Below, one piece after another: positions 1 through 64,000 of a DNA stretch of 64,000 nt. Numbering within the stretch: the stretch's first letter is position 1; each line of letters opens with the position of its first letter. This DNA is from an uncultured bacterium (lineage in GTDB: Bacteria; Patescibacteriota; Minisyncoccia; Phycocordibacterales; GWA1-40-21). The stretch is from assembly GCA_963716205.1 (NCBI GenBank), contig OY970290.1:108906-172905 (forward strand), in the 5' to 3' direction. Under the pieces are notes generated by a model. That model worked only from the letters and a program-made list of their open reading frames with translations. It searched no databases and was not told the DNA's origin. A program made the translations under genes and the position numbers.

Positions 1-2
1 CG

Positions 3-200
3 GTCAAAGTCGAGATACCGAAAGGATTGAAAGTGACTTCAGAAAAAGAAGTAATCGTCATAAGCGGAATAAACAGGGAATTGGTAAGCAGTTTCGCCGC
101 AAGCGTCCGGGCGATAAAAAAACCGGAACCCTATAAAGGCAAAGGTATCAGATTTGAGAAGGAAGTTGTCAGACGAAAGGAAGGAAAGAAAACCGCCTAA
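3..200 (+). CDS. rplF: 50S ribosomal protein L6, C-terminal part (gene begins upstream of the window)
   Basis: Frame-3 translation gives ...[65 protein letters not shown], a typical L6 C-terminus. It sits immediately before rplR, as in the spc operon. Confidence 0.8.
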
Positions 201-226
201 TCCAAAGAGCACTCAAAAATAAAAAA

Positions 227-577
227 ATGAAAAGAGTCAATAATAAAATAACAAAAATCCAGACACGACACGCGCGCATCAGAGCAAAGATTTCCGGAAC
301 TCCCGAGATGCCGAGATTTTGCGTGTATAAATCAAACACATCGGTCTACGGACAGATTATTGATGACACCAAAGGCATGACGCTTGCCGCATATTCGGCG
401 GACAAAGCAAAAGGAAAAGGCTTGGTGGAAAAATCAAAAAATGCTGGTATTGAAATCGCCAAGCTTGCGATCGCAAAAGGAATTAAAAAAGTCGTTTTTG
501 ACCGCGGCGGATTTATTTACACCGGCAAGATCAAGTCCTTTGCCGATGGCGCAAGAGAAGGCGGACTTATATTTTAA
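227..577 (+). CDS. rplR: 50S ribosomal protein L18
   Basis: 116-aa ORF ending ...FDRGGFIYTGKIKSFADGAREGGLIF (L18 family). Its position between L6 and S5 matches the spc operon. Confidence 0.85.
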   Translation: MKRVNNKITKIQTRHARIRAKISGTPEMPRFCVYKSNTSVYGQIIDDTKGMTLAAYSADKAKGKGLVEKSKNAGIEIAKLAIAKGIKKVVFDRGGFIYTGKIKSFADGAREGGLIF

Positions 578-585
578 TAAAAATT

Positions 586-1281
586 ATGGATACCACAGAA
601 GTAAAAACAAATACTAAAGCTTCGATTGCACCGATTCAAACAGGTGCTGCTGAACCCGCAAAAAATACCGTTGCCGATACTAGAAAACCTTTTGCAAGAA
701 AGGGATTGGAAGGCGATAGGGTTAAAAATTATCGAAGAAACTCCGGACCGAGAGTGGAGCGCGTGAAGCCGGAATTCGATCAGAAAATTCTCAATATCAG
801 AAGAGTCACCCGAGTGACCAAAGGCGGAAAGCGGATGAACTTCAGTATTTGCATGGTTGTCGGAAACAGAAAGGGATCCGTCGGTGTCGGCACGGGCAAA
901 GCCAATGACACATCGGCTGCCATCGATAAGGCATATCGAAACGCCAAGAAAAATGCGATCCAACTGAATCTGACAAAAACCATGTCTATTCCTCACGATG
1001 TTTCCGCGAAATATTCAAGCGGCAGAGTGATCATCATGCCGGCGCCGGGACGCGGAGTTTCCGCCGGAAGTGCCGTCAAAAATGTCATTGAGCTTGCCGG
1101 CATCAACGATGTCAGCGCAAAAATCATTTCTCCTTCAAAAAATAAATTGAATATTTCCCGCGCAGCCGTCCTCGCGCTTTCAGTTTTTGATAAAAGAAAA
1201 TTTGCCGGAGAACAAAAAGCAAAAGATGCCGAAATCAAAAAAGAGGGTGAAAATAAAAAAGAAGAGAAAGCTGAAAAATAA
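586..1281 (+). CDS. rpsE: 30S ribosomal protein S5 with a Lys/Glu-rich C-terminal extension
   Basis: Core motifs RVTRVTKGGKRMNFSICMVVGNRKGSVGVGTGKA and GRVIIMPAPGRGVSAG are S5 hallmarks. The C-terminal tail (KKEGENKKEEKAEK) is lineage-specific. Confidence 0.85.
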   Translation: MDTTEVKTNTKASIAPIQTGAAEPAKNTVADTRKPFARKGLEGDRVKNYRRNSGPRVERVKPEFDQKILNIRRVTRVTKGGKRMNFSICMVVGNRKGSVGVGTGKANDTSAAIDKAYRNAKKNAIQLNLTKTMSIPHDVSAKYSSGRVIIMPAPGRGVSAGSAVKNVIELAGINDVSAKIISPSKNKLNISRAAVLALSVFDKRKFAGEQKAKDAEIKKEGENKKEEKAEK

Positions 1282-1285
1282 ATTT

Positions 1286-1726
1286 ATGAAAATACACGAA
1301 CTCAAAAGAAAAACAAAGAACAAGAAATTTCCGCTCATCGGTCGCGGAGGAAAAAGAGGCAAAACATCCGGTCGCGGAGGAAAAGGGCAGACTGCCCGCG
1401 CGGGACACAAAGCGCGACCGGAGATGCGCGATACGATCAAAAGAATGCCAAAGCTTCGCGGTCACGGCAAAAACAGCAATCTTTCATATCAGAAAAAGCC
1501 GTTCGTCGTCAATGTCGGCGATCTTGAAAAAATTTTTGCAACTGGTGCAAAAATCACGCCGCAAACGCTTGTCAAAAAGAACGTGGTAAAAATGGAAGCG
1601 GGAAAAAATCCCGTCATTAAAATCCTTGCACTCGGTGACATTACAAAGAAATTCATCGTTGAACAATGTGCTGTTTCAGTAGAAGCAAAAGCAAAAATAG
1701 AGAAAGCTGGAGGTTCTGTAAAATAA
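1286..1726 (+). CDS. rplO: 50S ribosomal protein L15
   Basis: The track ORF starts at 1187 and overlaps rpsE. The ATG at 1286 gives MKIHELKRKTKNKKFPLIGRGGKRGKTSGRGGKGQTARAGHK..., a typical L15 N-terminus. It follows rpsE after 4 nt, with no L30 gene between them. Confidence 0.8.
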   Translation: MKIHELKRKTKNKKFPLIGRGGKRGKTSGRGGKGQTARAGHKARPEMRDTIKRMPKLRGHGKNSNLSYQKKPFVVNVGDLEKIFATGAKITPQTLVKKNVVKMEAGKNPVIKILALGDITKKFIVEQCAVSVEAKAKIEKAGGSVK

Positions 1727-1736
1727 TTTCATTTAT

Positions 1737-3008
1737 ATGAATTTTTGGAGCAAAACGAAATTAATTTGGGAAGACAAAGGTCTGAGGAACAGATTGCTTT
1801 TCCTTGCATTTGCTCTTGTCATCTCGCGATTGCTCGCGACGATTCCGATTCCGGGAATCGATGCGGCGAAGCTCAATGAATTCTTTTCCGGAAGCGAATT
1901 TTTCAGCTTCTTGAATATTTTTTCCGGCGGCGGTATGTCTCGGCTTTCCATCGTCATGCTCGGTGTCAGCCCTTATATTACTGCATCGGTCGCGATGCAG
2001 CTTTTGACGATGATTTCTGGAAAATTAAAATCAATGTATCAGGAAGAAGGCGAAGCAGGCAGAAGCAAATTCAACCAGATTTCGAGAGTTATCACGGTGC
2101 CGATTGCCTTGATCCAGGCATTCGGATTTTTGGCTTTGCTCGCGAGTTCTGGAATCATTTCCAATCTGACCCACACTCAGCTTATCGTCAATGTCATTGT
2201 CATTACCGCGGGCTCGATGCTTTTCATGTGGATCGGTGAATTAATGACGGAATTCGGCATCGGGAACGGTGTCTCACTTCTTATTTTTGCCGGAATTGTC
2301 GCTACTTTGCCGAATACCATCACCCAATTGAGTTTGATTTTTAATGTGTCGCAGATACCGATGTATATTTTGTTCGCGGCATTTTCACTTCTCGTCATTT
2401 ACGGCGTCGTATATATTTCGGAAGCTGAAAGACCGGTGCCGGTCACTTATGCGAAAACAATCCGCGGCTCAAAAGTTTCTGGAGGAATTTCCACCTATCT
2501 TCCGCTGCGGGTCAATCAGGCCGGAGTCATGCCCATTATTTTCGGCATGTCCATACTTCTTTTTCCGCAGATGATATTCAAATACGTGGCGCAGCTTGTG
2601 ACGAATCCGACGATAAAATCAGTTTCCTCCACGCTCAATAATTGGATTTCCAATCCATGGATTTATGCGGCGCTGTATTTTGTTCTCGTTTTTCTTTTCA
2701 CGTATTTTTACACTGCGGTCACTTTTGATCCGGATCAAATATCCAAAAATCTCCAGCAATCTGGAGCGTTCGTTCCGGGAGTCAGGCCGGGGGAAGCAAC
2801 ATCAGAATATTTGGGTAAAGTCCTGACACGAATCACTTTGCTTGGGGCAAGTTTTCTTGCAATTGTCGCGGTATTGCCGCTTGCCGTGAGATCAATCACC
2901 GGCATTACATCGCTTGCCGTCGGCGGCACAGCTCTTCTTATCGTTGTTTCAGTCGTCATTGATTTGATCAAGAAAATTGATGCGCAGATCACGATGCGGG
3001 AATATTAG
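1737..3008 (+). CDS. secY: preprotein translocase subunit SecY
   Basis: 423-aa polytopic membrane protein in the SecY family. It is at the canonical position after rplO. Confidence 0.9.
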   Translation: MNFWSKTKLIWEDKGLRNRLLFLAFALVISRLLATIPIPGIDAAKLNEFFSGSEFFSFLNIFSGGGMSRLSIVMLGVSPYITASVAMQLLTMISGKLKSMYQEEGEAGRSKFNQISRVITVPIALIQAFGFLALLASSGIISNLTHTQLIVNVIVITAGSMLFMWIGELMTEFGIGNGVSLLIFAGIVATLPNTITQLSLIFNVSQIPMYILFAAFSLLVIYGVVYISEAERPVPVTYAKTIRGSKVSGGISTYLPLRVNQAGVMPIIFGMSILLFPQMIFKYVAQLVTNPTIKSVSSTLNNWISNPWIYAALYFVLVFLFTYFYTAVTFDPDQISKNLQQSGAFVPGVRPGEATSEYLGKVLTRITLLGASFLAIVAVLPLAVRSITGITSLAVGGTALLIVVSVVIDLIKKIDAQITMREY

Positions 3009-3077
3009 AAAACACAAAAAGAGCACAAAATTTTGTGCTCTTTTTGTGTTTTAGGCGATTTTTGCTATACTCATTTT

Positions 3078-3707
3078 ATGATTACGATATTAAAAAAAGA
3101 AGATGCAATATATAAAAACATGCCGCCGATGGCATATGTTTTCATGGGAAGATCCGGCTCCGGCAAGGGCACGCAGGTCCAATTGCTCAAAGACGAATTT
3201 ACGAAAAAAAAAGTTAAATTTCTCCACATTGAAACCGGAGCACTTCTGCGCGAATATGCAAAAGGAGATTCGTATGTGCAGCGCATCGTCAGAAATTTGA
3301 TACAGTCGGGAGAGCTTGCGCCGGACCCAGTCATTATCGGATTGTGGATCAATTATATTGTCAGAAATTTTACCGGAAAAGAGCAGCTGATTTTTGACGG
3401 CGCACCGAGAAAACTCATCGAGGCAGTTTTTCTCGACAGCACGATGAGATTTTTAAACATACATAAATATCAGGTTCTCTATATCGATGTGTCCCGCGAA
3501 ACATGCATCAAACGCCTTACCTCGCGAAGCAGGAGCGATGATGTTGCAAGCGCGATAGAAAACCGCATGAATTGGTTTGACCGAGATGTTATGCCGGCTT
3601 TGGAATTTTTCAGAACCAACAAAGACTGCATTGTTACCGGCATCAATGGTGAACAGAAGCCCGAGGCGATTCATCAGGAAATCATGATAAAGATCCATCT
3701 GTTATAA
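3078..3707 (+). CDS. adk: adenylate kinase-like nucleoside monophosphate kinase
   Basis: P-loop GRSGSGKGTQ followed by an NMP-kinase-like fold, at the canonical position after secY. The track ORF starts at 3033. ATG 3078 lies about 8 nt after a TGcTATACT box, so the start is uncertain. Confidence 0.65.
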   Translation: MITILKKEDAIYKNMPPMAYVFMGRSGSGKGTQVQLLKDEFTKKKVKFLHIETGALLREYAKGDSYVQRIVRNLIQSGELAPDPVIIGLWINYIVRNFTGKEQLIFDGAPRKLIEAVFLDSTMRFLNIHKYQVLYIDVSRETCIKRLTSRSRSDDVASAIENRMNWFDRDVMPALEFFRTNKDCIVTGINGEQKPEAIHQEIMIKIHLL

Positions 3708-4478
3708 ATGGTTACTATAAAAACAAAAGAAGAAATAGCGATCTTACGCGAGGGAGGAAAGCGCCTGGCATTCATATTGGTTGAATTGAAAAATGCGGTG
3801 AAGCCGGGAGTTTCGACAAGTGATTTAAATTTGCTTGCGGATAAACTTGCAAAAGAAAAAGGAGACACGGCATCGCTTCTTGGCTATCGGCCGAAAGGCG
3901 CGAAGCGTCCGTATCCGGCATCCGTCTGCGTTTCTCTCAACGATGAAGTGGTGCATGGAATTCCGAATGAAAATCCGAAAATTCTCAAAGAGGGCGACAT
4001 TATTTCTTTTGACATGTGCCTGACCCATAAAGGGCTCATCACCGACTCTGCGATTACGGTGCCGGTCGGAAAAATTGATGCGTCCGCGAAAAAATTGATT
4101 GCCGTTACGGAAGAATCTTTATATGCCGGCATCAAATCAGCAAAAGGCGAGAAACATATCGGTGATATCGGTTTTGGTGTTGAGCGGGTGGCGAAAGCAA
4201 ATGGTTTCTCAATCGTTGAAGATCTCTGCGGCCACGGTGTCGGATACAAAGTCCACGAAGATCCGTATATTCCGAATTATGGCAGCAAAAGCAGCGGCGA
4301 AAAATTAAAACCGGGAATGGTTTTGGCAATAGAGCCAATGCTTACCGCGGGCGCAAAAAATGTCTATCTGGATAAAGACGGCTATACCTACAAAACCGTG
4401 GATGGATCGCTCAGTGCGCATTTCGAGCATACGATTGTCATTACGAATGGCGAGCCGGAAATTTTGACGAAACTGTAA
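3708..4478 (+). CDS. map: type I methionine aminopeptidase
   Basis: 256 aa with metal-binding motifs (FDMCLTHKG..D, CGHGVG, AIEPML, EHTIVIT). Canonical position after adk. Confidence 0.9.
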   Translation: MVTIKTKEEIAILREGGKRLAFILVELKNAVKPGVSTSDLNLLADKLAKEKGDTASLLGYRPKGAKRPYPASVCVSLNDEVVHGIPNENPKILKEGDIISFDMCLTHKGLITDSAITVPVGKIDASAKKLIAVTEESLYAGIKSAKGEKHIGDIGFGVERVAKANGFSIVEDLCGHGVGYKVHEDPYIPNYGSKSSGEKLKPGMVLAIEPMLTAGAKNVYLDKDGYTYKTVDGSLSAHFEHTIVITNGEPEILTKL

Positions 4479-4479
4479 A

Positions 4480-5502
4480 TCAATTATTGTTCGTATTTTC
4501 GTAATTATATACCAATGCGGAAATATCTTTAATGATACTCGCAAGGTCGGCTTCGCTTGCATCAGGATATCCTTTCGTCATAACACAGATAGTATAAGGA
4601 TTTTCGGCATAAACAATTCCGCAGTCGTGAAGTTCTGTTGCAGTGACTGCGCCTGTCGCATCAGTATCGACTCGTTCGCCGTATTTGTGGGATACAACAA
4701 TATTTGAAGGGATGCCGGCAACGAGAGCGCTGGTGAATGTCGTATGGCTCATGAGCGACAAAGCCTGTTCAGAATCGGCATCAGTCAAATAAGTCGTGTT
4801 ATATAAAATTCTCAAAAATGTTGAATAGTTTTTTGCGGAGATCGTAAAATCCGGTACCTCACTCGGCACCTCAATATTGAGATCATGATAAATATCATTG
4901 AGAATTGTTTGATTGGAATTATCCAAAAGCAAAGTTTCGGCACCGTTGTCGGAGTTCTCAATCATGTTGGTAATCAAATCTTTGACACCGTACGTTTTAC
5001 CTACAATCATGTTTGAAGGAAGATTAAAATCAATTGCATTTGCTTGATCCGCTATTGTTTTTGTATACACAAAATTTTGATTTAAGATTGACGGATCGAG
5101 CTGATCTTGGCGATAATAGGCAATCATAATGAGTACTTTCATCATGCTTCCCGGATGATATTGCGCATCTGCATTGACTCCTGCCCAGCTGTTTCCTGAA
5201 AGACTTGAAATATACACGGATATACTTTGCGCTTTTTGATTATCATATTCATTTTGCACGTAGCCGGTGATTTTCTGCTCAAGTATTTTATCTTCAAGAT
5301 AATATTTCGCATTGCCGAAATCGTAGCGGAGGAATGGAAAAACAAATTGATAGTCAAAATTATTTTCCCTGACGGGTTTGATGTTTTCAATCAGATTTTC
5401 TGTGTGCGCATTGTCACGGACAGCGCTTATCCAAAAACCTGCGCCAAAAGCAACGGCAAAAATGATAACGGATAATAATATGATATGCACTCGGCTTTTC
5501 AT
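4480..5502 (-). CDS. membrane-anchored class A beta-lactamase-like serine hydrolase (penicillin-binding fold)
   Basis: N-terminal transmembrane helix. Class A motifs are present: S-x-x-K (GSMMKV), SDN (ENSDNGAETLL) and a KTG-like HKYG. Convergent with map, and the stop codons abut at 4478/4480. Confidence 0.6.
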   Translation of the reverse strand: MKSRVHIILLSVIIFAVAFGAGFWISAVRDNAHTENLIENIKPVRENNFDYQFVFPFLRYDFGNAKYYLEDKILEQKITGYVQNEYDNQKAQSISVYISSLSGNSWAGVNADAQYHPGSMMKVLIMIAYYRQDQLDPSILNQNFVYTKTIADQANAIDFNLPSNMIVGKTYGVKDLITNMIENSDNGAETLLLDNSNQTILNDIYHDLNIEVPSEVPDFTISAKNYSTFLRILYNTTYLTDADSEQALSLMSHTTFTSALVAGIPSNIVVSHKYGERVDTDATGAVTATELHDCGIVYAENPYTICVMTKGYPDASEADLASIIKDISALVYNYENTNNN

Positions 5503-5544
5503 AGTGAATATTTTATCATAGCTGTGATATAATCAAACCACGGT

Positions 5545-8322
5545 ATGGCAGAGACTTTTATTCCCGAAAAATTGGAGCAAAAATTCAAAAACCCGCAGGA
5601 GGAGCTGGAATTTTTGCGCGCGCAGGTAATGCAACATGAAAAAGCGCTTGCAGAAAGAAATGAAACTCCGCTTCATGATGAAGTCATTCATCATGAGCTC
5701 GCTATTCATGCGGACAGGAAAAAAGACGATGTACTCGACAAGGATTATGTTCTGAAAAATCATGAAACGGAAGCGATTGTACTTGATTTGTCGCCGGAGG
5801 AGCATGATGCGAAAATTGCCGAACTTATTACGATTTTACAGGAGAAAGGCATTCTCAATACTCTTGCCGTCGTGGAAAAAATGAAAGATTCCCACGTGGA
5901 AGATGATTTTCAGCGATTTCTTGTCCAATACATCAAATCCGGTTTTTCTGTCGGAAAAAATGAAAAAGGTCCGGTCTGGCGCGCGCTTCACATGACCTTG
6001 TTTGAAGTTTCGCTTCCGGGAATTGCAAAAGACGACACGCAAAAAGGAAAGCATTTGAAGGAGCTTATTTCGAAAATGGAACAGTTTTATGCCGGCATGC
6101 TTTCCGTCGAATCAAATGATACCGACGGCGCGGGATATTTTTCGCTTGAGCTTGCGAGCGGAAATCATTCGAGCGAGATTATTTTTTATATCGCGGTGCC
6201 GGACGCAAAAAAATCGCTTTTTGAAAAACAGGCGCAGTCCATATTTCCCGATGTAAAAATCGTGGAGAAAAATGACGACTATAATATTTTCAATGAAGAA
6301 GGCGACTATGTCGGCTCGCAGGTGGAATTTCAGACGAATGATATTTTTCCGATAAAAACATACGGCGAATATGACTATGATCCGCTCAATGTTATTTTGA
6401 ACAGTTTTTCCAAAGTCGATAAAGACGGCGAGGGCGCTGCGATACAGATTATTGTTAAGCCAGCCAAATCGAAAACAATGAGTTTCTACAAGCGCGTGCT
6501 GAAAGAAATGGAAAAAGGTGACAAATTCAAAGATGCGCTCGAAAAAGCGGACTCATCGCTTTTCACGGTTTTGAAAGGAGTGGGAAAGGAACTCGTCAGT
6601 TCCGGTTCAAAAAAAGACGACAAAAAAACCGACAACACAGCTTCCAACCAAATGCCGATTGAACAAATCAAAAACAAAATCGCAAGCCCGCTTGTCAATA
6701 TCAATATCCGCATCATGGCGAGCGCGGTGACAAGGGAAGAAGCTGCAGCAATTCTTTCCGACATTGAATCTGCGTTCAATCAGTTTGAAAATACCAACGG
6801 CAACAAATTTATTTTTGATCGCATTGAAGGCAAAAATCTCCTGAACATGACACGCGATTTTTCATTTAGGATTTTCAGCGAAAAGAGCGCACTCTCGCTT
6901 AATCTCAAAGAATTGACCACTGTGATGCACTTGCCGGAAGTTGATTTTGCAAATACATCAGCGCTCAAACAATCCGTGGCAAATACCGCGCCGGCACCGC
7001 TTGATCTGCCGCAAAAAGGAATTCTGCTCGGAGTGAACAAATACCGCAACATCGAAACTCCAATTCATATAACTCCCGAAGATCGCTTGCGGCATTTCTA
7101 TATCATCGGTCAGACCGGCACCGGTAAGACGACGCTTTTGAAGACGATGATCCGCCAGGATATTTTAGCCGGTGAAGGCGTCTGCATGATCGATCCGCAC
7201 GGAAGCGATATCCAAGAAGTGCTTTCATTCATCCCGCCGGAGCGATATAAAGATGTGATTTATTTTGATCCGAGCTATACCGAGCGACCGATGGGACTCA
7301 ACATGCTCGAATATGACAGAAGATTTCCGGAACAAAAAACATTCGTGGTGAATGAAATGCTTTCCATTTTCAATAAATTATTCGATATGAAAACCGCCGG
7401 CGGTCCGATGTTCGAGCAGTATTTCCGAAATGCCGTCATGCTGGTAATCGAAGATCCGGAAACCGGTTCGACACTTCTTGATGTTTCCCGCGTGCTTTCT
7501 GACAAGGTGTATCGCGAATTGAAATTGTCCAAATGTAAAAATCCGATTGTCATTCAATTTTGGCGCGAGATTGCGGGCAAAGCCGGCGGGGAAGCGTCAC
7601 TTGCAAATATTGTGCCATATATCACGAGCAAGTTTGATGTTTTTCTTTCCAATGAAATCATGCGGCCGATTGTTTCCCAGGAAAAGTCCGCGTTTGATTT
7701 CCGCGATATCATGGACAATAAAAAAATTCTTCTCGTCAATTTGGCAAAAGGAAGGCTTGGCGATATCAATTCCAATCTCATCGGCCTTATTATTGTTGGC
7801 AAGATTTTGATGGCGGCGCTTTCACGCACGGATTCATTTGGAGAAAACTTTCCACCGTTTTATCTCTATATTGATGAATTCCAAAATGTCACAACGGATT
7901 CAATCTCGACGATCTTATCCGAAGCGAGAAAATATAAACTCGCCCTTACCGTGGCGCACCAGTTCATTGCTCAGCTGGATGAAAAGATAAAAAATTCCGT
8001 TTTCGGAAATGTCGGCTCGATGGCGGTGTTCCGTGTCAGCTCGGAGGATTCGGAATATTTGGTCAAACAATTCGCGCCGGTATTTACCGCAAATGATCTG
8101 ATGAATATCGATAATCACAATTCGTATGTGAAGCTTCTTGCAAACGGCAGGCCGGCAAAGCCATTCTCTATGGAGACCAATTTGCCTCCGCGCGGCAACA
8201 AACTGTTGCTTGAAAAAATAAAAGAAATTTCGTATCTTGCGTATGGCAGAGACAGGGCAGAAGTTGAGGAAGAAATATTGGCAAAATATAAAAAGCCGGA
8301 GCCGGCAATGCCGAAAATATAA
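5545..8322 (+). CDS. FtsK/HerA/TraD-superfamily P-loop ATPase with an unknown N-terminal domain of about 500 aa
   Basis: Walker A IIGQTGTGKTTLL followed by IDPHGS (HerA/TrwB-like), Walker B YLYIDEFQ, then ARKYKLALTVAHQF. Paralogous to the ORF at 46978..48750. A TATAAT box lies about 11 nt before the ATG. Confidence 0.6.
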   Translation: MAETFIPEKLEQKFKNPQEELEFLRAQVMQHEKALAERNETPLHDEVIHHELAIHADRKKDDVLDKDYVLKNHETEAIVLDLSPEEHDAKIAELITILQEKGILNTLAVVEKMKDSHVEDDFQRFLVQYIKSGFSVGKNEKGPVWRALHMTLFEVSLPGIAKDDTQKGKHLKELISKMEQFYAGMLSVESNDTDGAGYFSLELASGNHSSEIIFYIAVPDAKKSLFEKQAQSIFPDVKIVEKNDDYNIFNEEGDYVGSQVEFQTNDIFPIKTYGEYDYDPLNVILNSFSKVDKDGEGAAIQIIVKPAKSKTMSFYKRVLKEMEKGDKFKDALEKADSSLFTVLKGVGKELVSSGSKKDDKKTDNTASNQMPIEQIKNKIASPLVNINIRIMASAVTREEAAAILSDIESAFNQFENTNGNKFIFDRIEGKNLLNMTRDFSFRIFSEKSALSLNLKELTTVMHLPEVDFANTSALKQSVANTAPAPLDLPQKGILLGVNKYRNIETPIHITPEDRLRHFYIIGQTGTGKTTLLKTMIRQDILAGEGVCMIDPHGSDIQEVLSFIPPERYKDVIYFDPSYTERPMGLNMLEYDRRFPEQKTFVVNEMLSIFNKLFDMKTAGGPMFEQYFRNAVMLVIEDPETGSTLLDVSRVLSDKVYRELKLSKCKNPIVIQFWREIAGKAGGEASLANIVPYITSKFDVFLSNEIMRPIVSQEKSAFDFRDIMDNKKILLVNLAKGRLGDINSNLIGLIIVGKILMAALSRTDSFGENFPPFYLYIDEFQNVTTDSISTILSEARKYKLALTVAHQFIAQLDEKIKNSVFGNVGSMAVFRVSSEDSEYLVKQFAPVFTANDLMNIDNHNSYVKLLANGRPAKPFSMETNLPPRGNKLLLEKIKEISYLAYGRDRAEVEEEILAKYKKPEPAMPKI

Positions 8323-8343
8323 ATTATTAATTAAAAAATAAAA

Positions 8344-8916
8344 ATGAAAAACGAACGAACATTTGTGATGGTGAAGCCCGATGGAGTACAGAGATCTTTG
8401 ATAGGGGAGATTATTGGAAGATTTGAGAGGGTTGGATTAAAGCTGGTGGCGATGAAAATGATTTTGCCGAGCGCAGAGCTCGTAGAAAAGCATTACACAC
8501 TTGATCCCAATTGGTTCAAGACAAATGGAGAAAAGACGCTTGCCGGTTATATCAAAAAAGGAATCACTCCACCATCGCATGATCCGATTGTTCTCGCACA
8601 AGCAACATTAAGACGTCTTGCACTCTATATGTCGAGCGGTCCCGTGGTAGCTATGGTTTGGCAAGGGGCGCATGCTGTTGGTATTGTCAGAAAATTAATT
8701 GGAGGAACTGAACCTCTTACTTCAGACGTGGGAACAGTGCGAGGAGATTTTGTTTTGGATTCATACCAGCTTGCTGATACGGATGACCGAGCAGTGAGAA
8801 ACCTTGTTCATGCATCCGGCTCACCAAAAGAAGCAGAGGATGAAATCAATCTCTGGCTGACAAAAAAAGATCTGATTGACTATCGATTGGTCCAGGAAGC
8901 GATCTTGTACGAATAA
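8344..8916 (+). CDS. ndk: nucleoside diphosphate kinase
   Basis: FVMVKPDGVQRSLIGEIIGRFERVGLKLVAMK is the NDK N-terminal signature. An active-site His region (NLVHASGS) is present. Confidence 0.8.
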   Translation: MKNERTFVMVKPDGVQRSLIGEIIGRFERVGLKLVAMKMILPSAELVEKHYTLDPNWFKTNGEKTLAGYIKKGITPPSHDPIVLAQATLRRLALYMSSGPVVAMVWQGAHAVGIVRKLIGGTEPLTSDVGTVRGDFVLDSYQLADTDDRAVRNLVHASGSPKEAEDEINLWLTKKDLIDYRLVQEAILYE

Positions 8917-9006
8917 ACTTATCTATTTGCATTTTGAACAAAGCGGCTGTAATATTGAAACAGACGCTTTTTTCTTGAAAAATAAATAGAGAGAAGGAGA
9001 TTGAAA

Positions 9007-9759
9007 ATGAAACAGCCATACGTTGGCATCACCGGATTCCTGCTGTCTTCCGAAATTGAACTTATTATGAAACATTTTGAGACGATGTCCCGATCTGGTC
9101 GTTTGCTGATGGTTGGTGTTCTTGCAAGTTCACGAGATATGAAACATCGGCATCCGAATCGTTATCCGAACGAAGATTAAATTCCACTTATTTTTTCGAG
9201 ACATGATTTTCTTTTGAATCTGATTCATTACCATACAAACCAACCGGAAATTTTACTCGAAGAGCTTCGATGGATGACCGAAAAAGGAGATTCAAATCTT
9301 GATGGTTTTCAGTTGAATATGGCGTGGCCGAATCCGCGAGCCCTTGAGAAATACTGTCGTGCATATTCCGATATGCAGATTGTTTTGCAAATCGGTAATC
9401 ATGCTCTCGATATTGTTCATTATTCACCGGGCTTACTTGCTGAAAAGGTGAAAGAATACGATGGACTTATCGAGTATGTCCTTTTGGATGAAAGTGGCGG
9501 TCTCGGAAAACTTTTGGATGTGAAAAAAACAAGACGTTATCTTGATGCTCTTGCCGAAACGGGTATGGACATCGGTCTTGGCATCGCAGGCGGTCTTGGA
9601 CCATCAACACTTGATCATATCGACTTGCTTGCGAAAGATTTTCCGTCTCTTAGTATTGATGCCGAAGGTCGTCTGCGAGACCAGAATGATCATCTTGATC
9701 TGAATGTCACGCAAGAATATCTTCGCAAAGCTTTGGAGATTTTTTCCAACAAAGTTTAG
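9007..9759 (+). pseudogene. phosphoribosylanthranilate-isomerase-like (TrpF-family TIM barrel) gene interrupted by an in-frame TAA at 9178..9180
   Basis: A 57-codon ORF (9007..9180) is preceded by an AGGAG Shine-Dalgarno. The 181-aa ORF at 9214 (TTG start in the track) is in the same frame, separated by a single TAA. The joined product resembles TrpF: VGITGF, LMVGVLAS, YVLLDESGGLGKLLD, IGLGIAGGLGPSTL, LSIDAEGRLRD. Confidence 0.45.
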
Positions 9760-9886
9760 TCTCTTTAAAAAAGTTTTATAAACACTCTCGTTTTGGCGGG
9801 GGTGTTTTATTTTACGTTGCAAAATAAGGCTTAAATCAAAATCTGGTTCTTATACACAGGAAATCCCCAAAATCGCCATATTTTCC

Positions 9887-9914
9887 TTGACTTTATTTTC
9901 ATTTCCTATATACT
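9887..9914 (+). promoter_or_regulatory. sigma70-like promoter TTGACT-16-TATACT upstream of the 23S rRNA leader
   Basis: Near-consensus -35/-10 hexamers read directly from the sequence, located in the otherwise non-coding 23S leader. Confidence 0.5.
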
Positions 9915-9995
9915 CTTTGAACACAGAAATTATGTTTACAAAGAACCAATTTACTAAGCGGCTTCTATAGATGCATCTTTGATGTTGTCTCTACG

Positions 9996-10017
9996 AGCCG
10001 CCGAAAGGCGGTTTTTT
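9996..10017 (+). terminator. intrinsic-terminator-like hairpin CCGCC-GAAA-GGCGG plus a T6 tract inside the 23S leader
   Basis: Perfect 5-bp GC stem with a GAAA tetraloop followed by TTTTTT. It lies about 100 nt downstream of the promoter above and before the 23S start. Confidence 0.4.
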
Positions 10018-10232
10018 AAATTCTGAACGACTGAAACTTGTCAATTAAATTCTGTCCTCGCATCACCAATTTTATCCATGATAAGTGGATACGAAGGGTC
10101 TTTTATAGATGCGGGAGACAGGCAGGTGAGTCAGGCAACTTTTTTTGAAGAGAGTTGCACTGACTTAAAACTTATCAAAATATTAATTTATTTTGATGAG
10201 CAATCTGTTATATGAATTAATTTTATATAACA

Positions 10233-13645
<3,413 letters not shown>

Positions 13646-13747
13646 AATTTAAAAAGTCACGTTCGCATGTTTTAACCTGTTATGTGAAATGAATTCAAAA
13701 AATATTTTTTTGAGTGATTTTCACAGTAGTTTGAGTTGAATTTTTTG

Positions 13748-13858
13748 TTCTGGTGCTTTGTCGCGGGTGTTACACCTGATCTCATTCCGAACTCAGCAGT
13801 TAAGCCCCGTTGAGGCGATGATACTCTCTCTGAAGGGGAAAGTAGCTAGGCGCCGGAA
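13748..13858 (+). rRNA. rrf: 5S ribosomal RNA
   Basis: CCTGATCTCATTCCGAACTCAGCAGTTAAGCCCCGTTGAGGCGATGATACTC matches the conserved 5S helix II-III/loop C region. It lies about 100 nt after the 23S 3' end. Confidence 0.8.
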
Positions 13859-13881
13859 CAAAGAATTGAACTCCTTGAATA

Positions 13882-13914
13882 AAAAAGAGCTCCCACAAAT
13901 GGGAGTTTTTTGCT
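13882..13914 (+). terminator. rho-independent terminator after the 5S rRNA
   Basis: GAGCTCCCACAAATGGGAGTTTTTTGC: a stem CTCCCA/TGGGAG followed by a T-run. Confidence 0.7.
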
Positions 13915-13940
13915 ATAATACGTTTCAATATTTAATTTTT

Positions 13941-14702
13941 ATGTCCTGGGCAAGCCGAAGAAAAACAACATATATACTTATTTTTTTCATCATCGTAATC
14001 GTTATTATCGCTGCCATCGCGTTTTTCTTTTTCTACAAACCAGCATCGTGTTTTGACGGCATTCAAAACGAAGGCGAGACAGGGATTGATTGCGGCGGGC
14101 CATGCGCCATGCTTTGCCGCGCAAATTATGCCAATCCGACTGTGCTGTGGACGCAGTGGTCAAAAGTGACGAGCTCTGGCACTTACAATCTTTTGGCGTA
14201 CGCTGAGAATCCAAACATCGGTGTCGGCGCTACAAATGTTCCGTATGAATTTAAAATCTACGATACCAACAATATTTTGCTTGATGATGAAAAAGGCACT
14301 GCTTCGATCCCGGCAAATAATAATTTCGTCGTCTTCGTGCCGGGCATCAATATTTTTGATAAAATTCCGGCGCGGATTGATTTTGCATTTTCAAATGCGA
14401 TTATCTGGCAAAAAATTCCGGATCTTGAACAGGGGATTAATCTGGTTTCAAGCACGCTGACAAACGAAGATACCGCGCCGAAATTATTCGCTACATTGCA
14501 AAATACCACCGTAAGCACTATAAATAATATTCAGTCCGTGGCTATTATCTATGATCAAAACAACAATGCAATCGCCTTTTCAAAAACCGTGACGGATTCA
14601 ATCGGTCCGAATGCAAGCGCCAATATCGTTTTTACCTGGCCAGAGCCATTTTCCGCGCCGGTCTACAAGACCGATATTATTTCCCAGGTTTTATCCCAAT
14701 AA
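13941..14702 (+). CDS. membrane-anchored Cys-containing extracytoplasmic protein of unknown function, immediately upstream of the SEDS gene
   Basis: The track ORF 13758..14702 overlaps the 5S rRNA. The first ATG after the terminator (13941) gives MSWASRRKTTYILIFFIIVIVIIAAIAFFFFYK (transmembrane anchor), then CFDGIQNEGETGIDCGGPCAMLC. It ends 6 nt before the rodA/ftsW-like gene. Confidence 0.5.
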   Translation: MSWASRRKTTYILIFFIIVIVIIAAIAFFFFYKPASCFDGIQNEGETGIDCGGPCAMLCRANYANPTVLWTQWSKVTSSGTYNLLAYAENPNIGVGATNVPYEFKIYDTNNILLDDEKGTASIPANNNFVVFVPGINIFDKIPARIDFAFSNAIIWQKIPDLEQGINLVSSTLTNEDTAPKLFATLQNTTVSTINNIQSVAIIYDQNNNAIAFSKTVTDSIGPNASANIVFTWPEPFSAPVYKTDIISQVLSQ

Positions 14703-14708
14703 CATATT

Positions 14709-15872
14709 ATGCTGCCGGAAAAAAGAAACACTCCTCGGTCCGGATTTTTTTCAATGTTTTCCGATGTCAATGTCGACTGGATCATGCTCGGTTCTGTCCT
14801 TGTCATTTCTTTTTTCGGCCTCTTGACGATGACATCATTTAACGGAGACAATACTTATATTGTCAAACAAATTTTGTGGATTTTGATTTCCGTATTCGTT
14901 TTTTTCTATTTGAGCACTCTTGATTATGGCTTTTTGAAAAAAACCAAAGTGGTCACCTGGATTTTTGTCATTTCGATTATTTTACTGGTGACACTTTTTG
15001 CCGTCGGTCATATCGCGAAAGGTGCGGAGAAATGGTTTGCCATCGGCGGGCTTTCATTTCAACCGTCCGATCCCATCAAGCTCGGTCTCATTATTATTCT
15101 GGCGAAATATTTTTCCCGGCGACATGTGGAAATCGCAAATATCCGGCATATTCTGGTGTCGGGTTTTTATGCACTTGTCATTTGCGCATTGATTTTCTTG
15201 CAGCCGGATTTCGGAAGCGCGCTTATCGTATTTTTTATCTGGCTCGGAATGATTTTGGTTTCCGGTGTTTCCAAAAAACATTTGTTTGCCGTATTTTTCC
15301 TCGGACTCACGGCTTTTTCCGTATTGTGGTTTTACGGATTGAGGGATTATCAAAAACAGCGCATTATTAATTTTGTCCATCCGCTTTCTGATATCCAAGG
15401 GTCCGGATACAATGCGTATCAAGCGACGATCGCCATCGGTTCCGGCGAGCTGCTCGGCAAGGGAATCGGCTACGGCACTCAATCGCGCCTGAAATTTTTG
15501 CCGGAATATCGCACTGATTTTATTTTTGCTGCTTTCGCCGAAGAATGGGGGCTTGTCGGCGTCGGAATCTTATTTTTATTTTTCGGCATTTTGATATGGA
15601 GAATATTGAGGAATGCGTATTACGGAGCGACAAATTTTGAAATTCTTTTCGGACTCGGTCTTGCAATCATGTTTATGAGTCATTTCATCGTAAATGTCGG
15701 AATGTGCCTCGGACTTATGCCGGTAACGGGAATTAATTTTCCTTTTATGAGCTACGGCGGGACCAATCTTCTCGCCTCATTTACCGGTCTCGGAATACTT
15801 ATGGGAATGAGCAGATACCGACGAAGTGCGCATAAAGAAGCGACAGAAAAAGAATTTTTAGGACTCGAATAA
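14709..15872 (+). CDS. SEDS-family peptidoglycan glycosyltransferase (RodA/FtsW)
   Basis: 387-aa polytopic membrane protein with an FtsW/RodA/SpoVE-family core (PDFGSALIVFFIWLGMI..., GYGTQSRLKFLPEYRTDFIFAAFAEEWG). The true start may lie downstream of 14709. Confidence 0.8.
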   Translation: MLPEKRNTPRSGFFSMFSDVNVDWIMLGSVLVISFFGLLTMTSFNGDNTYIVKQILWILISVFVFFYLSTLDYGFLKKTKVVTWIFVISIILLVTLFAVGHIAKGAEKWFAIGGLSFQPSDPIKLGLIIILAKYFSRRHVEIANIRHILVSGFYALVICALIFLQPDFGSALIVFFIWLGMILVSGVSKKHLFAVFFLGLTAFSVLWFYGLRDYQKQRIINFVHPLSDIQGSGYNAYQATIAIGSGELLGKGIGYGTQSRLKFLPEYRTDFIFAAFAEEWGLVGVGILFLFFGILIWRILRNAYYGATNFEILFGLGLAIMFMSHFIVNVGMCLGLMPVTGINFPFMSYGGTNLLASFTGLGILMGMSRYRRSAHKEATEKEFLGLE

Positions 15873-15911
15873 CACTCTTGATAATTTGTTTCTGATATTT
15901 TACAATATACA

Positions 15912-18900
15912 GTGATGAGACTGCAAAAAACATACAGATATACTGCATTTTCGCTGTTCGCTTTGTTTGTTTTTTTGCTTGCTTCCCGCTATGTTTCCGC
16001 TACTATTTATAATCCCGGTGAGACGCTCAATCCTGATTGCATAATGGGATCGAGTAATTGCGGAGTGGATCTTTTTTCTTCATTTATTCCTTATACCGGA
16101 GCGACAACGACCATCGATCTCAACAGTCAATTACTTACCAATGTCAGTGCTTTGAATGTTACAAGTACGACAACAATCGGTCAATCGGTCCTTATAACTT
16201 CTGGAAATCCTGATGGAATCGGTACCTCCTCTCAAGATACCGGAAGTAATTTACTTGCAGAAGGAAGTATTTATGATTTTCATATTTACTCTTATAGAAT
16301 GGTGAATGGTGTACAAGTTTTTTCTCAAAACTACACGGACATTCCATTTACTGATGATAATCTTGGCGGAACTTATAGTATTGGATTGACGTGGGACACG
16401 GTGCCGGGAGTGAGCGGATATAGAGTGGTAATCGTTCGAGATGACGAGGATGCTTATTACAGCGATCATTCAATAGATACTACAAATGATACGATTGAAT
16501 ATGATGGACTTACCGATGTTAATCCGACCAGTAATGTAAGCCCGTCTTCTTATGTGTATTCTTCCGGCGGTTTTTTACAAGTTGATGGTTCAGGCAGCAT
16601 AGCAGGCAATGTAACCATCAATAATGATCTTACGAGCGCGACAACAAAACCGGCGACCGCTCTGACCGTTTCAGGGACAATTTTTAATGATATTGGCAAT
16701 TCATCCCAGATTTCTCAGATCGCCACCACATCTGTTGGAAATGATCCGCAAGGAATTGCTATTTCCGGCAAATATTTATATGTAACGAATCAAAATGATA
16801 ACACCTTGTCTGTTGTTAATATTTCGGATCCTCATCATCCAATACAGATTGCCACAACTTCTGTTCCCAATGGTCCCAATCATATTGTTGTTTCAGGTAA
16901 TTACTTATATATAGGTCTTGATGGAGGTTCCGGTCACATTCCCACGTGTACCTCCGGAGAAGATTGTGTAGCTATTATAGATGTTTCAAATCATTTTTAC
17001 CCAATAATAACCGCTATTGTTAATGTCGGGGAGGGTCCATACGATATCGCTATTTCTGGAAAATATCTTTATGCGGTTAATAATGTTGGCCACGCCATCT
17101 CTATAACAGATATTTCAAATCCTTATAATCCTTTTAACATCGCCTCCTTATCTGTTGGAAACACACCAAACGGTATTGTTATATCCAGTCACTATGCTTA
17201 TATAACTGACACAAATAACAATGATATTTATACTGTTGATATTTCAAATCCGTATCATCCAGTGCAAATTGCCACAACCTCGGTTGGAAATAATCCTTTA
17301 GGTGTTGCGATTTCAGCTCCATATCTTTATGTAGTTAATGAAAGTGACAATGATATTTCTATTGTTGATATTTCAAATCCGTATCATCCAGTGCAAATTG
17401 CCACCACTTCCACGTTATTTGGTACTTCAATTGGCGGTGATCCTGAAAATATTGTTGTCTCTGGCCGATATGCTTATGTAACGAATCCAATCGGTAATAC
17501 TTTCTCGGTTATAGATGTTTCGAATCCTTATTATCCGATACCGATTGCTGATACTATAGTCGGAAATTCTCCAAATAATCTTGCTGTTTCAGGAAAATAT
17601 GGCTATACAGTTAATACAAATGACGGTACCATTTCAGTCATTGATCTTGGAGGTATTGATACAGGGAATCTTTCAGCCGGTGCACTTGAAGCAGGAAATA
17701 TAAATGTCGACAATAATATTGATGTTGCGGGTTCCGTAAATATCGGCACTGCGCTTTCTGTTGGAGCTGGAGGAATTCTTTCCAACGGAGATCTTTCGGT
17801 AAACGGCACAACCACCACTTCAGGCTTGAAGATTTCAAATCTTTCAAACACTTTCCTTGCAGTTGACGCAGATGGAAATGTTATAGCTGCTTCATCATCG
17901 TTTTCACGTGTTTTTATTTACGCTTCAAGTTTGCCAGGTATTCATGACAATTCAAACCTAACAACTGGTGGTGGTACGGACGATACTGCGGTTTTGCAAT
18001 CAGCCATTAATAATATTTCTTCATACGGCGGCGGAACACTCGTTATTGACGGTGTTTTTCTTGTTTCTGGTTTGGTCGTTCCAAGCAATATCACGATTGA
18101 AGGCCTCGGATGGAATACGGGCTTCTATCGATCAAACTATGCCGATGTTCCGATTATCAGAAATGCAGACCCGTCGACCACTACAGTTATGGACAAAAAC
18201 ATTCAGATGATCAACTTTGCCGTAAACGCCAACGGAGGTAATCAAAATGGTTGCCCGCTTTTGACTGAGGGTGATTACTTCGTCCAAGGTATTGCCATGT
18301 ATGGCGTAGATAATGTAACCCTCGATAATTTGCATTTCATTAATACCAACGAAGTCGTCAGCAATTTCACTGGTGCTATAGCGGGTTGTAGTGCAGATAA
18401 CGACTCAAATTATAATTACGCGTTTTTCTTTAGTAACTGGTCTAATATTACCGTTGAAAACAGTTATATTGAACAAGGTATGCTTTCCGGAAATGATGGA
18501 ATACATTTTATCGGCTCAGGAAATAACGCAATCATCAAAAATGTAAGAGGTTACAGCGGTGATGATTTCATAGCTTTTAATAGCAGTGATTATCATGACT
18601 ATTCAAGTCCTAATTCCCCTAGCTGGGTTATTGAGGATGGTCCACAATCAAACATTTTGGTTGATGGAGTTAACCTTCAGAATTCAACAGAAGGAATTTC
18701 TTTCTTGAGTGGTTACGATATCTCAAATGTTCGTGTCGAGAATATTACAGGTACAACGACTGCAGAAACCATACATTTCTGGAACTGGTATGGCGGTAGC
18801 GGTTCAGTCAAAGATATTATTTTTGACAATGTGAATGCTGTGAGCACAGGAGATTATGTTTTTAAGATGGAAGTCGGCTCGAGAATTGATAACATGCAAA

Positions 18901-21122
18901 TTTCAAATTCTAGATGGGAAAACCAAATAGCGAACGGTCCATCATGGATAGGTGTTGATGGGACTGTTATTAATGATTTGCAAATAAACAATATGATCGT
19001 TGATGAGCCAACAACCGGAACGGATGCAGAGTCTTTAATTGGTTTAGTTGGCAGCAGTGCCTCAATCGGATCACTTGCAATTAACGGTCTTGATTGGGAA
19101 CGACCATCGGGTTCGAATCCAGCGGGTTACTATATTCTATCCGGAAATGGAGCAATTAACAGCACATCTATTGCTGATATTAACATTCCGCTTTTGAGCG
19201 GAATTGCCGAAAGTACTTTAACTATATCTACAAATCAAACAACTATGGGTGGCAGTTTGGTTGTTCCTGGATCTGTTTCAATTGGTAACAATGCACTTTT
19301 TCTCCAAGCTGGAAGTATTATGTCAACAGGAACAATGGCAATTGATGCGACGAATATTGGTATCAATACAGCTAATCCCGCAAATACACTTGATGTGAAC
19401 GGTACATTCGATGTCTCTATTCCTTTAGTAACTGAAACAGGGGCAATGGTCAGTACAAACGGCACTGATACCGTCCTTACTTATAATGGTTCTGGAACAT
19501 TTGATCCGGGAGCGTATGTAAGCGAGGTACAAGTTTTAGTTGTCGGAGGAGGGGGCGGAGGAGGAGCAAAAAGAGCGGGCGGCGGCGGCGGCGGCGGAGT
19601 TATTTATGATGCAACACATTCAGTTACAAATAATATATATACAATTACAGTTGGGGCTGGCGGAGCCAGAGACACAACAGAAAATGGCGGCTCAAATGGA
19701 TCAAATTCCATATTTGATAATTTAACCGCTATTGGTGGTGGTGGAGGAGGAGGAGATAATTCTAATGATGGTCATAACGGTGGCTCAGGCGGCGGCGGTG
19801 GTGCGGATAATGGCATTGGTACCGGAGGTTCTGGCACTATTGGTCAAGGAAACAATGGGGGCAGTGGTAATACAGCTGGAGAAGGTGGCGGAGGTGGTGG
19901 TGGTGCAGGCGGGGTTGGGGTGGCCAGTACAACTTACGGCATGGGTGGAAATGGCGGAAACGGCATTTTAAACTCAATCACAGGAACATCTACTTATTAT
20001 GGAGGTGGCGGAGGTGGCGGAGGTTTCTCAAGTGGTTATGCTGGAGGTATTGGAGGAGAAGGCGGCGGCGGAGCCGGTTCAGAGTCAAGCGGAGTTTCTG
20101 GTTTGAATGGAACAGATGGCTTAGGTGGTGGAGGTGGCGGAGGAAATGATTCAGCTGATGGAGGGACTGGCGGCAGGGGTGTGGTAATTATTTCATATCC
20201 AACAAATGATACTGCGATCAAAGCACTTACTATTATGAATTCTGGCAACATCGGCATCGGCACCACCACACCATCAGCCACTCTAACCATCGTCGGCAAT
20301 CCTGCAAGTACAACATTAAGACTTGCGAATTTCGGCGCAGGAACTCTCATGACCGACAGTCTTGGAAACGTCTACGACAATTCCGATGAACGATTAAAGA
20401 ATATTATCGGTACCTCAACCATCGGTCTTAACGAACTCGAAGGATTAACTCCCATCAACTACTATTGGAATGCCACCTCCGGTCTTGATATGACAGATGA
20501 AAACACCGGCTTTTCCGCACAGAATGTAGAGCAATATATTCCAAACGCAGTCGCCACCGATACACGAGGCTACTTAACTCTTCAAGATCGTCCGATCATT
20601 GCGGCACTCGTCAATGCGGTGAAAGAAATCGGATCATTCATCAGTACTATTGGAAATGGTCTTGCTCACCTGACCGGTATTGCTATCGGCACTTCCGACA
20701 AACCGGAGGGGATTACGATGTATGACGAGTCTACGGGACAGCCGTATTGCGTTGTCATTAATAATGGAATTTTGGTTAATAATCCGGGTGAGTGTACGAC
20801 AAAAAATTCATCGGTAGGCACGTCAGTAAGCACGACTGAAAGTATCACTACTACTTCAACGGATGAAATACCGGTTGAAAATTCTTCATCAAGTTCTACT
20901 CCGGCGACAAACACTCCCGATATCGCGAGTTCAACTGAATCCGCCTCATCCACCCAATCCATAACGGGCACTGATGCTTCCACAACTCCACAAGTATCAA
21001 CAAGTACTTCTGCTCTTGCGACAACAACACTCGAAGATATCATCGCTACGACAACTGAAAACACGGCTTCGTCGTCCGATGAGACTGATGCAACGAATAC
21101 GGCAACAAGCACCGGATCGTAA
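15912..21122 (+). CDS. giant secreted fibre-like protein 1 (1736 aa)
   Basis: N-terminal hydrophobic signal/anchor plus a conserved IYNPGETLNPDC.MGSSNCG motif. About 8 repeats of ISNPYHPVQIATTSVGN.P.G.A.S..Y.YV (LVIVD/beta-propeller-like, nt about 16660-17620). A PF12708-like signature DDTAVLQSAINNISSYGGGTLVIDGVFLVSGLVVPSNITIEG (nt about 17980-19060). A poly-Gly region (nt about 19540-20170). A C-terminal module with [12 protein letters not shown]...[10 protein letters not shown]...[15 protein letters not shown]...[18 protein letters not shown] that matches the endosialidase / tail-fibre intramolecular chaperone (S74) pattern. A Ser/Thr-rich tail. Confidence 0.85.
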   Translation: MMRLQKTYRYTAFSLFALFVFLLASRYVSATIYNPGETLNPDCIMGSSNCGVDLFSSFIPYTGATTTIDLNSQLLTNVSALNVTSTTTIGQSVLITSGNPDGIGTSSQDTGSNLLAEGSIYDFHIYSYRMVNGVQVFSQNYTDIPFTDDNLGGTYSIGLTWDTVPGVSGYRVVIVRDDEDAYYSDHSIDTTNDTIEYDGLTDVNPTSNVSPSSYVYSSGGFLQVDGSGSIAGNVTINNDLTSATTKPATALTVSGTIFNDIGNSSQISQIATTSVGNDPQGIAISGKYLYVTNQNDNTLSVVNISDPHHPIQIATTSVPNGPNHIVVSGNYLYIGLDGGSGHIPTCTSGEDCVAIIDVSNHFYPIITAIVNVGEGPYDIAISGKYLYAVNNVGHAISITDISNPYNPFNIASLSVGNTPNGIVISSHYAYITDTNNNDIYTVDISNPYHPVQIATTSVGNNPLGVAISAPYLYVVNESDNDISIVDISNPYHPVQIATTSTLFGTSIGGDPENIVVSGRYAYVTNPIGNTFSVIDVSNPYYPIPIADTIVGNSPNNLAVSGKYGYTVNTNDGTISVIDLGGIDTGNLSAGALEAGNINVDNNIDVAGSVNIGTALSVGAGGILSNGDLSVNGTTTTSGLKISNLSNTFLAVDADGNVIAASSSFSRVFIYASSLPGIHDNSNLTTGGGTDDTAVLQSAINNISSYGGGTLVIDGVFLVSGLVVPSNITIEGLGWNTGFYRSNYADVPIIRNADPSTTTVMDKNIQMINFAVNANGGNQNGCPLLTEGDYFVQGIAMYGVDNVTLDNLHFINTNEVVSNFTGAIAGCSADNDSNYNYAFFFSNWSNITVENSYIEQGMLSGNDGIHFIGSGNNAIIKNVRGYSGDDFIAFNSSDYHDYSSPNSPSWVIEDGPQSNILVDGVNLQNSTEGISFLSGYDISNVRVENITGTTTAETIHFWNWYGGSGSVKDIIFDNVNAVSTGDYVFKMEVGSRIDNMQISNSRWENQIANGPSWIGVDGTVINDLQINNMIVDEPTTGTDAESLIGLVGSSASIGSLAINGLDWERPSGSNPAGYYILSGNGAINSTSIADINIPLLSGIAESTLTISTNQTTMGGSLVVPGSVSIGNNALFLQAGSIMSTGTMAIDATNIGINTANPANTLDVNGTFDVSIPLVTETGAMVSTNGTDTVLTYNGSGTFDPGAYVSEVQVLVVGGGGGGGAKRAGGGGGGGVIYDATHSVTNNIYTITVGAGGARDTTENGGSNGSNSIFDNLTAIGGGGGGGDNSNDGHNGGSGGGGGADNGIGTGGSGTIGQGNNGGSGNTAGEGGGGGGGAGGVGVASTTYGMGGNGGNGILNSITGTSTYYGGGGGGGGFSSGYAGGIGGEGGGGAGSESSGVSGLNGTDGLGGGGGGGNDSADGGTGGRGVVIISYPTNDTAIKALTIMNSGNIGIGTTTPSATLTIVGNPASTTLRLANFGAGTLMTDSLGNVYDNSDERLKNIIGTSTIGLNELEGLTPINYYWNATSGLDMTDENTGFSAQNVEQYIPNAVATDTRGYLTLQDRPIIAALVNAVKEIGSFISTIGNGLAHLTGIAIGTSDKPEGITMYDESTGQPYCVVINNGILVNNPGECTTKNSSVGTSVSTTESITTTSTDEIPVENSSSSSTPATNTPDIASSTESASSTQSITGTDASTTPQVSTSTSALATTTLEDIIATTTENTASSSDETDATNTATSTGS
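17805..17895 (+). repeat. connector module (A/L)[10 protein letters not shown](K/N)[13 protein letters not shown](D/N)GNV(I/V)A, copy 1 of 3
   Basis: The same 30-35-aa module recurs at 23440..23555 and 24610..24725 inside giant protein 2. DNA identity is partial; codon usage differs. Confidence 0.6.
20251..20723 (+). repeat. 473-nt block encoding the intramolecular-chaperone module, copy A
   Basis: Almost identical to 25851..26323. The core (about 20385..20608 versus 25985..26208) is identical as far as I can read. The flanks differ only by synonymous third-position changes. Confidence 0.85.
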
Positions 21123-21178
21123 TTGATAATCTGATTTTTCTGTTCTATAATACATGTGAGTATTGCCAAGATTTTCAC

Positions 21179-24100
21179 ATGAACAGCAAACAAAAATTTC
21201 TTCAAACAAAGAGATTACGATACGCACTCTATATAGTGTTTTCGCTTTTATTTGTATTTTCTCTTCAAAGAGCTTTTGCTGATATTTACGCTCCGGGAGC
21301 GACGCTTAATCCGGACTGCACCATGGGTTCGGCAAATTGCGGGATAGATTTCAGTCTTTCTTCAAGTTCAGAACCTCTTTTTCTCGCAGCTTCTTCATCC
21401 CTTCTTTCTACCACGTCTGCTTCCGCACTGTATGTTCCATATACCGGAGCGAATCAAAACATTGATATTGGAACAAATAATTTGCTTGGAGACAATGTTC
21501 TTACTCTTCAATCTCCAAACGGATTTGCGTTTTCAGGAAACGCGACCGATAGTTTGGCGTTTGATTTGAATAACAGTGAAGTATTTTCGACTTTTAATAA
21601 TAGCAGTACAAACGCGAACGGCACGATTCAAGTTAATCCGGGTGACTTTGAAGCAAATTTTAACGATGGTTCAGGGAACAATGGAAATTTAGAGGTTTCA
21701 AATACCGGTGCCAATATAGATTTTTCTGATGGGAGCAATGGCAACGGAGGTTTCAGTTTAAATTCAGACGGAATGGATTATGGTTTTGGCAGTAGCGGCG
21801 GCGGAGGGGGTTTTGAAGTAAGCCCGGCATATTTTAGTTTTGATTCCGGTGACAGCAACAGTGATGATGTTGCTATTAACGTAGACAGCAGTGAGAGCTA
21901 CTCTTCATTTAATAATGGCAACGGAGCAAGTGGAAATCTTTTTGTTAATCCGGGTGACTTTGAGGCAAATTTTAACGATGGTTCAGGAAATTCCGGCAGT
22001 TTGAATGCCGCAAACAGCGAATTTGATTATCATGCCCAGACAAGCAACGGCATCGTTTCTGGTTTTGGAGACAATCAATCCAACTTTTTTATTGAAGACG
22101 CGAGCGGTACTAATAATTTCTTCATCGATCCGAATACGAGCAAAGGAAATACCATTCTCTCATCCGCGGGGAATATTGATTTTACTTCAAATGTAAGTAT
22201 TGGATCAATGATCAATACTAGCTCGAATGATAGCGTAAGCACCAGTTCAATATTAGGAATTCTCACTCCATCGGGGGCGTATACCGCTTTCGGAGATTCA
22301 ATCACGAATGGTTCGGGAGGATCACAACAATCTAATGCATACGTCAATTTGATATCCACAGATTTGGGAGTTACCAATCTGGTCAATTATGGATATCCGG
22401 GAGATTTTGCCTGCAATGTGGCGACGGAACAAGTTTTTCCGAATGAAAATCCGAATAATACTTCCAATCCCATTTATACTTTGATGGTAGGCACGAATGA
22501 AGCTATCAATAAAGGTGCGGGATCATACGAATCAGTATATGAAGCATGCGATCAAGCATCGCTTGCATGGCTTGCTGTTCCATCAGAGAATAAAGTATTC
22601 GGTACAAGCAGTTCAGTCGTACTTGCCGGATCATGGACTAATAGCAATACCTATACAACCGGCAGAGGCACATACCCAACCGTGGGAATCCAATCATCAA
22701 CCAACGGATCGGTGGCAACATTTCCGATCACGACGACCGGCGGACCAATTTATATTTGGTATCGTATTATTGATGGCAATGGCGGAACATTCACATACCA
22801 GCTTGATGGTGGATCGGCGGTATCAGAAAATGCATTTACCAATCCGGAAGTGGATGATAATAACAATGGCAATCAAGGCATTGCGCTTGCGAGAATCACA
22901 GGAGTTTCAGCCGGTTCCCATACTATTGCAATCACGGTTACTTCAGCCACCAATTCCGGCAATCTCGTGCCTATCATTGCGGTCGGTACTGCGCCGAGTA
23001 GTATTTCTTCCGGTTCACCGAAAGTTTTTCCTAGCGGCTTGATATATTATCAGGATGACGAGCTTTCAGCCTCAACTGCGGCATATAATGCTGACGCGCT
23101 TGCCGATGCAGATTTGCTTGCGGACGACGGTCTTCCCATTTATCCGGTCAATGTAAGAAATTATTTTACTATCGCATATGATGTTTCCGGAATATTCGGC
23201 GGACCGCATCCGAATGATCTCGGACACTCTCTCATACGAGATGCTTTTGAAGCGGAGATGCTGCAAGTCGCTGAGGATCTATCGACATCAAGTGAAAACA
23301 GTCTTTCTCTTCCATCCGTTGCATTTCAAGTATCTACCACAAGCAGTGCGGATGGTGTTGCCGATTTTATTTCATCTTCCGGACAGTCCGCACTCTATAT
23401 TGGAGCCGATGGAAATATCAGTATCGGCACCACCACTCCAACCACAGCGCTTTCTGTCATCGGCACGACAACGACAAGCGGTTTGAATATTTCAAATCTT
23501 TCAAACACTTTTCTCGCCGTTGATGCAAATGGAAATGTTGTTGCGACGACGAGTCCATCAGGCGGATCATCCCAATGGGCAACAACAAGTGTTGGTGTTG
23601 GTTATGATGTCCCGGGCATTTATTATAATATCGGCAATGTCGGCATCGGCACAACAAATCCGAACGATGAGCTTGTTGTTACCGGAACATCGACAACAGA
23701 TACCGTTGCATATTTTGGCGGTAATGCTGATATAGCTGGCAATGCTGTGATCGGTAATACAAACACTCTTGCTCAAGGTTTGTTTTTACTTGTCGGTCAC
23801 AGATACGCTCCTAATCTTCAGCAGATAAACATTGAGTCAAGCGATGACGGAATAAATTTCTCCGATTTTGAGCAAAATCCTATTTGGTCAAATCCTGACA
23901 ATGATTCTCCGGCCATTGCTGCTGCCCGAGACCCGTCCATTGTCTATTATCACAATATTTATTATATGGTTTATAGCGCAATACCGTATAATGGAGGCTT
24001 TGATTCGAATACTGTTTTTGGGCTGGCGACTTCTTCTGATTTGAAAAATTGGAATTTCGTCGGGGATATTTCCGTTACCTCAATCGGGACGGTGTATTGG

Positions 24101-26731
24101 ACATGGGCGCCTAGTTTGCTTGTTGATGCAAGTGGAAATTTGCACGTTTATGTTTCAGTTGCTCCTGATGGCAGCGATTCTACGTTCAGTATTTATGAAA
24201 TGCACCCGACAAATCCAAGTGCGACAACATGGTCTGTTCCAGCTCTCATGCTTGGAACAAATAAAATTGATGCGGATACAGTTTATAACAACGGAACATA
24301 TTATCTTTGGTATAAGAATGAAACGACAAAATATATCGAATATGCAACTTCTTCCTCGCCAACCGGCCCATTCACGGTGGCAGAGACAGGTAATTGGGCC
24401 GGGTGGGGAACAGGTTTTGAAGCTCCATGTCCGGTCCAGATCAGCGCCAATGATTGGAGAATTTATCTTGATGAATATCAGAACACGTCATTTATTCATT
24501 ACAGTGATTCATACGATAATTTTGCAACATGGACTGCTCCATTGCCGATATCCACGCCAATTCCTGATTTGGACAGTGTAAGCGTCATACGATTACGTGG
24601 TATTACCCCAAGCGCCGCGCTTTCTGTCATTGGTACAACCACGACATCAGGTCTCAATATTTCAAATCTTGCGAACGGTTTTCTTGCCGTTGATGCAAAT
24701 GGAAATGTTGTTGCGACGACATCAAGCGGTTCTCAATGGACAACAAATGGCTCCAATATTTATTATACGACTGGTAATGTCAGCATTGGCACCTCAACTC
24801 CCGGTTCCGCTCTTAGTGTGGATGGCGCTATTGATGCAACATCAATATTCAGTTCCAGCATAGGACTTTTGGGAAGTTCAATGCAACCGCTCACCGCAGA
24901 TATTATTGTCGTTGGCGGTGGTGGAGCAGGCAGTTCGGGCGGTGGCGGTGGCGGTGGTTTTATTGCCACCTCAACGGAGATTTCAGATGATCCGTATGTG
25001 GTAACGGTTGGAAACGGCGGAAGTGTTACCCATGGAAATGGTTATGATTCTATTTTTGGATCATTTGATGCGGTGGGAGGAGGAGCGGGAGCGGGTATTA
25101 ACTCGGGGAGTGGAGCTAATGGCGGTTCGGGTGGTGGCGGTGGTTCTACTTGCGGCGGTGGCCCAGTATCCGCTGGTGGTTTGGGAACAACAGGTCAGGG
25201 AAATAATGGTGGAAGTGCAGCTGCCGGAAATTGCATTGTGCCTTATACATCAGGCGGCGGCGGCGGAGCTGGAGCGGCGGGTCAAAATTCAACAGCAACC
25301 ACGAACGGAAACGGTGGAATCGGAACTACAAGTTCGATTACGGGAACCGTTACTTATTATTCAGGCGGCGGCGGCAGCGGAGATTATTACGGAACAGAAC
25401 CGTTCGGAACAGGCGGTCTTGGCGGCGGCGGCAATGGCGGAAATCCGGCAACGGCAGGAACGGCAAACACCGGCGGCGGCGGCGGCGGAACTATCAACGG
25501 CGGCACATCAGGCAATGGAGGTTCCGGTGTCGTTATAATAAAATACTTAACTTCCGCAGATGGCGATGGAACCGGAGGTATAATCACTCATGTCGGCGGT
25601 TACACCATTCATACATTTACATCAAGCGGAATATTCACACCTCCGCCCCCAAGTCCGGTAATATACAATATTACCTTAGACAACAATTTGTTCAGTTTTG
25701 AAAACGGAATCTCAGCACCGAATCTTGCTGTCGGCACAACATCGTCACCGATCACCCAATTCGATGTTTATGGTTCAAGTACAAATGATCTTGCCAACTT
25801 TGCTTCCTCTTCGGGACAATCCATTCTTTATATTACTTCGACCGGTAAAGTCGGCATCGGCACCACCACACCATCAGCTACTCTAACTATCGTCGGCAAT
25901 CCCGCAAGTACAACATTAAGACTTGCCAATTTCGGCGCAGGAACTCTCATGACCGACAGTCTTGGAAATGTCTATGATAATTCTGATGAACGATTAAAGA
26001 ATATTATCGGTACCTCAACCATCGGTCTTAACGAACTCGAAGGATTAACTCCCATCAACTACTATTGGAATGCCACCTCCGGTCTTGATATGACAGATGA
26101 AAACACCGGCTTTTCCGCACAGAATGTAGAGCAATATATTCCAAACGCAGTCGCCACCGATACACGAGGCTACTTAACTCTTCAAGATCGTCCGATCATT
26201 GCGGCACTTGTCAATGCGGTGAAAGAAATCGGATCGTTCATCAGTACTATCACGGACGGTATTGCACATCTCACCGGTATTGCTATCGGCACTTCCGACA
26301 AACCGGAAGGGATTACGATGTATAGTCCGAGTGGAAATGCATTTTGTATACAAGTTTCAGATACCGGACTGATTCAAAGTTCATCGGGAGAATGCAGCAA
26401 TGCAACCTCGACAATTTCTACCGCTTCAGTTGTTTCTTCAATCAGTCAAGCTTCTGATTCTTCAAATACATTAGCTACATCCACAGCTTCAACATCGGAT
26501 AATGTATTGCAGTCATCATCAACATCGGATGATGCAAGTTCTTCCGTTGCAACAACTTCCGATCAAGATACACCGGCAACTTCAACAAATACTACACTAA
26601 CTTCACCTATTGCAACAAGCACATCGGATCAAGCGACAACAACTTCCGATACTGATATAATCGCAACAACGTCTGAAAGCGCGACTTCGCCATCTGATAC
26701 CACGGATGCCGCGACAAGCACAGGTCAGTAA
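21179..26731 (+). CDS. giant secreted fibre-like protein 2 (1850 aa)
   Basis: Same N-terminal motif ([22 protein letters not shown]). SGNH hydrolase blocks: [14 protein letters not shown] and NDLGH (nt about 22250-23250). A GH43-like five-bladed propeller: [23 protein letters not shown] (nt about 23820-24570). A poly-Gly region (about 24900-25560). An S74-like C-terminal chaperone module nearly identical to that of protein 1, followed by a Ser/Thr-rich tail. Confidence 0.85.
25851..26323 (+). repeat. 473-nt block encoding the intramolecular-chaperone module, copy B
   Basis: See copy A. The offset between the copies is exactly 5600 nt. Confidence 0.85.
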
Positions 26732-26739
26732 TTATTTTT

Positions 26740-28530
26740 TTGAATATGCGCATTACATTTTATAAATATTATTTTCTTTTTTTACTCTTCTTTTTTTTCA
26801 TTCCCGCAATTTCTTTTGCCAATACCGGTACAATCGGAAGCACAACAAATGCTGCATGGAGCAATGAAATCGGCTGGATAAATTTTGCGCCAACAAACGG
26901 GGGAGTAGTTGTGAACGATTCATCTTTGACTGGTTCGGCATGGTCTCAAGATTACGGCTGGATTAATTTTGCCCCGACGAACGGCGGCGTGACAAATGAC
27001 GGACAAGGGAATCTCGGAGGAACCGCATGGGGGGATAATGTTGGATGGATTAGTTTTTCTGGAGTGACAATCAATACGACAACAGGAAAATTTTCAGGAC
27101 AGGCTACGGGCACAATTATTGGAACACTGACATTTGATTGTACCAATTGCGATGTTGCAACTGATTGGAGACCGACAACGGTTACTCCACCACCGTCATC
27201 TGGTGGAGGCGGAGGTGGAGGCGGAGCGCCGGGAGCTGGCGGAACAGGTGGCGGCAGTTCTCCATCTCCGACACCTACCCCTTCTCCAACCCCAACACCT
27301 TCTCCAACTCCATCTCCGACACCTACCCCTGAACCTACACCAACCCCAACTCCTGTTCCATCTCCAACACCCTCGCCAACCCCATCCCCCACACCAACAC
27401 CAACGCCAACCCCAACTTCCGGACCAAGTATAACTTCTGTTATTAGCGGATCAATTTCATCCGTCGGTTCATTTATTACTTCAGCCGCAAATGGATTCAT
27501 TACCAATTTAAATACTATTTATAACAACGCTCCGGCCTCGATAAAAAATACCGTTACTGTTACGAAACAATTTGTCCAGACAAAAACCGGTTCAGCTATA
27601 ACAAAAACAATTTCAACAATCGGTGTTGTGACGGGCATTTCACTTCCCGTTGCTGTTGCAGCAACTTCATTTTCAGATTTATGGCTTATTTTTGTAAGAA
27701 TGTTCGGATTATTCTTTGAAATATTTGGTATTCGCAAAAAATCCCGTCCATGGGGCACGGTATATGATTCCATCACCAAGCGTCCGCTTGACCCCGTTCT
27801 TGTCACTCTCATCAATGTTGAAACAGATAAGCAGATCACTTCAGCCATTACGGATATCGATGGGCGATACGGATTTCTCGTTTCTCCCGGCACATATCGG
27901 ATTGAAGCCAGGAAAACCGATTACACATCTCCATCGCTCAAGATGAAAGGCAGATCATTTGATGAAGTCTATAATGATCTGTATTTTGGAGAAAATATAA
28001 CTGTTGTAAATGAGGAAGAAACAATTACCAAAAATATTCCTATGGATTCAATATCGTTCAACTGGAATGAATTTGCCAAGACAAAAATGGATGTGAATAA
28101 ATTTATTAAAGGCAGAGACATTACCTGGGCCCGCATTTCCAAATTCCTTTTTGTCATCGGAGCTCTCGTTGCACTCATTGCCGTTCTCATTGTTCCAGAA
28201 CCGTATAATTTTATTATCGCCGGATTCTACATTCTCGCATATATATTGAACTATGTGGTATTTACGACGAAGAAAGCCGGCACTCTGATAGAAAAATCCA
28301 CCAATTTGCCCCTCTCATTTGCCATTATCAATATTTTTCGAGAAGGTGAAACGGCTCCGTTCACTAAGAAAATCGCTGACAAGTTTGGCGATTATTACGC
28401 GCTGGTTCCCAAAGGCAGATATTATTTGAAAGTTGAAAAGAAAAATGACGATGAGACCTATACAGCTCTTTTCCAGACATCACTTTTTGATGTGAAAAAT
28501 GGAGTGATCAATGTCAATATTACGGGATAA
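26740..28530 (+). CDS. polytopic surface protein: signal peptide, three Trp-rich repeats, a Pro/Thr/Ser linker, transmembrane segments and a carboxypeptidase-regulatory-like beta-sandwich
   Basis: Repeats [36 protein letters not shown] and [30 protein letters not shown] linker. Several hydrophobic helices. The segment [57 protein letters not shown] resembles CarboxypepD_reg. Confidence 0.6.
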
Positions 28531-28543
28531 TACAAAGACTATT

Positions 28544-29026
28544 TTACGGGGTCACATCGTAGCAGAGATCTGGATTTGAAGGTCCAATCGAACCGGAAAC
28601 ACAATTATCCGCTTGCCCGTTGAATCCGACATTAATATGTTTTGCGCTGGTAAGAACTGCATTTGCCGTACTTGAGAGCGCTATGCCCAAATGATACGAA
28701 GCGCAATCTGAAGAACAAACAATAGTATTTGTTATGTCGGTGCTCTGATATTTTATATTGGGATTTATCGACGGGATGTATTTTGGCACAAGGGCGGTGA
28801 TTAAATCAGTATAAGAACTTCCCGTCGGATAATATCCGTTGTCGGTAAAATACAACTGTAATGCTTTTTGGACCTGCTGCAAATCTTCTATTTTTGCGGA
28901 GTCATTTCCTTTATTTGTTGCGGAGCTTAACATAAAAAGCGCGACCGCGGAAAGGACGGCGATGATACCAATCACAATGAGCAATTCTATCAAAGTGAAT
29001 CCGTTTTTTTGTTTTTGATGGAACAT
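28544..29026 (-). CDS. type IV pilin / pseudopilin (class III signal peptide)
   Basis: The ATG at 29026 gives MFHQKQKNGFTLIELLIVIGIIAVLSAVALFML, the prepilin peptidase motif G|FTLIE followed by a hydrophobic helix. The track ORF extends upstream to 29092. Confidence 0.75.
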   Translation of the reverse strand: MFHQKQKNGFTLIELLIVIGIIAVLSAVALFMLSSATNKGNDSAKIEDLQQVQKALQLYFTDNGYYPTGSSYTDLITALVPKYIPSINPNIKYQSTDITNTIVCSSDCASYHLGIALSSTANAVLTSAKHINVGFNGQADNCVSGSIGPSNPDLCYDVTP

Positions 29027-29060
29027 GAATATTTTGTTACATTGATATGCCCGTATTCTA

Positions 29061-30209
29061 TCACATTGAATACATCGCGATAGTCTTTTCAATCATAGTT
29101 TTCAGACTGAATTCGAAGTCGATTTTTTTCTTCAGTTTTTTGCCGAAAATTTCTATTTTTTTGCGGTTTTCCAAAACGTATTCTATCGCCCGCTGTATTT
29201 CTTCTGAACTTTTCGATCGTATGAGGATTCCTGTTTCGTTATTTTCTACAATTTCCGGTATGCCGCCGACATTACTGGCAATGATAGGCAGTTCGGCGGC
29301 GCCGGCTTCAAGAAGTGCATAGGGAAGCGCTTCAGTCACGGAAGTTAGGGTGAACATATCAAAAGCTTTCAGATACATTGAAGCAGATTCGATTCTTCCG
29401 AGTAAGAATATTTTTTGTTCGACTTTCAATCTGCGGATCAATTGTTCCAAATTTTTCTTTTCCTCGCCGTCTCCAATGACGGTGAAAACAACATTCGGTA
29501 TTTTTGCAATCGCCTTCATGGCGAAGTTCAAACCTTTTGTTTTATGAAGCTCGGATATCGTGCCGATCCAGACCGGATTTTTTGAAAATATTTCCGCGGC
29601 GCTTGGATTTTCGCTAAGTATTTTTTGCGACAAGAACTCCCGGGCCAAAGTTTTCTCTTCAAAATCAATGGGTCGCAAGCCATTCCGTATGACAATCATT
29701 TTTTTATTCCATGGTTTGCCGATTTGATCATATGTTATTTTTGATACGGCGACCGTCTGGTGGGCAAGGAGGATAGTAAGAATATGGAAAAATCTCGCAA
29801 ATATTTTTTGCCACCACGGTCTATCTTCATTAAAAGCCCAGCCGTGCCCAGTGAAAATTATTTTTTTAATACCAACGATCCTTCCGACAAACGCTCCCAT
29901 ACCGCCCATTTTGGAGCTGTTGAGATGGATGATATCCGGTTTTTCCTTTTGAAAAATATGGAAGAGCTCAAAAAATAATCCGAATTCTTTCAGTATGTTG
30001 ATATTCCGTTGTGAATTTTTCAGTGGAATTGTTTTAACTCCGGCTTCATCAAGCTTTTTTTTCAGCTCGCTGCTGCCGCCGAGAAGGACAGAGACCTCAA
30101 ACTGTTCTCTCGGAATATTCGTGGCAATGTCATAGACATATTTTTGCGCTCCACCCCAATTTGATTTGGTGATGCAGATGAAAACCTTCTTTTTCGACTG
30201 TTCGGTCAT
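29061..30209 (-). CDS. glycosyltransferase family 4 (GT-B)
   Basis: EALPYALLEAGAAELPIIASNVGGIPEIV is the E-x7-E GT4 motif. Typical length of 382 aa. Confidence 0.75.
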   Translation of the reverse strand: MTEQSKKKVFICITKSNWGGAQKYVYDIATNIPREQFEVSVLLGGSSELKKKLDEAGVKTIPLKNSQRNINILKEFGLFFELFHIFQKEKPDIIHLNSSKMGGMGAFVGRIVGIKKIIFTGHGWAFNEDRPWWQKIFARFFHILTILLAHQTVAVSKITYDQIGKPWNKKMIVIRNGLRPIDFEEKTLAREFLSQKILSENPSAAEIFSKNPVWIGTISELHKTKGLNFAMKAIAKIPNVVFTVIGDGEEKKNLEQLIRRLKVEQKIFLLGRIESASMYLKAFDMFTLTSVTEALPYALLEAGAAELPIIASNVGGIPEIVENNETGILIRSKSSEEIQRAIEYVLENRKKIEIFGKKLKKKIDFEFSLKTMIEKTIAMYSM

Positions 30210-30257
30210 GAGCTTCCATTATATAAAAAAAATGCTACAATTTCTAGCACATAATTT

Positions 30258-31610
30258 ATGCGTATTTTCAACAAAAAAGAGCCAATACTCCTTTTTCTGG
30301 GGGATATCATCATCTTTGCCGTTTCTTTAATGCTTGCTCTTTTGATACGCGGAGGGGATGATCTTTTTTGGAAGACATATCAGAATTATGTTCTGCCGTT
30401 TGCCATTATATTTCTCCTGTGGGCGCTGGTATTTTTCATTGCCGGATTGTATGACAAATATACAACGATTCTGAAAGACAAGATTTCCTCGACCATACTG
30501 AATGCCGAGCTCGTGAACAGTGCTCTTGCCATCGCATTCTTTTATTTGATTCCGTACTTCGGTATTACTCCGAAAACTTTGCTCTTTATTGATTTGGTCA
30601 TTACATTCATTCTTATCTATGGATGGAGGATTTACAGTCATCAGCTTTTCGGACTGAAAAGAAAAGAGCCGGCGATCATTGTCGGCTCGGGCGATGATAT
30701 GAAAGAGCTTGAAAAGGAAGTCAATGACAATCCACGATCCGAGTTGCAATTCGTTTCATCCATCGATCTCGACAAAATATCGGGAATTGATTTTGTCGAT
30801 GAGATTGCAGACAGGATATACGCCGAGCATATCGGCATCATTGTCATCGATCTGAAAGACGAGCGCGTGGAGCCGATCCTGCCGCATTTGTATAATCTGA
30901 TTTTTTCCGGTGTGCGGTTCATTGATATGTATAAAGTCTACGAGGATGTTTTTGATCGCGAGCCGCTTTCGCTTGTCCGCTACAATTGGTTTCTGGAAAA
31001 TCTTTCATTCTCGCCAAAATTTACCTATGATACACTCAAACGTTTTGCGGATATTATATTCGGACTTGTCGGAGGAATCGTTTCTCTCGTTTTTTATCCG
31101 TTTGTTATTGTCCTGCTTTTATGCGACGAAGGACATGGTATTTTCAGCATTCAGGAGAGAATCGGCAAGGACAATAAGATCATAAAAATGTACAAATTCC
31201 GCACGATGAAAATCGCTAATGACGCGGGCAAGTGGAATACCGGCGAGAAAAATTACGTGACGAAGATCGGTAAATTTTTGAGAAAGACTCGTCTTGATGA
31301 ATTGCCCCAGCTTTGGAATCTGCTCTTCGGTGATGTTTCCCTTATCGGTCCACGACCGGAATTTCCCGATGCAGTGAAAACGTATGAAGAGGAAATTCCG
31401 TATTATGGTATTCGACACCTCATCAAACCGGGTCTTTCCGGCTGGGCAATATTGCATATAGCCAAGGATGCTCATCACGGTATCGGCATCAGCGAAACAA
31501 AAGAAAAACTTTCTTATGATTTGTATTATGTAAAAAATCGTTCATTTATGCTTGATGTTGTGATTACTTTGAAGACAATCAAGAAATTATTGTCGATTGC
31601 AGGAGAATAA
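30258..31610 (+). CDS. polyprenyl-phosphate sugar-phosphate transferase (WbaP/bacterial sugar transferase family)
   Basis: N-terminal transmembrane helices. The C-terminal domain contains KFRTM...LDELPQLWNLLFGDVSLIGPRPE, the bacterial sugar transferase signature. Confidence 0.8.
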   Translation: MRIFNKKEPILLFLGDIIIFAVSLMLALLIRGGDDLFWKTYQNYVLPFAIIFLLWALVFFIAGLYDKYTTILKDKISSTILNAELVNSALAIAFFYLIPYFGITPKTLLFIDLVITFILIYGWRIYSHQLFGLKRKEPAIIVGSGDDMKELEKEVNDNPRSELQFVSSIDLDKISGIDFVDEIADRIYAEHIGIIVIDLKDERVEPILPHLYNLIFSGVRFIDMYKVYEDVFDREPLSLVRYNWFLENLSFSPKFTYDTLKRFADIIFGLVGGIVSLVFYPFVIVLLLCDEGHGIFSIQERIGKDNKIIKMYKFRTMKIANDAGKWNTGEKNYVTKIGKFLRKTRLDELPQLWNLLFGDVSLIGPRPEFPDAVKTYEEEIPYYGIRHLIKPGLSGWAILHIAKDAHHGIGISETKEKLSYDLYYVKNRSFMLDVVITLKTIKKLLSIAGE

Positions 31611-31656
31611 AAATCCTGTTGCAAAATATCGAAAAATAGTTATACTAAAACGCATT

Positions 31657-33045
31657 ATGATCAAGAGAAGATTCTGGGCAGTTGTCCTCATACTGGTTGC
31701 CGCACTTATCGGATATTTTGTCTATGCAACGCAAAAAAATCCTTCATCGAATTTTCCATTCCGGCTCGGTCTTGATCTCGACGGCGGAACAGAGCTTGTC
31801 TACAAGCCGGATCTTTCAAGCACTTCGACAGTTCCAACGGATTTGGCGAGTTCAATGAGTGTTCTTCGCGATGTTATTGAGCGAAGAGTCAATACGTTCG
31901 GCGTTTCCGAGCCGGTCGTTCGTGTTGAGCAAGTAGGCTTTACCGGTTCATCCGACAACGAACAGCTGATCGTCGATCTTCCCGGAGTGACCAATATCGA
32001 TCAAGCGGTTGCTATGATCGGCGCCACACCAACACTTGATTTCCGACTTCTCGCATCAAGCTCCACCAATTTTACCGAAGCTCAATTGCAGGCGGAAATC
32101 GCATCGACGAGCATGGACAGCGTTTTTATTCCGACCGGTTTGACCGGAGAATATCTAGAGAGTTCACAGCTTCAGTTTGATCCGACATCCGGCGAGCCGG
32201 AAGTTTCGCTTCAGTTCAATTCAAAAGGCGCGGATCTTTTTGCAAGCATTACCAAAAACAATGTCGGCAGAAAACTTGCGATTTTCCTCGACGGATACAT
32301 GGAATCTTTGCCGACCATTCAGGAAGAAATCGACGGCGGACAAGCGGTCATCTCCGGCGGCTTTACCGGAAGTACCGGCATCAAAGATGCGCAAAGCTTG
32401 GTGAACAATCTTAATCTTGGCGCTCTTCCGATTCCGATTCAGCTTATTTCAACGCAGACGGTCGGCGCATCGCTCGGACACGACGCAGTCCAAGCTTCGA
32501 CGAAAGCCGGCATCATCGCGTTTATTGTCATTGCAATTTTCCTCATTTTGATTTACCGGTTGCCGGGGTTGCTCGCGGTCATCGCACTTTGTATTTACAC
32601 GATCATCAACTTGGCGATTTTCAAATTGATTCCCGTGACGCTCACTTCCGCCGGCATTGCCGCATTCATTCTTTCCGTCGGTATGGCAGTCGATGCAAAC
32701 ATTCTTATTTTTGAAAGAATGAAAGAAGAATTCAGAAGGGGACGGGAAATCGGCGACGCGGTCTCCGAAGGTTTCCACAGAGCATGGACATCGATCCGTG
32801 ATTCGAATATTTCCTCGATGATTACAGCAGTCATTCTTTATATGTTTTCAAGCACGTCAGTTGTAAAAGGTTTTGCACTCGTCTTCTTCATTGGCGTTGC
32901 CGTTTCCATGTTCACTGCGATCACCGCATCAAGAACTCTGCTTCTTGCGATCAAACACGATCACGCGGGCAAATTTCTAAAATGGCTTTTTGGCGGTTCA
33001 ATGAAAAATCCGGTTAGCACAGAAATTAACACGAACAAAAAATAA
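31657..33045 (+). CDS. secD: protein-export membrane protein SecD
   Basis: SecD periplasmic-domain motif RLGLDLDGGTELVYK and C-terminal transmembrane bundle. The track ORF starts at 31597 and overlaps the previous gene. ATG 31657 follows a TATACT box by about 10 nt. Confidence 0.8.
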   Translation: MIKRRFWAVVLILVAALIGYFVYATQKNPSSNFPFRLGLDLDGGTELVYKPDLSSTSTVPTDLASSMSVLRDVIERRVNTFGVSEPVVRVEQVGFTGSSDNEQLIVDLPGVTNIDQAVAMIGATPTLDFRLLASSSTNFTEAQLQAEIASTSMDSVFIPTGLTGEYLESSQLQFDPTSGEPEVSLQFNSKGADLFASITKNNVGRKLAIFLDGYMESLPTIQEEIDGGQAVISGGFTGSTGIKDAQSLVNNLNLGALPIPIQLISTQTVGASLGHDAVQASTKAGIIAFIVIAIFLILIYRLPGLLAVIALCIYTIINLAIFKLIPVTLTSAGIAAFILSVGMAVDANILIFERMKEEFRRGREIGDAVSEGFHRAWTSIRDSNISSMITAVILYMFSSTSVVKGFALVFFIGVAVSMFTAITASRTLLLAIKHDHAGKFLKWLFGGSMKNPVSTEINTNKK

Positions 33046-33046
33046 C

Positions 33047-33982
33047 ATGTTTATCGTCAAACACAGAAGAATATTTTATACGTTCTCACTTCTGCTTGTC
33101 GCCGCATCAATAGCTGCGCTCTGCACGTGGGGAATGTCATTCGGCATTGATTTTACCGGCGGTTCATCCGTTCAATTCCAATATGCAAACGGCAGACCAA
33201 GTATTGCCGCTGTTGAATCAGAAATCAATTCGCTCACATTTACTCCGTCCATCAAAGGCGAATATTCACTCGTGCCAAGCGGTACAGATAGCTATACTTT
33301 GGATTTAAGAACGATTACCGATACCGAACGATCGCTTTTGACCGGTGTTCTTTCAAGCGACGCTTCAAATACTCCGACCATTAGTCAGTTCAGCTCGATC
33401 GGTCCCGTGCTCGGACAAGAAGCCGCGTCAAAATCAATCATGGCGATTATTCTCGTGATTCTTTGTATCGTTCTTTTCATTACTTTTGCATTCAGGAAAG
33501 TTTCAGAGCCGGTCTCAAGCTGGAAATACGGCATGGTCTCGATCATCGCGCTCTGTCACGACATCATTATTCCGACAGGCGTATTCATAGTCCTCGGACA
33601 TTTCTTGCCGGGCTATCAGATCGATACACTTTTTGTCACCGCTATCCTTGTCATCCTCGGTTTCTCGATCCATGATACCATCGTCGTGTTTGATAGAGTC
33701 CGCGAAAATCTCAAAAACAATCACAGCGTGAAAAATCCAAAACCATTTGATGAAGTTGTTGGTGCGTCCATCAGTCAGACATTTGTGAGATCCATCAACA
33801 CTTCGCTCACCACACTTCTTGCTATTCTTGTTGTGTATCTCGTCGGTCCTGTCGCGACGCAGCATTTCGCTCTCGCGCTTCTTGTCGGTATTTTCTTCGG
33901 AACATATTCTTCGATCTTCATCGGTTCAAACTTGCTCGTGACTCTTCAGAAAATGCAGGAGAAGAAAGGAGGGAAGAAATAA
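33047..33982 (+). CDS. secF: protein-export membrane protein SecF
   Basis: 311 aa in the SecF family, immediately after secD. Confidence 0.8.
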   Translation: MFIVKHRRIFYTFSLLLVAASIAALCTWGMSFGIDFTGGSSVQFQYANGRPSIAAVESEINSLTFTPSIKGEYSLVPSGTDSYTLDLRTITDTERSLLTGVLSSDASNTPTISQFSSIGPVLGQEAASKSIMAIILVILCIVLFITFAFRKVSEPVSSWKYGMVSIIALCHDIIIPTGVFIVLGHFLPGYQIDTLFVTAILVILGFSIHDTIVVFDRVRENLKNNHSVKNPKPFDEVVGASISQTFVRSINTSLTTLLAILVVYLVGPVATQHFALALLVGIFFGTYSSIFIGSNLLVTLQKMQEKKGGKK

Positions 33983-33995
33983 TTAAAAAAGCCAT

Positions 33996-34032
33996 GAAAA
34001 AATCACCTTTTGAGGTGATTTTTTCATGGCTT
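33996..34032 (+). terminator. rho-independent terminator after secF
   Basis: AAAAAATCACCTTTTGAGGTGATTTTTTCA: a stem TCACC/GGTGA followed by a T-run. Confidence 0.65.
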
Positions 34033-34075
34033 TAAATAAGCCTTTTTTATTAAACTAGACTAACTCAAGAATTGC

Positions 34076-34103
34076 TTGACTTCACTCTTGTTATGAGTAT
34101 AAT
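34076..34103 (+). promoter_or_regulatory. 16S rRNA promoter TTGACT-16-TATAAT
   Basis: Consensus -35 and -10 hexamers about 290 nt upstream of the 16S 5' end. Confidence 0.6.
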
Positions 34104-34394
34104 AGCAAAGCTGTCTTTTAATAAGGATACGCCATTTTTTTTCACTAAAAAACGGCGATATCCAACGTTGTTTTCTTAAATAACATTTAGGAGGCAGTGT
34201 TCATTTACAACCGAATAGTACAAGATTTAAAGATACATCATTTTTTACATGAGAATGATGTATGAGATAGTGCGAGTCTAGTCTCAAACTCTAAAATCGT
34301 TTCAAGTGAATTAAATAAATGAATTATAGAAATATTATTTTTTATTTTGTTCCGTTTCCGAAACAAATAATTCTTCAAAAGATTATTTTATTTT

Positions 34395-35900
34395 AGAGTT
34401 TGATCCTAGCTCAGGATGAACGCTGGCGGCGTGGATAGGGCATGCAAGTCAAGGGGACCGCAAGGTCACCGGCAGACGACATAGTATAAAATAGGTAACG
34501 ACCCCAAAAGTCAGGAATAGCTCGTCGAAAGACGGGGTAATACTTGATGGTCTGCATTTTCGCAAGAAGGTGCAGTAAAGATTTATCGCTTTTGGATCGG
34601 CCTGTTCGGTATCAGCTAGTTGGTAGGGTAATGGCCTACCAAGGCTATGACGCCTAGGGGAGCTGAGAGGCTGACCCCCACCGATGGGACTGAGACACGG
34701 CCCATACACCTACGGGTGGCTGCAGTCGAGAATATTCGACAATGGAGCGAAAGCTCTGATCGAGCGACGCCGCGTGGAGGATGAAGTCCTTCGGGACGTA
34801 AACTCCTTTTGTGAGACGAATAAGTTATTGAATGGTCTAAGAATAAGAGGTTGCTAAACTCGTGCCAGCAGCAGCGGTAATACGAGTGCCTCAAGCGTTA
34901 TCCGGAATTATTGGGCGTAAAGGGTGTGTAGGTGGTTTTGTTAGTCTTCTGTTAAATCTCTGGGCTTAACCCAGAGCATGCAGGGGAAACGGCAAGACTT
35001 GAGAGTATGCGAGGGGTCTGTGGAACTCATAGGTGTAGCGGTGAAATGCGTTGATATTATAGGGGAACACCAAAAGCGAAGGCAGCAGACTGGAGCATTA
35101 CTGACACTGAAACACGAAAGCGTGGGTAGCGAATGGGATTAGATACCCCAGTAGTCCACGCCCTAAACGATGTTCTCTAGGTTTTCGGAGTATCGACCCT
35201 CTGAGAGCCACAGCTAACGCGTTAAGAGAACCGCCTGGGTAGTACGACCGCAAGGTTAAAACTCAAAGGAATAGACGGGGACTTGCACAAGCGGAGGATC
35301 ATGTGGTTTAATTCGACGGTAAACGAAGAACCTTACCAGGGTTTGAAACCTAGCTGAAGTCTAGGTAGAAACATTTGACGTCTCACAAGGACAGCTAGGC
35401 AGGTGATGCATGGCCGTCGTCAGTTCGTGGTTTGAATTGTTCCCTTAAGTGGGGTAACGAACGCAACCCTCGTTGTCTGTTATATATGTCAGGCGAGACT
35501 GCCCAGCCTTTTGGATACGAAGTTCACGCTTCGCGGACAAGAGGCTGGGAGGAAGGTGAGGATGACGCCAGGTCAGCATGTCCCTTTGATACCCTGGGCT
35601 ACACACGTGATACAATGGCACGTACAACGCGATGCGACGCAGTAAGCTGGAGCAAATCGTAAGAAAGCGTGCCCAAGTTCGGATTGAGGTCTGCAACTCG
35701 ACCTCATGAAGCTGGAATCGCTAGTAATCGCGGGTCAGCCATACTGCGGTGAATACGTTCTCAAGTCTTGTACTCACCGCCCGTCAACTCAAGGGAGCTG
35801 GGAATACCCGAAACCAGCGCTTGTCGCTGTCTACGGTAAGTTCGGTGACAGGGAGTAAGTCGTAACAAGGCACGGCTAGCGGAAGCTGGTCGTGGAATTT
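34395..35900 (+). rRNA. rrs: 16S ribosomal RNA
   Basis: Starts AGAGTTTGATCCTAGCTCAG. Internal landmarks: GTGCCAGCAGCAGCGGTAATAC, ATTAGATACCC, AAACTCAAAGGAATAGACGG, GTACTCACCGCCCGTCA. The 3' region reads AAGTCGTAACAAGG followed by a helix 45 CACGGCTAGCGGAAGCTGGTCGTG and then GGAATTTTTC. No CCTCC was found, so the 3' end is uncertain. Confidence 0.9.
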
Positions 35901-36099
35901 TTCAAATCGAACACGCTATCGTCTGGAAGTTTCTAGATAGATGCTGATCGGTCGGTTTTCAATGCCTCAATTGAGCATTGAAAAGGTTGTATGTTCCTTC
36001 ATAACATACTATGCAGTGGGAAAGACTACACAAAGTCCGCCTTCGGGCGGACTAGGAAACGGAACAAAATAAAGAATGATATTTAGTATACAAAAAACA

Positions 36100-36133
36100 G
36101 GTGCATCCGAAGGGGTGCACCTGTTTTTTGTAT
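36100..36133 (+). terminator. rho-independent terminator in the 16S trailer
   Basis: CAGGTGCATCCGAAGGGGTGCACCTGTTTTTTG. It is preceded by two further hairpins: CAATGC..GCATTG, and GTCCGCC-TTCG-GGCGGAC with a UUCG loop. Confidence 0.6.
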
Positions 36134-36210
36134 GCAATTTTTGAAATGGACTTTTTATTTTTCTTATGGTAATTTTATTCTCGAACGTTATTTCAAAGAA
36201 AGAGGTTTTG

Positions 36211-36368
36211 ACATGAATCATACAAATATTGCTGCGAACATAAAAACAGCATGTGAGCTCTTTAAAAAAAAAGAACCAAGGAGTAAAGATTTTTCCATAG
36301 TCTTGTTTTCAGCTTTAGTAGCGATAGTTTTTATTATTATTGCTATTTATCATATTTTTGCCAAATAA
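36211..36368 (+). CDS. small hypothetical membrane protein (52 aa)
   Basis: AAAGAGGT lies 7 nt before ATG 36211. The product ends in a hydrophobic helix (IVLFSALVAIVFIIIAIYHIFAK). The track ORF starts at 36132 and overlaps the terminator. Confidence 0.3.
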
Positions 36369-36497
36369 AATCTTTCGTTTTTCTAAAGAAAGCAAATCAG
36401 GAGATACTTGACAAATATGATATATATGCGATAATTAACACTAGAGAAAAATAAGCCATTCTCTTCAACATTATCTCGACACTTTGGAGGATTGGAA

Positions 36498-36641
36498 ATG
36501 TTCAATGCAAGCATGATTTTGAGAAAAGGTATCAAATTCTGTAACAGGCTCGATAATCAGTTCCACTTGTGGTGTAGCAAATTATCGCCGGTGGGTATCG
36601 CTGCCGTTATTGTTATTTTGATCATGTTGTTGCTTCGATAA
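36498..36641 (+). CDS. small hypothetical membrane protein (47 aa)
   Basis: GGAGGA lies 7 nt before the ATG. The product MFNASMILRKGIKFCNRLDNQFHLWCSKLSPVGIAAVIVILIMLLLR has one C-terminal transmembrane helix. It is not in the ORF track because it is shorter than 60 aa. Confidence 0.35.
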   Translation: MFNASMILRKGIKFCNRLDNQFHLWCSKLSPVGIAAVIVILIMLLLR

Positions 36642-36728
36642 ATTTTTTTAAAGCGGTGCGCTCTCGGTTTACCGGGGGCGCTTTTTGTTTGTATTTTGCA
36701 TAATTTTTTGCTATATTTCGGTTTGTCT

Positions 36729-36805
36729 GCGCGATTAGCTCAGGTGGTTAGAGCGCGTCACTGATAATGACGAGGTCCCAAGTTCGAGTCTTGGATCGCG
36801 CACCA
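36729..36805 (+). tRNA. tRNA-Ile (anticodon GAU)
   Basis: Cloverleaf by eye: acceptor GCGCGAT/ATCGCGC; D-arm GCTCAGGTGGTTAGAGC; anticodon loop CTGATAA; T-arm CCAAGTTCGAGTCTTGG; the 3' CCA is encoded. Confidence 0.85.
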
Positions 36806-36852
36806 AGTAAGACATTTTTATTTTGCCTAAATTGTTGTATCATCAGCCGAAT

Positions 36853-36934
36853 GGGCATGTGGTGGAACTGGTATACACGTACGCTTCAGAAGCGTATTCC
36901 GCAAGGATTGAGGGTTCGAGTCCCTCCATGCCCA
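36853..36934 (+). tRNA. tRNA-Leu (anticodon CAG), type II with a long variable arm
   Basis: Acceptor GGGCATG/CATGCCC; anticodon stem TACGC/GCGTA with loop TTCAGAA; long variable arm; T-arm GAGGGTTCGAGTCCCTC; discriminator A. CCA is not fully encoded. Track ORF 36767..37072 is spurious. Confidence 0.75.
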
Positions 36935-38580
36935 CAATCAGCGATGAATCGGCTTTGTAAGGCTTCAAATCCGTTTCTACACTTATATCCCAACGTATTT
37001 TCAGAAAGGGAAAGTTCGGAAAAAATTACCTTTACCATTTCGGCTTTTTCTTCTGAATTAGCCAGTTTGTAATATTCATAGCCATTTTTTAAGAGTTCGG
37101 AAAGTTTTATAATATCCTTTATTACTTCATGCATTGCAATATCTGAAATTTGCTCGGCATCTTGAAAGGTAACGAGCTCATTACTCAATTTATTTTCTTC
37201 ATCTAAAAATGCCTCGGGGGAGTATACACCACTTTTCAGTAAGGTAAGTTTATTAGTTCTTAGATAAGTAAGGTCTTCTCGCACTTTCTTTTTTCTTCTA
37301 TCGTTCTGTTCAATTTCTTTCAATCTTTTATTTTCAAAGGTTGTAATATCGTTTTTAGTCCTAGCATCTATTTCCGCAAGTTCAGCATCAGTAAAAGAAA
37401 GATTTGATATAAGCTCACCAACTTTTTCTTCAAGGAAGTTGAGATTGAAATTTTTCTTTGTATTATCACACCCTTTTGGACAACGAGTACCAAAATAAAG
37501 AATTCCTTTGCGAGTGTAGGGTGTATAGAGACGTTCGCAAACAGAACAGCGAATCATTCCTCTGTGAATATGCTTTATTTTGTCTGTGTAATACAAACTA
37601 GTTTTCTTTTTCTTTAACATCAATTGGACATTCTCAAACAACTCATCAGATATTAATGCCTCATGACTTACACTTGTTAGCCAGACACCTTCATTACCCA
37701 ATATTCTGCCGGTATAGAATTTATTACTCAAGATTTTCTGAAGACTATTAGCCTCTATAATTTTAGATACTTTTTCTTTATTTATTTTCTCGTCATCATC
37801 TTCGGCAAGCATTTCCTCCTTTGTTCTCCTAGGACGCATTGGATTAGTGGTGAATCCTTGTTCTGTTGCATATCGTGCAAGGTCGGCCAAAGACCAGTCA
37901 CCATTAGAATACATTTCGAACATCTTTTTTATAATTGGTGCTCTTATGGGGTCGAATGGCTTATGTTCCATTGTTCCTTCATTTAAGTAGCCTATGGGGG
38001 CTTTGTAAGTGCATACGCCTTTATTTCTCAAGTTCCACGTAGCAATGGTTACTTTCTCACTCGTAACCCTTGAATGGTGTTCTGCAAACATTCCATCTAT
38101 ATCCATGTGTAGTGCACCAGAGCTAGATTTATCATAAGTAGCATAAACAAAATGGACATCAACACCGCTTTTCATAAGTTTTCGTATAATAGTATCATCG
38201 CCTTGATTTCTGCTAATCCTATCCCAAGAAAAACAAATAAAACCTTTGAATAAACCTTTACTCAAAAATTGAACAAGTTTAAAAAATTTTGGTCGTTCTA
38301 TGTGGTACTGGACTGAACCATTTTCAGTAAATGTGAGAACATCATCTGTTTTGAATCCAGAATGTTTTTCAGAAATTATTCCATCAGTGCAAAAACCAGT
38401 AATGGTTAACGGGGCTATGTTGAACCTGTGATTAAAAGCATATTTTGTGTTTTCTGCTTTTTGAATTTTGATTGAATTTTTTTGGTTATCAGCCTCGTCA
38501 GTACTTTTTCGATTATAAATCAAATAATATTCCCTATATTTGCCACTATCAATTTCTTTTAAGATTTTTTCATCAATCAT
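36886..38580 (-). CDS. large serine recombinase (resolvase/invertase catalytic domain, recombinase domain, zinc ribbon and coiled coil)
   Basis: N-terminal YLIYNRKSTDEADNQKNSIKIQ (catalytic Ser in the Y-x-R-x-S-T motif). WDRISRNQGD (the SR motif). C-terminal CSVCERLY...RCPKGC zinc ribbon. The last about 16 codons are read from the complement of tRNA-Leu. Confidence 0.8.
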   Translation of the reverse strand: MIDEKILKEIDSGKYREYYLIYNRKSTDEADNQKNSIKIQKAENTKYAFNHRFNIAPLTITGFCTDGIISEKHSGFKTDDVLTFTENGSVQYHIERPKFFKLVQFLSKGLFKGFICFSWDRISRNQGDDTIIRKLMKSGVDVHFVYATYDKSSSGALHMDIDGMFAEHHSRVTSEKVTIATWNLRNKGVCTYKAPIGYLNEGTMEHKPFDPIRAPIIKKMFEMYSNGDWSLADLARYATEQGFTTNPMRPRRTKEEMLAEDDDEKINKEKVSKIIEANSLQKILSNKFYTGRILGNEGVWLTSVSHEALISDELFENVQLMLKKKKTSLYYTDKIKHIHRGMIRCSVCERLYTPYTRKGILYFGTRCPKGCDNTKKNFNLNFLEEKVGELISNLSFTDAELAEIDARTKNDITTFENKRLKEIEQNDRRKKKVREDLTYLRTNKLTLLKSGVYSPEAFLDEENKLSNELVTFQDAEQISDIAMHEVIKDIIKLSELLKNGYEYYKLANSEEKAEMVKVIFSELSLSENTLGYKCRNGFEALQSRFIADCGHGGTRTLNPCGIRF

Positions 38581-38589
38581 ACTTTTATA

Positions 38590-38793
38590 TTAATATTTTA
38601 TGATATCAAGTTTTTTTATTTTACCATCAACGATAGTATATCCTTCAGAAATCAAACGTTTGTGGATTTTTTTTAATATTTCCCCTAGTTCACCTAGAGA
38701 TTCAACAGTCTCTTTGGTGAAAATCAGCTCATCCCTGTTTACGGGGGGATAACAAGGATTTATGCTTAACTCCTTCATTTTAACAATTTCCAA
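38590..38793 (-). CDS. hypothetical protein (67 aa)
   Basis: ORF only. It lies between the recombinase and the P-loop protein on the same strand. Confidence 0.3.
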   Translation of the reverse strand: MEIVKMKELSINPCYPPVNRDELIFTKETVESLGELGEILKKIHKRLISEGYTIVDGKIKKLDIIKY

Positions 38794-38857
38794 CTTAATT
38801 CTCCAGTCTTAACTTTCTAGCACAATTCTACATATGCAGGGTTTAAACCGTTTTCTA

Positions 38858-40213
38858 CTAAAATATTTTGAGTAGTTCTTCCTCACTAATTCGACCATCT
38901 TCTGCAATGTTCATGACGTTCATATGTTCACTATCGCCAAGGTTTTCATCAATAATACCAAATCTTTCCTTCCAAAAATCAAGTCTTTCTCTGTTTTTAT
39001 TAGTATCAAGAATCCACCCATTACTTGTTCTTCTTGATTTGAGTTGCAGTTTTTTTCTAAGAAGATATCCGATTTTTTTAGGTGATAACATATCTTTAAA
39101 CTCAAGTTCAGTGTCATGATTTATAGCATTAGAAATTTCCTTCATAGTAAATTCTTTTTTGTCTATATCGTGTTCAAGTTTAAGAATAGTAAAGACAATT
39201 TCAGACTCTCTACTCTGACCCCTGTCAGCTATCAATTCTTGGTTATAATTTTGTATAAATTCCTTGAATTTTTCTTTCACCTCGTCAGATTCAATAATCG
39301 AAAGAATTGGAATTGCAATTTGTTGTAGCCTCGGTGTTATGCCACTGATTATGCCTTCGTGATATGCAAGGGGTTTAAAATAGTTTCTAAATCTCCACAT
39401 CAATAATTTATTTCTAATCATTCTAGCTTCTTCATAAAATTCGTCTGGGAGTCTGTGTGGTATATCCGTTCTCAGTATTCCAATACCCATTTCCTCAACA
39501 AGAAATCTACTCTCAAGAGCACTATCACTGAAGGTTTCTCTAGTGCCAACTATTTTTGGTGAATATACATCATATGCTTTTACTTCATAGGTATTGGCAT
39601 CACATCTAAGCACAGACCCACCTTTTTGAAATCCCATATTCAGTATTTTCACAATATCATCTGTAGTTTCGCTTGATTTATAATCAGCTTCATCTAGAAC
39701 AAGAGTTCCACCTATATCATTTAGAATTCTAAAAATTGGTGCTGAACTTGTAGCTCCACCCGTAAATATGGGTTTGTAACAAATTGAGCCAATTGTTCTT
39801 AAAAATCTACTCTTACCAGAACCCAAATCACCCAAAGCTCTTAGATAGGGTACTTCATTGAATCTATCATAAAGCCAACTAAGCATAACGTAATAACTAG
39901 AAATCTCTTCAAATTTTGGCGAGATATCTAAATATTTATGTATGAATACTCTTATTTCTTCAATGATTTTTTCGTTCGTTTCATACTCAACCGGTTCTGA
40001 TGGAAAGAGTATAATATTTTTGGTAATTAAATCACTTCTTCCATCTAGTGGCTGAAATTCACCATTAGAATTTTTTATAACATCAAGTCTTGTAATTTCT
40101 CCATTCTCATAAGATACGAACTCCGCCTTTTGATTGGCTGAGTCATATACCATTTCTACTATCTGATTATTTATTACTAACGATGCCTTTCTTTTTATCT
40201 TGCTATTTTCCAT
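38858..40213 (-). CDS. P-loop NTPase, putative replication protein (D5/VirE/P4-primase-helicase-like)
   Basis: Walker A LGDLGSGKSRFL followed by a Walker B-like LVLDEAD. At 451 aa, its size and context next to the recombinase suggest an element replication function. The family assignment is tentative. Confidence 0.4.
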   Translation of the reverse strand: MENSKIKRKASLVINNQIVEMVYDSANQKAEFVSYENGEITRLDVIKNSNGEFQPLDGRSDLITKNIILFPSEPVEYETNEKIIEEIRVFIHKYLDISPKFEEISSYYVMLSWLYDRFNEVPYLRALGDLGSGKSRFLRTIGSICYKPIFTGGATSSAPIFRILNDIGGTLVLDEADYKSSETTDDIVKILNMGFQKGGSVLRCDANTYEVKAYDVYSPKIVGTRETFSDSALESRFLVEEMGIGILRTDIPHRLPDEFYEEARMIRNKLLMWRFRNYFKPLAYHEGIISGITPRLQQIAIPILSIIESDEVKEKFKEFIQNYNQELIADRGQSRESEIVFTILKLEHDIDKKEFTMKEISNAINHDTELEFKDMLSPKKIGYLLRKKLQLKSRRTSNGWILDTNKNRERLDFWKERFGIIDENLGDSEHMNVMNIAEDGRISEEELLKIF

Positions 40214-40248
40214 GTAATTTTTATATTTATTTTATTTCTTAATAATTT

Positions 40249-40503
40249 CTAATCATTCAATCTATCCAACAATTCTTTTCTAGCTCTTTCGTATATATGG
40301 ACTGAAACAAGCAGTCTTTCATCATCTCTGTCTCCAAACTTATAAAGCCAATCCAATTCTTCTAGGGTCGGAGTTTTGATAAAAACGAATTCTTTCTGGT
40401 CGCCTTTAAGCGGATTTATTCCAACAATTTGTTGGCTATTGGCATACAGAAAAACTGCCAAGTTTAAATTTGTTATTCTCAAATATCTATCATCTATCTT
40501 CAT
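40249..40503 (-). CDS. hypothetical protein (84 aa)
   Basis: ORF only. It is the first gene of the leftward operon. Confidence 0.3.
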   Translation of the reverse strand: MKIDDRYLRITNLNLAVFLYANSQQIVGINPLKGDQKEFVFIKTPTLEELDWLYKFGDRDDERLLVSVHIYERARKELLDRLND

Positions 40504-41260
40504 AAATAGTTTTATTTAATTTTATTTTCAACTTCTTTTACATAAACAAAAAAGGAGGTCCTCTGACCCCATCATTGAAAAAAATATTCGACCAAAGCTT
40601 TGCAGGGGATGATAATGTATTAAATCCCCAATTCTTTATATTAATCTTAATGTTGTGTGTCAGAGGTCTAACGTTATGAACCCCTAATCAATTGCAAACT
40701 GTAAACGAACTTGTATATGTATTATAACATAATCCTTGACAGAATGCAAGGACTATTATCAAAAATATGTATCTTTATGCCAATATTTTGGTAGTATATA
40801 TTATTATACCCTTATTTATAGGCATATTTTAAAAATAATAGGAAAATACCTTTGAGATATATTATACAATAAAATAACCCCTTGACAGAGCTAAAAAGAC
40901 CATTTTTACCTAGATAAGGTCATTTTAATTGGTGTGAACATGTGAACTTTGTGTACATTGTACAGGTAGCTAAAGTGATAAAAGTTTCACTTTCTCCATA
41001 AAAAATATTTACCGCAAAAATACCAATATATCCAACAAAATTAGGCTTTTATTTGAATCTGGACATTGTATATTTGAACTATTTGATAGGTTAACTTTAA
41101 ATAATTCTTTTCCCTAATAAAACCCTCTCGGGGGGTATGTTGTTTAAATATTCTTTTTTGGTGCTATAATTAGCTGACAATTGAATAAGAAGTAATCTAA
41201 ACTAGCGAGTAATTGCTAGCATGATGAAAGGAAACCGATAAAGGATAAAAAACCCATCAT
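40504..41260. promoter_or_regulatory. AT-rich divergent control region of the element
   Basis: Two CTTGACAGA -35-like boxes (about 40733 and 40881). A TGAAC direct-repeat cluster (GTGTGAACATGTGAACTTTGTGTACATTGTACAGG, about 40930-40965). A TGcTATAAT box at about 41162. Confidence 0.4.
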
Positions 41261-41365
41261 ATGGGGCTTTACCTTTATCGGTCATATCGGGAAACTGGTA
41301 TGGATAGCGCAAGCTATCACCCATGTGGTGGGCTTTTTGTGTTTAAAAATTTAATCAAAATAATT

Positions 41366-41836
41366 ATGAAACCTACTATAAGTTATTTTGCTGATGCTTT
41401 AATGTCTTTTGGTTTATTGGGCGAAATTTATTCTGTAGCTTTCGCCTCTTTCTGGGTAGCGGTTTTGCTTGTTGTACTATTTTCTACCATGTTTATTGTC
41501 GGACTTGAGATGGCTATTGAAGACGTAATTTATAAAGATAAACTTAAAACTGCGCAACAAGCAGTTGTTGATGCACAAGGAGCACTTGATGAAGCACAGA
41601 AAGCTGTTGATGTAGCTAAACAAAATTCTGAAGAAGTGAATTTAAAAGCAATAGAGGCAATGAAAGAAATCAATACGAAGATTAGGGATGGTGAGAAAAA
41701 ATTGAATGAAGAAATGGCTATTGATGCTGAAAATTTTTATAAACAAAATCCAAATTTGAAATGGAATCCAACTGATAAGCAGGCAAAAGCTATAAAAGTC
41801 ATTAACGAAACAAAAAAATTGTTTGGAATTAAGTAA
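41366..41836 (+). CDS. membrane protein with a coiled-coil C-terminal region (hypothetical)
   Basis: The track ORF starts at 41261. The internal start at 41366 gives MKPTISYFADALMSFGLLGEIYSVAFASFWVAVLLVVLF (two transmembrane helices), then a heptad-like Ala/Gln/Lys-rich region. The start is uncertain. Confidence 0.4.
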   Translation: MKPTISYFADALMSFGLLGEIYSVAFASFWVAVLLVVLFSTMFIVGLEMAIEDVIYKDKLKTAQQAVVDAQGALDEAQKAVDVAKQNSEEVNLKAIEAMKEINTKIRDGEKKLNEEMAIDAENFYKQNPNLKWNPTDKQAKAIKVINETKKLFGIK

Positions 41837-41841
41837 AAAAT

Positions 41842-42837
41842 ATGAAAAAATATCTCTATATTTTAATTTTTACTTCTCTAATTATTCCAACTATTTCTTT
41901 TGCTGATTCTGGTGCATGTTCATACCATGATGGAGTTAATTGTTCTGCTGGACCTAATGTTTCAGACGGTACAGTTATTTGTAACGACGGTTCCAGTGAT
42001 AGTTCGGTTTTGTATATAAATATGAACGAATGTAATAATGTTCCTCCAATATACTGTCCTAGTTCTTGGACTCAAACTGATGTAGTTAGTACAAATAATT
42101 CTGTTGCTCAGCTTCAACAACAAGCAGACAACAATTTAAATGAATATGAGTCTGTTATAAGTCAAATAGAAAATGGCACATATCCACTAAATCCAAACCA
42201 ACAAAGTCAAATAAATAATTATAAACAACAGACTGAAGCCCTGATACAACAACAGCAAACAGCAAATCAAAACCTACAAAACGGAATGGCGATGTCAAAC
42301 TTTAGAGAAGGAGGTTCTTATTCACCCGACACCTACTCTCAGGTAGGAAGTAGTGCAGTAAATAATCTTACAATCCAAATGAATGGAACAATAGCTTCTT
42401 TGACCCAATCTTTTTTAAATACCGATGTTGGAATTGAAAAAGAACTTTATTCTGTAGAAGAAAATTCAAGTAATGGAAAAATAGGGCGACTTCTTAGTTT
42501 ACTAAACTGTAATCGTACTGATTTAGTTGTTCCAACAGAATCGACTTCAACTATTGAAGTAAATAACAGTGTTTCAGAAAATATAACACAGAACATACCT
42601 ACAACAACAGAGTCACAACAGCAACCTGTTATTGCACCACAAGCAGTCATTCAGTTTTCTCACACTAAAATTCCAACACCACAAGAAGTACAAAATTTTG
42701 GTCAATCATCAGGAACAGAAAGTAAAATACCAAACTTGAATACTGTTACAATGCCACGTACACTTCCAATAACACAACCTAAACCATCTAAATTTCAACA
42801 TTGGTATGATTGGCTAAACCCATTTAATTGGTTTTAA
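41842..42837 (+). CDS. secreted Cys-containing Gln/Asn-rich protein (hypothetical)
   Basis: Signal peptide MKKYLYILIFTSLIIPTISFA. Six Cys in the first 80 residues. A long Gln/Asn/Ser-rich low-complexity region. Confidence 0.45.
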   Translation: MKKYLYILIFTSLIIPTISFADSGACSYHDGVNCSAGPNVSDGTVICNDGSSDSSVLYINMNECNNVPPIYCPSSWTQTDVVSTNNSVAQLQQQADNNLNEYESVISQIENGTYPLNPNQQSQINNYKQQTEALIQQQQTANQNLQNGMAMSNFREGGSYSPDTYSQVGSSAVNNLTIQMNGTIASLTQSFLNTDVGIEKELYSVEENSSNGKIGRLLSLLNCNRTDLVVPTESTSTIEVNNSVSENITQNIPTTTESQQQPVIAPQAVIQFSHTKIPTPQEVQNFGQSSGTESKIPNLNTVTMPRTLPITQPKPSKFQHWYDWLNPFNWF

Positions 42838-42861
42838 AAATATGGTAGTGTGTGGAAATAA

Positions 42862-43737
42862 GTGCTAAAATTATATAATAATATGTTTAATTTTCTACAC
42901 AACATTTTATCAGCTATAGGTACAGCTATTATTTCTATAGGCTTACTTTTCGGTGGAACACATACAGTTCTAATAAAAGCTACTAGCACATCAGATATAA
43001 CTGTTGTAAGCACTTCTACTCCTCGAATTGTAACAAGTACTACAACTACTATCATCAATACAATTCAGGATAAACAAAATTATGAACCCCTTTTAGAAAC
43101 TTTTATAAATGGCAGAATAGAAAATTTTAATAACCTTAATCAATGGATTGCATCCACATCTGAAGTGTTTGATTCAAGACTGGATATGCTTAATAAATTA
43201 ATGTCTAGCAACCAAGCTACTTTTTTAGCAAGTAGTAACCCAACATTTAATTCAATTGGTCAAATGTTTAATCAGTTGTACCTCAATGACGCAAGTACAA
43301 CAAATAGTTATAAGTCACAAATTAATTTTATTGTTTCTGATATAAATTCTGCTATTACAACTCTCCAAACAAATAAAAATAATGCAAAGGGCACGTCTGT
43401 TTCAAAGCAAAGTTTTTTATCAGATGCTAATACACTAAATCAGTGGGATACTGCTTGGAGTGTTGCACAAAAAGCAGTTGTAACAGTTTTAACAAATTAT
43501 AATAACTGGGCAAATTATGCAGATGCTGGATACAATCAAGCATGGTCTTCCACTGATACATTTCTGAATAATTATTCATCAAATTATACTAACTACGTTA
43601 GTAGTAATTATATTCCACCAGTACAAGTAGTAAATTTGAATAATATACCTAAAATGCCGGTCGTTTGTACGTTTAATGCGAATACAAGTTTTAGTGGTGA
43701 TTCGGGTTATACAAATGGGTCTGGTATGTGCCAGTAA
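42862..43737 (+). CDS. membrane-anchored extracytoplasmic protein (hypothetical)
   Basis: N-terminal transmembrane helix (AIGTAIISIGLLFGG) followed by a Thr/Ser/Asn-rich domain. TATAAT directly precedes the ATG. Confidence 0.4.
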   Translation: MLKLYNNMFNFLHNILSAIGTAIISIGLLFGGTHTVLIKATSTSDITVVSTSTPRIVTSTTTTIINTIQDKQNYEPLLETFINGRIENFNNLNQWIASTSEVFDSRLDMLNKLMSSNQATFLASSNPTFNSIGQMFNQLYLNDASTTNSYKSQINFIVSDINSAITTLQTNKNNAKGTSVSKQSFLSDANTLNQWDTAWSVAQKAVVTVLTNYNNWANYADAGYNQAWSSTDTFLNNYSSNYTNYVSSNYIPPVQVVNLNNIPKMPVVCTFNANTSFSGDSGYTNGSGMCQ

Positions 43738-43755
43738 TATTCTAATTTCTCTATA

Positions 43756-44538
43756 ATGTCTGATTTTATTTTAAAATGGCAATCATTAATCGGTGCTTTA
43801 GTAGGAGCCGGCGTTCCATTTGCGCTTTTCCTTCTATCAAAATGGTACTTTGATAGAAAAGAATATTTATCAAAAGTACATAGGATAATTGTTGTTGCAA
43901 TAAATAATCTTATTGATATAGATAAAACAGTAAGAGATTTTTCTGATACACGGTTGGTTCAATTTATTGCTAGAATTGAAGAAGATACGACTCACAATGT
44001 TTACTCCCTTGGACTGACATATTTTCCCCTATTCGCCAAAACACCATTTCCAGATGATGTTATAAATTCTTCTACAATGAGTGGTTATGTGGATAATAAA
44101 ATAATTCAATTATTTTTAATGTCAAAGGATTTTGCATTAGGTGTAGATGATATAAAAAGACAGTTTGAGGGTATATTGGAAGCAAATAGAGTTATTGCAC
44201 TTGAGAAAGCAAACGCACCAGTGATTCAAAATGAATCCTTTAGGACAAATGTTGAAGAATATAGGGCCTTTTTAGAAAGAGATTTTTTTGGAAAAAATGT
44301 TCCCGTTTATCTTAAGGCTCTTGCTACCGGAGGAGTAGCATTACTCAAGTTTAAATCTTTTTGGTTTATAAAGTGGAATTTTAAGTTTAGGCCAGATTTC
44401 AAGTATTTTAAAGATATCCGTGCTTATAATGAATATATTGTCAAAACTCAAGACCGTATAGACCTATTTCTAAAAAAAGAAACTGAAGCAGAAGTAGAAA
44501 GACTATCTTCAAATCTTACCAAATCTTTAGTTAAGTAG
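43756..44538 (+). CDS. hypothetical membrane-anchored protein (260 aa)
   Basis: N-terminal transmembrane helix (LIGALVGAGVPFALFLL). No recognisable motifs. TATAAT abuts the ATG. Confidence 0.4.
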   Translation: MSDFILKWQSLIGALVGAGVPFALFLLSKWYFDRKEYLSKVHRIIVVAINNLIDIDKTVRDFSDTRLVQFIARIEEDTTHNVYSLGLTYFPLFAKTPFPDDVINSSTMSGYVDNKIIQLFLMSKDFALGVDDIKRQFEGILEANRVIALEKANAPVIQNESFRTNVEEYRAFLERDFFGKNVPVYLKALATGGVALLKFKSFWFIKWNFKFRPDFKYFKDIRAYNEYIVKTQDRIDLFLKKETEAEVERLSSNLTKSLVK

Positions 44539-44560
44539 AGATTAAAAAATAAATTCTTAT

Positions 44561-45304
44561 ATGATAGATAATAATTTGATTAAAAAACAAAAAGTAACAA
44601 CGAAAAGGAGACATTCAGTTTCAGAACCACTAGATGAAATAGAACTTTCTGAAGAACAACTAACTACTGCGATTACAGAAGCTACCACTGGTTCTATAGG
44701 TTCTAGTATCCCCATATTTAGAAAAGTGCTTGAATGGACTGAAAGAGTAAAACAAAATACAAAAGAAGAAAAATTAAAAATACTTCTTAAACATTACAGT
44801 GCCCACTTTGAGTCAATTGAGAAAGCAAATGAAACATTTAATTTTTTACTCGGGACACGTTCTGGGCAAGTATTGTTTTCAAAAATCGTCAACCTTTTAG
44901 ACAGTAACACTGACGAAGAAGCGATTGAACTTTTAGCAAATATCTTGAAGAAAATTTCAGATACTGATTTTGAAAAACAATTTGAACAGCATTTATATAT
45001 TTTGAGTCAAATTGACAAATTAACACCACAAGCACTTATTATGTTAAGCAAATATGAGATTTGGAAACAAGTCTCTCTTTCAGGTGGAACTACAACAAGC
45101 AAACATACAGTTCTTGGAGACTGGGATTCACAAGTTGCAAATTTTCTTGCTAGGTCCCTTAAAATAACAGATTCCAATACAGTTTTACGAATAGCCCATT
45201 CATTTCTTGAGTTAGAAAGTGCAGGTTTAATTTTTTTAGATGGTAGTTTTATTAAATTAGCTATTATTGGTGCCGAAATATATCAAATAATAATAAAAAA
45301 ATAG
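44561..45304 (+). CDS. hypothetical cytoplasmic protein (247 aa)
   Basis: ORF with no recognisable motifs. It is the last gene of the rightward block before a 230-nt intergenic region. Confidence 0.4.
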   Translation: MIDNNLIKKQKVTTKRRHSVSEPLDEIELSEEQLTTAITEATTGSIGSSIPIFRKVLEWTERVKQNTKEEKLKILLKHYSAHFESIEKANETFNFLLGTRSGQVLFSKIVNLLDSNTDEEAIELLANILKKISDTDFEKQFEQHLYILSQIDKLTPQALIMLSKYEIWKQVSLSGGTTTSKHTVLGDWDSQVANFLARSLKITDSNTVLRIAHSFLELESAGLIFLDGSFIKLAIIGAEIYQIIIKK

Positions 45305-45534
45305 TTTCTTCTATCATATAGTTTTTATATAACTATAAATGCATATCCAATGAACTTGTGAACATTATGAACGTTAGCATGGTATTAACTGACTTAACTC
45401 TTTAATACTAATTTTTATATCATTGCTCTGTTTGATTAGTTCTGAAAGCCAAGATATTTGCCCACAAATATTTGACATCCTTTCGTGAGGATGCTAGGAT
45501 GTTGGCTCGTTCTTATTATGTTTAAGGGGGCAAA

Positions 45535-45840
45535 ATGTCGAAGCGGAAAAAGATGGAAAATGACTTATTGAGGGATGCAAATCCTTTAATGGTCGAAGCT
45601 CATGTAGTTTCAAAAATAAAAGGGAGGACTCCATTGCCTTACGTGGAAATAAACGAACCGAAAACTCTAAAAGAGTATAAAAATCGTTATGGACACCTGT
45701 CGCTCATCCAAAACTTTTTTCAGGAAAAAAACTTGGAAGGGAAAATTCCACAAAGTTTGGTTCCTGAAAGCATGGCAAAGTCTCCTTACGGAGCTTCTGC
45801 GGCCAATCAATTGCGGAAGCATTTTTCGCCGGTTGGTTGA
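45535..45840 (+). CDS. hypothetical basic protein (101 aa), possibly frameshifted at its 3' end
   Basis: AAGGGGG lies 6 nt before the ATG. A TTGACA-17-TAGGAT promoter is upstream. The overlapping +1 frame (to 45907) continues as ...RRLVEKEGVETVRALRRAENEELVRV and ends just before the terminator. Confidence 0.4.
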   Translation: MSKRKKMENDLLRDANPLMVEAHVVSKIKGRTPLPYVEINEPKTLKEYKNRYGHLSLIQNFFQEKNLEGKIPQSLVPESMAKSPYGASAANQLRKHFSPVG

Positions 45841-45920
45841 GAAAGAAGGAGTTGAAACAGTTCGTGCTCTGCGAAGAGCCGAGAATGAAGAACTTGTCCG
45901 CGTCTAAACATAAGGGCGTA

Positions 45921-45954
45921 CCCAACAGCACTGTGCTGTTGGGTATTTTTTTTG
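45921..45954 (+). terminator. rho-independent terminator
   Basis: ACCCAACAGCACTGTGCTGTTGGGTATTTTTTTT: a 10-bp stem followed by a T-run. Confidence 0.7.
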
Positions 45955-45985
45955 CTCAATTTTTATTTTCGTGTAGTATAGGAAT

Positions 45986-46663
45986 ATGAAAAAATTCTAT
46001 GTCATTGGAACACCGATAGGGAACTTGGAAGATATCACGTATCGCGCAGTGCGAGTTTTTGGTGAAGTCGATCTGATCCTTTGCGAAGATACCCGAGTGA
46101 CGGCAAATCTTTTAAATAAATACAGCATCAAAAAGCCGACCATGAGCTATCATTCGCAAAGCAAGATTGCAAAACTTGAAAAAATAATCGAAATAATTGC
46201 CAATGGAAAAACACTCGCACTTGTTTCTGATGCCGGCACACCAACGATTTCTGATCCGGGCTCAATGCTTGTTTCAAAAATTCGGGAAAATTTTCCCGAC
46301 GTTGAAATCATTGTAATTCCGGGACCGAGCGCGCTGACCTCGGCACTTTCAATTTCTGGACTTCCGGGATCGGAATTTCTTTTCTTAGGATTTTTGCCGC
46401 ACAAAAAGGGAAGGGAAACGCTGTTCAAAGAAATTGCCGCGTCAGAACGAACGGTGGTGTTTTATGAATCTCCGCACCGAATATTGAAATCTCTCGAATT
46501 TTTGAAAAAATATGTCGTAGATCGAAAAGTTGTCATTGCACGGGAACTTTCCAAAATATATGAGCAGATTATTTCCGGCACGCCGACCGAAATTGAGAAC
46601 TATTTCAAAGACAATGCGGACAAAGTCAGGGGAGAATTTGTCGTCATGGTCAGCGCAAAATAG
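45986..46663 (+). CDS. rsmI: 16S rRNA (cytidine1402-2'-O)-methyltransferase RsmI (tetrapyrrole-methylase fold)
   Basis: MKKFYVIGTPIGNLEDITYRAVRVFGEVDLILCEDTRVTANLL...VSDAGTPTISDPG is the characteristic RsmI N-terminal region. Confidence 0.8.
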   Translation: MKKFYVIGTPIGNLEDITYRAVRVFGEVDLILCEDTRVTANLLNKYSIKKPTMSYHSQSKIAKLEKIIEIIANGKTLALVSDAGTPTISDPGSMLVSKIRENFPDVEIIVIPGPSALTSALSISGLPGSEFLFLGFLPHKKGRETLFKEIAASERTVVFYESPHRILKSLEFLKKYVVDRKVVIARELSKIYEQIISGTPTEIENYFKDNADKVRGEFVVMVSAK

Positions 46664-46700
46664 GATTTATTTTCATTTTATATTGTGCTAAAATAGCCCT

Positions 46701-46937
46701 ATGATAAAAATTTCAACGATTTTCGGGCTTGGTATACTGGTGATATTTACCCAATTTTTAGGATTGCCGATCGGCTGGAAAGATTTTATTTATATTTTTT
46801 CCGGGCTTTGCATCACTGTTTTATCAATGCTCATACGGCGGGAACTGCTTGATGTTCTCAAACAAATGCACACTGGACCTGTAAATACTGAAACATTTTC
46901 AGAGAGCAAGCCGCAACAAAACCAGCCTGAACAATAA
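46701..46937 (+). CDS. small membrane protein (78 aa, two transmembrane helices)
   Basis: ORF with two hydrophobic helices, followed by the terminator AAAACTCCCGCAAGGAGTTTTTT (46936..46958). Confidence 0.4.
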   Translation: MIKISTIFGLGILVIFTQFLGLPIGWKDFIYIFSGLCITVLSMLIRRELLDVLKQMHTGPVNTETFSESKPQQNQPEQ

Positions 46938-46977
46938 AACTCCCGCAAGGAGTTTTTTGTGGTATAATATTTCCCAA

Positions 46978-48750
46978 ATGGATCCCGAAAGAATCACATA
47001 TTTTGGCGAGACTGATTCGCGCAATAAGCGGGTAAAATTTGGCATTAAAGCCAAAGACAGGACCAAGCATATCTATGTCATAGGAAAGACCGGCATGGGA
47101 AAATCCACCGTTCTTGAAAATATGGCCATTCAGGATCTTCAAAATGGCGAAGGAATGGCATTTATCGATCCGCACGGCAACACTGCTGACAAACTCTTGA
47201 ATTATGTTTCCGCGGAAAGAATACATGACGTCGTGTATTTTGCTCCGTTTGATACCGATTATCCAATTTCATTCAATGTCATGGAAGATGTCGGTCCGGA
47301 CAAGCGGCATCTCGTCGTTTCGGGTTTGATGAGTGCGTTCAAGAAACTTTTCGGCGAGGAAAGCTTTTCCGATCGTATGCAGTATATTTTGCAAAATACC
47401 ATTCTTGCGCTTCTGGAATATCCGGGAGCGACGATGCTCGGCATCAACAAAATGTTGACAGACAAAGTGTACCGAAACAAAGTTATTGCCAATGTTACCG
47501 ATATGTCGGTCAAGGCGTATTGGACGCAGGAATATGCAAATTACACTGAACGTTTTGCTCAGGAAGCGATACCGGCAATTCAAAACAAAATCGGACAGTT
47601 CACTTCAAATCCTCTTATCCGTAATATCATCGGTCAGCCGAAATCGAGTTTTGATTTCAGGAAAATCATGGATGACGGCAAAATCATGATTATTAATCTT
47701 TCCAAAGGCAGAGTCGGCGAATCAAATGCCAATCTGCTCGGCTCGATGCTCATCACCAAAATTTATCTTGCGGCGATGTCCCGTGCCGACATATCGGAAA
47801 AAATATTGAAAAATCTTCCGAATTTTTATCTGTATGTGGATGAATTCCAGTCGTTTGCCAATGAATCGTTTGCGGATATTCTTTCGGAAGCCAGAAAATA
47901 TAAACTCAATCTGACCGTGGCGCACCAATATATCGAGCAGATGGCGGAAGAAGTCCGTGCGGCGGTTTTCGGCAACGTCGGCACGATGATTACATTTCGC
48001 GTCGGCGCATACGATGCCGAAGTGCTTGAGAAAGAATTTGCGCCGCAGTTCACCGCGGAAGACTTGGTCAATCTTGGAATCTACCAGATGTATCTGAAGC
48101 TTATGATAAATGGCGTCAGCTCGTTTCCATTTTCAGCGACTGGACTCCCGCCATTTCCCGAGCCGGTTATCTCCTACAAAAAAGAGATTATTGAAAGTTC
48201 CCGGAAGCAATTTGCTGTGCCAAAAATCGAAGTTGAAGGCAATATCCAAAAATGGCATGACGAAAGCAAGCCCGCGCCGAAAATCACAATTCAGCCGAAG
48301 CCATCAATTATGGCAAAAGAGATTCCGAAAAATTTTGAAATAAAAACACCAGTGCCGCCGGCTATCGCAAAAGAAAAACCCGTTTTGAAAGAAATAAAAA
48401 AATCAGTTGAAGAAAATGCGCGTAAAACAATGCCGATTCGTCCGCCGATTGAAACGGAAGTCGGGGAAGATTTTCTGCCACTCAAAGATTTTGCCAAAAA
48501 ATCCGTTTCTCGCAGCCAGAATAAATCAATGAGCAATGAAAATCTTTCGGATTTGAGATATGCTCTCGCTGCGGCGATGAAACAGAAATCGTCAGAAGCA
48601 TCAAAGCCGGAAGAAAAACTAATTACCGAAAAATCTGAAACGGTAGTGAAAGAGAAATCAGAACAGAAAAAAGAAGAACCGAAACAGCCGCATGGACTGA
48701 AGGAAATTTCCGAGCATGATTTAAAAAATATTTTCGGTTCTGAAGAATAA
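46978..48750 (+). CDS. FtsK/HerA/TraD-superfamily P-loop ATPase (paralogue of 5545..8322) with a Lys/Glu-rich C-terminal tail
   Basis: Walker A VIGKTGMGKSTVL, then IDPHGN, YLYVDEFQ and ARKYKLNLTVAHQYIEQ, collinear with the ATPase half of the first paralogue. The track start at 46957 is TTG; ATG 46978 follows a GGTATAAT box by 10 nt. Confidence 0.6.
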   Translation: MDPERITYFGETDSRNKRVKFGIKAKDRTKHIYVIGKTGMGKSTVLENMAIQDLQNGEGMAFIDPHGNTADKLLNYVSAERIHDVVYFAPFDTDYPISFNVMEDVGPDKRHLVVSGLMSAFKKLFGEESFSDRMQYILQNTILALLEYPGATMLGINKMLTDKVYRNKVIANVTDMSVKAYWTQEYANYTERFAQEAIPAIQNKIGQFTSNPLIRNIIGQPKSSFDFRKIMDDGKIMIINLSKGRVGESNANLLGSMLITKIYLAAMSRADISEKILKNLPNFYLYVDEFQSFANESFADILSEARKYKLNLTVAHQYIEQMAEEVRAAVFGNVGTMITFRVGAYDAEVLEKEFAPQFTAEDLVNLGIYQMYLKLMINGVSSFPFSATGLPPFPEPVISYKKEIIESSRKQFAVPKIEVEGNIQKWHDESKPAPKITIQPKPSIMAKEIPKNFEIKTPVPPAIAKEKPVLKEIKKSVEENARKTMPIRPPIETEVGEDFLPLKDFAKKSVSRSQNKSMSNENLSDLRYALAAAMKQKSSEASKPEEKLITEKSETVVKEKSEQKKEEPKQPHGLKEISEHDLKNIFGSEE

Positions 48751-48754
48751 CATC

Positions 48755-48892
48755 ATGTTGTTTTTTGCAACAATCATTTTTATTTTCTTGGCTTTGTTTG
48801 CCGCCATTTGGGCGAGAATGGAAGGCAGAAAAGAAAAAAAGCGCTTTGAAGAAGGTGGTCTTTCGGCGGAGGATTTTGAGATTACTGAATGA
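48755..48892 (+). CDS. small membrane protein (45 aa)
   Basis: MLFFATIIFIFLALFAAIWARMEGRKEKKRFEEGGLSAEDFEITE: one transmembrane helix. Not in the ORF track. Confidence 0.3.
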   Translation: MLFFATIIFIFLALFAAIWARMEGRKEKKRFEEGGLSAEDFEITE

Positions 48893-48895
48893 AAT

Positions 48896-50104
48896 TTATT
48901 CCAAGTTTTCCAGCTTTTCAAGAAGCTCTTTCCATTGAGGGATAATTTTATCTACGGAAAAATCGTGAGATCTTTTTTTTGATTTTTCCGCATACGATTT
49001 TATCAGAGCTTCATCATCCATTATTTTTATCAGTCCATTTGCCCATTCTTTTTCAAGAGCGTTGTCATTTTTTTGACGAGACGTGTATATAACGGGTAGG
49101 AGCAGTCCAAAATCGGCAAACTCTGCCTGTGTTATTTGATGAGTTGTTTTCGACAATGATAATTCTTCGCGTGGTCCGTAATCGCAATCCGTTGATATGA
49201 CAGGCAGTCCGCATGCCATGGCTTCAAGAACAACCATCGGGAAACCTTCCCTTGTTGATGAAAGAAAAAATAATTTTGCTTTTGCAAAATACGCGTAAGG
49301 ATTTTTTTGATATCCCAAAAAATATACATCGTATTCGTTTCTTATATCTTGCGTATTTTCATCATGGAAAACATGCAAACCGATTTTTTGACCATGGTGA
49401 ACCAATGTATTTTTTAGCAGTCCTTCTCCCAAAATAACCAGCTTGAGATTTTTTATTTTTTCACTTGCTCTTTGAAAAACGTTTAATAAAATCCACTGAG
49501 CTTTTTCCTCCATCAGTCTTCCGGCAGTTATTATTACTTTATTTGAAAAAATATCTGAATATCTTTCTTCAATATGTTCTCTCGATGCTATTTGTATTTT
49601 TTCCAATTCAATAGGATTGTAGATAACATCTAATTTTTGCGGATTTATTTTTACAAAACTTTCCAAATTGCGAGCTATACCGAAAGAAACCGGTACAATC
49701 ATGTCCGCAAGCGGATAGAGCAGTTTTATAAGAACATAATAAAATATCTTTTTTTTATTTTTAAATGCGTTTGTCAGACCGGTGTGTATGGTAATAACAG
49801 ATTTATTTTTCCAGAATAACTTGGAAATAATATTGACGAAATTTGCCCGCTCGATGAAACTGATGACAATATCATTTTTTTTGATTATTTTTCCAAGCCT
49901 GAAAGCGTACAGGGGGATGAAAATAGTTTTTACAAGAGCATTTGTTTTTGAAGTGTGCGCGCTGAGCGTTTTCACTGGAATATCAACGGTAAAATCTTTC
50001 TCATTTTCGAGCATGATGATTCCATCAGCGATTTTACTCGATAGAATTTGTGCAACCCGCTCTGCGCCGCCAGCCTTCAATGAATTGATCAAGATATATT
50101 TCAT
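48896..50104 (-). CDS. glycosyltransferase family 4
   Basis: EGFPMVVLEAMACGLPVISTDCDYGPREEL is the GT4 E-x7-E motif. Confidence 0.75.
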   Translation of the reverse strand: MKYILINSLKAGGAERVAQILSSKIADGIIMLENEKDFTVDIPVKTLSAHTSKTNALVKTIFIPLYAFRLGKIIKKNDIVISFIERANFVNIISKLFWKNKSVITIHTGLTNAFKNKKKIFYYVLIKLLYPLADMIVPVSFGIARNLESFVKINPQKLDVIYNPIELEKIQIASREHIEERYSDIFSNKVIITAGRLMEEKAQWILLNVFQRASEKIKNLKLVILGEGLLKNTLVHHGQKIGLHVFHDENTQDIRNEYDVYFLGYQKNPYAYFAKAKLFFLSSTREGFPMVVLEAMACGLPVISTDCDYGPREELSLSKTTHQITQAEFADFGLLLPVIYTSRQKNDNALEKEWANGLIKIMDDEALIKSYAEKSKKRSHDFSVDKIIPQWKELLEKLENLE

Positions 50105-51018
50105 ATTTTTATCTTTTTATTGTCCATCACATACAGATAATAAGCAATAGGTGCGATTGCTGGCGATATGATTTTAAGCCACACAATAGCAAGACAAGAG
50201 ATTTGTACGAAAATATTTTTCTTGGCATGAAAAGAAAAACGCAGATAATTTATGAAATTCCTGATTTTCCAAGCGGGATTGACGGGCAGTGAAAGAAATT
50301 CCTTATAATACAACAATGTGCCAAGCGGATTAGCCATTCGCAATCGCAGTGAAGATTTGGAATAGCCGTCTTTTTGGTATTCAACTACCAATAATTTTTC
50401 ATTGATGAAACGGGTTTTGTATTGTAAGCCGATTCTGTTGAAAACAATCGCCTCCGATATGAATTTTTCATTATTGATAATGGGGAAAGGGTATTTTTTA
50501 AAAATTTCTGTTTTAAAAAACCCCCATTTGTCACCTTTGACATTATACACATAGAAAGTTTCTATCCATGAGGAATCAAAAATATCTTTCGGAAATTTAT
50601 CACCTATCAATTGATTATTTCTATCAACACACAGAGACATAATTCCGGAAAATTCCTTCTGTTCAGTTTCCGGAATGCTTTGCCAGTAAAAAATCAGTTT
50701 TTCCAAAGCAGTATCGACACAATAATCATCCGAATCAATGTTGAGGAAAAATTTGCCCTCGGCCTCCTGTACTCCGAAATTAAAAGCCGATTGCTTGCCC
50801 TGATTTTCCTGCTTGAAATATCTGATGGGGATACAATTTTCTTTTATCCATGCAGAAACAAATTTTTCTGTGCTGTCAGTGGAACCGTCGTCAACAATGA
50901 TCCACTCAAAATCTTTAAACGTTTGTTTTTTCAAACCGTTGTAGACGTTCATCAAAAGATGACCTCGGTTGAAGGTGGCTGTGAATACGGTAAATTGATA
51001 TAGAATTTTGTTGCTCAT
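50101..51018 (-). CDS. glycosyltransferase family 2
   Basis: FTVFTATFNRGHLLMNVYNGLKKQTFKDFEWIIVDDGSTDST is the GT2 N-terminal signature. It overlaps its neighbours by 4 nt. Confidence 0.75.
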   Translation of the reverse strand: MSNKILYQFTVFTATFNRGHLLMNVYNGLKKQTFKDFEWIIVDDGSTDSTEKFVSAWIKENCIPIRYFKQENQGKQSAFNFGVQEAEGKFFLNIDSDDYCVDTALEKLIFYWQSIPETEQKEFSGIMSLCVDRNNQLIGDKFPKDIFDSSWIETFYVYNVKGDKWGFFKTEIFKKYPFPIINNEKFISEAIVFNRIGLQYKTRFINEKLLVVEYQKDGYSKSSLRLRMANPLGTLLYYKEFLSLPVNPAWKIRNFINYLRFSFHAKKNIFVQISCLAIVWLKIISPAIAPIAYYLYVMDNKKIKI

Positions 51019-51770
51019 TTTTTGAAATCTAATTTACGCTTGGCAATTATTCCTGCATAGGGAGAAAAGAACGAGTTATTGAAAGGTAAAAACCGAAGCA
51101 ACTTTCCTGACCCATTCAATAATTTTATAATGAGTTTCCCCCAATAATTATTGCCCGCGTCTTCCGCCCAAAAATCAAAGCCTCCAAACCATCCCCAATA
51201 AATGACATCAAATCCTTCTTTTTCTACTATTTCTTTCCATATAAATGGATCCATCGATGGTAGATAGTGTCGCTTCAGATTTTCTTTATCAAAAATGGAA
51301 TGAAGCATTTTTTGAATATAACCCCTAAAATTCGGTGTCGTTATCATCAGGTATCCATTTTTTTTCACTAAGGAAATATGTCTGGCAATAACTTCTTCAT
51401 AATTCGTAAAATGTTCAATAAAACCAAAAGAACAAACCACATCGTAGGTATGATGCATTGCGTATGTTAGGAAATTTTCCTGATAAAATTCTCCAATTTT
51501 ATATTTATTTTCAGCTAGCCATTTCGGCATGTCGATCTTGACTCGAGGAGTTAGATCAATTCCATTTAGAGAATATCCAAGATCTCCGAATACGCTCAGA
51601 TATCTTCCGGGAAAACACCCTACTTCAAAGGCGGTTTTTTCTTCAGTTATTTTTTTAATATACTTTCTTATGAGAGTATGTATTGGATCAAAATTACTCG
51701 GCTTGAAAAACACAAGTTTTTCATACGTGGTATCCCAATGATTTTGATTTGCCAGATTTTTTATTTCCAT
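51015..51770 (-). CDS. class I SAM-dependent methyltransferase
   Basis: Motif I AFEVGCFPGRYL and motif II DVVCSFGFIEH. Confidence 0.65.
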   Translation of the reverse strand: MEIKNLANQNHWDTTYEKLVFFKPSNFDPIHTLIRKYIKKITEEKTAFEVGCFPGRYLSVFGDLGYSLNGIDLTPRVKIDMPKWLAENKYKIGEFYQENFLTYAMHHTYDVVCSFGFIEHFTNYEEVIARHISLVKKNGYLMITTPNFRGYIQKMLHSIFDKENLKRHYLPSMDPFIWKEIVEKEGFDVIYWGWFGGFDFWAEDAGNNYWGKLIIKLLNGSGKLLRFLPFNNSFFSPYAGIIAKRKLDFKK

Positions 51771-51781
51771 TGCCTTGAATG

Positions 51782-52711
51782 TTAATTGATCATTTGATGT
51801 GGTAAAAAACTTTTCCTTTTTTTTAAATCAAGCAGAAAAAGGTAGAATTTTTTTCCAAATAATGCGCAACACGCCGTAACAATATTTCGTATGCTTGGAT
51901 CCATTCTGATCGAATCGGCAAAAGATTTTCTTGCCTCTGATGTTTCCCCAGCCAATAAATGCATTGTGCCCAAATGCCGATGATATACCGCAAAAATTTT
52001 CGGATATTTTTCGAGCAATGTTTTGTATTTTGAAATAAATCGTTCATAATCCGGAGATGCTCGCTTGAAATCTTTTGAAAAATTGGTTTCCTCGATATAA
52101 TAGTTGACTAACGTCTCATCAACAAAATCAATATCGTAGCCTGCCAGCACCACGCGGATTGTGAAATCCAGATCTTCAAAAATTTTAAGATTTTCATCGC
52201 GAGGACCGACAATATTGATGACAGCGCGAGGAATCATCATTGAACTATTGCTGAATGCATAATCACCGGCATGTAGCAGCACATCTTCAATGGATTTATA
52301 TTTTGATATCTGATGAATCCCTTCTATGTGCTTATTTTTAATCATAAGAACATTGCAGCTTACCAAACCAAGTTTTTTCATCGATTGCTCAAAAAGGTTA
52401 TATTGTTTTTCCAATTTGGCAGGGAACCATTCATCATCGTGGTCCAAGTAGGCGATATATTTTCCTGTACAGAATTGAATGGCATTGTTTTTCGGACTGG
52501 CTGCTCCGCCGGAATTTTCCTGCCGGATGTATTTAATCCTTGAATCCTTTTTAATAAATTGATCGACAATTTCCGCAGTAGTATCGGTAGAGCCGTCATC
52601 AATGATGAATAATTCAAAATCTTGAAGCGTTTGATTCAAAACGCTGTTTATTGTTCGCGGCAATAAATCGGCTCGGTTATATGTTGGAATAATGATTGAA
52701 ATTTTTGTCAT
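51782..52711 (-). CDS. glycosyltransferase family 2 (paralogue of 53721..54683)
   Basis: ISIIIPTYNRADLLPRTINSVLNQTLQDFELFIIDDGSTD...YLDHDDEW. The N-terminal 100 aa are about 60-65% identical to the ORF at 53721. Confidence 0.8.
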   Translation of the reverse strand: MTKISIIIPTYNRADLLPRTINSVLNQTLQDFELFIIDDGSTDTTAEIVDQFIKKDSRIKYIRQENSGGAASPKNNAIQFCTGKYIAYLDHDDEWFPAKLEKQYNLFEQSMKKLGLVSCNVLMIKNKHIEGIHQISKYKSIEDVLLHAGDYAFSNSSMMIPRAVINIVGPRDENLKIFEDLDFTIRVVLAGYDIDFVDETLVNYYIEETNFSKDFKRASPDYERFISKYKTLLEKYPKIFAVYHRHLGTMHLLAGETSEARKSFADSIRMDPSIRNIVTACCALFGKKFYLFLLDLKKRKSFLPHQMIN

Positions 52712-52725
52712 AAATACTATTTGAT

Positions 52726-53688
52726 TTATCTTATGTATTTTCCAATATTTTTTTCATTGTCGAATGTAAGATTGATGCCGTCAAAGAATGCCCGTATCAA
52801 TATTTTCGATCGTTCAACGGTGAATGTATGTATCCCCAGTTTTATAAAAGCATAAGCGATTTTCATTGAGATTCCAAACATGCCGTTGACACAGAGGGAT
52901 AATTTCGTTTGCGACTTTGTCATTAATGCCAGAGCATATCGATTCCTTGTCATGAAAAATAATTTAACCGAACTTACATTTTTATCAAAAGATGCCAGAG
53001 GAGACAAGATATCAGAAAACGTGTGGTCAATATCATCAATCATCGGCTGATAGGTTTTATATGTCGTGTAACCACTCTCGTTTATTCTGAAGAAGTATTC
53101 AGTATCATCGGCATACAAATAAAACGGTTCAAAAGGGGGATCCGTTTTTTCAATGGCCTTAAAAGGCATAAAAGTGCCGCCATATCGGAAGGCACCGCAC
53201 GGAAGATGTATAACTGGCTGGAAAACGCCGTTTTCTTTTCTTTTCTTAAATTTAAAATAATTTATTTTAAAAATTTCTTTTTTCGATACGGGGCGTGCCG
53301 AATTAAAATTATCATTGCGATTTGCCCGTAAAATGACATTCTCTTTGCCAGGGAAGTAGTTTAATATGTGTATAAAATAATCTGACCAGTTATTTTCAAT
53401 AACATTATCATCGTCGAGGAATAATACATAATCGCTTTTATTTTTTATAGCTTCAAGAATTCCTGCCCGAAAGCCGCCAGCAGAACCGCGATTTTCCTTG
53501 TGCCTGACCAAAATGATTTTCTTCTTTTGATCATTTTTTATATACGCGTCTATTTCAGCGCCATTTTCTGAACCGTTATCGACCAAAATAATTTTATCGA
53601 CACGGCTGTCGGAAATTACCGCATTGAGCGTTTTTTCCAAAAACACGAATCTTTTTCCGTATGTCACTGTTATGACGTTTATTTTCAT
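52726..53688 (-). CDS. glycosyltransferase family 2
   Basis: INVITVTYGKRFVFLEKTLNAVISDSRVDKIILVDNGSENG...FLDDDNV (DxD motif). Confidence 0.7.
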   Translation of the reverse strand: MKINVITVTYGKRFVFLEKTLNAVISDSRVDKIILVDNGSENGAEIDAYIKNDQKKKIILVRHKENRGSAGGFRAGILEAIKNKSDYVLFLDDDNVIENNWSDYFIHILNYFPGKENVILRANRNDNFNSARPVSKKEIFKINYFKFKKRKENGVFQPVIHLPCGAFRYGGTFMPFKAIEKTDPPFEPFYLYADDTEYFFRINESGYTTYKTYQPMIDDIDHTFSDILSPLASFDKNVSSVKLFFMTRNRYALALMTKSQTKLSLCVNGMFGISMKIAYAFIKLGIHTFTVERSKILIRAFFDGINLTFDNEKNIGKYIR

Positions 53689-53720
53689 TAAATTATTTTA
53701 ATCTGTTGACTACAAAAACT

Positions 53721-54683
53721 TCACGGCAAAAGCTGCTTAAATAATCGGACTATTTTTCTCATGGCGTTTTTTCCATGCGATAAAAATATATAGCTGTAAT
53801 ATATCAAGGCATATCCGGCGTCCCCGAATGATAATAAAAGATAGATGCATCTCACCAGCAAATTATTCGGGTTAATTTCAAATGATTTTTTCACATAGAA
53901 TTCCACTTTATCTTTTTTGTCATCGATAATAAACTGTCTGCCAAGATGAAAAAGCAATTTTGCATTATGTTTGAATTCAGCATGCTTATTGAGGATAATT
54001 TCAGCTTCCAAAAGCAGCTGGAGCTGATTAAAATTTTTCGTTATATTTGTCCTATGAATGTAGTAATTAAAAAGCGGATAATCAACGAAATCAAATTCGT
54101 AATTCTTTGATACTCGTATCCACATATCCCAATCATCCAAATATTTTAATTTCGTATCAAATGCACCGGTTTGAATCAAAGCTTCCTTTTTAATTAAAAT
54201 ATTTGTACAGCTCCAAATAAAATTTCCTGCTAAAATCGTATTAAAAACCTTACCGCTATATTTTATTTTATATTCAGTCTTTTTAATCTTATCTTTGCCT
54301 ACCGTTTCAATAATAGTCGCATTGCAGCCGACAAAGCCAACATTGGCAAAATTTGTTTTTTCAAACACCAAAAGCTGTTTTTCTAATTTTTCAGCCAGCC
54401 ACTCGTCATCCGAATCTAAAAAAGCGATAAATTCTCCCGCCGCTTTCTCTACGCCGACATTTCTGGGATTGGCAGGACCTCCAGAATTCTTTTGCCATAT
54501 ATATGCAATCCTAGCATCTTTTTCAATGAATTGATCCACCACTTTTTTTGTATCGTCAGTGGAACCGTCGTCTATAATAAGCAGCTCAAAATTTTTAAAG
54601 GTTTGATTCAAAACGCTGCTGATCGCTCGCGGTAATAAATCAGCTCTGTTATATGTTGGTATGATAACTGAAACTTTTGGCAT
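53721..54683 (-). CDS. glycosyltransferase family 2 (paralogue of 51782..52711)
   Basis: VSVIIPTYNRADLLPRAISSVLNQTFKNFELLIIDDGSTDDT...FLDSDDEW. Confidence 0.8.
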   Translation of the reverse strand: MPKVSVIIPTYNRADLLPRAISSVLNQTFKNFELLIIDDGSTDDTKKVVDQFIEKDARIAYIWQKNSGGPANPRNVGVEKAAGEFIAFLDSDDEWLAEKLEKQLLVFEKTNFANVGFVGCNATIIETVGKDKIKKTEYKIKYSGKVFNTILAGNFIWSCTNILIKKEALIQTGAFDTKLKYLDDWDMWIRVSKNYEFDFVDYPLFNYYIHRTNITKNFNQLQLLLEAEIILNKHAEFKHNAKLLFHLGRQFIIDDKKDKVEFYVKKSFEINPNNLLVRCIYLLLSFGDAGYALIYYSYIFLSHGKNAMRKIVRLFKQLLP

Positions 54684-54692
54684 GATGTTTTT

Positions 54693-55514
54693 TCATTTTT
54701 TATCGTTGATAACCATTATCAGGTTTTCTTTACTATTGACTCCGTAGGTAAAGCACTCGTTATCACTGAATACACTTTTGTTTTGTATGATATTTAAGCT
54801 AAAATATTTTGACAATTCATCAAAAAATTGCCGTTTCGACACCACACGCACATGATCTTCCTGTCCATAAAATAATAATCTCAATTCATCAGTATTGATA
54901 TTGCGATCTTCAAAATGATTGTAGAGCAATTCTGAATACGGCGTCTGCAAAATCGCAATTCCGCCTTTCTTCAAAACCCTTGATATTTCTTCCAAGGCCT
55001 GCACATAATCAGGAACATGCTCAAGGACATGATTGCAAATTAATATGTCAAAGTGATCATCTTTAAAATCTATTTTTGTAATATCAATTTTCTTCCAATC
55101 ATCTTGCCTTGGAAACAAATCACATTTAATATACTCTTTTGGCGCGAGTTGTCCAATTTTCCGGGTTAATGGATTTTCAGGGGCAAAATGCAGAATTTTT
55201 GCGTTTTCAAATTTATCCCAGAAAGACAGCTTATCGAAAAACATAAATAGATGCCTGTCCCTGTCGTTGCAGTAGCAATAATGGCAGCCGAAATTTTCCA
55301 TATCGCTGTCAACCATCTGTAAATATTTCGTTATTTTTTTGTTTTTGTTATCGGTACGAAATTTGTAAAAATATCTGAATTGTTCACCGCAGATGTAGCA
55401 CTTTTTTGTCTTTATTTGTTTATTTATTGCAAGAAAATACGGCTTTGCAATTCTTTTGGCTGTTTTTTTGAAAGATTCGAATATATTTTTCATTTTATTT
55501 TCCATTTTTAGCAA
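54693..55514 (-). CDS. SAM-dependent methyltransferase (Methyltransf_11-like) with an N-terminal Cys-rich zinc-ribbon-like segment
   Basis: KCYICGEQF...FGCHYCYCNDRDRH, followed by DILICNHVLEHVPDYVQALEEISRVLKKGGIAIL. Confidence 0.6.
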   Translation of the reverse strand: MLKMENKMKNIFESFKKTAKRIAKPYFLAINKQIKTKKCYICGEQFRYFYKFRTDNKNKKITKYLQMVDSDMENFGCHYCYCNDRDRHLFMFFDKLSFWDKFENAKILHFAPENPLTRKIGQLAPKEYIKCDLFPRQDDWKKIDITKIDFKDDHFDILICNHVLEHVPDYVQALEEISRVLKKGGIAILQTPYSELLYNHFEDRNINTDELRLLFYGQEDHVRVVSKRQFFDELSKYFSLNIIQNKSVFSDNECFTYGVNSKENLIMVINDKK

Positions 55515-56469
55515 CGGTGCTTGTTATCCATAATTTCATTTTTGGCAGGTTAAAAAACATGTAGGGAATTGATATATAATAGCAGATTGTGAAGACAAAC
55601 AGTATCAGGGGATCTTCCTTGTAATAGTTGAATATTTTTCGGTATTTGTTTTTAGATTCGAAATAATACTTTTTTGGCCAAAGAGCTATATTCACGAGCA
55701 TTGGCCGTATAAAATGCATCAATAATTTCCTTTTTTCCTTTTTGAAAGTTTTCTTTGCAAGTTTTCCGCTCTTCACTTGTTCGGTCAAAAGAAAAATATA
55801 GTTGTCTAAAAATACTTCGAGCAAATCATAACCGCCCTTTGTGCTTGGATGGATGGATTCAAATAATTTTTCATTATCAACGAATATCGATTTTCCGGAA
55901 TTGATTAATCCAAACATAACTTCCATGTGAGGAAATCGCAATGTTGCTCGCCTGCTGAAATTTTTTATTTTTGCAAAATCTTCCCTCCAGATTCCAAATG
56001 TCGGCATCCATGTCGCATAGAAAGATACATGCTGTATGAATGAATCAAGATTATCAATCAAACGAGTATTGAAATTCTTAAAAATACCGTTTGAGAAAAA
56101 TAAAATATTTTTTTTAATCTGATTTTCATATATGATTTCGATCATGGCATCAAGCGATCCATCAATATGTTTCAATGTGTCGTTGTTTAATTTCAGAAAT
56201 ACTCCTTTTCCATACGACAGAGATTTTTCCAAATTTGCGTCCACAATATTTGATTCATTTTTATAATACCTGACTTTTTCACCGTATAGTTGTATATAAT
56301 CAGACACTATTTTTTCTGTCTCGTCTCCGGAACAATCGTCAGATATTATTATTTCCACATCATTCGTTTCCGTAAATCTTTTTTGATTCGCGACGGAAAA
56401 AATAACCTCTTTCAAATACATCGGTCTTTTATAGGTCGGAATGCAAATGCTTAATAACGGATCGTTCAT
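55495..56469 (-). CDS. glycosyltransferase family 2
   Basis: LSICIPTYKRPMYLKEVIFSVANQ...EIIISDDCSGDETEKIV. Confidence 0.7.
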   Translation of the reverse strand: MNDPLLSICIPTYKRPMYLKEVIFSVANQKRFTETNDVEIIISDDCSGDETEKIVSDYIQLYGEKVRYYKNESNIVDANLEKSLSYGKGVFLKLNNDTLKHIDGSLDAMIEIIYENQIKKNILFFSNGIFKNFNTRLIDNLDSFIQHVSFYATWMPTFGIWREDFAKIKNFSRRATLRFPHMEVMFGLINSGKSIFVDNEKLFESIHPSTKGGYDLLEVFLDNYIFLLTEQVKSGKLAKKTFKKEKRKLLMHFIRPMLVNIALWPKKYYFESKNKYRKIFNYYKEDPLILFVFTICYYISIPYMFFNLPKMKLWITSTVAKNGK

Positions 56470-56473
56470 GATT

Positions 56474-57772
56474 TTAATTTTTCAAAAATATTCTTTTCAT
56501 ATCATGCCGTGTTTGTTTGAACAACAACAATGCAAGCGGACCGAGCGAATATGAAATGAGCGTCGCGTAAGCAGAGCCGATGATTCCATATCTTGGTATC
56601 CAGAGAATGTTCAATGTAACATTTATTATCATGGGTATAAAGGTTCTAAAAACCAAAACTTTTCTGTTATTTCCGGCTATGAGATACGTGTCGGTCAATG
56701 TCGATAAAAAGGTGCCTACCAAGGCCCAAATATATATTTGCAAAATTACGCTTGCGCCCATGAATGCAGGACCATAAATCAAATGGATGAGAAATGGCGA
56801 GAGTATCGTCATAACGAATGATATGCCAATCGCGAGCGCAAGAAGCAGATACGAAAGTTTTTTCAATCTTGCATGATACAGTTCTTCCGAAGTCTTTTTT
56901 GCATTTATAATAGCGGGGAATAATGATGAAACAAGAATGGTCGGCACAAAACCCCACACTTCCGCAAGTATGACTGCAACACTATAGATACCAACGGGTT
57001 TTGCACCGAGCATATTTTTGATAAGAACTTGATCTATTCGTGCATAAATCAAACAAAAAGCGCCGGTAAATATAAGCGGCCACGAATCGATCAATAATTT
57101 TTTCGCTATAGCTCCGTCAAATTTCCATGAAAATAATTTTCCCTCTATTTTTTTCTCGTAGAAGAACCAATACAGCATTGCATATAATACTGATCCGAAC
57201 AGAGTGACAAAAGCCAGATAGATGACGCCTTTGCCGCTCAATATGACTGTGACCTCAAGCGCATTGATTACAAAATTCACGATTGAAGAGATGATGGACG
57301 GATATTTTGATTTTACCTGCGACTGGAATTCAAAATTGATTATCTGGAAAGCGTTAAAGATAAAAGTTCCCGAAAGTATGACGATAAGTATTTTTGACAC
57401 ATCATCTTGCGCGAAAAAAATTGCAAAAATGCAAACAAGGATTGCTGTAATGAAACCAGCCATTAGTTTGATCATAAGAGCGGAACCAAGATACTCTTTC
57501 TTTTTTTCAGGGTATTTGATGAGCTCTCTATACAGGATGCTGTCGATGCCAAGTGTTGCCAAAACGGAAAAAATACTGATAAAGCTCAATGCATAGCTTA
57601 ATTGTCCGAAATTTCCCGGTCCCAATCTTCTGGCAATGATGATCGTTGCAAAAAAAGACAACACCATGCTGAATATTTGAGCGCCAAACATCCAACCGGT
57701 GTTTTGGAAATATTTTTGGAATCCGATATCTCGCCACTTTGCTTTTATATAAGCCATATGTGCATTCTCCAT
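56474..57772 (-). CDS. Wzx-type oligosaccharide flippase (MOP superfamily polysaccharide biosynthesis protein)
   Basis: 432 aa with about 12 predicted transmembrane helices. It is the first gene of the minus-strand glycan cluster. Confidence 0.65.
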   Translation of the reverse strand: MENAHMAYIKAKWRDIGFQKYFQNTGWMFGAQIFSMVLSFFATIIIARRLGPGNFGQLSYALSFISIFSVLATLGIDSILYRELIKYPEKKKEYLGSALMIKLMAGFITAILVCIFAIFFAQDDVSKILIVILSGTFIFNAFQIINFEFQSQVKSKYPSIISSIVNFVINALEVTVILSGKGVIYLAFVTLFGSVLYAMLYWFFYEKKIEGKLFSWKFDGAIAKKLLIDSWPLIFTGAFCLIYARIDQVLIKNMLGAKPVGIYSVAVILAEVWGFVPTILVSSLFPAIINAKKTSEELYHARLKKLSYLLLALAIGISFVMTILSPFLIHLIYGPAFMGASVILQIYIWALVGTFLSTLTDTYLIAGNNRKVLVFRTFIPMIINVTLNILWIPRYGIIGSAYATLISYSLGPLALLLFKQTRHDMKRIFLKN

Positions 57773-57839
57773 AATCCGTAATAGCTTAGCATTTTTGTGT
57801 TACAATAGCATCTGTAAAAAACGGAACAATTTTCATCAA

Positions 57840-58442
57840 ATGGACATCAATAAACTCAAATCCAACAAATTTTTGAGATGGTTATTTCGCAAACCGGCAT
57901 TTTTTACTGCGGATAATACAAAAATAAAAGGCGTTGAAATAGGCGCTTTCACTTATGGCGTTCCAATCATCGGCAAAGTGACGGATACTTACAGTTTGAA
58001 AATCGGCAGATTCTGCTCAATTGCCGACAATGTAAGAATTTTTGTCGACAGCGATCATAATCCCGATTCCATTTCAACATATCCTTTTGCAAACATATTT
58101 AAAGATATTCCGGAAATAAGCGGCAGATACACCGGCAACGGCAATATGGAGATTGGCAACGATGTATGGATAGGATCAAGCGTCTTAATTCTTCCGGGCG
58201 TTACCATTGGCGACGGTGCTATTGTCGGAGCAGGTTCCATCGTTACAAAAAATATTGAAGATTATGAAATTGTCGGCGGCAATCCAGCCAAGCATATCAG
58301 GCATAGATTTAGTCCGGAACAAATCAAATCTTTGAAAAAAATTGCCTGGTGGAATTGGGATTTGCAGAAAATTAAAAAAGATGTGCCGTTATTGTTGTCA
58401 GAAAATATAGACGAATTTATCAAAAAGCATGAAATAAATTAG
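57840..58442 (+). CDS. hexapeptide-repeat acetyltransferase (Vat/CatB xenobiotic/sugar O-acetyltransferase family)
   Basis: Left-handed beta-helix hexapeptide repeats (IGNDVWIGSSVLILPGVTIGDGAIVGAGSIVTKNIEDYEIVGGNPAKHI). The track ORF starts at 57795. ATG 57840 (MDINKL...) follows a TACAAT box. Confidence 0.65.
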   Translation: MDINKLKSNKFLRWLFRKPAFFTADNTKIKGVEIGAFTYGVPIIGKVTDTYSLKIGRFCSIADNVRIFVDSDHNPDSISTYPFANIFKDIPEISGRYTGNGNMEIGNDVWIGSSVLILPGVTIGDGAIVGAGSIVTKNIEDYEIVGGNPAKHIRHRFSPEQIKSLKKIAWWNWDLQKIKKDVPLLLSENIDEFIKKHEIN

Positions 58443-58503
58443 CAAAACCTTTTTATTTTTTTATGCTATAATCAAAAGCATTAAAATTTAATCACGAATT
58501 ATC

Positions 58504-60633
58504 ATGAATATGAAAAATGTTTCCAGATATGTTATTTTTATCGGCCTATGGTCGGTACTTCTCATTCCGTTTTATGTGGCGACCAGCATGTTTTTTCCGT
58601 TTATTTCCGGAAAAAACTTTGCGTTCAGAATCATCATTGAAATTATGTTCGCTCTCTGGGTATATCTCGCATATATAGATGTAAAGTATCGCCCGAAGCT
58701 CTCATGGCTTTTGAAAACAATCGGAATTTTTGTCATTGTCATGCTTATCGCGGATATTTTTGCCGTCAATCCGATGAAAGCACTGTGGAGCAATTACGAA
58801 AGAATGGACGGCTGGGTGACGATCATTCACATGTTCATGTATTTCCTCGTGCTCGGCTCAATGATGAAGGCGGAGAAAATCTGGCTGTGGTTTTTCCGAT
58901 CATCCGTAGCTATGTCCGTGATCATGTTTATCATTGCAATCGGGGAATATTATTCCGGCGGTCCGACAAATACCATGACAACGCTCGGCAATACGATTTA
59001 TGTCGCGGTCTATTTTCTTTTTAACTTTTTCTTTACGCTCATTCTTTTGTATAAAGATGTGATCGTCAAATCTGCCGGCACGCTGGCATCTATCTTTAGT
59101 AAATGGCTGACGTATGTTTATTTGATTGCGGCGATACTCTTTGCATACGGAGTTTGGATAACGGGAACACGAGGAGCGATACTTGGTCTTATCGGCGGCT
59201 TGATCATGACGGCAGTCATCATCATTATTTTTGAGAAAGAAAACAAAATAATGAAAAAACTTTCCGTGGCTTTGATTGTGGCGATTGTTATCGTTGTCGG
59301 AGGATTTTTTGCCGTCAAGAATACGCAGTTTGTAAAAAAGAATTCGATTCTCAACAGTTTTGCCGTTATTTCTTGGAATAGCATCAACGGACAGGGTCAA
59401 GCCAGACAGCTTATCTGGCCGCTCGCAATCAAAGGTTTTCTTGAAAAACCGATCCTCGGCTGGGGGCAGGAAGGTTTCAATTATGTCTTCAATAAATATT
59501 ATGATCCAAGACTGTATAATCAAGAACAATGGTTTGATCGGGCTCACGACGAGCCGCTCGATATGCTTGTTGCCGGGGGCGCGCTCGGGCTTCTCGCATA
59601 TCTTTCCATGTTTGTCGCCGCAATATATCTTTTGTGGAAAAAGAAAAATGTGCTCGGAGTGACGGATGCCGCGCTTATCGTCGGACTTCTCGCAGGATAT
59701 TTTTTCCAAGGGCTGTTTGTGTTCGACAATCTTTTCAGTTACGTATTTTTCTACACAGTGCTCGCATATATTCATTCGCGTGATGTGGAAAGCGGGGTTC
59801 ACGTCGTTCCAGTCAAAAATCTTCCGAAAGAAAAAAATAACGATGAAATGGCAAATTATGTTGTCTTACCCGTTCTCATTATCGCGCTGTGTACATCGAT
59901 TTATTTTGCAAACATAAAGCCGATTGAAGCGAATCTTACTTTGATCCAGGCGATGCAGCAATATCAGCAAGGTCCGTCAGAAAATCTGCAGTATTTCAAA
60001 AATGCATTCGCATACAATACATTTGGCAGTCCGGAAATTCGCGAACAGCTTATCACGATTGCGGCGCAAGTCGCTTCGACGGCGAGCATTGATGCGACAA
60101 CAAAGCAGGATTTTGTGAATTATGCCTATAGCCAAATGCAGGAGCAGTTGAAAGAGACTCCGCTTGATGCAAGGTATTGGTTTTTCACCGGAACATTTCT
60201 GGACAACATAAATCAGTATCAATTGGCGATCCCGTTTTTGCAAAAAGCAATTTCTCTTTCGCCGACGAAACAGACGATGATGTTTGAATTGCAGAAAGCG
60301 TATTCATACACCGGGCAATATTCTCAAGCGCTTGCGATCGCCAAGCAGGCATATGAGCTTGATACGGACGATGCCGATGCGCAGTCAAGTTATCTTGCCG
60401 CTGCAATATTGAATAATGATACCGCGCTTGCCACCGAGCTCTGGGGAAATGCAACGACCACGACAAACAGCACGATTTTGCAGGCGTATCTAATTGAAGC
60501 ATCCACTGCGCTGCAGGGCGGAGATGAAAAGACGGCGATCGCCGATGTGCAAAAAGATATTGCAATTGATCCGACTTTTGCAAGCCAGGGAAATTCAATT
60601 ATCCAGCAAATCCAAAGTGGCGCGATAAAATAA
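58504..60633 (+). CDS. O-antigen ligase / Wzy-like polytopic membrane protein with a C-terminal TPR-repeat domain
   Basis: Multiple transmembrane helices. GTRGAILGLIGGLIM is the Wzy_C-type motif. A large loop follows, then a C-terminal TPR-like region of about 230 aa (LAIPFLQKAISLSPTK...YSQALAIAKQAYELDTDDADAQ). Confidence 0.65.
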   Translation: MNMKNVSRYVIFIGLWSVLLIPFYVATSMFFPFISGKNFAFRIIIEIMFALWVYLAYIDVKYRPKLSWLLKTIGIFVIVMLIADIFAVNPMKALWSNYERMDGWVTIIHMFMYFLVLGSMMKAEKIWLWFFRSSVAMSVIMFIIAIGEYYSGGPTNTMTTLGNTIYVAVYFLFNFFFTLILLYKDVIVKSAGTLASIFSKWLTYVYLIAAILFAYGVWITGTRGAILGLIGGLIMTAVIIIIFEKENKIMKKLSVALIVAIVIVVGGFFAVKNTQFVKKNSILNSFAVISWNSINGQGQARQLIWPLAIKGFLEKPILGWGQEGFNYVFNKYYDPRLYNQEQWFDRAHDEPLDMLVAGGALGLLAYLSMFVAAIYLLWKKKNVLGVTDAALIVGLLAGYFFQGLFVFDNLFSYVFFYTVLAYIHSRDVESGVHVVPVKNLPKEKNNDEMANYVVLPVLIIALCTSIYFANIKPIEANLTLIQAMQQYQQGPSENLQYFKNAFAYNTFGSPEIREQLITIAAQVASTASIDATTKQDFVNYAYSQMQEQLKETPLDARYWFFTGTFLDNINQYQLAIPFLQKAISLSPTKQTMMFELQKAYSYTGQYSQALAIAKQAYELDTDDADAQSSYLAAAILNNDTALATELWGNATTTTNSTILQAYLIEASTALQGGDEKTAIADVQKDIAIDPTFASQGNSIIQQIQSGAIK

Positions 60634-60656
60634 TTGATCGCATCCAGATGGAAAAT

Positions 60657-60684
60657 GAAAAAATCCGCTTCAAGCGGATTTTTT
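60657..60684 (+). terminator. rho-independent terminator
   Basis: AAAAATCCGCTTCAAGCGGATTTTTT. Confidence 0.7.
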
Positions 60685-60708
60685 CATTTTATGCTATGAT
60701 ATTTTCCT

Positions 60709-63195
60709 ATGTTTTTAGATAATATTTTCGGCACGAGATATGATAAAATCGTAAAAGAAATACGGCCAATTGTTGAGACAATCGGCTCTTTTGAGGCTGA
60801 TTTGGAAAAGCGTGCGGATGAAGATTTGCAGGCAAAAACGGCTGAATTCAAATCACGAATTGCAAAAGGAGAAAGTCTCGACGATATCTTGCCGGAAGCG
60901 TTTGCGACTGTCCGCGAAACGGCAAAAAGAACTTTAGGACAGAGGCATTTTGACGTGCAGATGATTGGCGGCATTATTTTACATCGAGGAAATATTTCCG
61001 AAATGAAAACTGGAGAAGGAAAAACGCTTGTGGCGACATTGCCGGTCTATCTCAATGCTCTCACAGGTTTTGGCGTCCATGTCATTACGGTCAACGATTA
61101 TCTTTCGCGCAGGGACGCTGTGTGGATGGGACAGATTTACAATGCACTCGGGCTTACCGTCGGCGTCATCAATCACGAAGCGTCATATCTGTATGATCCG
61201 GCGCACATATCATCGCCGCAGGAAGAAACGGAACTCGATAAAAAAAGGGATGAACTCGGATCGTTCAAAGTCGTGCATGAATTTCTACGACCGTGCACGC
61301 GCCGCGAAGCATACGCGGCAGATATCACATACGGAACGAATAATGAATTCGGTTTTGATTACCTGCGCGACAATATTGAATATAATGTCCTCAATCTCCG
61401 CCAGCGCGAATATAATTTTGCAATTGTCGATGAAGTCGATTCCATTTTGATCGATGAGGCGAGAACACCGCTCATTATTTCCGCTCCGACCGCGGACTCG
61501 GAAACTTTGTATGATACGTTTACGAAAATTGTAAGGGGTTTTGTGCGTGACGAGGATTTTACCGTTGATGAAAAAAGAAAAGCGATCGAGCTTACCGATA
61601 GTGGCATTAACAAAGCCGAAAAAGCGCTCGGTGTGGAAAATATTTATACCGAAGGCGGCATCAAATACGTTCATTATCTGCAGACGGCAGTCCGCGCAAA
61701 AGCACTTTTTGAACTGAACAAAGATTACGTGGTCAAGGACGGCGAGATTGTCATTGTCGATGAATTTACCGGCAGACTTCAGCCAGGCAGGCGATGGTCC
61801 GAAGGGTTGCATCAGGCTATCGAATCCAAAGAAGGTGTCAAAGTGCAGAAAGAATCAAGGACTTTTGCGTCAATCACATTCCAGAATTATTTCAGGATGT
61901 ATAAAAAGATCGCCGGCATGACGGGAACCGCACTCACCTCGAGCGAAGAATTTTTCAAGGTCTATCACATGGATACCATTCCGGTGCCGACCAACGTTCC
62001 CGTTGCGCGAAAAGATTTCAATGATTTGATCTTCCAGACGGAGCAGGGTAAATTCAAAGCGTTGGCGCGAATGATCAAAGAAAAGAATAAAGCCGGACAG
62101 CCGGTGCTCATTGGCACGGTCTCAATAGAAAAAAATGAAATCTTTTCCGAATTTTTGAAACGGGAAGGAATTCCGCACAATCTTTTGAATGCAAAAAATC
62201 ACGAACGCGAAGGCGAGATCACCGCTCAAGCAGGAAAGCTCGGCGCGGTCACTGTCGCCACCAACATGGCGGGCAGAGGAGTCGACATCAAGCTCGGCGG
62301 AATGCCATTTGACCAGAGCCAATATGAAAAAGTCAAAGCGCTCGGCGGACTATGCGTTTTCGGCACCGAACGCCACGATGCACGGAGAATTGACAATCAA
62401 TTGCGGGGCCGCGCAGGCAGGCAAGGCGATCCGGGAGAAACGAGATTTTTCGTTTCGCTTGAGGATTCGCTCATGCGGATTTTTGCGAGCGATACAGTGA
62501 AAAAATTGATGAACCGATTCGGCATACCGGAAGACGAGCCGATAGAAAATTCTCTCATCACGCGATCACTTGAAGGCGCACAAACCAAAATCGAAGGATT
62601 TAATTTTGATACTCGAAAGCAGGTACTGGAGTACGACGATGTTTTGAATTTTCAGAGAAAAACGATTTATGAAAGGCGAAGGAAAATTCTGCTTGCCGAT
62701 ATTGCTTTCATCAAAGAAAGACTCACTGAAATCATAGTTGATGAAAATTCTCAGAAAATAATTGCGGAGAAAATTTCTGTGCTTGGTGAGGAAGAATTTT
62801 ATCGTATCGTGCGCATTACCATGCTACAAGCTATTGATATGTTCTGGGTTGATCATTTGGAAATAATGGATTATTTGCGTGGCTCAGTGAATTTGCGCGC
62901 CTACGGCCAACGAGATCCGCTTGTGGAGTATAAAAGAGAAGGATTGAGATTATTCAAAGATATGCAGGAAGCGACGAATACTCAGATTATTAATTTACTA
63001 CCGCATATTGGAGCTGGAGCATTTCAGGCAGCAGAAGCAAAGCTCAAAGAAACCCAAAAACACATGAAGGAAGCTGGCGCGGAGGGTAAATCTGATAATC
63101 AGTCGAGCATAACATCAAAGAAAGAAAAAATTGGCAGAAATGATCCTTGTCCATGCGGTTCAGGGAAAAAATATAAGAATTGTCACGGAAAATAG
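60709..63195 (+). CDS. secA: preprotein translocase ATPase SecA
   Basis: 828 aa with DEAD-like motor motifs (MKTGEGKTLVATLP, DEVDSILIDEARTPLIIS, TNMAGRGVDIKLGG) and a C-terminal zinc finger (CPCGSGKKYKNCHG). Confidence 0.9.
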   Translation: MFLDNIFGTRYDKIVKEIRPIVETIGSFEADLEKRADEDLQAKTAEFKSRIAKGESLDDILPEAFATVRETAKRTLGQRHFDVQMIGGIILHRGNISEMKTGEGKTLVATLPVYLNALTGFGVHVITVNDYLSRRDAVWMGQIYNALGLTVGVINHEASYLYDPAHISSPQEETELDKKRDELGSFKVVHEFLRPCTRREAYAADITYGTNNEFGFDYLRDNIEYNVLNLRQREYNFAIVDEVDSILIDEARTPLIISAPTADSETLYDTFTKIVRGFVRDEDFTVDEKRKAIELTDSGINKAEKALGVENIYTEGGIKYVHYLQTAVRAKALFELNKDYVVKDGEIVIVDEFTGRLQPGRRWSEGLHQAIESKEGVKVQKESRTFASITFQNYFRMYKKIAGMTGTALTSSEEFFKVYHMDTIPVPTNVPVARKDFNDLIFQTEQGKFKALARMIKEKNKAGQPVLIGTVSIEKNEIFSEFLKREGIPHNLLNAKNHEREGEITAQAGKLGAVTVATNMAGRGVDIKLGGMPFDQSQYEKVKALGGLCVFGTERHDARRIDNQLRGRAGRQGDPGETRFFVSLEDSLMRIFASDTVKKLMNRFGIPEDEPIENSLITRSLEGAQTKIEGFNFDTRKQVLEYDDVLNFQRKTIYERRRKILLADIAFIKERLTEIIVDENSQKIIAEKISVLGEEEFYRIVRITMLQAIDMFWVDHLEIMDYLRGSVNLRAYGQRDPLVEYKREGLRLFKDMQEATNTQIINLLPHIGAGAFQAAEAKLKETQKHMKEAGAEGKSDNQSSITSKKEKIGRNDPCPCGSGKKYKNCHGK

Positions 63196-63197
63196 TT

Positions 63198-63347
63198 ATG
63201 AAAAAATCTTCCCAAAAATCAATTGAACATCTTCACCATTTCCACTGTGTTTATTGCAGAAAGTGGTGGACAATTGGCGATGCGCCAAAATTAAAAAGAA
63301 TGTGGTGGTGCCCGTGGTGCGGAAAAGAAAATAAATTGAAAAAATAA
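63198..63347 (+). CDS. small zinc-ribbon protein (49 aa)
   Basis: MKKSSQKSIEHLHHFHCVYCRKWWTIGDAPKLKRMWWCPWCGKENKLKK contains two CxxC pairs. It starts 2 nt after the secA stop. Not in the ORF track. Confidence 0.35.
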   Translation: MKKSSQKSIEHLHHFHCVYCRKWWTIGDAPKLKRMWWCPWCGKENKLKK

Positions 63348-63349
63348 AC

Positions 63350-64000
63350 ATGCTATCAATTTTCTCCAAAAAGCCAGTTGTTGTCGTGCATTCCGGAAAA
63401 TTTCATCCGGATGATATTTCTGCTGTTGCGATCATTTCACTGTATCTCGGAAAATCAGTAAAAGTTGTTCGAAGTCGAGATCCGAAAGTTTGGGAAACTG
63501 CGGATTATATGTTTGATGTTGGCGGAGAATATGATCCGACAAAAAACAGATTTGATCATCATCAGCCAAGTTTTACGCTCAAACGAGAAAATGGTATCAG
63601 CTATTCTTCCGCAGGACTTGCATGGAAACATTTTGGAGAAAAAGTTGCGGGAAGCCATGAAGTCTGGCAAAAAATCGAAGAGAAAATTATCGAGCCACTT
63701 GATGCTGAGGATAATGGTATAGAATTATACAAAAATAATTTTGAAGGAATATCACCGTATACATTTGCCGATTATCTATTTGCTTTCAATCCTACCTATT
63801 TTGAGAAAAAACAAGGATCACTCAAGGCGTTTGAAAAAGCAATTGCCGAGGCAAAAAAAATGTTCAAGCGGGAAATCAAAAAAACAAAGGATAATCTGCG
63901 CAGTCAGAAAATTGTTGAGAAAATTTATCAGGAAACTTCGGATAAAAGACTTATTATTTTGAATGATGAATATTCCTGGCAAAATGTTCTGGGAAAATAT
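63350..64000 (+). CDS. MYG1/UPF0160-family metal-dependent hydrolase (partial; continues beyond the window)
   Basis: The ATG at 63350 gives MLSIFSKKPVVVVHSGKFHPDDISAV..., resembling the MYG1 N-terminal THsGxFHaDDv motif. The reading frame stays open to the window end. Confidence 0.55.
   Translation, partial: MLSIFSKKPVVVVHSGKFHPDDISAVAIISLYLGKSVKVVRSRDPKVWETADYMFDVGGEYDPTKNRFDHHQPSFTLKRENGISYSSAGLAWKHFGEKVAGSHEVWQKIEEKIIEPLDAEDNGIELYKNNFEGISPYTFADYLFAFNPTYFEKKQGSLKAFEKAIAEAKKMFKREIKKTKDNLRSQKIVEKIYQETSDKRLIILNDEYSWQNVLGKY

Follow-up and report, generated by a model that had tools for sequence, protein, structure and literature searches.

Absence of the anti-Shine–Dalgarno core from the 16S rRNA tail of a Parcubacteria/Paceibacteria-type bacterium and candidate routes of start-codon selection in its genes

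[quoted passage not shown] The window analysed here, a stretch of DNA of 64,000 nt, contains a 16S rRNA gene whose 3′ end, according to a first-pass annotation of the same DNA, lacks the CCUCC anti-SD core, and this raises the question of how start codons are chosen in the organism that carries it. It is probable that the window holds the single-gene 16S unit of a Parcubacteria/Paceibacteria-type CPR bacterium, belonging to a lineage without the CCUCC core, with genes that have no SD sequence and with start codons that would be selected in two ways. A very large bacterial radiation minus the rRNA half of the SD pair amounts to a natural experiment on SD-free initiation. The loss was known previously just as a motif count; what is added here is a covarying hairpin as the replacement, genes without SD sequences and a leaderless-type promoter signature. 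There are also practical consequences, since gene finders built on an SD model will misplace starts in motif-less genomes and annotation of the 16S 3′ end by a search for CCUCC will fail in them.

The 16S gene, its 3′ tail and its relatives

The 16S rRNA gene lies on the + strand at 34388..35907 and is full length by Rfam, as the bacterial SSU covariance model RF00177 matches it with 1289.6 bits (gathering score 50) over model positions 1–1533, untruncated. In the 3′ part of the alignment, AAGUCGUAACAAGG is intact upstream of helix 45 with its GGAA loop, both falling within 35857–35894. Helix 45 (35871..35894, +), which had been described as recognisable, is indeed an intact 10-bp helix in the model alignment and is paired in relatives, with 100% pairing in 63 distinct sequences and compensatory changes at four pairs. 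It is followed by the 13-nt 3′ tail GAAUUUUUCAAAU (35895..35907, +), located by the covariance-model alignment at the position of the bacterial GAUCACCUCCUUA; the model consensus after helix 45 is GAUcACCUCCUUu, GAUCACCUCCUUU is replaced by GAAUUUUUCAAAU, and UUUCA (35900–35904) occupies the CCUCC position. The earlier claim that the anti-SD is missing from the tail is therefore borne out by alignment to the SSU model: CCUCC, a near-universal motif yet not a criterion of RF00177 membership, is absent from all 13 nt. With an identifiable helix 45 and a tail without anti-SD-like sequence, the gene belongs to the class of anti-SD-less 16S genes (Amin 2018; Lim 2012).

The tail is shared among related organisms. 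Seven independent metagenome contigs with 16S genes 86–95.5% identical to that of the window carry the window-type tail, which is letter-identical in six of the seven. A tail-blind scan of species-representative genomes found the motif absent at 64 loci, present at 52 and variant at 4, where a Parcubacteria/Paceibacteria locus was counted as motif-less if helix 45 fitted the search pattern and the tail had neither CTCC nor UCCU. The closest 16S sequences are all motif-less and, where a lineage name is given, belong to Taylor-, Kaiser-, Nomura-, Zambryski-, Jorgensen- and Nealsonbacteria; the best genome matches to the full-length 16S gene are 80–82.5% identical, those that bear a name being Candidatus Taylorbacteria, Paceibacterota and Paceibacteria, which affiliates the gene with the Parcubacteria/Paceibacteria. 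As in CPR bacteria, moreover, uL30 is missing from its place between S5 and L15. Because the seven contigs and the 64 related genomes are without the motif, the loss of the anti-SD is, by sequence comparison, a clade trait and not a sequencing or assembly error or an insertion. The loss itself has already been reported for Parcubacteria: Tsurumaki et al. (RNA 2022, PMC9297842) found CCTCCT at the 16S 3′ end in 48% of Parcubacteria, and the window shares both the trait and the radiation of their subgroup without anti-SD. That study scores whether the motif is there or not and notes an overlap with the loss of uL1; the sequence that has taken the place of the motif, the use of SD sites, the distance from promoter to start and the trailer are not described in it. 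The rplK–rplA locus lies outside the 64 kb of the window.

Two explanations would make the absence apparent only. The tail could be an artefact, whether of faulty assembly, of a chimeric join or of a 16S gene that is truncated or has decayed into a pseudogene, and it would agree with this that motif-less 16S genes are rare among cultured bacteria and that the short-read assembly of the same organism breaks shortly before the 16S gene; however, the RF00177 match is full length, the seven contigs come from different metagenomes and have the same tail and a homologous trailer, 64 related genomes are motif-less as well, and helix 45 and the trailer helices have compensatory changes, so that hardly any credence is left to it. 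An insertion or intervening sequence could instead displace the anti-SD downstream, or the motif could be borne by another 16S gene or rRNA fragment elsewhere in the genome. CPR rRNA genes often have insertions (PMC9297842), the trailer is long (147 nt between the end of the 13-nt tail and the processing helix), and the view of the genome is limited to 64 kb, which leaves room for a second 16S copy. This explanation is nevertheless very improbable, and an anti-SD displaced or detached downstream was rejected: a scan of the + strand from helix 45 onwards met no CCTCC before 36923, inside tRNA-Leu, CACCTCC occurs in the window solely inside coding or 23S sequence, and the trailers of relatives are likewise without CCTCC, which appears within 300 nt downstream in just 4 of 62 of them and at scattered positions. 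CPR genomes usually have one rRNA gene set. The first-pass statement that the next 300 nt contain no CCTCC thus holds, and the assembly error or 3′-terminal insertion that it had kept open is excluded by the seven contigs, the 64 genomes and the lack of a displaced motif in the trailers.

Structure of the trailer and of the former motif positions

The 16S unit stands alone. A predicted sigma-70-type promoter, TTGACT-16-TATAAT (34076..34103, +), has 11 of 12 matches and is the best promoter-like site of the region. The gene is flanked by complementary sequences, in that the 5′ strand (34330..34359, +) and the 3′ strand (36055..36084, +) of a leader–trailer helix form 30 uninterrupted pairs with a duplex energy of −39.5 kcal/mol; this helix, found in the relatives L125 and L128 as well, is the presumed RNase III substrate, and cleavage of the RNase III type would take place there. 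Between the tail and this helix, the MFE fold and RNAalifold give trailer helix A (35906..35952, +; eight relatives), with a conserved base and a variable apex, the 12-bp trailer helix B with the apex CUCAAUUGAG (35956..35984, +), trailer helix C (35989..36009, +), a GAAAGA-loop hairpin (36016..36029, +) and trailer helix D (36034..36053, +). Helix A has compensatory changes in the apex and a C-to-U change opposite G in the base in the eight-relative RNAalifold alignment; helix B is nearly invariant, with compensatory changes at three pairs in L123 and L127; and helix C, the GAAAGA-loop hairpin and helix D each have pairs preserved through two-sided changes. The five helices are followed by the 3′ strand of the leader–trailer helix and then by a predicted intrinsic terminator that closes the unit (36086..36135, +; a stem of 20–23 bp, then a T run), and the RNA downstream of the 16S gene folds at −109.7 kcal/mol (z = −10.9 against shuffles). 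Of the three hairpins ending in a terminator that had been proposed earlier, the terminator stands, whereas the count has to be raised to five helices plus the processing-helix strand. The trailer of about 150 nt up to the 30-bp processing helix is, judging from fold and alignment, structured and conserved; no report of such a trailer was found in the literature searched, and a permissive Rfam search with tail and trailer as queries returned just weak chance matches on the terminator. A long trailer was also considered as a hallmark of motif-less lineages, with 105 nt against 18 nt in a crude duplex search; a stricter search narrowed the gap (strict uninterrupted leader–trailer runs: 161 nt in motif-less against 112 nt in motif-bearing loci, p = 0.013), and trailer length was dropped as a distinguishing feature because long trailers are general in CPR.

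The former CUCC positions in the motif-less clade form a small covarying hairpin, and in motif-bearing relatives the same tail positions pair with a downstream GGAG. The core pairing of the hairpin at tail positions 7–9 is present in 40 of 61 distinct tails, compared with 17.5 ± 3.4 in shuffles; in the model-fitted tail alignment, pairing extends to 92% of cells and is compensatory in 29, against 4.5 ± 1.9, figures to be read with the tendency of covariance-model alignment to lean towards structure. A MAFFT alignment of the tails did not bring the hairpin's 3′ halves into register and was replaced by register-free counting and the covariance-model alignment. The G–U pairs among them speak for pairing in the RNA rather than in the DNA. 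The window itself has a weak 3-bp form of this hairpin (35901..35911, +; UUC, AAAUC loop, GAA); no covariation could be obtained within its own family because the tail is invariant there. The 3-bp hairpin overlaps and competes with the base of helix A, and it is helix A that the fold and the consensus structure favour in the window's family, which counts against the tail-hairpin account. Across the clade, the tail region is still under selection, now for structure, and the pairing kept at the CUCC positions suggests that it takes part in the folding of pre-16S RNA or in 3′-end maturation; in an SD-blind bacterium, rRNA processing is reported to suffer when the anti-SD is ablated (PMC13000453). 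A covarying hairpin at the tail positions of a lost motif was not found described in the literature searched. It is conceivable, albeit doubtful, that the 16S 3′ end has ceased to be a single-stranded tail for mRNA binding and is a structured element (the mini-helix, possibly with part or all of the helices of the trailer) that is retained in the mature 30S subunit or serves as an obligatory maturation checkpoint, and that it co-evolved with a shift to leaderless initiation; if true, the Paceibacteria would be a natural, clade-wide case of bacterial translation without SD pairing on a remodelled platform.

Shine–Dalgarno motifs, extended −10 boxes and initiation

None of the 40 window genes of at least 100 aa has AGGA, GGAG or GAGG 4–18 nt upstream of its start (1–5 at control offsets), in agreement with the earlier claim that genes here are without SD sequences; in this 64-kb sample, the lack of SD enrichment is that of anti-SD-less organisms (Amin 2018; Lim 2012). 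With the same crude gene calls, GGAGG or AGGAG ending 4–10 nt before the start was found 23 times in motif-bearing loci, where 2.4 are expected, and a weak SD-like signal also persists in motif-less relatives (12 where 3.2 are expected), concentrated in a few loci such as L108. The first-pass annotation had pointed to good SD-like motifs at 9007, 36498 and 45535 and to a mixed picture. The motifs are present; the mixed picture resolves as chance. SD-like 5-mers ahead of an ATG that opens an ORF of 40 aa or more are no commoner in the window than the same arrangement with permuted 5-mers, and the small ORFs at 9007, 36213, 36498 and 45535, whose number matches that of permuted 5-mers, were rejected as residual SD use. 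A Pfam scan of ORFs 9007 and 45535 gave no matches, and the sole recognisable homologue among these ORFs is that of 45535 in L128 (31% identity), which has GAAAGG at the SD position; the ORFs found in the corresponding place in L122 and L124 show no clear relationship to it.

Because the lineage has lost the CCUCC core, start selection on the 30S subunit by SD pairing would be impossible. The U-rich tail might still act as a variant anti-SD that pairs with A-rich upstream sequences, that is, as a shifted SD/anti-SD pair. The upstream regions are A-rich, the window's tail contains UUUUU, and AAAA-type motifs are known from three motif-less organisms (Amin et al., PMC6107228). However, the predicted duplex energy between the tail and the 25 nt ahead of each start is −2.03 kcal/mol, compared with −2.46 for controls and −2.09 ± 0.24 for shuffled upstream sequences; a tail paired with the genes of its own locus gives −2.50, the tail of another locus with those genes −2.21 and the own tail with control regions −2.46; and leaders are equally A-rich in relatives with different tails. 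With energies no better than those of controls and shuffles, such pairing was rejected and is a very slim prospect.

Gene starts were assigned by a crude rule (the first ATG near the ORF start), and an extended −10 box was defined as TGnTAnnnT ending 5–11 nt before the start codon, with positional controls; this motif was used because two-hexamer promoter matches are not enriched in the AT-rich window (62 against 59.4 in shuffles). It is found in 7 of the 40 window genes (1.5 expected, p = 9e-4) and in 40 of 276 genes of motif-less relatives (4.8 expected, p = 2e-23), 22 of them at exactly 6 nt, compared with 11 of 240 genes in motif-bearing sister lineages (Fisher p = 1.7e-4), so that the leaderless-type promoter signature is about three times commoner in the motif-less lineages. 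Among the 23 promoter-proximal genes of the window, a −10 box lies at 5–9 nt in 7 (controls about 1.2) and at 5–12 nt in 10. The spacings in the window are spread over 6–11 nt with no peak at 6, and some transcripts may accordingly carry leaders of 1–5 nt. The suggestion of leaderless initiation gains statistical support from the boxes piling up at 6 nt and from the spacing kept in orthologues of relatives, where the spacer sequence is altered.

These data fit leaderless transcripts for the promoter-proximal genes. With an extended −10 promoter 6–11 nt ahead of the AUG, the transcript would begin at, or a few nt from, the start codon and be read as a leaderless mRNA, the 5′-terminal AUG of which would be recognised by the ribosome together with initiator tRNA. 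The operon-internal genes would be served by re-initiation or by SD-independent binding, as in Bacteroidia, given that their junctions are short or overlap and that the sequence upstream is rich in A, poor in G and unstructured: of 31 same-strand junctions, 15 measure 25 nt or less and 3 overlap, and upstream composition reaches 62–67% A at −11/−10 with 2–17% G. The boxes might instead not be promoters and simply form part of an AT-rich initiation region on leadered mRNAs, with SD-independent initiation of the Bacteroidia kind (an unstructured A-rich region and binding of the S1 type). All genes, operon-internal ones included, have A-rich, G-poor upstream regions, two-hexamer matches do not exceed shuffles, and Bacteroidia illustrate that leadered initiation independent of SD can suffice for a whole genome (PMC7797042, PMC13000453). 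An AT-rich enhancer, however, would require neither a fixed TG nor a fixed distance, and the peak of TGnTAnnnT at exactly 6 nt in motif-less loci against other offsets, the conserved spacing with non-conserved spacers, and the several boxes that follow terminators or sit in divergent intergenic regions make this explanation rather unlikely. A literature search on leaderless translation in CPR found nothing specific.

Among known systems, anti-SD-less 16S genes have been described in some Flavobacteriia (Chryseobacterium, Elizabethkingia, Riemerella and Blattabacterium), Mycoplasma species and Candidatus Carsonella (Lim 2012; Amin 2018, PMC6107228), which resemble the window in having helix 45, a 13-nt tail without CCUCC, no SD enrichment and a clade-clustered trait; unlike the window, they represent independent losses in unrelated phyla, and no description of a leaderless-type promoter signature in them was found in the literature searched. 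The SD-blind ribosomes of Bacteroidia (Flavobacterium johnsoniae; PMC7797042, PMC13000453) share genome-wide SD-independent initiation and A-rich upstream regions, and their anti-SD region matters for rRNA processing (PMC13000453). In Bacteroidia, however, the canonical anti-SD is present in the 16S rRNA, sequestered by bS21, bS18 and bS6 and used for rpsU autoregulation, whereas in the window 16S the sequence itself is gone. For the leaderless genomes of group C (Actinobacteria and Deinococcus-Thermus), GeneMarkS-2 takes as signature a Pribnow box 6–8 nt before operon-first genes, present in about 25–50% of operons (PMC6028130). The window is similar, with a −10 box near the start in a sizeable share (7–10 of 23) of its promoter-proximal genes; group C keeps the anti-SD and SD sites for leadered and internal genes, and the window has neither, with no SD site at its 40 genes of at least 100 aa. 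A looser likeness is offered by mammalian mitochondria, whose small-subunit rRNA has no anti-SD and whose mRNAs are leaderless or nearly so; this organelle system relies on dedicated factors and lacks bacterial −10 promoters, and the likeness is no more than an analogy.

Candidate leaderless starts in the window

Eight genes had been named earlier as having an extended −10 box close to the ATG. At adk (3078), 5545, secD (31657), 42883, 46978 and secA (60709), the distance from a −10 box to the ATG is 6–11 nt, and so it is at four starts beyond that list, 5502 (−), 15915, 30209 (−) and 46701. Two of the named examples fail: the boxes of 58504 are further away from the start, at 16 and 31 nt, and no box at 43756 is convincing. 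For adk, TGCTATACT with a 6-nt spacer precedes ATG 3078 (3063..3080, +), itself preceded by a terminator hairpin, and the start is ambiguous, as ATG 3129 fits the Adk N-terminus better and the Pfam ADK match begins at residue 23. A beta-lactamase-family gene has TGATAAAAT and a 7-nt spacer before ATG 5502 (5500..5518, −), and a TraG/HerA-like ATPase gene has TGATATAAT and an 11-nt spacer before ATG 5545 (5525..5547, +), for which a leader of about 4–5 nt is predicted. A glycosyltransferase gene may likewise start just after its box, TATAAT with an 8-nt spacer to ATG 30209 (30207..30223, −). Similarly, a 78-aa ORF has TGCTAAAAT with a 6-nt spacer to ATG 46701 (46686..46703, +), and secA has TGCTATGAT with an 8-nt spacer to ATG 60709 (60692..60711, +). 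For the remaining candidates, the distance can be followed in relatives: the 10-nt spacer between TATACT and ATG 31657 of secD (31641..31659, +) is equal in L128; the 9-nt spacer between TGGTATAAT and ATG 46978 of a HerA-like ATPase gene (46960..46980, +) corresponds to 7–9 nt in the L122, L124 and L128 orthologues; and the 6 nt between TAGTAT and ATG 45986 of an rsmI-like methylase gene (45974..45988, +), whose start is fixed because the Pfam TP_methylase match begins at residue 3, are kept in L124 and L128.

The 16S tail in the window and in its relatives

The 16S rRNA gene (34388-35907, plus strand) matches the Rfam bacterial SSU covariance model from the first to the last model position with 1289.6 bits, and its 3′ alignment leads from AAGUCGUAACAAGG into a regular helix 45 at 35871-35894 on the plus strand (CACGGCUAGC-GGAA-GCUGGUCGUG). 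In the 13 tail positions, this alignment gives GAAUUUUUCAAAU where the model has GAUcACCUCCUUu, and UUUCA (35900-35904) occupies the site of CCUCC, the anti-Shine-Dalgarno (anti-SD) core. The first-pass annotation was therefore correct in reporting a tail without CCUCC and no CCTCC in the next 300 nt; the next one on the plus strand lies at 36923, inside tRNA-Leu, and CACCTCC in the window is confined to coding or 23S sequence. The caveat that the tail might reflect an assembly error or a 3′-terminal insertion was not borne out. When JGI metagenomes were scanned for exact matches to the 3′ strand of helix 45 joined to the first 11 bases of the tail, seven contigs were returned, whose 16S is 86-95.5% identical to that of the window; the tail GAAUUUUUCAAAUCGAACACG is identical in six of the seven, and the remaining one carries two C-to-U changes. 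A tail-blind scan with one genome per species, whose query combined AAGTCGTAACAAGGCA with the loop GGAA and the pairs that close helix 45, returned 120 loci, comprising 64 without the motif, 52 with it and four near variants (e.g., CUCCU). The closest 16S matches with the helix-45 type of the window (up to 82.5% identity) all lack the motif, and CCTCC occurs within 300 nt downstream in just 4 of 62 motif-less relatives, at scattered positions. The metagenome contigs, these motif-less relatives and the covariation of the trailer, the RNA 3′ of the tail, rule out an artefact, and the anti-SD-less 16S of the window is real.

Motif-less loci with lineage names include Taylor-, Kaiser-, Nomura-, Zambryski-, Jorgensen- and Nealsonbacteria, 'Paceibacterota' and 'Minisyncoccia', while motif-bearing loci include Magasanik-, Uhr-, Falkow-, Moran-, Kerfeld-, Yanofsky- and Doudnabacteria and true Saccharibacteria. 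It has been reported that the anti-SD motif is detected in only 48% of Parcubacteria and that those without it overlap the lineages without uL1 (Tsurumaki et al., RNA 2022, PMC9297842). The window shares the same core trait and, since the trait is already published, represents a further member rather than a new trait. Other motif-less bacteria, also without SD motifs, have been described by Amin et al. 2018 (PMC6107228) and Lim et al. 2012.

Tail hairpin and trailer of the 16S precursor

Motif-less relatives have tails, such as GAAUAAUUCAAUUUGAAA, GAUUAAUUCCAAUUGGA, GAUUAACUCAAAUUGAG and GAGUAUGUCAAUUGAC, that depart from random AU-rich sequence: a segment 3-7 nt downstream is the pairing partner of tail positions 7-10. 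In an alignment-free count, 40 of 61 distinct tails offer a partner to the 3-bp core (positions 7-9), compared with 17.5 ± 3.4 in shuffles (maximum 26), and 25 of 61 do so for the 4-bp version, compared with 5.5 ± 2.2; other pairing registers score far lower. This register-free count matters because covariance-model alignment leans towards structure. In such an alignment, built on 17 ungapped sequences and then applied to 67, the four pairs, G-U included, are 92% paired (slid controls, 22-61%), with two-sided changes in all four and 29 compensatory cells against 4.5 ± 1.9 in shuffles. In 23 of 39 tails of motif-bearing CPR, against 2.7 expected, CUCC at the same positions has its pairing partner in a GGAG or GGGAG downstream. 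Because the same positions pair there, the hairpin appears to predate motif loss and to have outlasted the drift of its sequence. In these motif-bearing loci (e.g., L013, L018 and L027), the CUCC core is followed by UUUCUAGGGAG, which is able to pair back on the core. The pairing suggests that the anti-SD is masked in the precursor of such 16S rRNAs.

In F. johnsoniae, anti-SD ablation impairs rRNA processing independently of translation (PMC13000453); a role of the tail hairpin in maturation would, by analogy, fit this result. In the family of the window, the hairpin has just 3 bp (UUC/GAA, 35901-35911) and overlaps the base of trailer helix A, which folds prefer, and since the tail is invariant in this family, covariation cannot choose between the two. 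No earlier report of a covarying tail hairpin was found in the literature searched.

The 16S is unlinked to the 23S-5S pair (10296-13858), which lies 20.5 kb upstream on the same strand. Its own unit, on the plus strand, extends from a near-consensus promoter (34076-34103, 11/12 matches) to a strong intrinsic terminator (36086-36135), and 30 uninterrupted pairs between the leader at 34330-34359 and the trailer at 36055-36084 (-39.5 kcal/mol) form what is predicted to be the usual pre-rRNA processing helix. Between the tail and this helix, the predicted fold (z = -10.9 against shuffles) contains, also on the plus strand, helices A (35906-35952), B (35956-35984) and C (35989-36009), a GAAAGA-loop hairpin (36016-36029) and helix D (36034-36053); of the three hairpins and terminator noted at first, the terminator stands, but the hairpins become five helices plus the strand of the processing helix. 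Of the 56 pairs in the RNAalifold consensus of eight trailers, 18 persist through two-sided changes. Among relatives 86-95% identical, conservation of the tail and of helix B equals that of mature rRNA, helix B being almost invariant; its apex CUCAAUUGAG closely resembles the Nomurabacteria-type 16S tail hairpin CUCAAAUUGAG (loci L030, L039 and L099), with one loop base different. A first impression that a long trailer is peculiar to motif-less lineages was overturned by a stricter leader-trailer search.

Initiation signals of the genes

Genes were called as the longest ORFs of 100 aa or more that do not overlap, from the first ATG near the ORF start, with rRNA masked. No AGGA, GGAG or GAGG ends 4-10 nt before the start of any of the 40 window genes, or lies anywhere from -18 to -4 (control offsets, 1-5). 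An identical procedure detects GGAGG/AGGAG ending 4-10 nt upstream in 23 cases among motif-bearing loci, where 2.4 are expected, and in none in the window; pooled motif-less relatives retain a weak enrichment (12 vs 3.2 expected), concentrated in a few loci. The window upstream regions reach 62-67% A at -11/-10, with G at 2-17%. A variant anti-SD pairing with these A-rich leaders is not supported, the tail-upstream duplex energy being -2.03 kcal/mol compared with -2.46 in control regions and -2.09 ± 0.24 in shuffles. Good SD motifs had been noted before ORFs 9007, 36498 and 45535; these and 36213 are indeed small SD-preceded ORFs, but each SD-like 5-mer stands before an ATG and an ORF of 40 aa or more twice in the window, within the range of permuted 5-mers (1-9). 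The two ORFs scanned against Pfam, 9007 and 45535, had no match. The 45535 ORF has its sole recognisable homologue in the close relative L128 (31% identity), with GAAAGG upstream of it, and the ORFs at the equivalent position in the close relatives L122 and L124 show no clear relation to it. Strong SD-like motifs with canonical spacing precede a few genes, mostly ORFans, in some motif-less relatives, namely L108 (1946-7464), L016, L058, L079, L105 and L121.

Seven of the 23 promoter-proximal genes in the window have a -10 hexamer (at least 5/6 matches to TATAAT) whose end lies 5-9 nt ahead of the start, where control offsets give 1.2 on average; with the interval widened to 5-12 nt, the count is 10 of 23 (1.8 at controls). 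The extended -10 (TGnTAnnnT ending 5-11 nt before the start, expectation taken from other offsets) is found in 7/40 window genes (1.5 expected, p = 9e-4), in 40/276 genes of motif-less loci (4.8 expected, p = 2e-23), 22 of them at exactly 6 nt, and in 11/240 genes of motif-bearing loci (3.3 expected, p = 7e-4), a 3.5-fold difference between the two sets of loci (Fisher p = 1.7e-4). The 6-nt spacing fits a leaderless start, since transcription from the start codon itself needs 6 nt between the hexamer and the A of ATG, and a hexamer about 6 nt before the start is the criterion for leaderless 'group C' genomes (PMC6028130). In orthologues of close relatives, the distance is kept and the spacer sequence changed (HerA-like ATPase, 7-9 nt; rsmI, 6 nt; secD, 10 nt). 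The starts of rsmI, secA, secD and a glycosyltransferase are supported by N-terminal comparisons, and that of adk is ambiguous (3078 or 3129). Judged from sequence, the first-pass reading of anti-SD loss with many leaderless genes thus seems largely right, although its examples 58504 and 43756 are unconvincing. Same-strand junctions of at most 25 nt make up 15 of 31, three of which overlap, and such short junctions would suit re-initiation at internal genes. In the literature searched, no paper on leaderless genes in CPR was found, nor any earlier report of leaderless-type promoters enriched in motif-less over motif-bearing lineages; this enrichment and the tail hairpin covariation are testable.

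Other features of the window

Downstream of the 16S unit, two small hydrophobic ORFs, 36214-36369 (SD-like AAAGAGG) and 36499-36642 (SD-like GGAGG), and another terminator (36658-36681) precede tRNA-Ile(GAU). The promoter match before the second ORF (36408-36435, 11/12 plus TG) is among the two best in the 28.5-48.4 kb scanned. Lying just upstream of tRNA-Ile, this ORF may be not a gene but a small RNA or a tRNA leader. The 23S gene (10296-13646) has 3351 nt compared with a 2925-nt model, with several insertions (e.g., about 31 nt after 10584, 23 nt after 10647 and 52 nt after 10941), and contains a 107-aa ORF (12778-13101).

Beside tRNA-Leu(CAG) (36853-36935), the region 36886-45400 is likely an integrated mobile element, with a large serine recombinase gene (36886-38580, minus strand), about 8 kb of ORFs without Pfam matches and a LOOT RNA (41194-41318, 88 bits). 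In L128, the homologue of the 45535 ORF follows within about 65 nt after tRNA-Leu, then rsmI and a HerA-like gene; the order in L124 is similar, but the ORF is not clearly related. Two TraG/VirD4/HerA-like ATPase genes (5545-8322 and 46978-48750) both have an extended -10 close to the start codon, and the place of the latter beside rsmI is conserved in relatives. The products of two adjacent giant genes (15912-26731), 1736 and 1850 aa long, combine LVIVD repeats with a glycine-rich and a Peptidase_S74 (endosialidase chaperone) domain and are probably surface or attachment proteins. The ribosomal protein cluster (227-3008) encodes, in order, L18, S5, L15 and SecY and leaves no space for L30, which is a hallmark of CPR; its S5 (231 aa) is extended by about 60 residues at the N-terminus, and secY and adk are separated by a terminator and a promoter.

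Follow-up and report, generated by a model that had tools for sequence, protein, structure and literature searches.

The 64,000-nucleotide stretch of DNA analyzed here (the window) very probably carries an 8.53-kb integrative, plasmid-like element of Patescibacteria (CPR) that encodes the large serine recombinase (LSR) responsible for its insertion at the extreme 3′ end of tRNA-Leu(CAG); the recombinase gene contains attP and is split upon integration. We favor this non-viral reading because the element has defined att sites, a shift in composition, an arrangement that recurs across its family and a circular relative. A first-pass annotation made from the sequence alone had already proposed an integrative plasmid-like element driven by a large serine recombinase at tRNA-Leu, and the same lines of evidence uphold that proposal. 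Self-disrupting recombinases were described in a 2021 review as exclusive to Archaea, and the arrangement only for tyrosine integrases (PMC8371274); with the present case, self-splitting integrases are no longer confined to Archaea and now include members of the serine recombinase superfamily in Bacteria.

Element boundaries and composition

The element measures 8,530 bp and consists of window positions 36938-45458 plus one copy of a 9-bp core. This core, TGCCCACAA, is the longest common substring of both junctions and is found as a direct repeat in attL (36929-36937), at the 3′ end of tRNA-Leu-CAG, and in attR (45459-45467), which allowed the attachment sites sought in the first-pass annotation to be placed. 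The tRNA gene (36853 to 36934 or 36935, plus strand; called by ARAGORN, Rfam tRNA 58.5 bits) is host DNA that is unbroken after integration, and it contributes the B′ half of attB through its T-arm and acceptor end. Host sequence resumes at 45468 with a hairpin (CATCCTTTCGTGAGGATG), a promoter-like site (45472-45500), an ORF (45535-45840) and a terminator (45918-45946). The block outlined at first pass, 36853-45950, stands only with corrected ends: its right end overshoots the true one at 45467 by about 480 bp and takes in the ORF and terminator of the host flank, and the tRNA itself belongs to the host.

The block had also been described as more AT-rich than its surroundings, and its GC content is indeed 0.320 as against 0.41-0.43 in the flanks, the lowest of any 8.5-kb stretch of the window. 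The k-mer analysis recommended at the same time gave a tetranucleotide distance of 0.415 between element and host sequence, compared with a host maximum of 0.249. A 9-bp repeat by itself has a chance occurrence of a few percent in 9 kb; because it is weak alone, the case rests on the homology of the detached integrase tail and on the pattern across the family.

A serine integrase gene split by its own attP

The integrated form of the integrase (36886-38580, minus strand; 564 aa) is a large serine recombinase in which the catalytic domain, the recombinase domain and the zinc ribbon with coiled coil are all present. Its Pfam matches are Resolvase (PF00239, 2.9e-12) and Recombinase (PF07508, 6.5e-14), with no other Pfam family, and its PHROG match is the integrase family phrog_95 (1e-51). 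The catalytic motif Y22-R24-S26-D28…Q33 is invariant among 25 homologues; Cys345, Cys348 and Cys371 are likewise invariant in integrase homologues, and Cys367 is found in at least 90 % of them. By sequence, the resemblance to solved LSRs is only marginal (a family profile reached E 0.004 at best), and Foldseek aligned an AF2 model of the intact relative P0030 with full-length LSR-DNA complexes (E 3e-17). The model shows the order NTD-RD-ZD-coiled coil-ZD, with long helices at 384-510 and beta-hairpins on either side, followed by a low-pLDDT linker at 549-554, which corresponds to the split point, and a helix at 557-584.

These matches confirm the earlier description of a 564-aa serine recombinase ending within tRNA-Leu, since the last 16 codons and the stop of the ORF are the antisense of tRNA positions 36886-36936. 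Past a Cys-Gly pair, the tRNA antisense strand supplies the final 14 residues (HGGTRTLNPCGIRF) and the stop. The native C-terminus that this ORF lacks (…WLSELIKQSNDIKISIKELSQLIPC and stop) was located in frame at attR, where translation and a tail profile identify the detached 3′ end of the gene, encoding the native C-terminal helix (45374-45466, minus strand; CGQISWLSELIKQSNDIKISIKELSQLIPC and stop). The profile was made only from other proteins (43 intact homologues), and the attR fragment is its only match in the window (E 1.2e-11; next best 0.4). The detached tail comprises 30 codons free of stops and frameshifts, the attL and attR cores are identical, and the rebuilt 578-aa Int aligns end to end, last residue included, with the 584-aa Int of the related element L126. 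The integrase gene thus contains attP within its 3′ end, at the linker ahead of the conserved C-terminal helix, and the recombinase/tRNA overlap arises because the gene is split there and re-terminated in the tRNA antisense strand. A frame artefact, which the first-pass annotation had named as a way in which the overlap might prove spurious, is ruled out by the native tail in frame at attR. Its description of a classic tRNA-targeting integration does not hold: classic tRNA targeting involves tyrosine integrases and long direct repeats, whereas here the repeat is only 9 bp and attP lies inside the integrase gene.

Comparison of 12 junction sets (11 related loci and the window) gave cores of 4-15 bp, with a 4-nt block, GTGA/GTGG, common to all. 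On this basis the crossover would fall within CCAC (36932-35), probably at its AC (discriminator/position 74); a crossover at, or at most 4 nt from, the discriminator base would leave the tRNA intact. The P-arm motif TGGCTTTCAGAAC occurs once in the window, at 45439-45451 inside the detached tail. GAACT starts +20 nt from the core in the P arm (TGGCTTTCAGAACT) and +15 nt in the tRNA arm, where it is part of the T-loop antisense TCGAAC. The zinc-ribbon motif of LSRs is shifted by 5 bp between attP and attB (PMC3783163), and, judged from motif spacing, the half-sites here show this typical 5-bp shift, with the motif further out in attP. The att sites therefore appear to obey LSR half-site rules with the universal tRNA T-loop as B′ arm, which would explain how sublineages switch among tRNA-Glu, Leu, Val, Ala and Ser. 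Tail positions +11, +14, +15 and +18 (I, S, I/L and L) are 84-96 % conserved; at a distance of some 50-70 bp from the core they fall outside a 25-bp half-site, so the constraint acts on the protein.

Recurrence and fate of the integrated form

The integrase ends in antisense tRNA in 37 of 80 genome loci (33 Glu; Val, Ala, Ser and Leu one each), always on the antisense strand and at the same codon. Among the top 120 integrase homologues, 61 have a tRNA-antisense tail and 43 a WLSEL tail. The detached tail is kept in 13 loci, on the same strand and 5.5-11.5 kb upstream of the int/tRNA junction; junctions were compared in 11 of these and in the window, and the core before each tail is identical to the one at the tRNA end. 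The integrase family is hosted by Patescibacteria and other bacteria, and 24 non-CPR loci have an intact int, hence an intact attP, inside large chromosomal contigs, a finding that speaks against the proposed reading. L126, a metagenome contig of 11,834 bp whose 127-bp terminal overlap yields a circle of 11,707 bp, carries an intact int together with the genes here called rep451 and o67, and no tRNA.

Gene splitting could instead inactivate Int and leave the element fixed, unable to excise itself, as an ordinary genomic island. In keeping with this, the element's own empty attB and its own excised circle were both looked for and neither was found, the integrated Int is without the native conserved helix, and the stranded-tail arrays of loci L037 and L025 show that decay products accumulate; the split integrases of Archaea are also inactive (PMC8371274). 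However, the int, o67 and rep451 ORFs are intact, as is the 30-codon tail between identical cores, and the split takes only the terminal helix after a flexible linker, so that every LSR domain remains. Moreover, the 37 loci that keep int at the tRNA junction are species-level loci; most of their int genes continue without a stop into the tRNA, although a few are terminated close to the junction, and a closely related backbone exists as the L126 circle. A trapped island is thus unlikely. We prefer a mobile element whose integrated Int, having kept all catalytic and DNA-binding domains, is plausibly still able to excise.

In the cycle that we propose for this element, the gene on the circle would encode a 578-aa Int ending …CGQISWLSEL…IPC, which would recombine two sites: attP, where the core separates the int body from the tail, and attB, where it separates the tRNA T-arm/acceptor end from the downstream hairpin. 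Integration would cut the gene such that its body reads into the tRNA antisense strand, giving the 564-aa Int with a 14-residue foreign tail and leaving the native tail stranded 8.5 kb off at attR. Excision by the tRNA-tailed Int, perhaps helped by the conserved 62-aa protein o67 encoded upstream, is plausible and would rebuild the full-length int gene, after which the circle would probably be maintained by the Orc1/Cdc6-like P-loop protein rep451. More speculatively, self-splitting of int could be a built-in directionality switch in which the physical state of the element, rather than a regulated separate factor, sets the direction. The conserved C-terminal amphipathic helix of full-length Int would then favor attP x attB and might occupy a site that is otherwise available to o67 or the coiled coil for its action, and the helix-less, tRNA-tailed Int of the integrated element would, with o67, be competent for attL x attR. 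Because C-terminal tails are exchanged naturally here, the element lends itself directly to experiments on the control of direction in serine integrases, and the compact integrase-plus-attP modules are on offer for engineering.

Backbone and cargo genes

The conserved backbone comprises int, o67, rep451, o84 and a LOOT RNA. Behind the recombinase, the small ORF, P-loop protein and second small ORF reported at first pass were all recovered. o67 (38590-38793, minus strand; 62-67 aa, 62 aa from the ATG at 38778) lies directly upstream of int, with which it is apparently co-transcribed, and a homologue occupies this position in 70 of 82 loci searched, in several phyla. It has no family in Pfam, PHROG or PADLOC and is a candidate accessory or directionality factor; LSRs integrate in one direction only and need a directionality factor for excision. 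rep451 (38858-40213, minus strand; 451 aa) is a P-loop NTPase with Walker A (GSGKSR, at residue 131) and Walker B (LVLDEAD) motifs, a helical-lid region and a C-terminal winged-helix region. Its sequence had no match among solved structures, and confidence in its predicted structure is low (pLDDT 67 overall and below 50 in the ATPase core); it is putatively Orc1/Cdc6-like and may act as replication initiator or helicase-loader. o84 (40249-40503, minus strand; 84 aa) is weakly DUF5659-like (Pfam E 0.009, below the cut-off) and is conserved in L030, L007, L029 and L023. With more than 900 integrase and at least 675 rep451 homologues, these small integrative replicons form a large family that had no name before; it is found in Patescibacteria, for which mobile elements and genetic tools are scarce.

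The five rightward genes of the first-pass annotation are present as a cargo operon (41366-45304, plus strand), although the start of its first ORF, called at 191 aa, is artefactual and falls inside the LOOT RNA; the true start is likely 41366. The products are a protein with a TM segment and coiled coil (41366-41836), a signal-peptide protein that is Cys-rich and then Q/N-rich (41842-42837), two proteins with an N-terminal TM segment, the first of them S/T/N-rich (42862-43737 and 43756-44538), and a protein of unknown function matching phrog_15873 at 3e-19 (44561-45304). Searches with the cargo proteins returned no informative homologues and no defense-system match above noise. The cargo is not conserved among elements with the same backbone: a Dam methylase is encoded in L145 and a restriction-modification pair in L126. 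The five genes for membrane or secreted proteins thus make up a payload that varies, and the first-pass suggestion that they could affect host interaction or superinfection exclusion is conjectural.

Cargo of TM, signal-peptide and low-complexity proteins might be expected of a small prophage or satellite with divergent virion or hijacking genes, for example a filamentous or membrane-enveloped virus in which the cargo is structural. A weak Rz-like spanin match (2.7e-4), the phrog_15873 match and the inovirus-like elements reported in CPR (PMC6813254) point in the same direction. Such a virus is nevertheless very improbable, given that the cargo differs among backbone relatives, that the integrase family has no relative among the 2.9 million contigs of IMG/VR, and that no pI/Zot morphogenesis ATPase (PF05707-type, Pfam) and no capsid, portal or terminase (Pfam, PHROG, NCBIfam) was matched, the last in agreement with the first-pass annotation. 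ORF lists are drawn up mechanically, and some serine recombinases work as invertases or resolvases, but the notion that ORF calling merely made a host gene or invertase abut the tRNA, with no integration, has practically no probability and is contradicted by the recurrent antisense overlap, by the displaced tail sitting exactly at the end of the composition shift and by attP/attB half-site geometry as expected of an LSR.

Relation to known systems

The integrase of the plasmid-like element shares with the LSRs of temperate phages and islands (phiC31, Bxb1, A118/LI, SPbeta SprA and TP901-1) the order of catalytic NTD, recombinase domain and zinc ribbon with embedded coiled coil, as well as a short core and the 5-bp shift of the zinc-ribbon motif between P and B arms. 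In contrast to these, it targets a tRNA gene at its 3′ end, its own coding sequence contains attP so that integration exchanges the C-terminal helix, and it is carried in Patescibacteria by an 8.5-kb element that is not viral. Small elements that integrate at tRNA genes, excise to a circle, and have their own replication gene and no virion genes are familiar from pSAM2, SLP1 and archaeal integrative plasmids. Those elements rely on tyrosine integrases together with Xis, and FtsK-like transfer genes are part of their content; here, no relaxase, coupling protein or FtsK-like transfer gene was recognized in 36938-45458 (Pfam, NCBIfam, PHROGs), and the putative replication protein belongs to an uncharacterized P-loop/winged-helix family. 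SCC integrates in the 3′ end of rlmH, and SCCmec cassettes (Ccr serine recombinases and Cch helicase) differ in their unsplit ccr genes, gene content and host range.

A close parallel is found in the archaeal "suicidal" integrases of the SSV type (SSV1, pTN3, pT26-2), in which attP lies within the ORF, tRNA genes are the targets, integration divides the gene and excision restores it, and integrase and att site form one compact module (PMC8371274). The element described here has attP inside the integrase ORF, a tRNA target and a gene partitioned on integration in the same way, but its enzyme is a bacterial serine recombinase with Resolvase and Recombinase matches only and no Phage_integr_3 (PF16795) match. 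It is a bacterial serine counterpart of the archaeal enzymes, except that only the terminal helix is exchanged, about 28 C-terminal residues past the last DNA-binding domain.

Control region, LOOT RNA and site arrays

Between the divergent backbone and cargo genes, the AT-rich control region with two boxes and repeats seen at first pass was delimited to 40504-41189. The boxes, CCTTGACAGA, lie at 40734-40743 and 40880-40889 and are the sole exact copies in the window; copies with one mismatch are not above chance (5 observed, 2.6 expected). GTGAACATGTGAAC repeats and a GTGAAC inverted repeat follow at 40934-40960; further on, positions 41143-41170 hold a promoter-like site that points at the LOOT RNA. 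The region is possibly both origin and promoter region.

At the head of the cargo operon, the LOOT RNA (Rfam RF03000; 41194-41318, plus strand) scores 88.4 bits with its covariance model, compared with a gathering score of 46.4, and is followed by a hairpin and T-run (41314-41340). A further 39 copies were found in related loci (model R1); with a single exception, int/rep451 and the RNA are on opposite strands. When 21 copies were aligned, 95.2 % of cells were paired, as against 33-41 % in slid controls, and compensatory changes were seen in 34 of the 39 pairs. To our knowledge, this RNA was an orphan known only from metagenomic sequences; it now gains a genomic home and a testable context.

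Arrays of "core + tail" sites with one or a few genes after each site were observed in L037, L062, L053, L044 and L040. These may be int-less cargo cassettes mobilized in trans, in an integron-like system with a serine recombinase.

An integrase gene split at tRNA-Leu

A 16S rRNA gene lies just upstream of tRNA-Ile (36729-36805, + strand) and tRNA-Leu(CAG) (36853-36934/5, + strand), both called by ARAGORN and Rfam, and the large serine recombinase (LSR) gene int (38580..36886, − strand; 564 aa) runs into the latter. Its product carries the Pfam Resolvase and Recombinase domains and matches the PHROG integrase family phrog_95 (1e-51). As the first-pass annotation had stated, the gene ends in the 3′ half of tRNA-Leu: its final 16 codons and stop, all between 36886 and 36936, read as the reverse complement of that half. 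In an alignment of 25 homologues, the conserved '…SRF..C(D/G)P(T)' leads into one of two types of C-terminus. The first is translated tRNA antisense (GHGGTRTLNPCGIRF in the window, DPTGNRTL…LKRxCPNR elsewhere), and the second is a conserved tail, 'xWLSELxxxxxxIxxSIxxL…', which is the native C-terminus (the WLSEL tail).

The 9-bp sequence TGCCCACAA is present twice, at the 3′ end of the tRNA (36929-36937, attL) and at 45459-45467 (attR), and the minus-strand frame entering at 45469 translates to ICGQISWLSELIKQSNDIKISIKELSQLIPC*. A profile made from the tails of 43 intact homologues, with no window sequence among them, matched one of 2,415 six-frame window fragments, namely this detached tail at attR (E 1.2e-11; runner-up 0.4). 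When the int body and the detached tail are joined across the core, the resulting 578 aa align with the 584-aa integrase of a circular relative, L126, through the last residue. The repeated core, the profile match and the reconstructed alignment thus define an element of 8,530 bp, core to core, whose integration split its own integrase gene. The right end had initially been placed at 45950, which is about 480 bp too far; the host flank starts at 45468 and, as far as 45950, contains a 101-aa ORF and a terminator as well as a hairpin and a promoter-like site. The block had also been described as more AT-rich than its flanks, and this is borne out by a GC content of 0.320 versus 0.41-0.43, the minimum among all 8.5-kb stretches of the window. 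The k-mer comparison proposed at the same time, now run, gave a tetranucleotide distance between the element and the rest of the window of 0.415, against a host maximum of 0.249.

Intact and split integrases among relatives

There are more than 900 int homologues, of which the best 120 are 58-76% identical, and a scan of 185,579 species genomes yielded 80 int loci. In 37 of the 80 the int 3′ end lies inside an antisense tRNA (33 tRNA-Glu and one each of Val, Ala, Ser and Leu); 24 have an intact WLSEL tail and no tRNA, 15 have other tails and four run off the contig. Most tRNA-overlapping loci belong to genomes that bear the label Patescibacteria or that of one of its candidate phyla, and most intact-tail loci to Bacteroidota and Alphaproteobacteria. 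A detached tail is kept in 13 Patescibacteria loci, on the same strand and 5.5-11.5 kb upstream of the int/tRNA junction. Junctions were compared in 11 of these 13 and in the window, and the core before each tail was identical to that at the tRNA junction; the core of L018, the 15-bp TTTTTGTGACCCCAC, is the same at both of its junctions.

L126 was recovered from a metagenome scan with a profile of the element's replication-like protein, rep451. The ends of this 11,834-bp contig overlap by 127 bp, giving a circle of 11,707 bp. It encodes rep451, the small protein o67 and an integrase that retains its WLSEL tail, and it lacks a tRNA. This is the state predicted after excision. No such overlap was present in the short contigs L082 and L084-L086 (carrying P0002, P0030 and P0082), and the reconstructed attP junction of the window element had no exact match in IMG/VR. 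The family itself is absent from IMG/VR, where an integrase-profile scan returned only an unrelated LSR (24% identical). As regards the empty site, an exact-protein look-up of a host ORF (45535-45840) returned no record, and one for RsmI returned a single, uninformative Logan contig starting about 350 bp right of attR. In the independent Logan assembly of run ERR11563597, contig L081 begins at about 45818, some 350 bp right of attR; this break might reflect an assembly-graph branch close to the insertion, or nothing.

Attachment sites and LSR mechanics

The sequence similarity of int to solved LSRs is marginal. An AF2 model of the intact relative P0030 (mean pLDDT 76) shows a catalytic domain, a recombinase domain, a zinc ribbon, a coiled coil (384-510) and the zinc-ribbon remainder to about 545, followed by a low-confidence linker (549-554), which is the GDPT split point, and a helix (557-584). 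Foldseek matched this model to full-length LSR-DNA complexes, including those of phiC31, Bxb1 and LI integrase, with E down to 3e-17.

All junction pairs share a four-nucleotide identity block, GTGA (GTGG in the window), made up of the last two bases of the acceptor stem, the discriminator base and the base 3′ of it. With the block in this position, integration leaves the mature tRNA sequence unchanged. The candidate central dinucleotide of the crossover is the AC at 36934-36935. On the attP side, the P arm reads core-N-TGGCTTTCAGAACT, coding for W-L-S-E-L; on the attB side, the tRNA arm reads core-N-…TCGAAC, which is T-loop antisense. Counted from the core, GAAC starts at +20 nt in the P arm and at +15 nt in the tRNA arm; the window and the tRNA-Glu loci agree in this. 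The structure of LI integrase with attP established the rule that the zinc-ribbon motif lies 5 bp farther out in attP than in attB (PMC3783163). The attP motif TGGCTTTCNGAAC, found once in the window, is conserved across phyla as a DNA sequence, its Leu codon being CTT in 18 of 23 intact-tail loci. The window sublineage (homologues at least 67% identical) targets tRNA-Leu. With the universal T-loop as the B′ motif, the spread of sublineages to different tRNAs is explained. On every criterion that could be tested, the enzyme is an LSR.

Integration swaps about 28 residues, forming an amphipathic helix, for 14 tRNA-encoded residues. In 56 sequences, conservation reaches 84-96% at tail positions +11 (I), +14 (S), +15 (I/L) and +18 (L). 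These positions are about 50-70 bp from the crossover and fall outside a 25-bp half-site, so selection acts on the tail helix itself. Since every canonical LSR domain is kept in the integrated gene, we infer that the 564-aa form could still act; the exchange of tails may bias the direction of recombination.

This gene-splitting design is shared with the 'suicidal' tyrosine integrases of the archaeal SSV type, which a 2021 review describes as found exclusively in Archaea (PMC8371274). No serine or bacterial equivalent was found in the literature searched. Unlike the archaeal enzymes, the one described here belongs to the serine superfamily, occurs in Bacteria and is split at its extreme C-terminus, a split that probably leaves an active enzyme.

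Putative accessory and replication genes

Upstream of int, and on the same strand, lie o67 (62-67 aa), rep451 (451 aa; Walker A GSGKSR, Walker B LVLDEAD) and o84 (84 aa), and beyond o84 is an AT-rich spacer with two exact CCTTGACAGA boxes and GTGAAC repeats. The two exact boxes are real, but with one mismatch allowed the motif is statistically unremarkable, and we discarded it as an enriched motif.

The gene o67 immediately precedes int in 70 of the 82 searched loci, in more than one phylum, and has a conserved core, LSxETLxALxELGxVLxxIHxRMxxEGYxIxDGxI. A word-based homology search with o67 matched only itself, and six homologues run against Pfam at E up to 5 returned noise and no known family. 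It is the natural candidate for an accessory protein or a directionality factor.

The rep451 family comprises at least 675 proteins. Among the 120 listed, a Pfam domain is found in P0138 alone, in which the rep451 region is fused to Prim-Pol and the NrS-1 polymerase HBD. The window protein had no match in Pfam, PHROG, NCBIfam or PADLOC, and its profile matched nothing among PDB sequences even at E 10. The AF2 model resembles Cdc6/Orc1, and as it is only moderate we treat the likeness as a lead and not as a classification. A circular 8.6-kb contig, L145, carries rep451 and a Dam methylase without any integrase. We propose, with moderate confidence, that rep451 serves as replication initiator or as loader for a plasmid-like element that excises and replicates. 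Elsewhere rep451 accompanies different serine recombinases, which are shorter or more divergent and lie next to tRNA-Ala, Asn, Gln, Ile and Trp (among L090-L166, for example L104, L118, L139, L152, L156, L161, L162, L097 and L091), so the design of rep451 plus an LSR at a tRNA is broader than the int family.

A conserved LOOT RNA

Rfam places a LOOT RNA (RF03000) at 41194-41318 on the + strand (88 bits versus a gathering score of 46), with a promoter-like site ahead of it (41143-41170) and a hairpin and T-run at its 3′ end (41314-41340). The listed start of the first cargo ORF, 41261, falls within this RNA; the true start is likely 41366. To our knowledge, LOOT had previously been known from aquatic metagenomes only. 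A covariance model with four copies as input was used to search the integrase and rep451 loci and found 39 more, the total being forty in 162 loci plus the window (for example in L018, L023, L030, L045, L141 and L104). In all copies but one the RNA is on the strand opposite to int/rep451, and in rep451 loci the distance to rep451, which lies downstream, is about 1-2 kb. On their 3′ side the copies have a conserved CACC..GTGGTGGGCTTTTTG element, and each has a conserved hairpin and T-run there; an ORF comes next, 20-60 nt after the CACC..GTGGTGGGCTTTTTG element, often with an MKK start. In an alignment of 21 copies 95% of cells were paired, versus 33-41% in slid controls, and 34 of 39 pairs showed compensatory changes. 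Covariation thus supports the structure strongly, in an alignment whose fitting to the model favours that structure. The motif, which reportedly comes from Weinberg et al. 2017, is thus a conserved backbone component of these Patescibacteria integrative elements. It may be a trans-acting RNA, a cargo-operon leader or a replication-control RNA.

Variable cargo and non-viral character

Right of the spacer, the five cargo genes (+ strand) encode membrane or secreted proteins that contain TM segments, signal peptides or low-complexity stretches. One of the five proteins matches phrog_15873; comparison with defence-system, adhesin and virion families gave sub-threshold matches only. The cargo varies between relatives, with a restriction-modification pair in L126 and the Dam methylase in L145. 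Pfam, PHROG and NCBIfam scans of the element turned up neither virion genes (capsid, portal, terminase) nor a Zot or relaxase gene, in agreement with the earlier remark that capsid, terminase and portal genes are missing. An inovirus-like prophage was ruled out by the lack of a Zot/pI ATPase.

Tandem insertions and tail arrays

In L058 (10001-16739; CP060229, a complete Nomurabacteria chromosome), the integrase and the tRNA are separated by a second element, and the position proximal to tRNA-Glu is held by a distantly related LSR (21% identity). L085 (1238-9674) is a tandem of two elements at one tRNA, again with the second between integrase and tRNA; the WLSEL tail of the older integrase evidently comes from the downstream element. 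A third tail class, CEEILTLARTYFEQN-like, is found at loci in which the same tRNA-Glu has received an insertion from a more distant LSR lineage. Together, the tandem insertions and the third class suggest that the tRNA half-site is sufficient for a site to be used again, and that the design is shared by other LSR lineages.

Several loci contain arrays of core plus integrase tail in direct orientation without an int body, each unit being followed by one or a few opposite-strand genes (L037 3300-6300, L025 1300-2200, L062 11650-21300, L053 14031, L044 9623 and L040 6683). Repeated integration at the int/tRNA junction was considered as their origin and rejected, as the left arms are unlike the int 3′ end (z −1.2 to 1.4, with one at 3.3) and a by-eye resemblance was not upheld. 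The arrays are possibly int-less cargo cassettes, integron-like in character.

Intact-tail relatives in Bacteroidota, Kordiimonas, Sphingopyxis, Sulfitobacter and Verrucomicrobia are 49-63% identical to the enzyme from Patescibacteria (CPR). These non-CPR copies (L020, L022, L038-L040, L044, L048-L054, L059-L065, L069, L072, L074, L075 and L078) keep the attP motif and are found in large chromosomal contigs without an adjacent tRNA.

Observations in the host flanks

The rRNA genes of the window are unlinked, with 23S+5S (10296-13858) and 16S (34388-35907) 20 kb apart. The 23S match covers 3,351 nt versus a 2,925-nt model, and the gene therefore likely carries an insertion or intron of about 430 nt. 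Close to the element and outside it, just right of rsmI, a 597-aa ORF (46957-48750, + strand; 590 aa on the Logan contig) has weak DUF87 and TrwB-type ATPase matches. A second low-GC block (0.35) at 48896-57772 (− strand) encodes glycosyltransferases, methyltransferases and a polysaccharide flippase and is probably a surface-polysaccharide island. Two neighbouring giant ORFs, of 1,736 and 1,850 aa, occupy 15912-26731 (+ strand).
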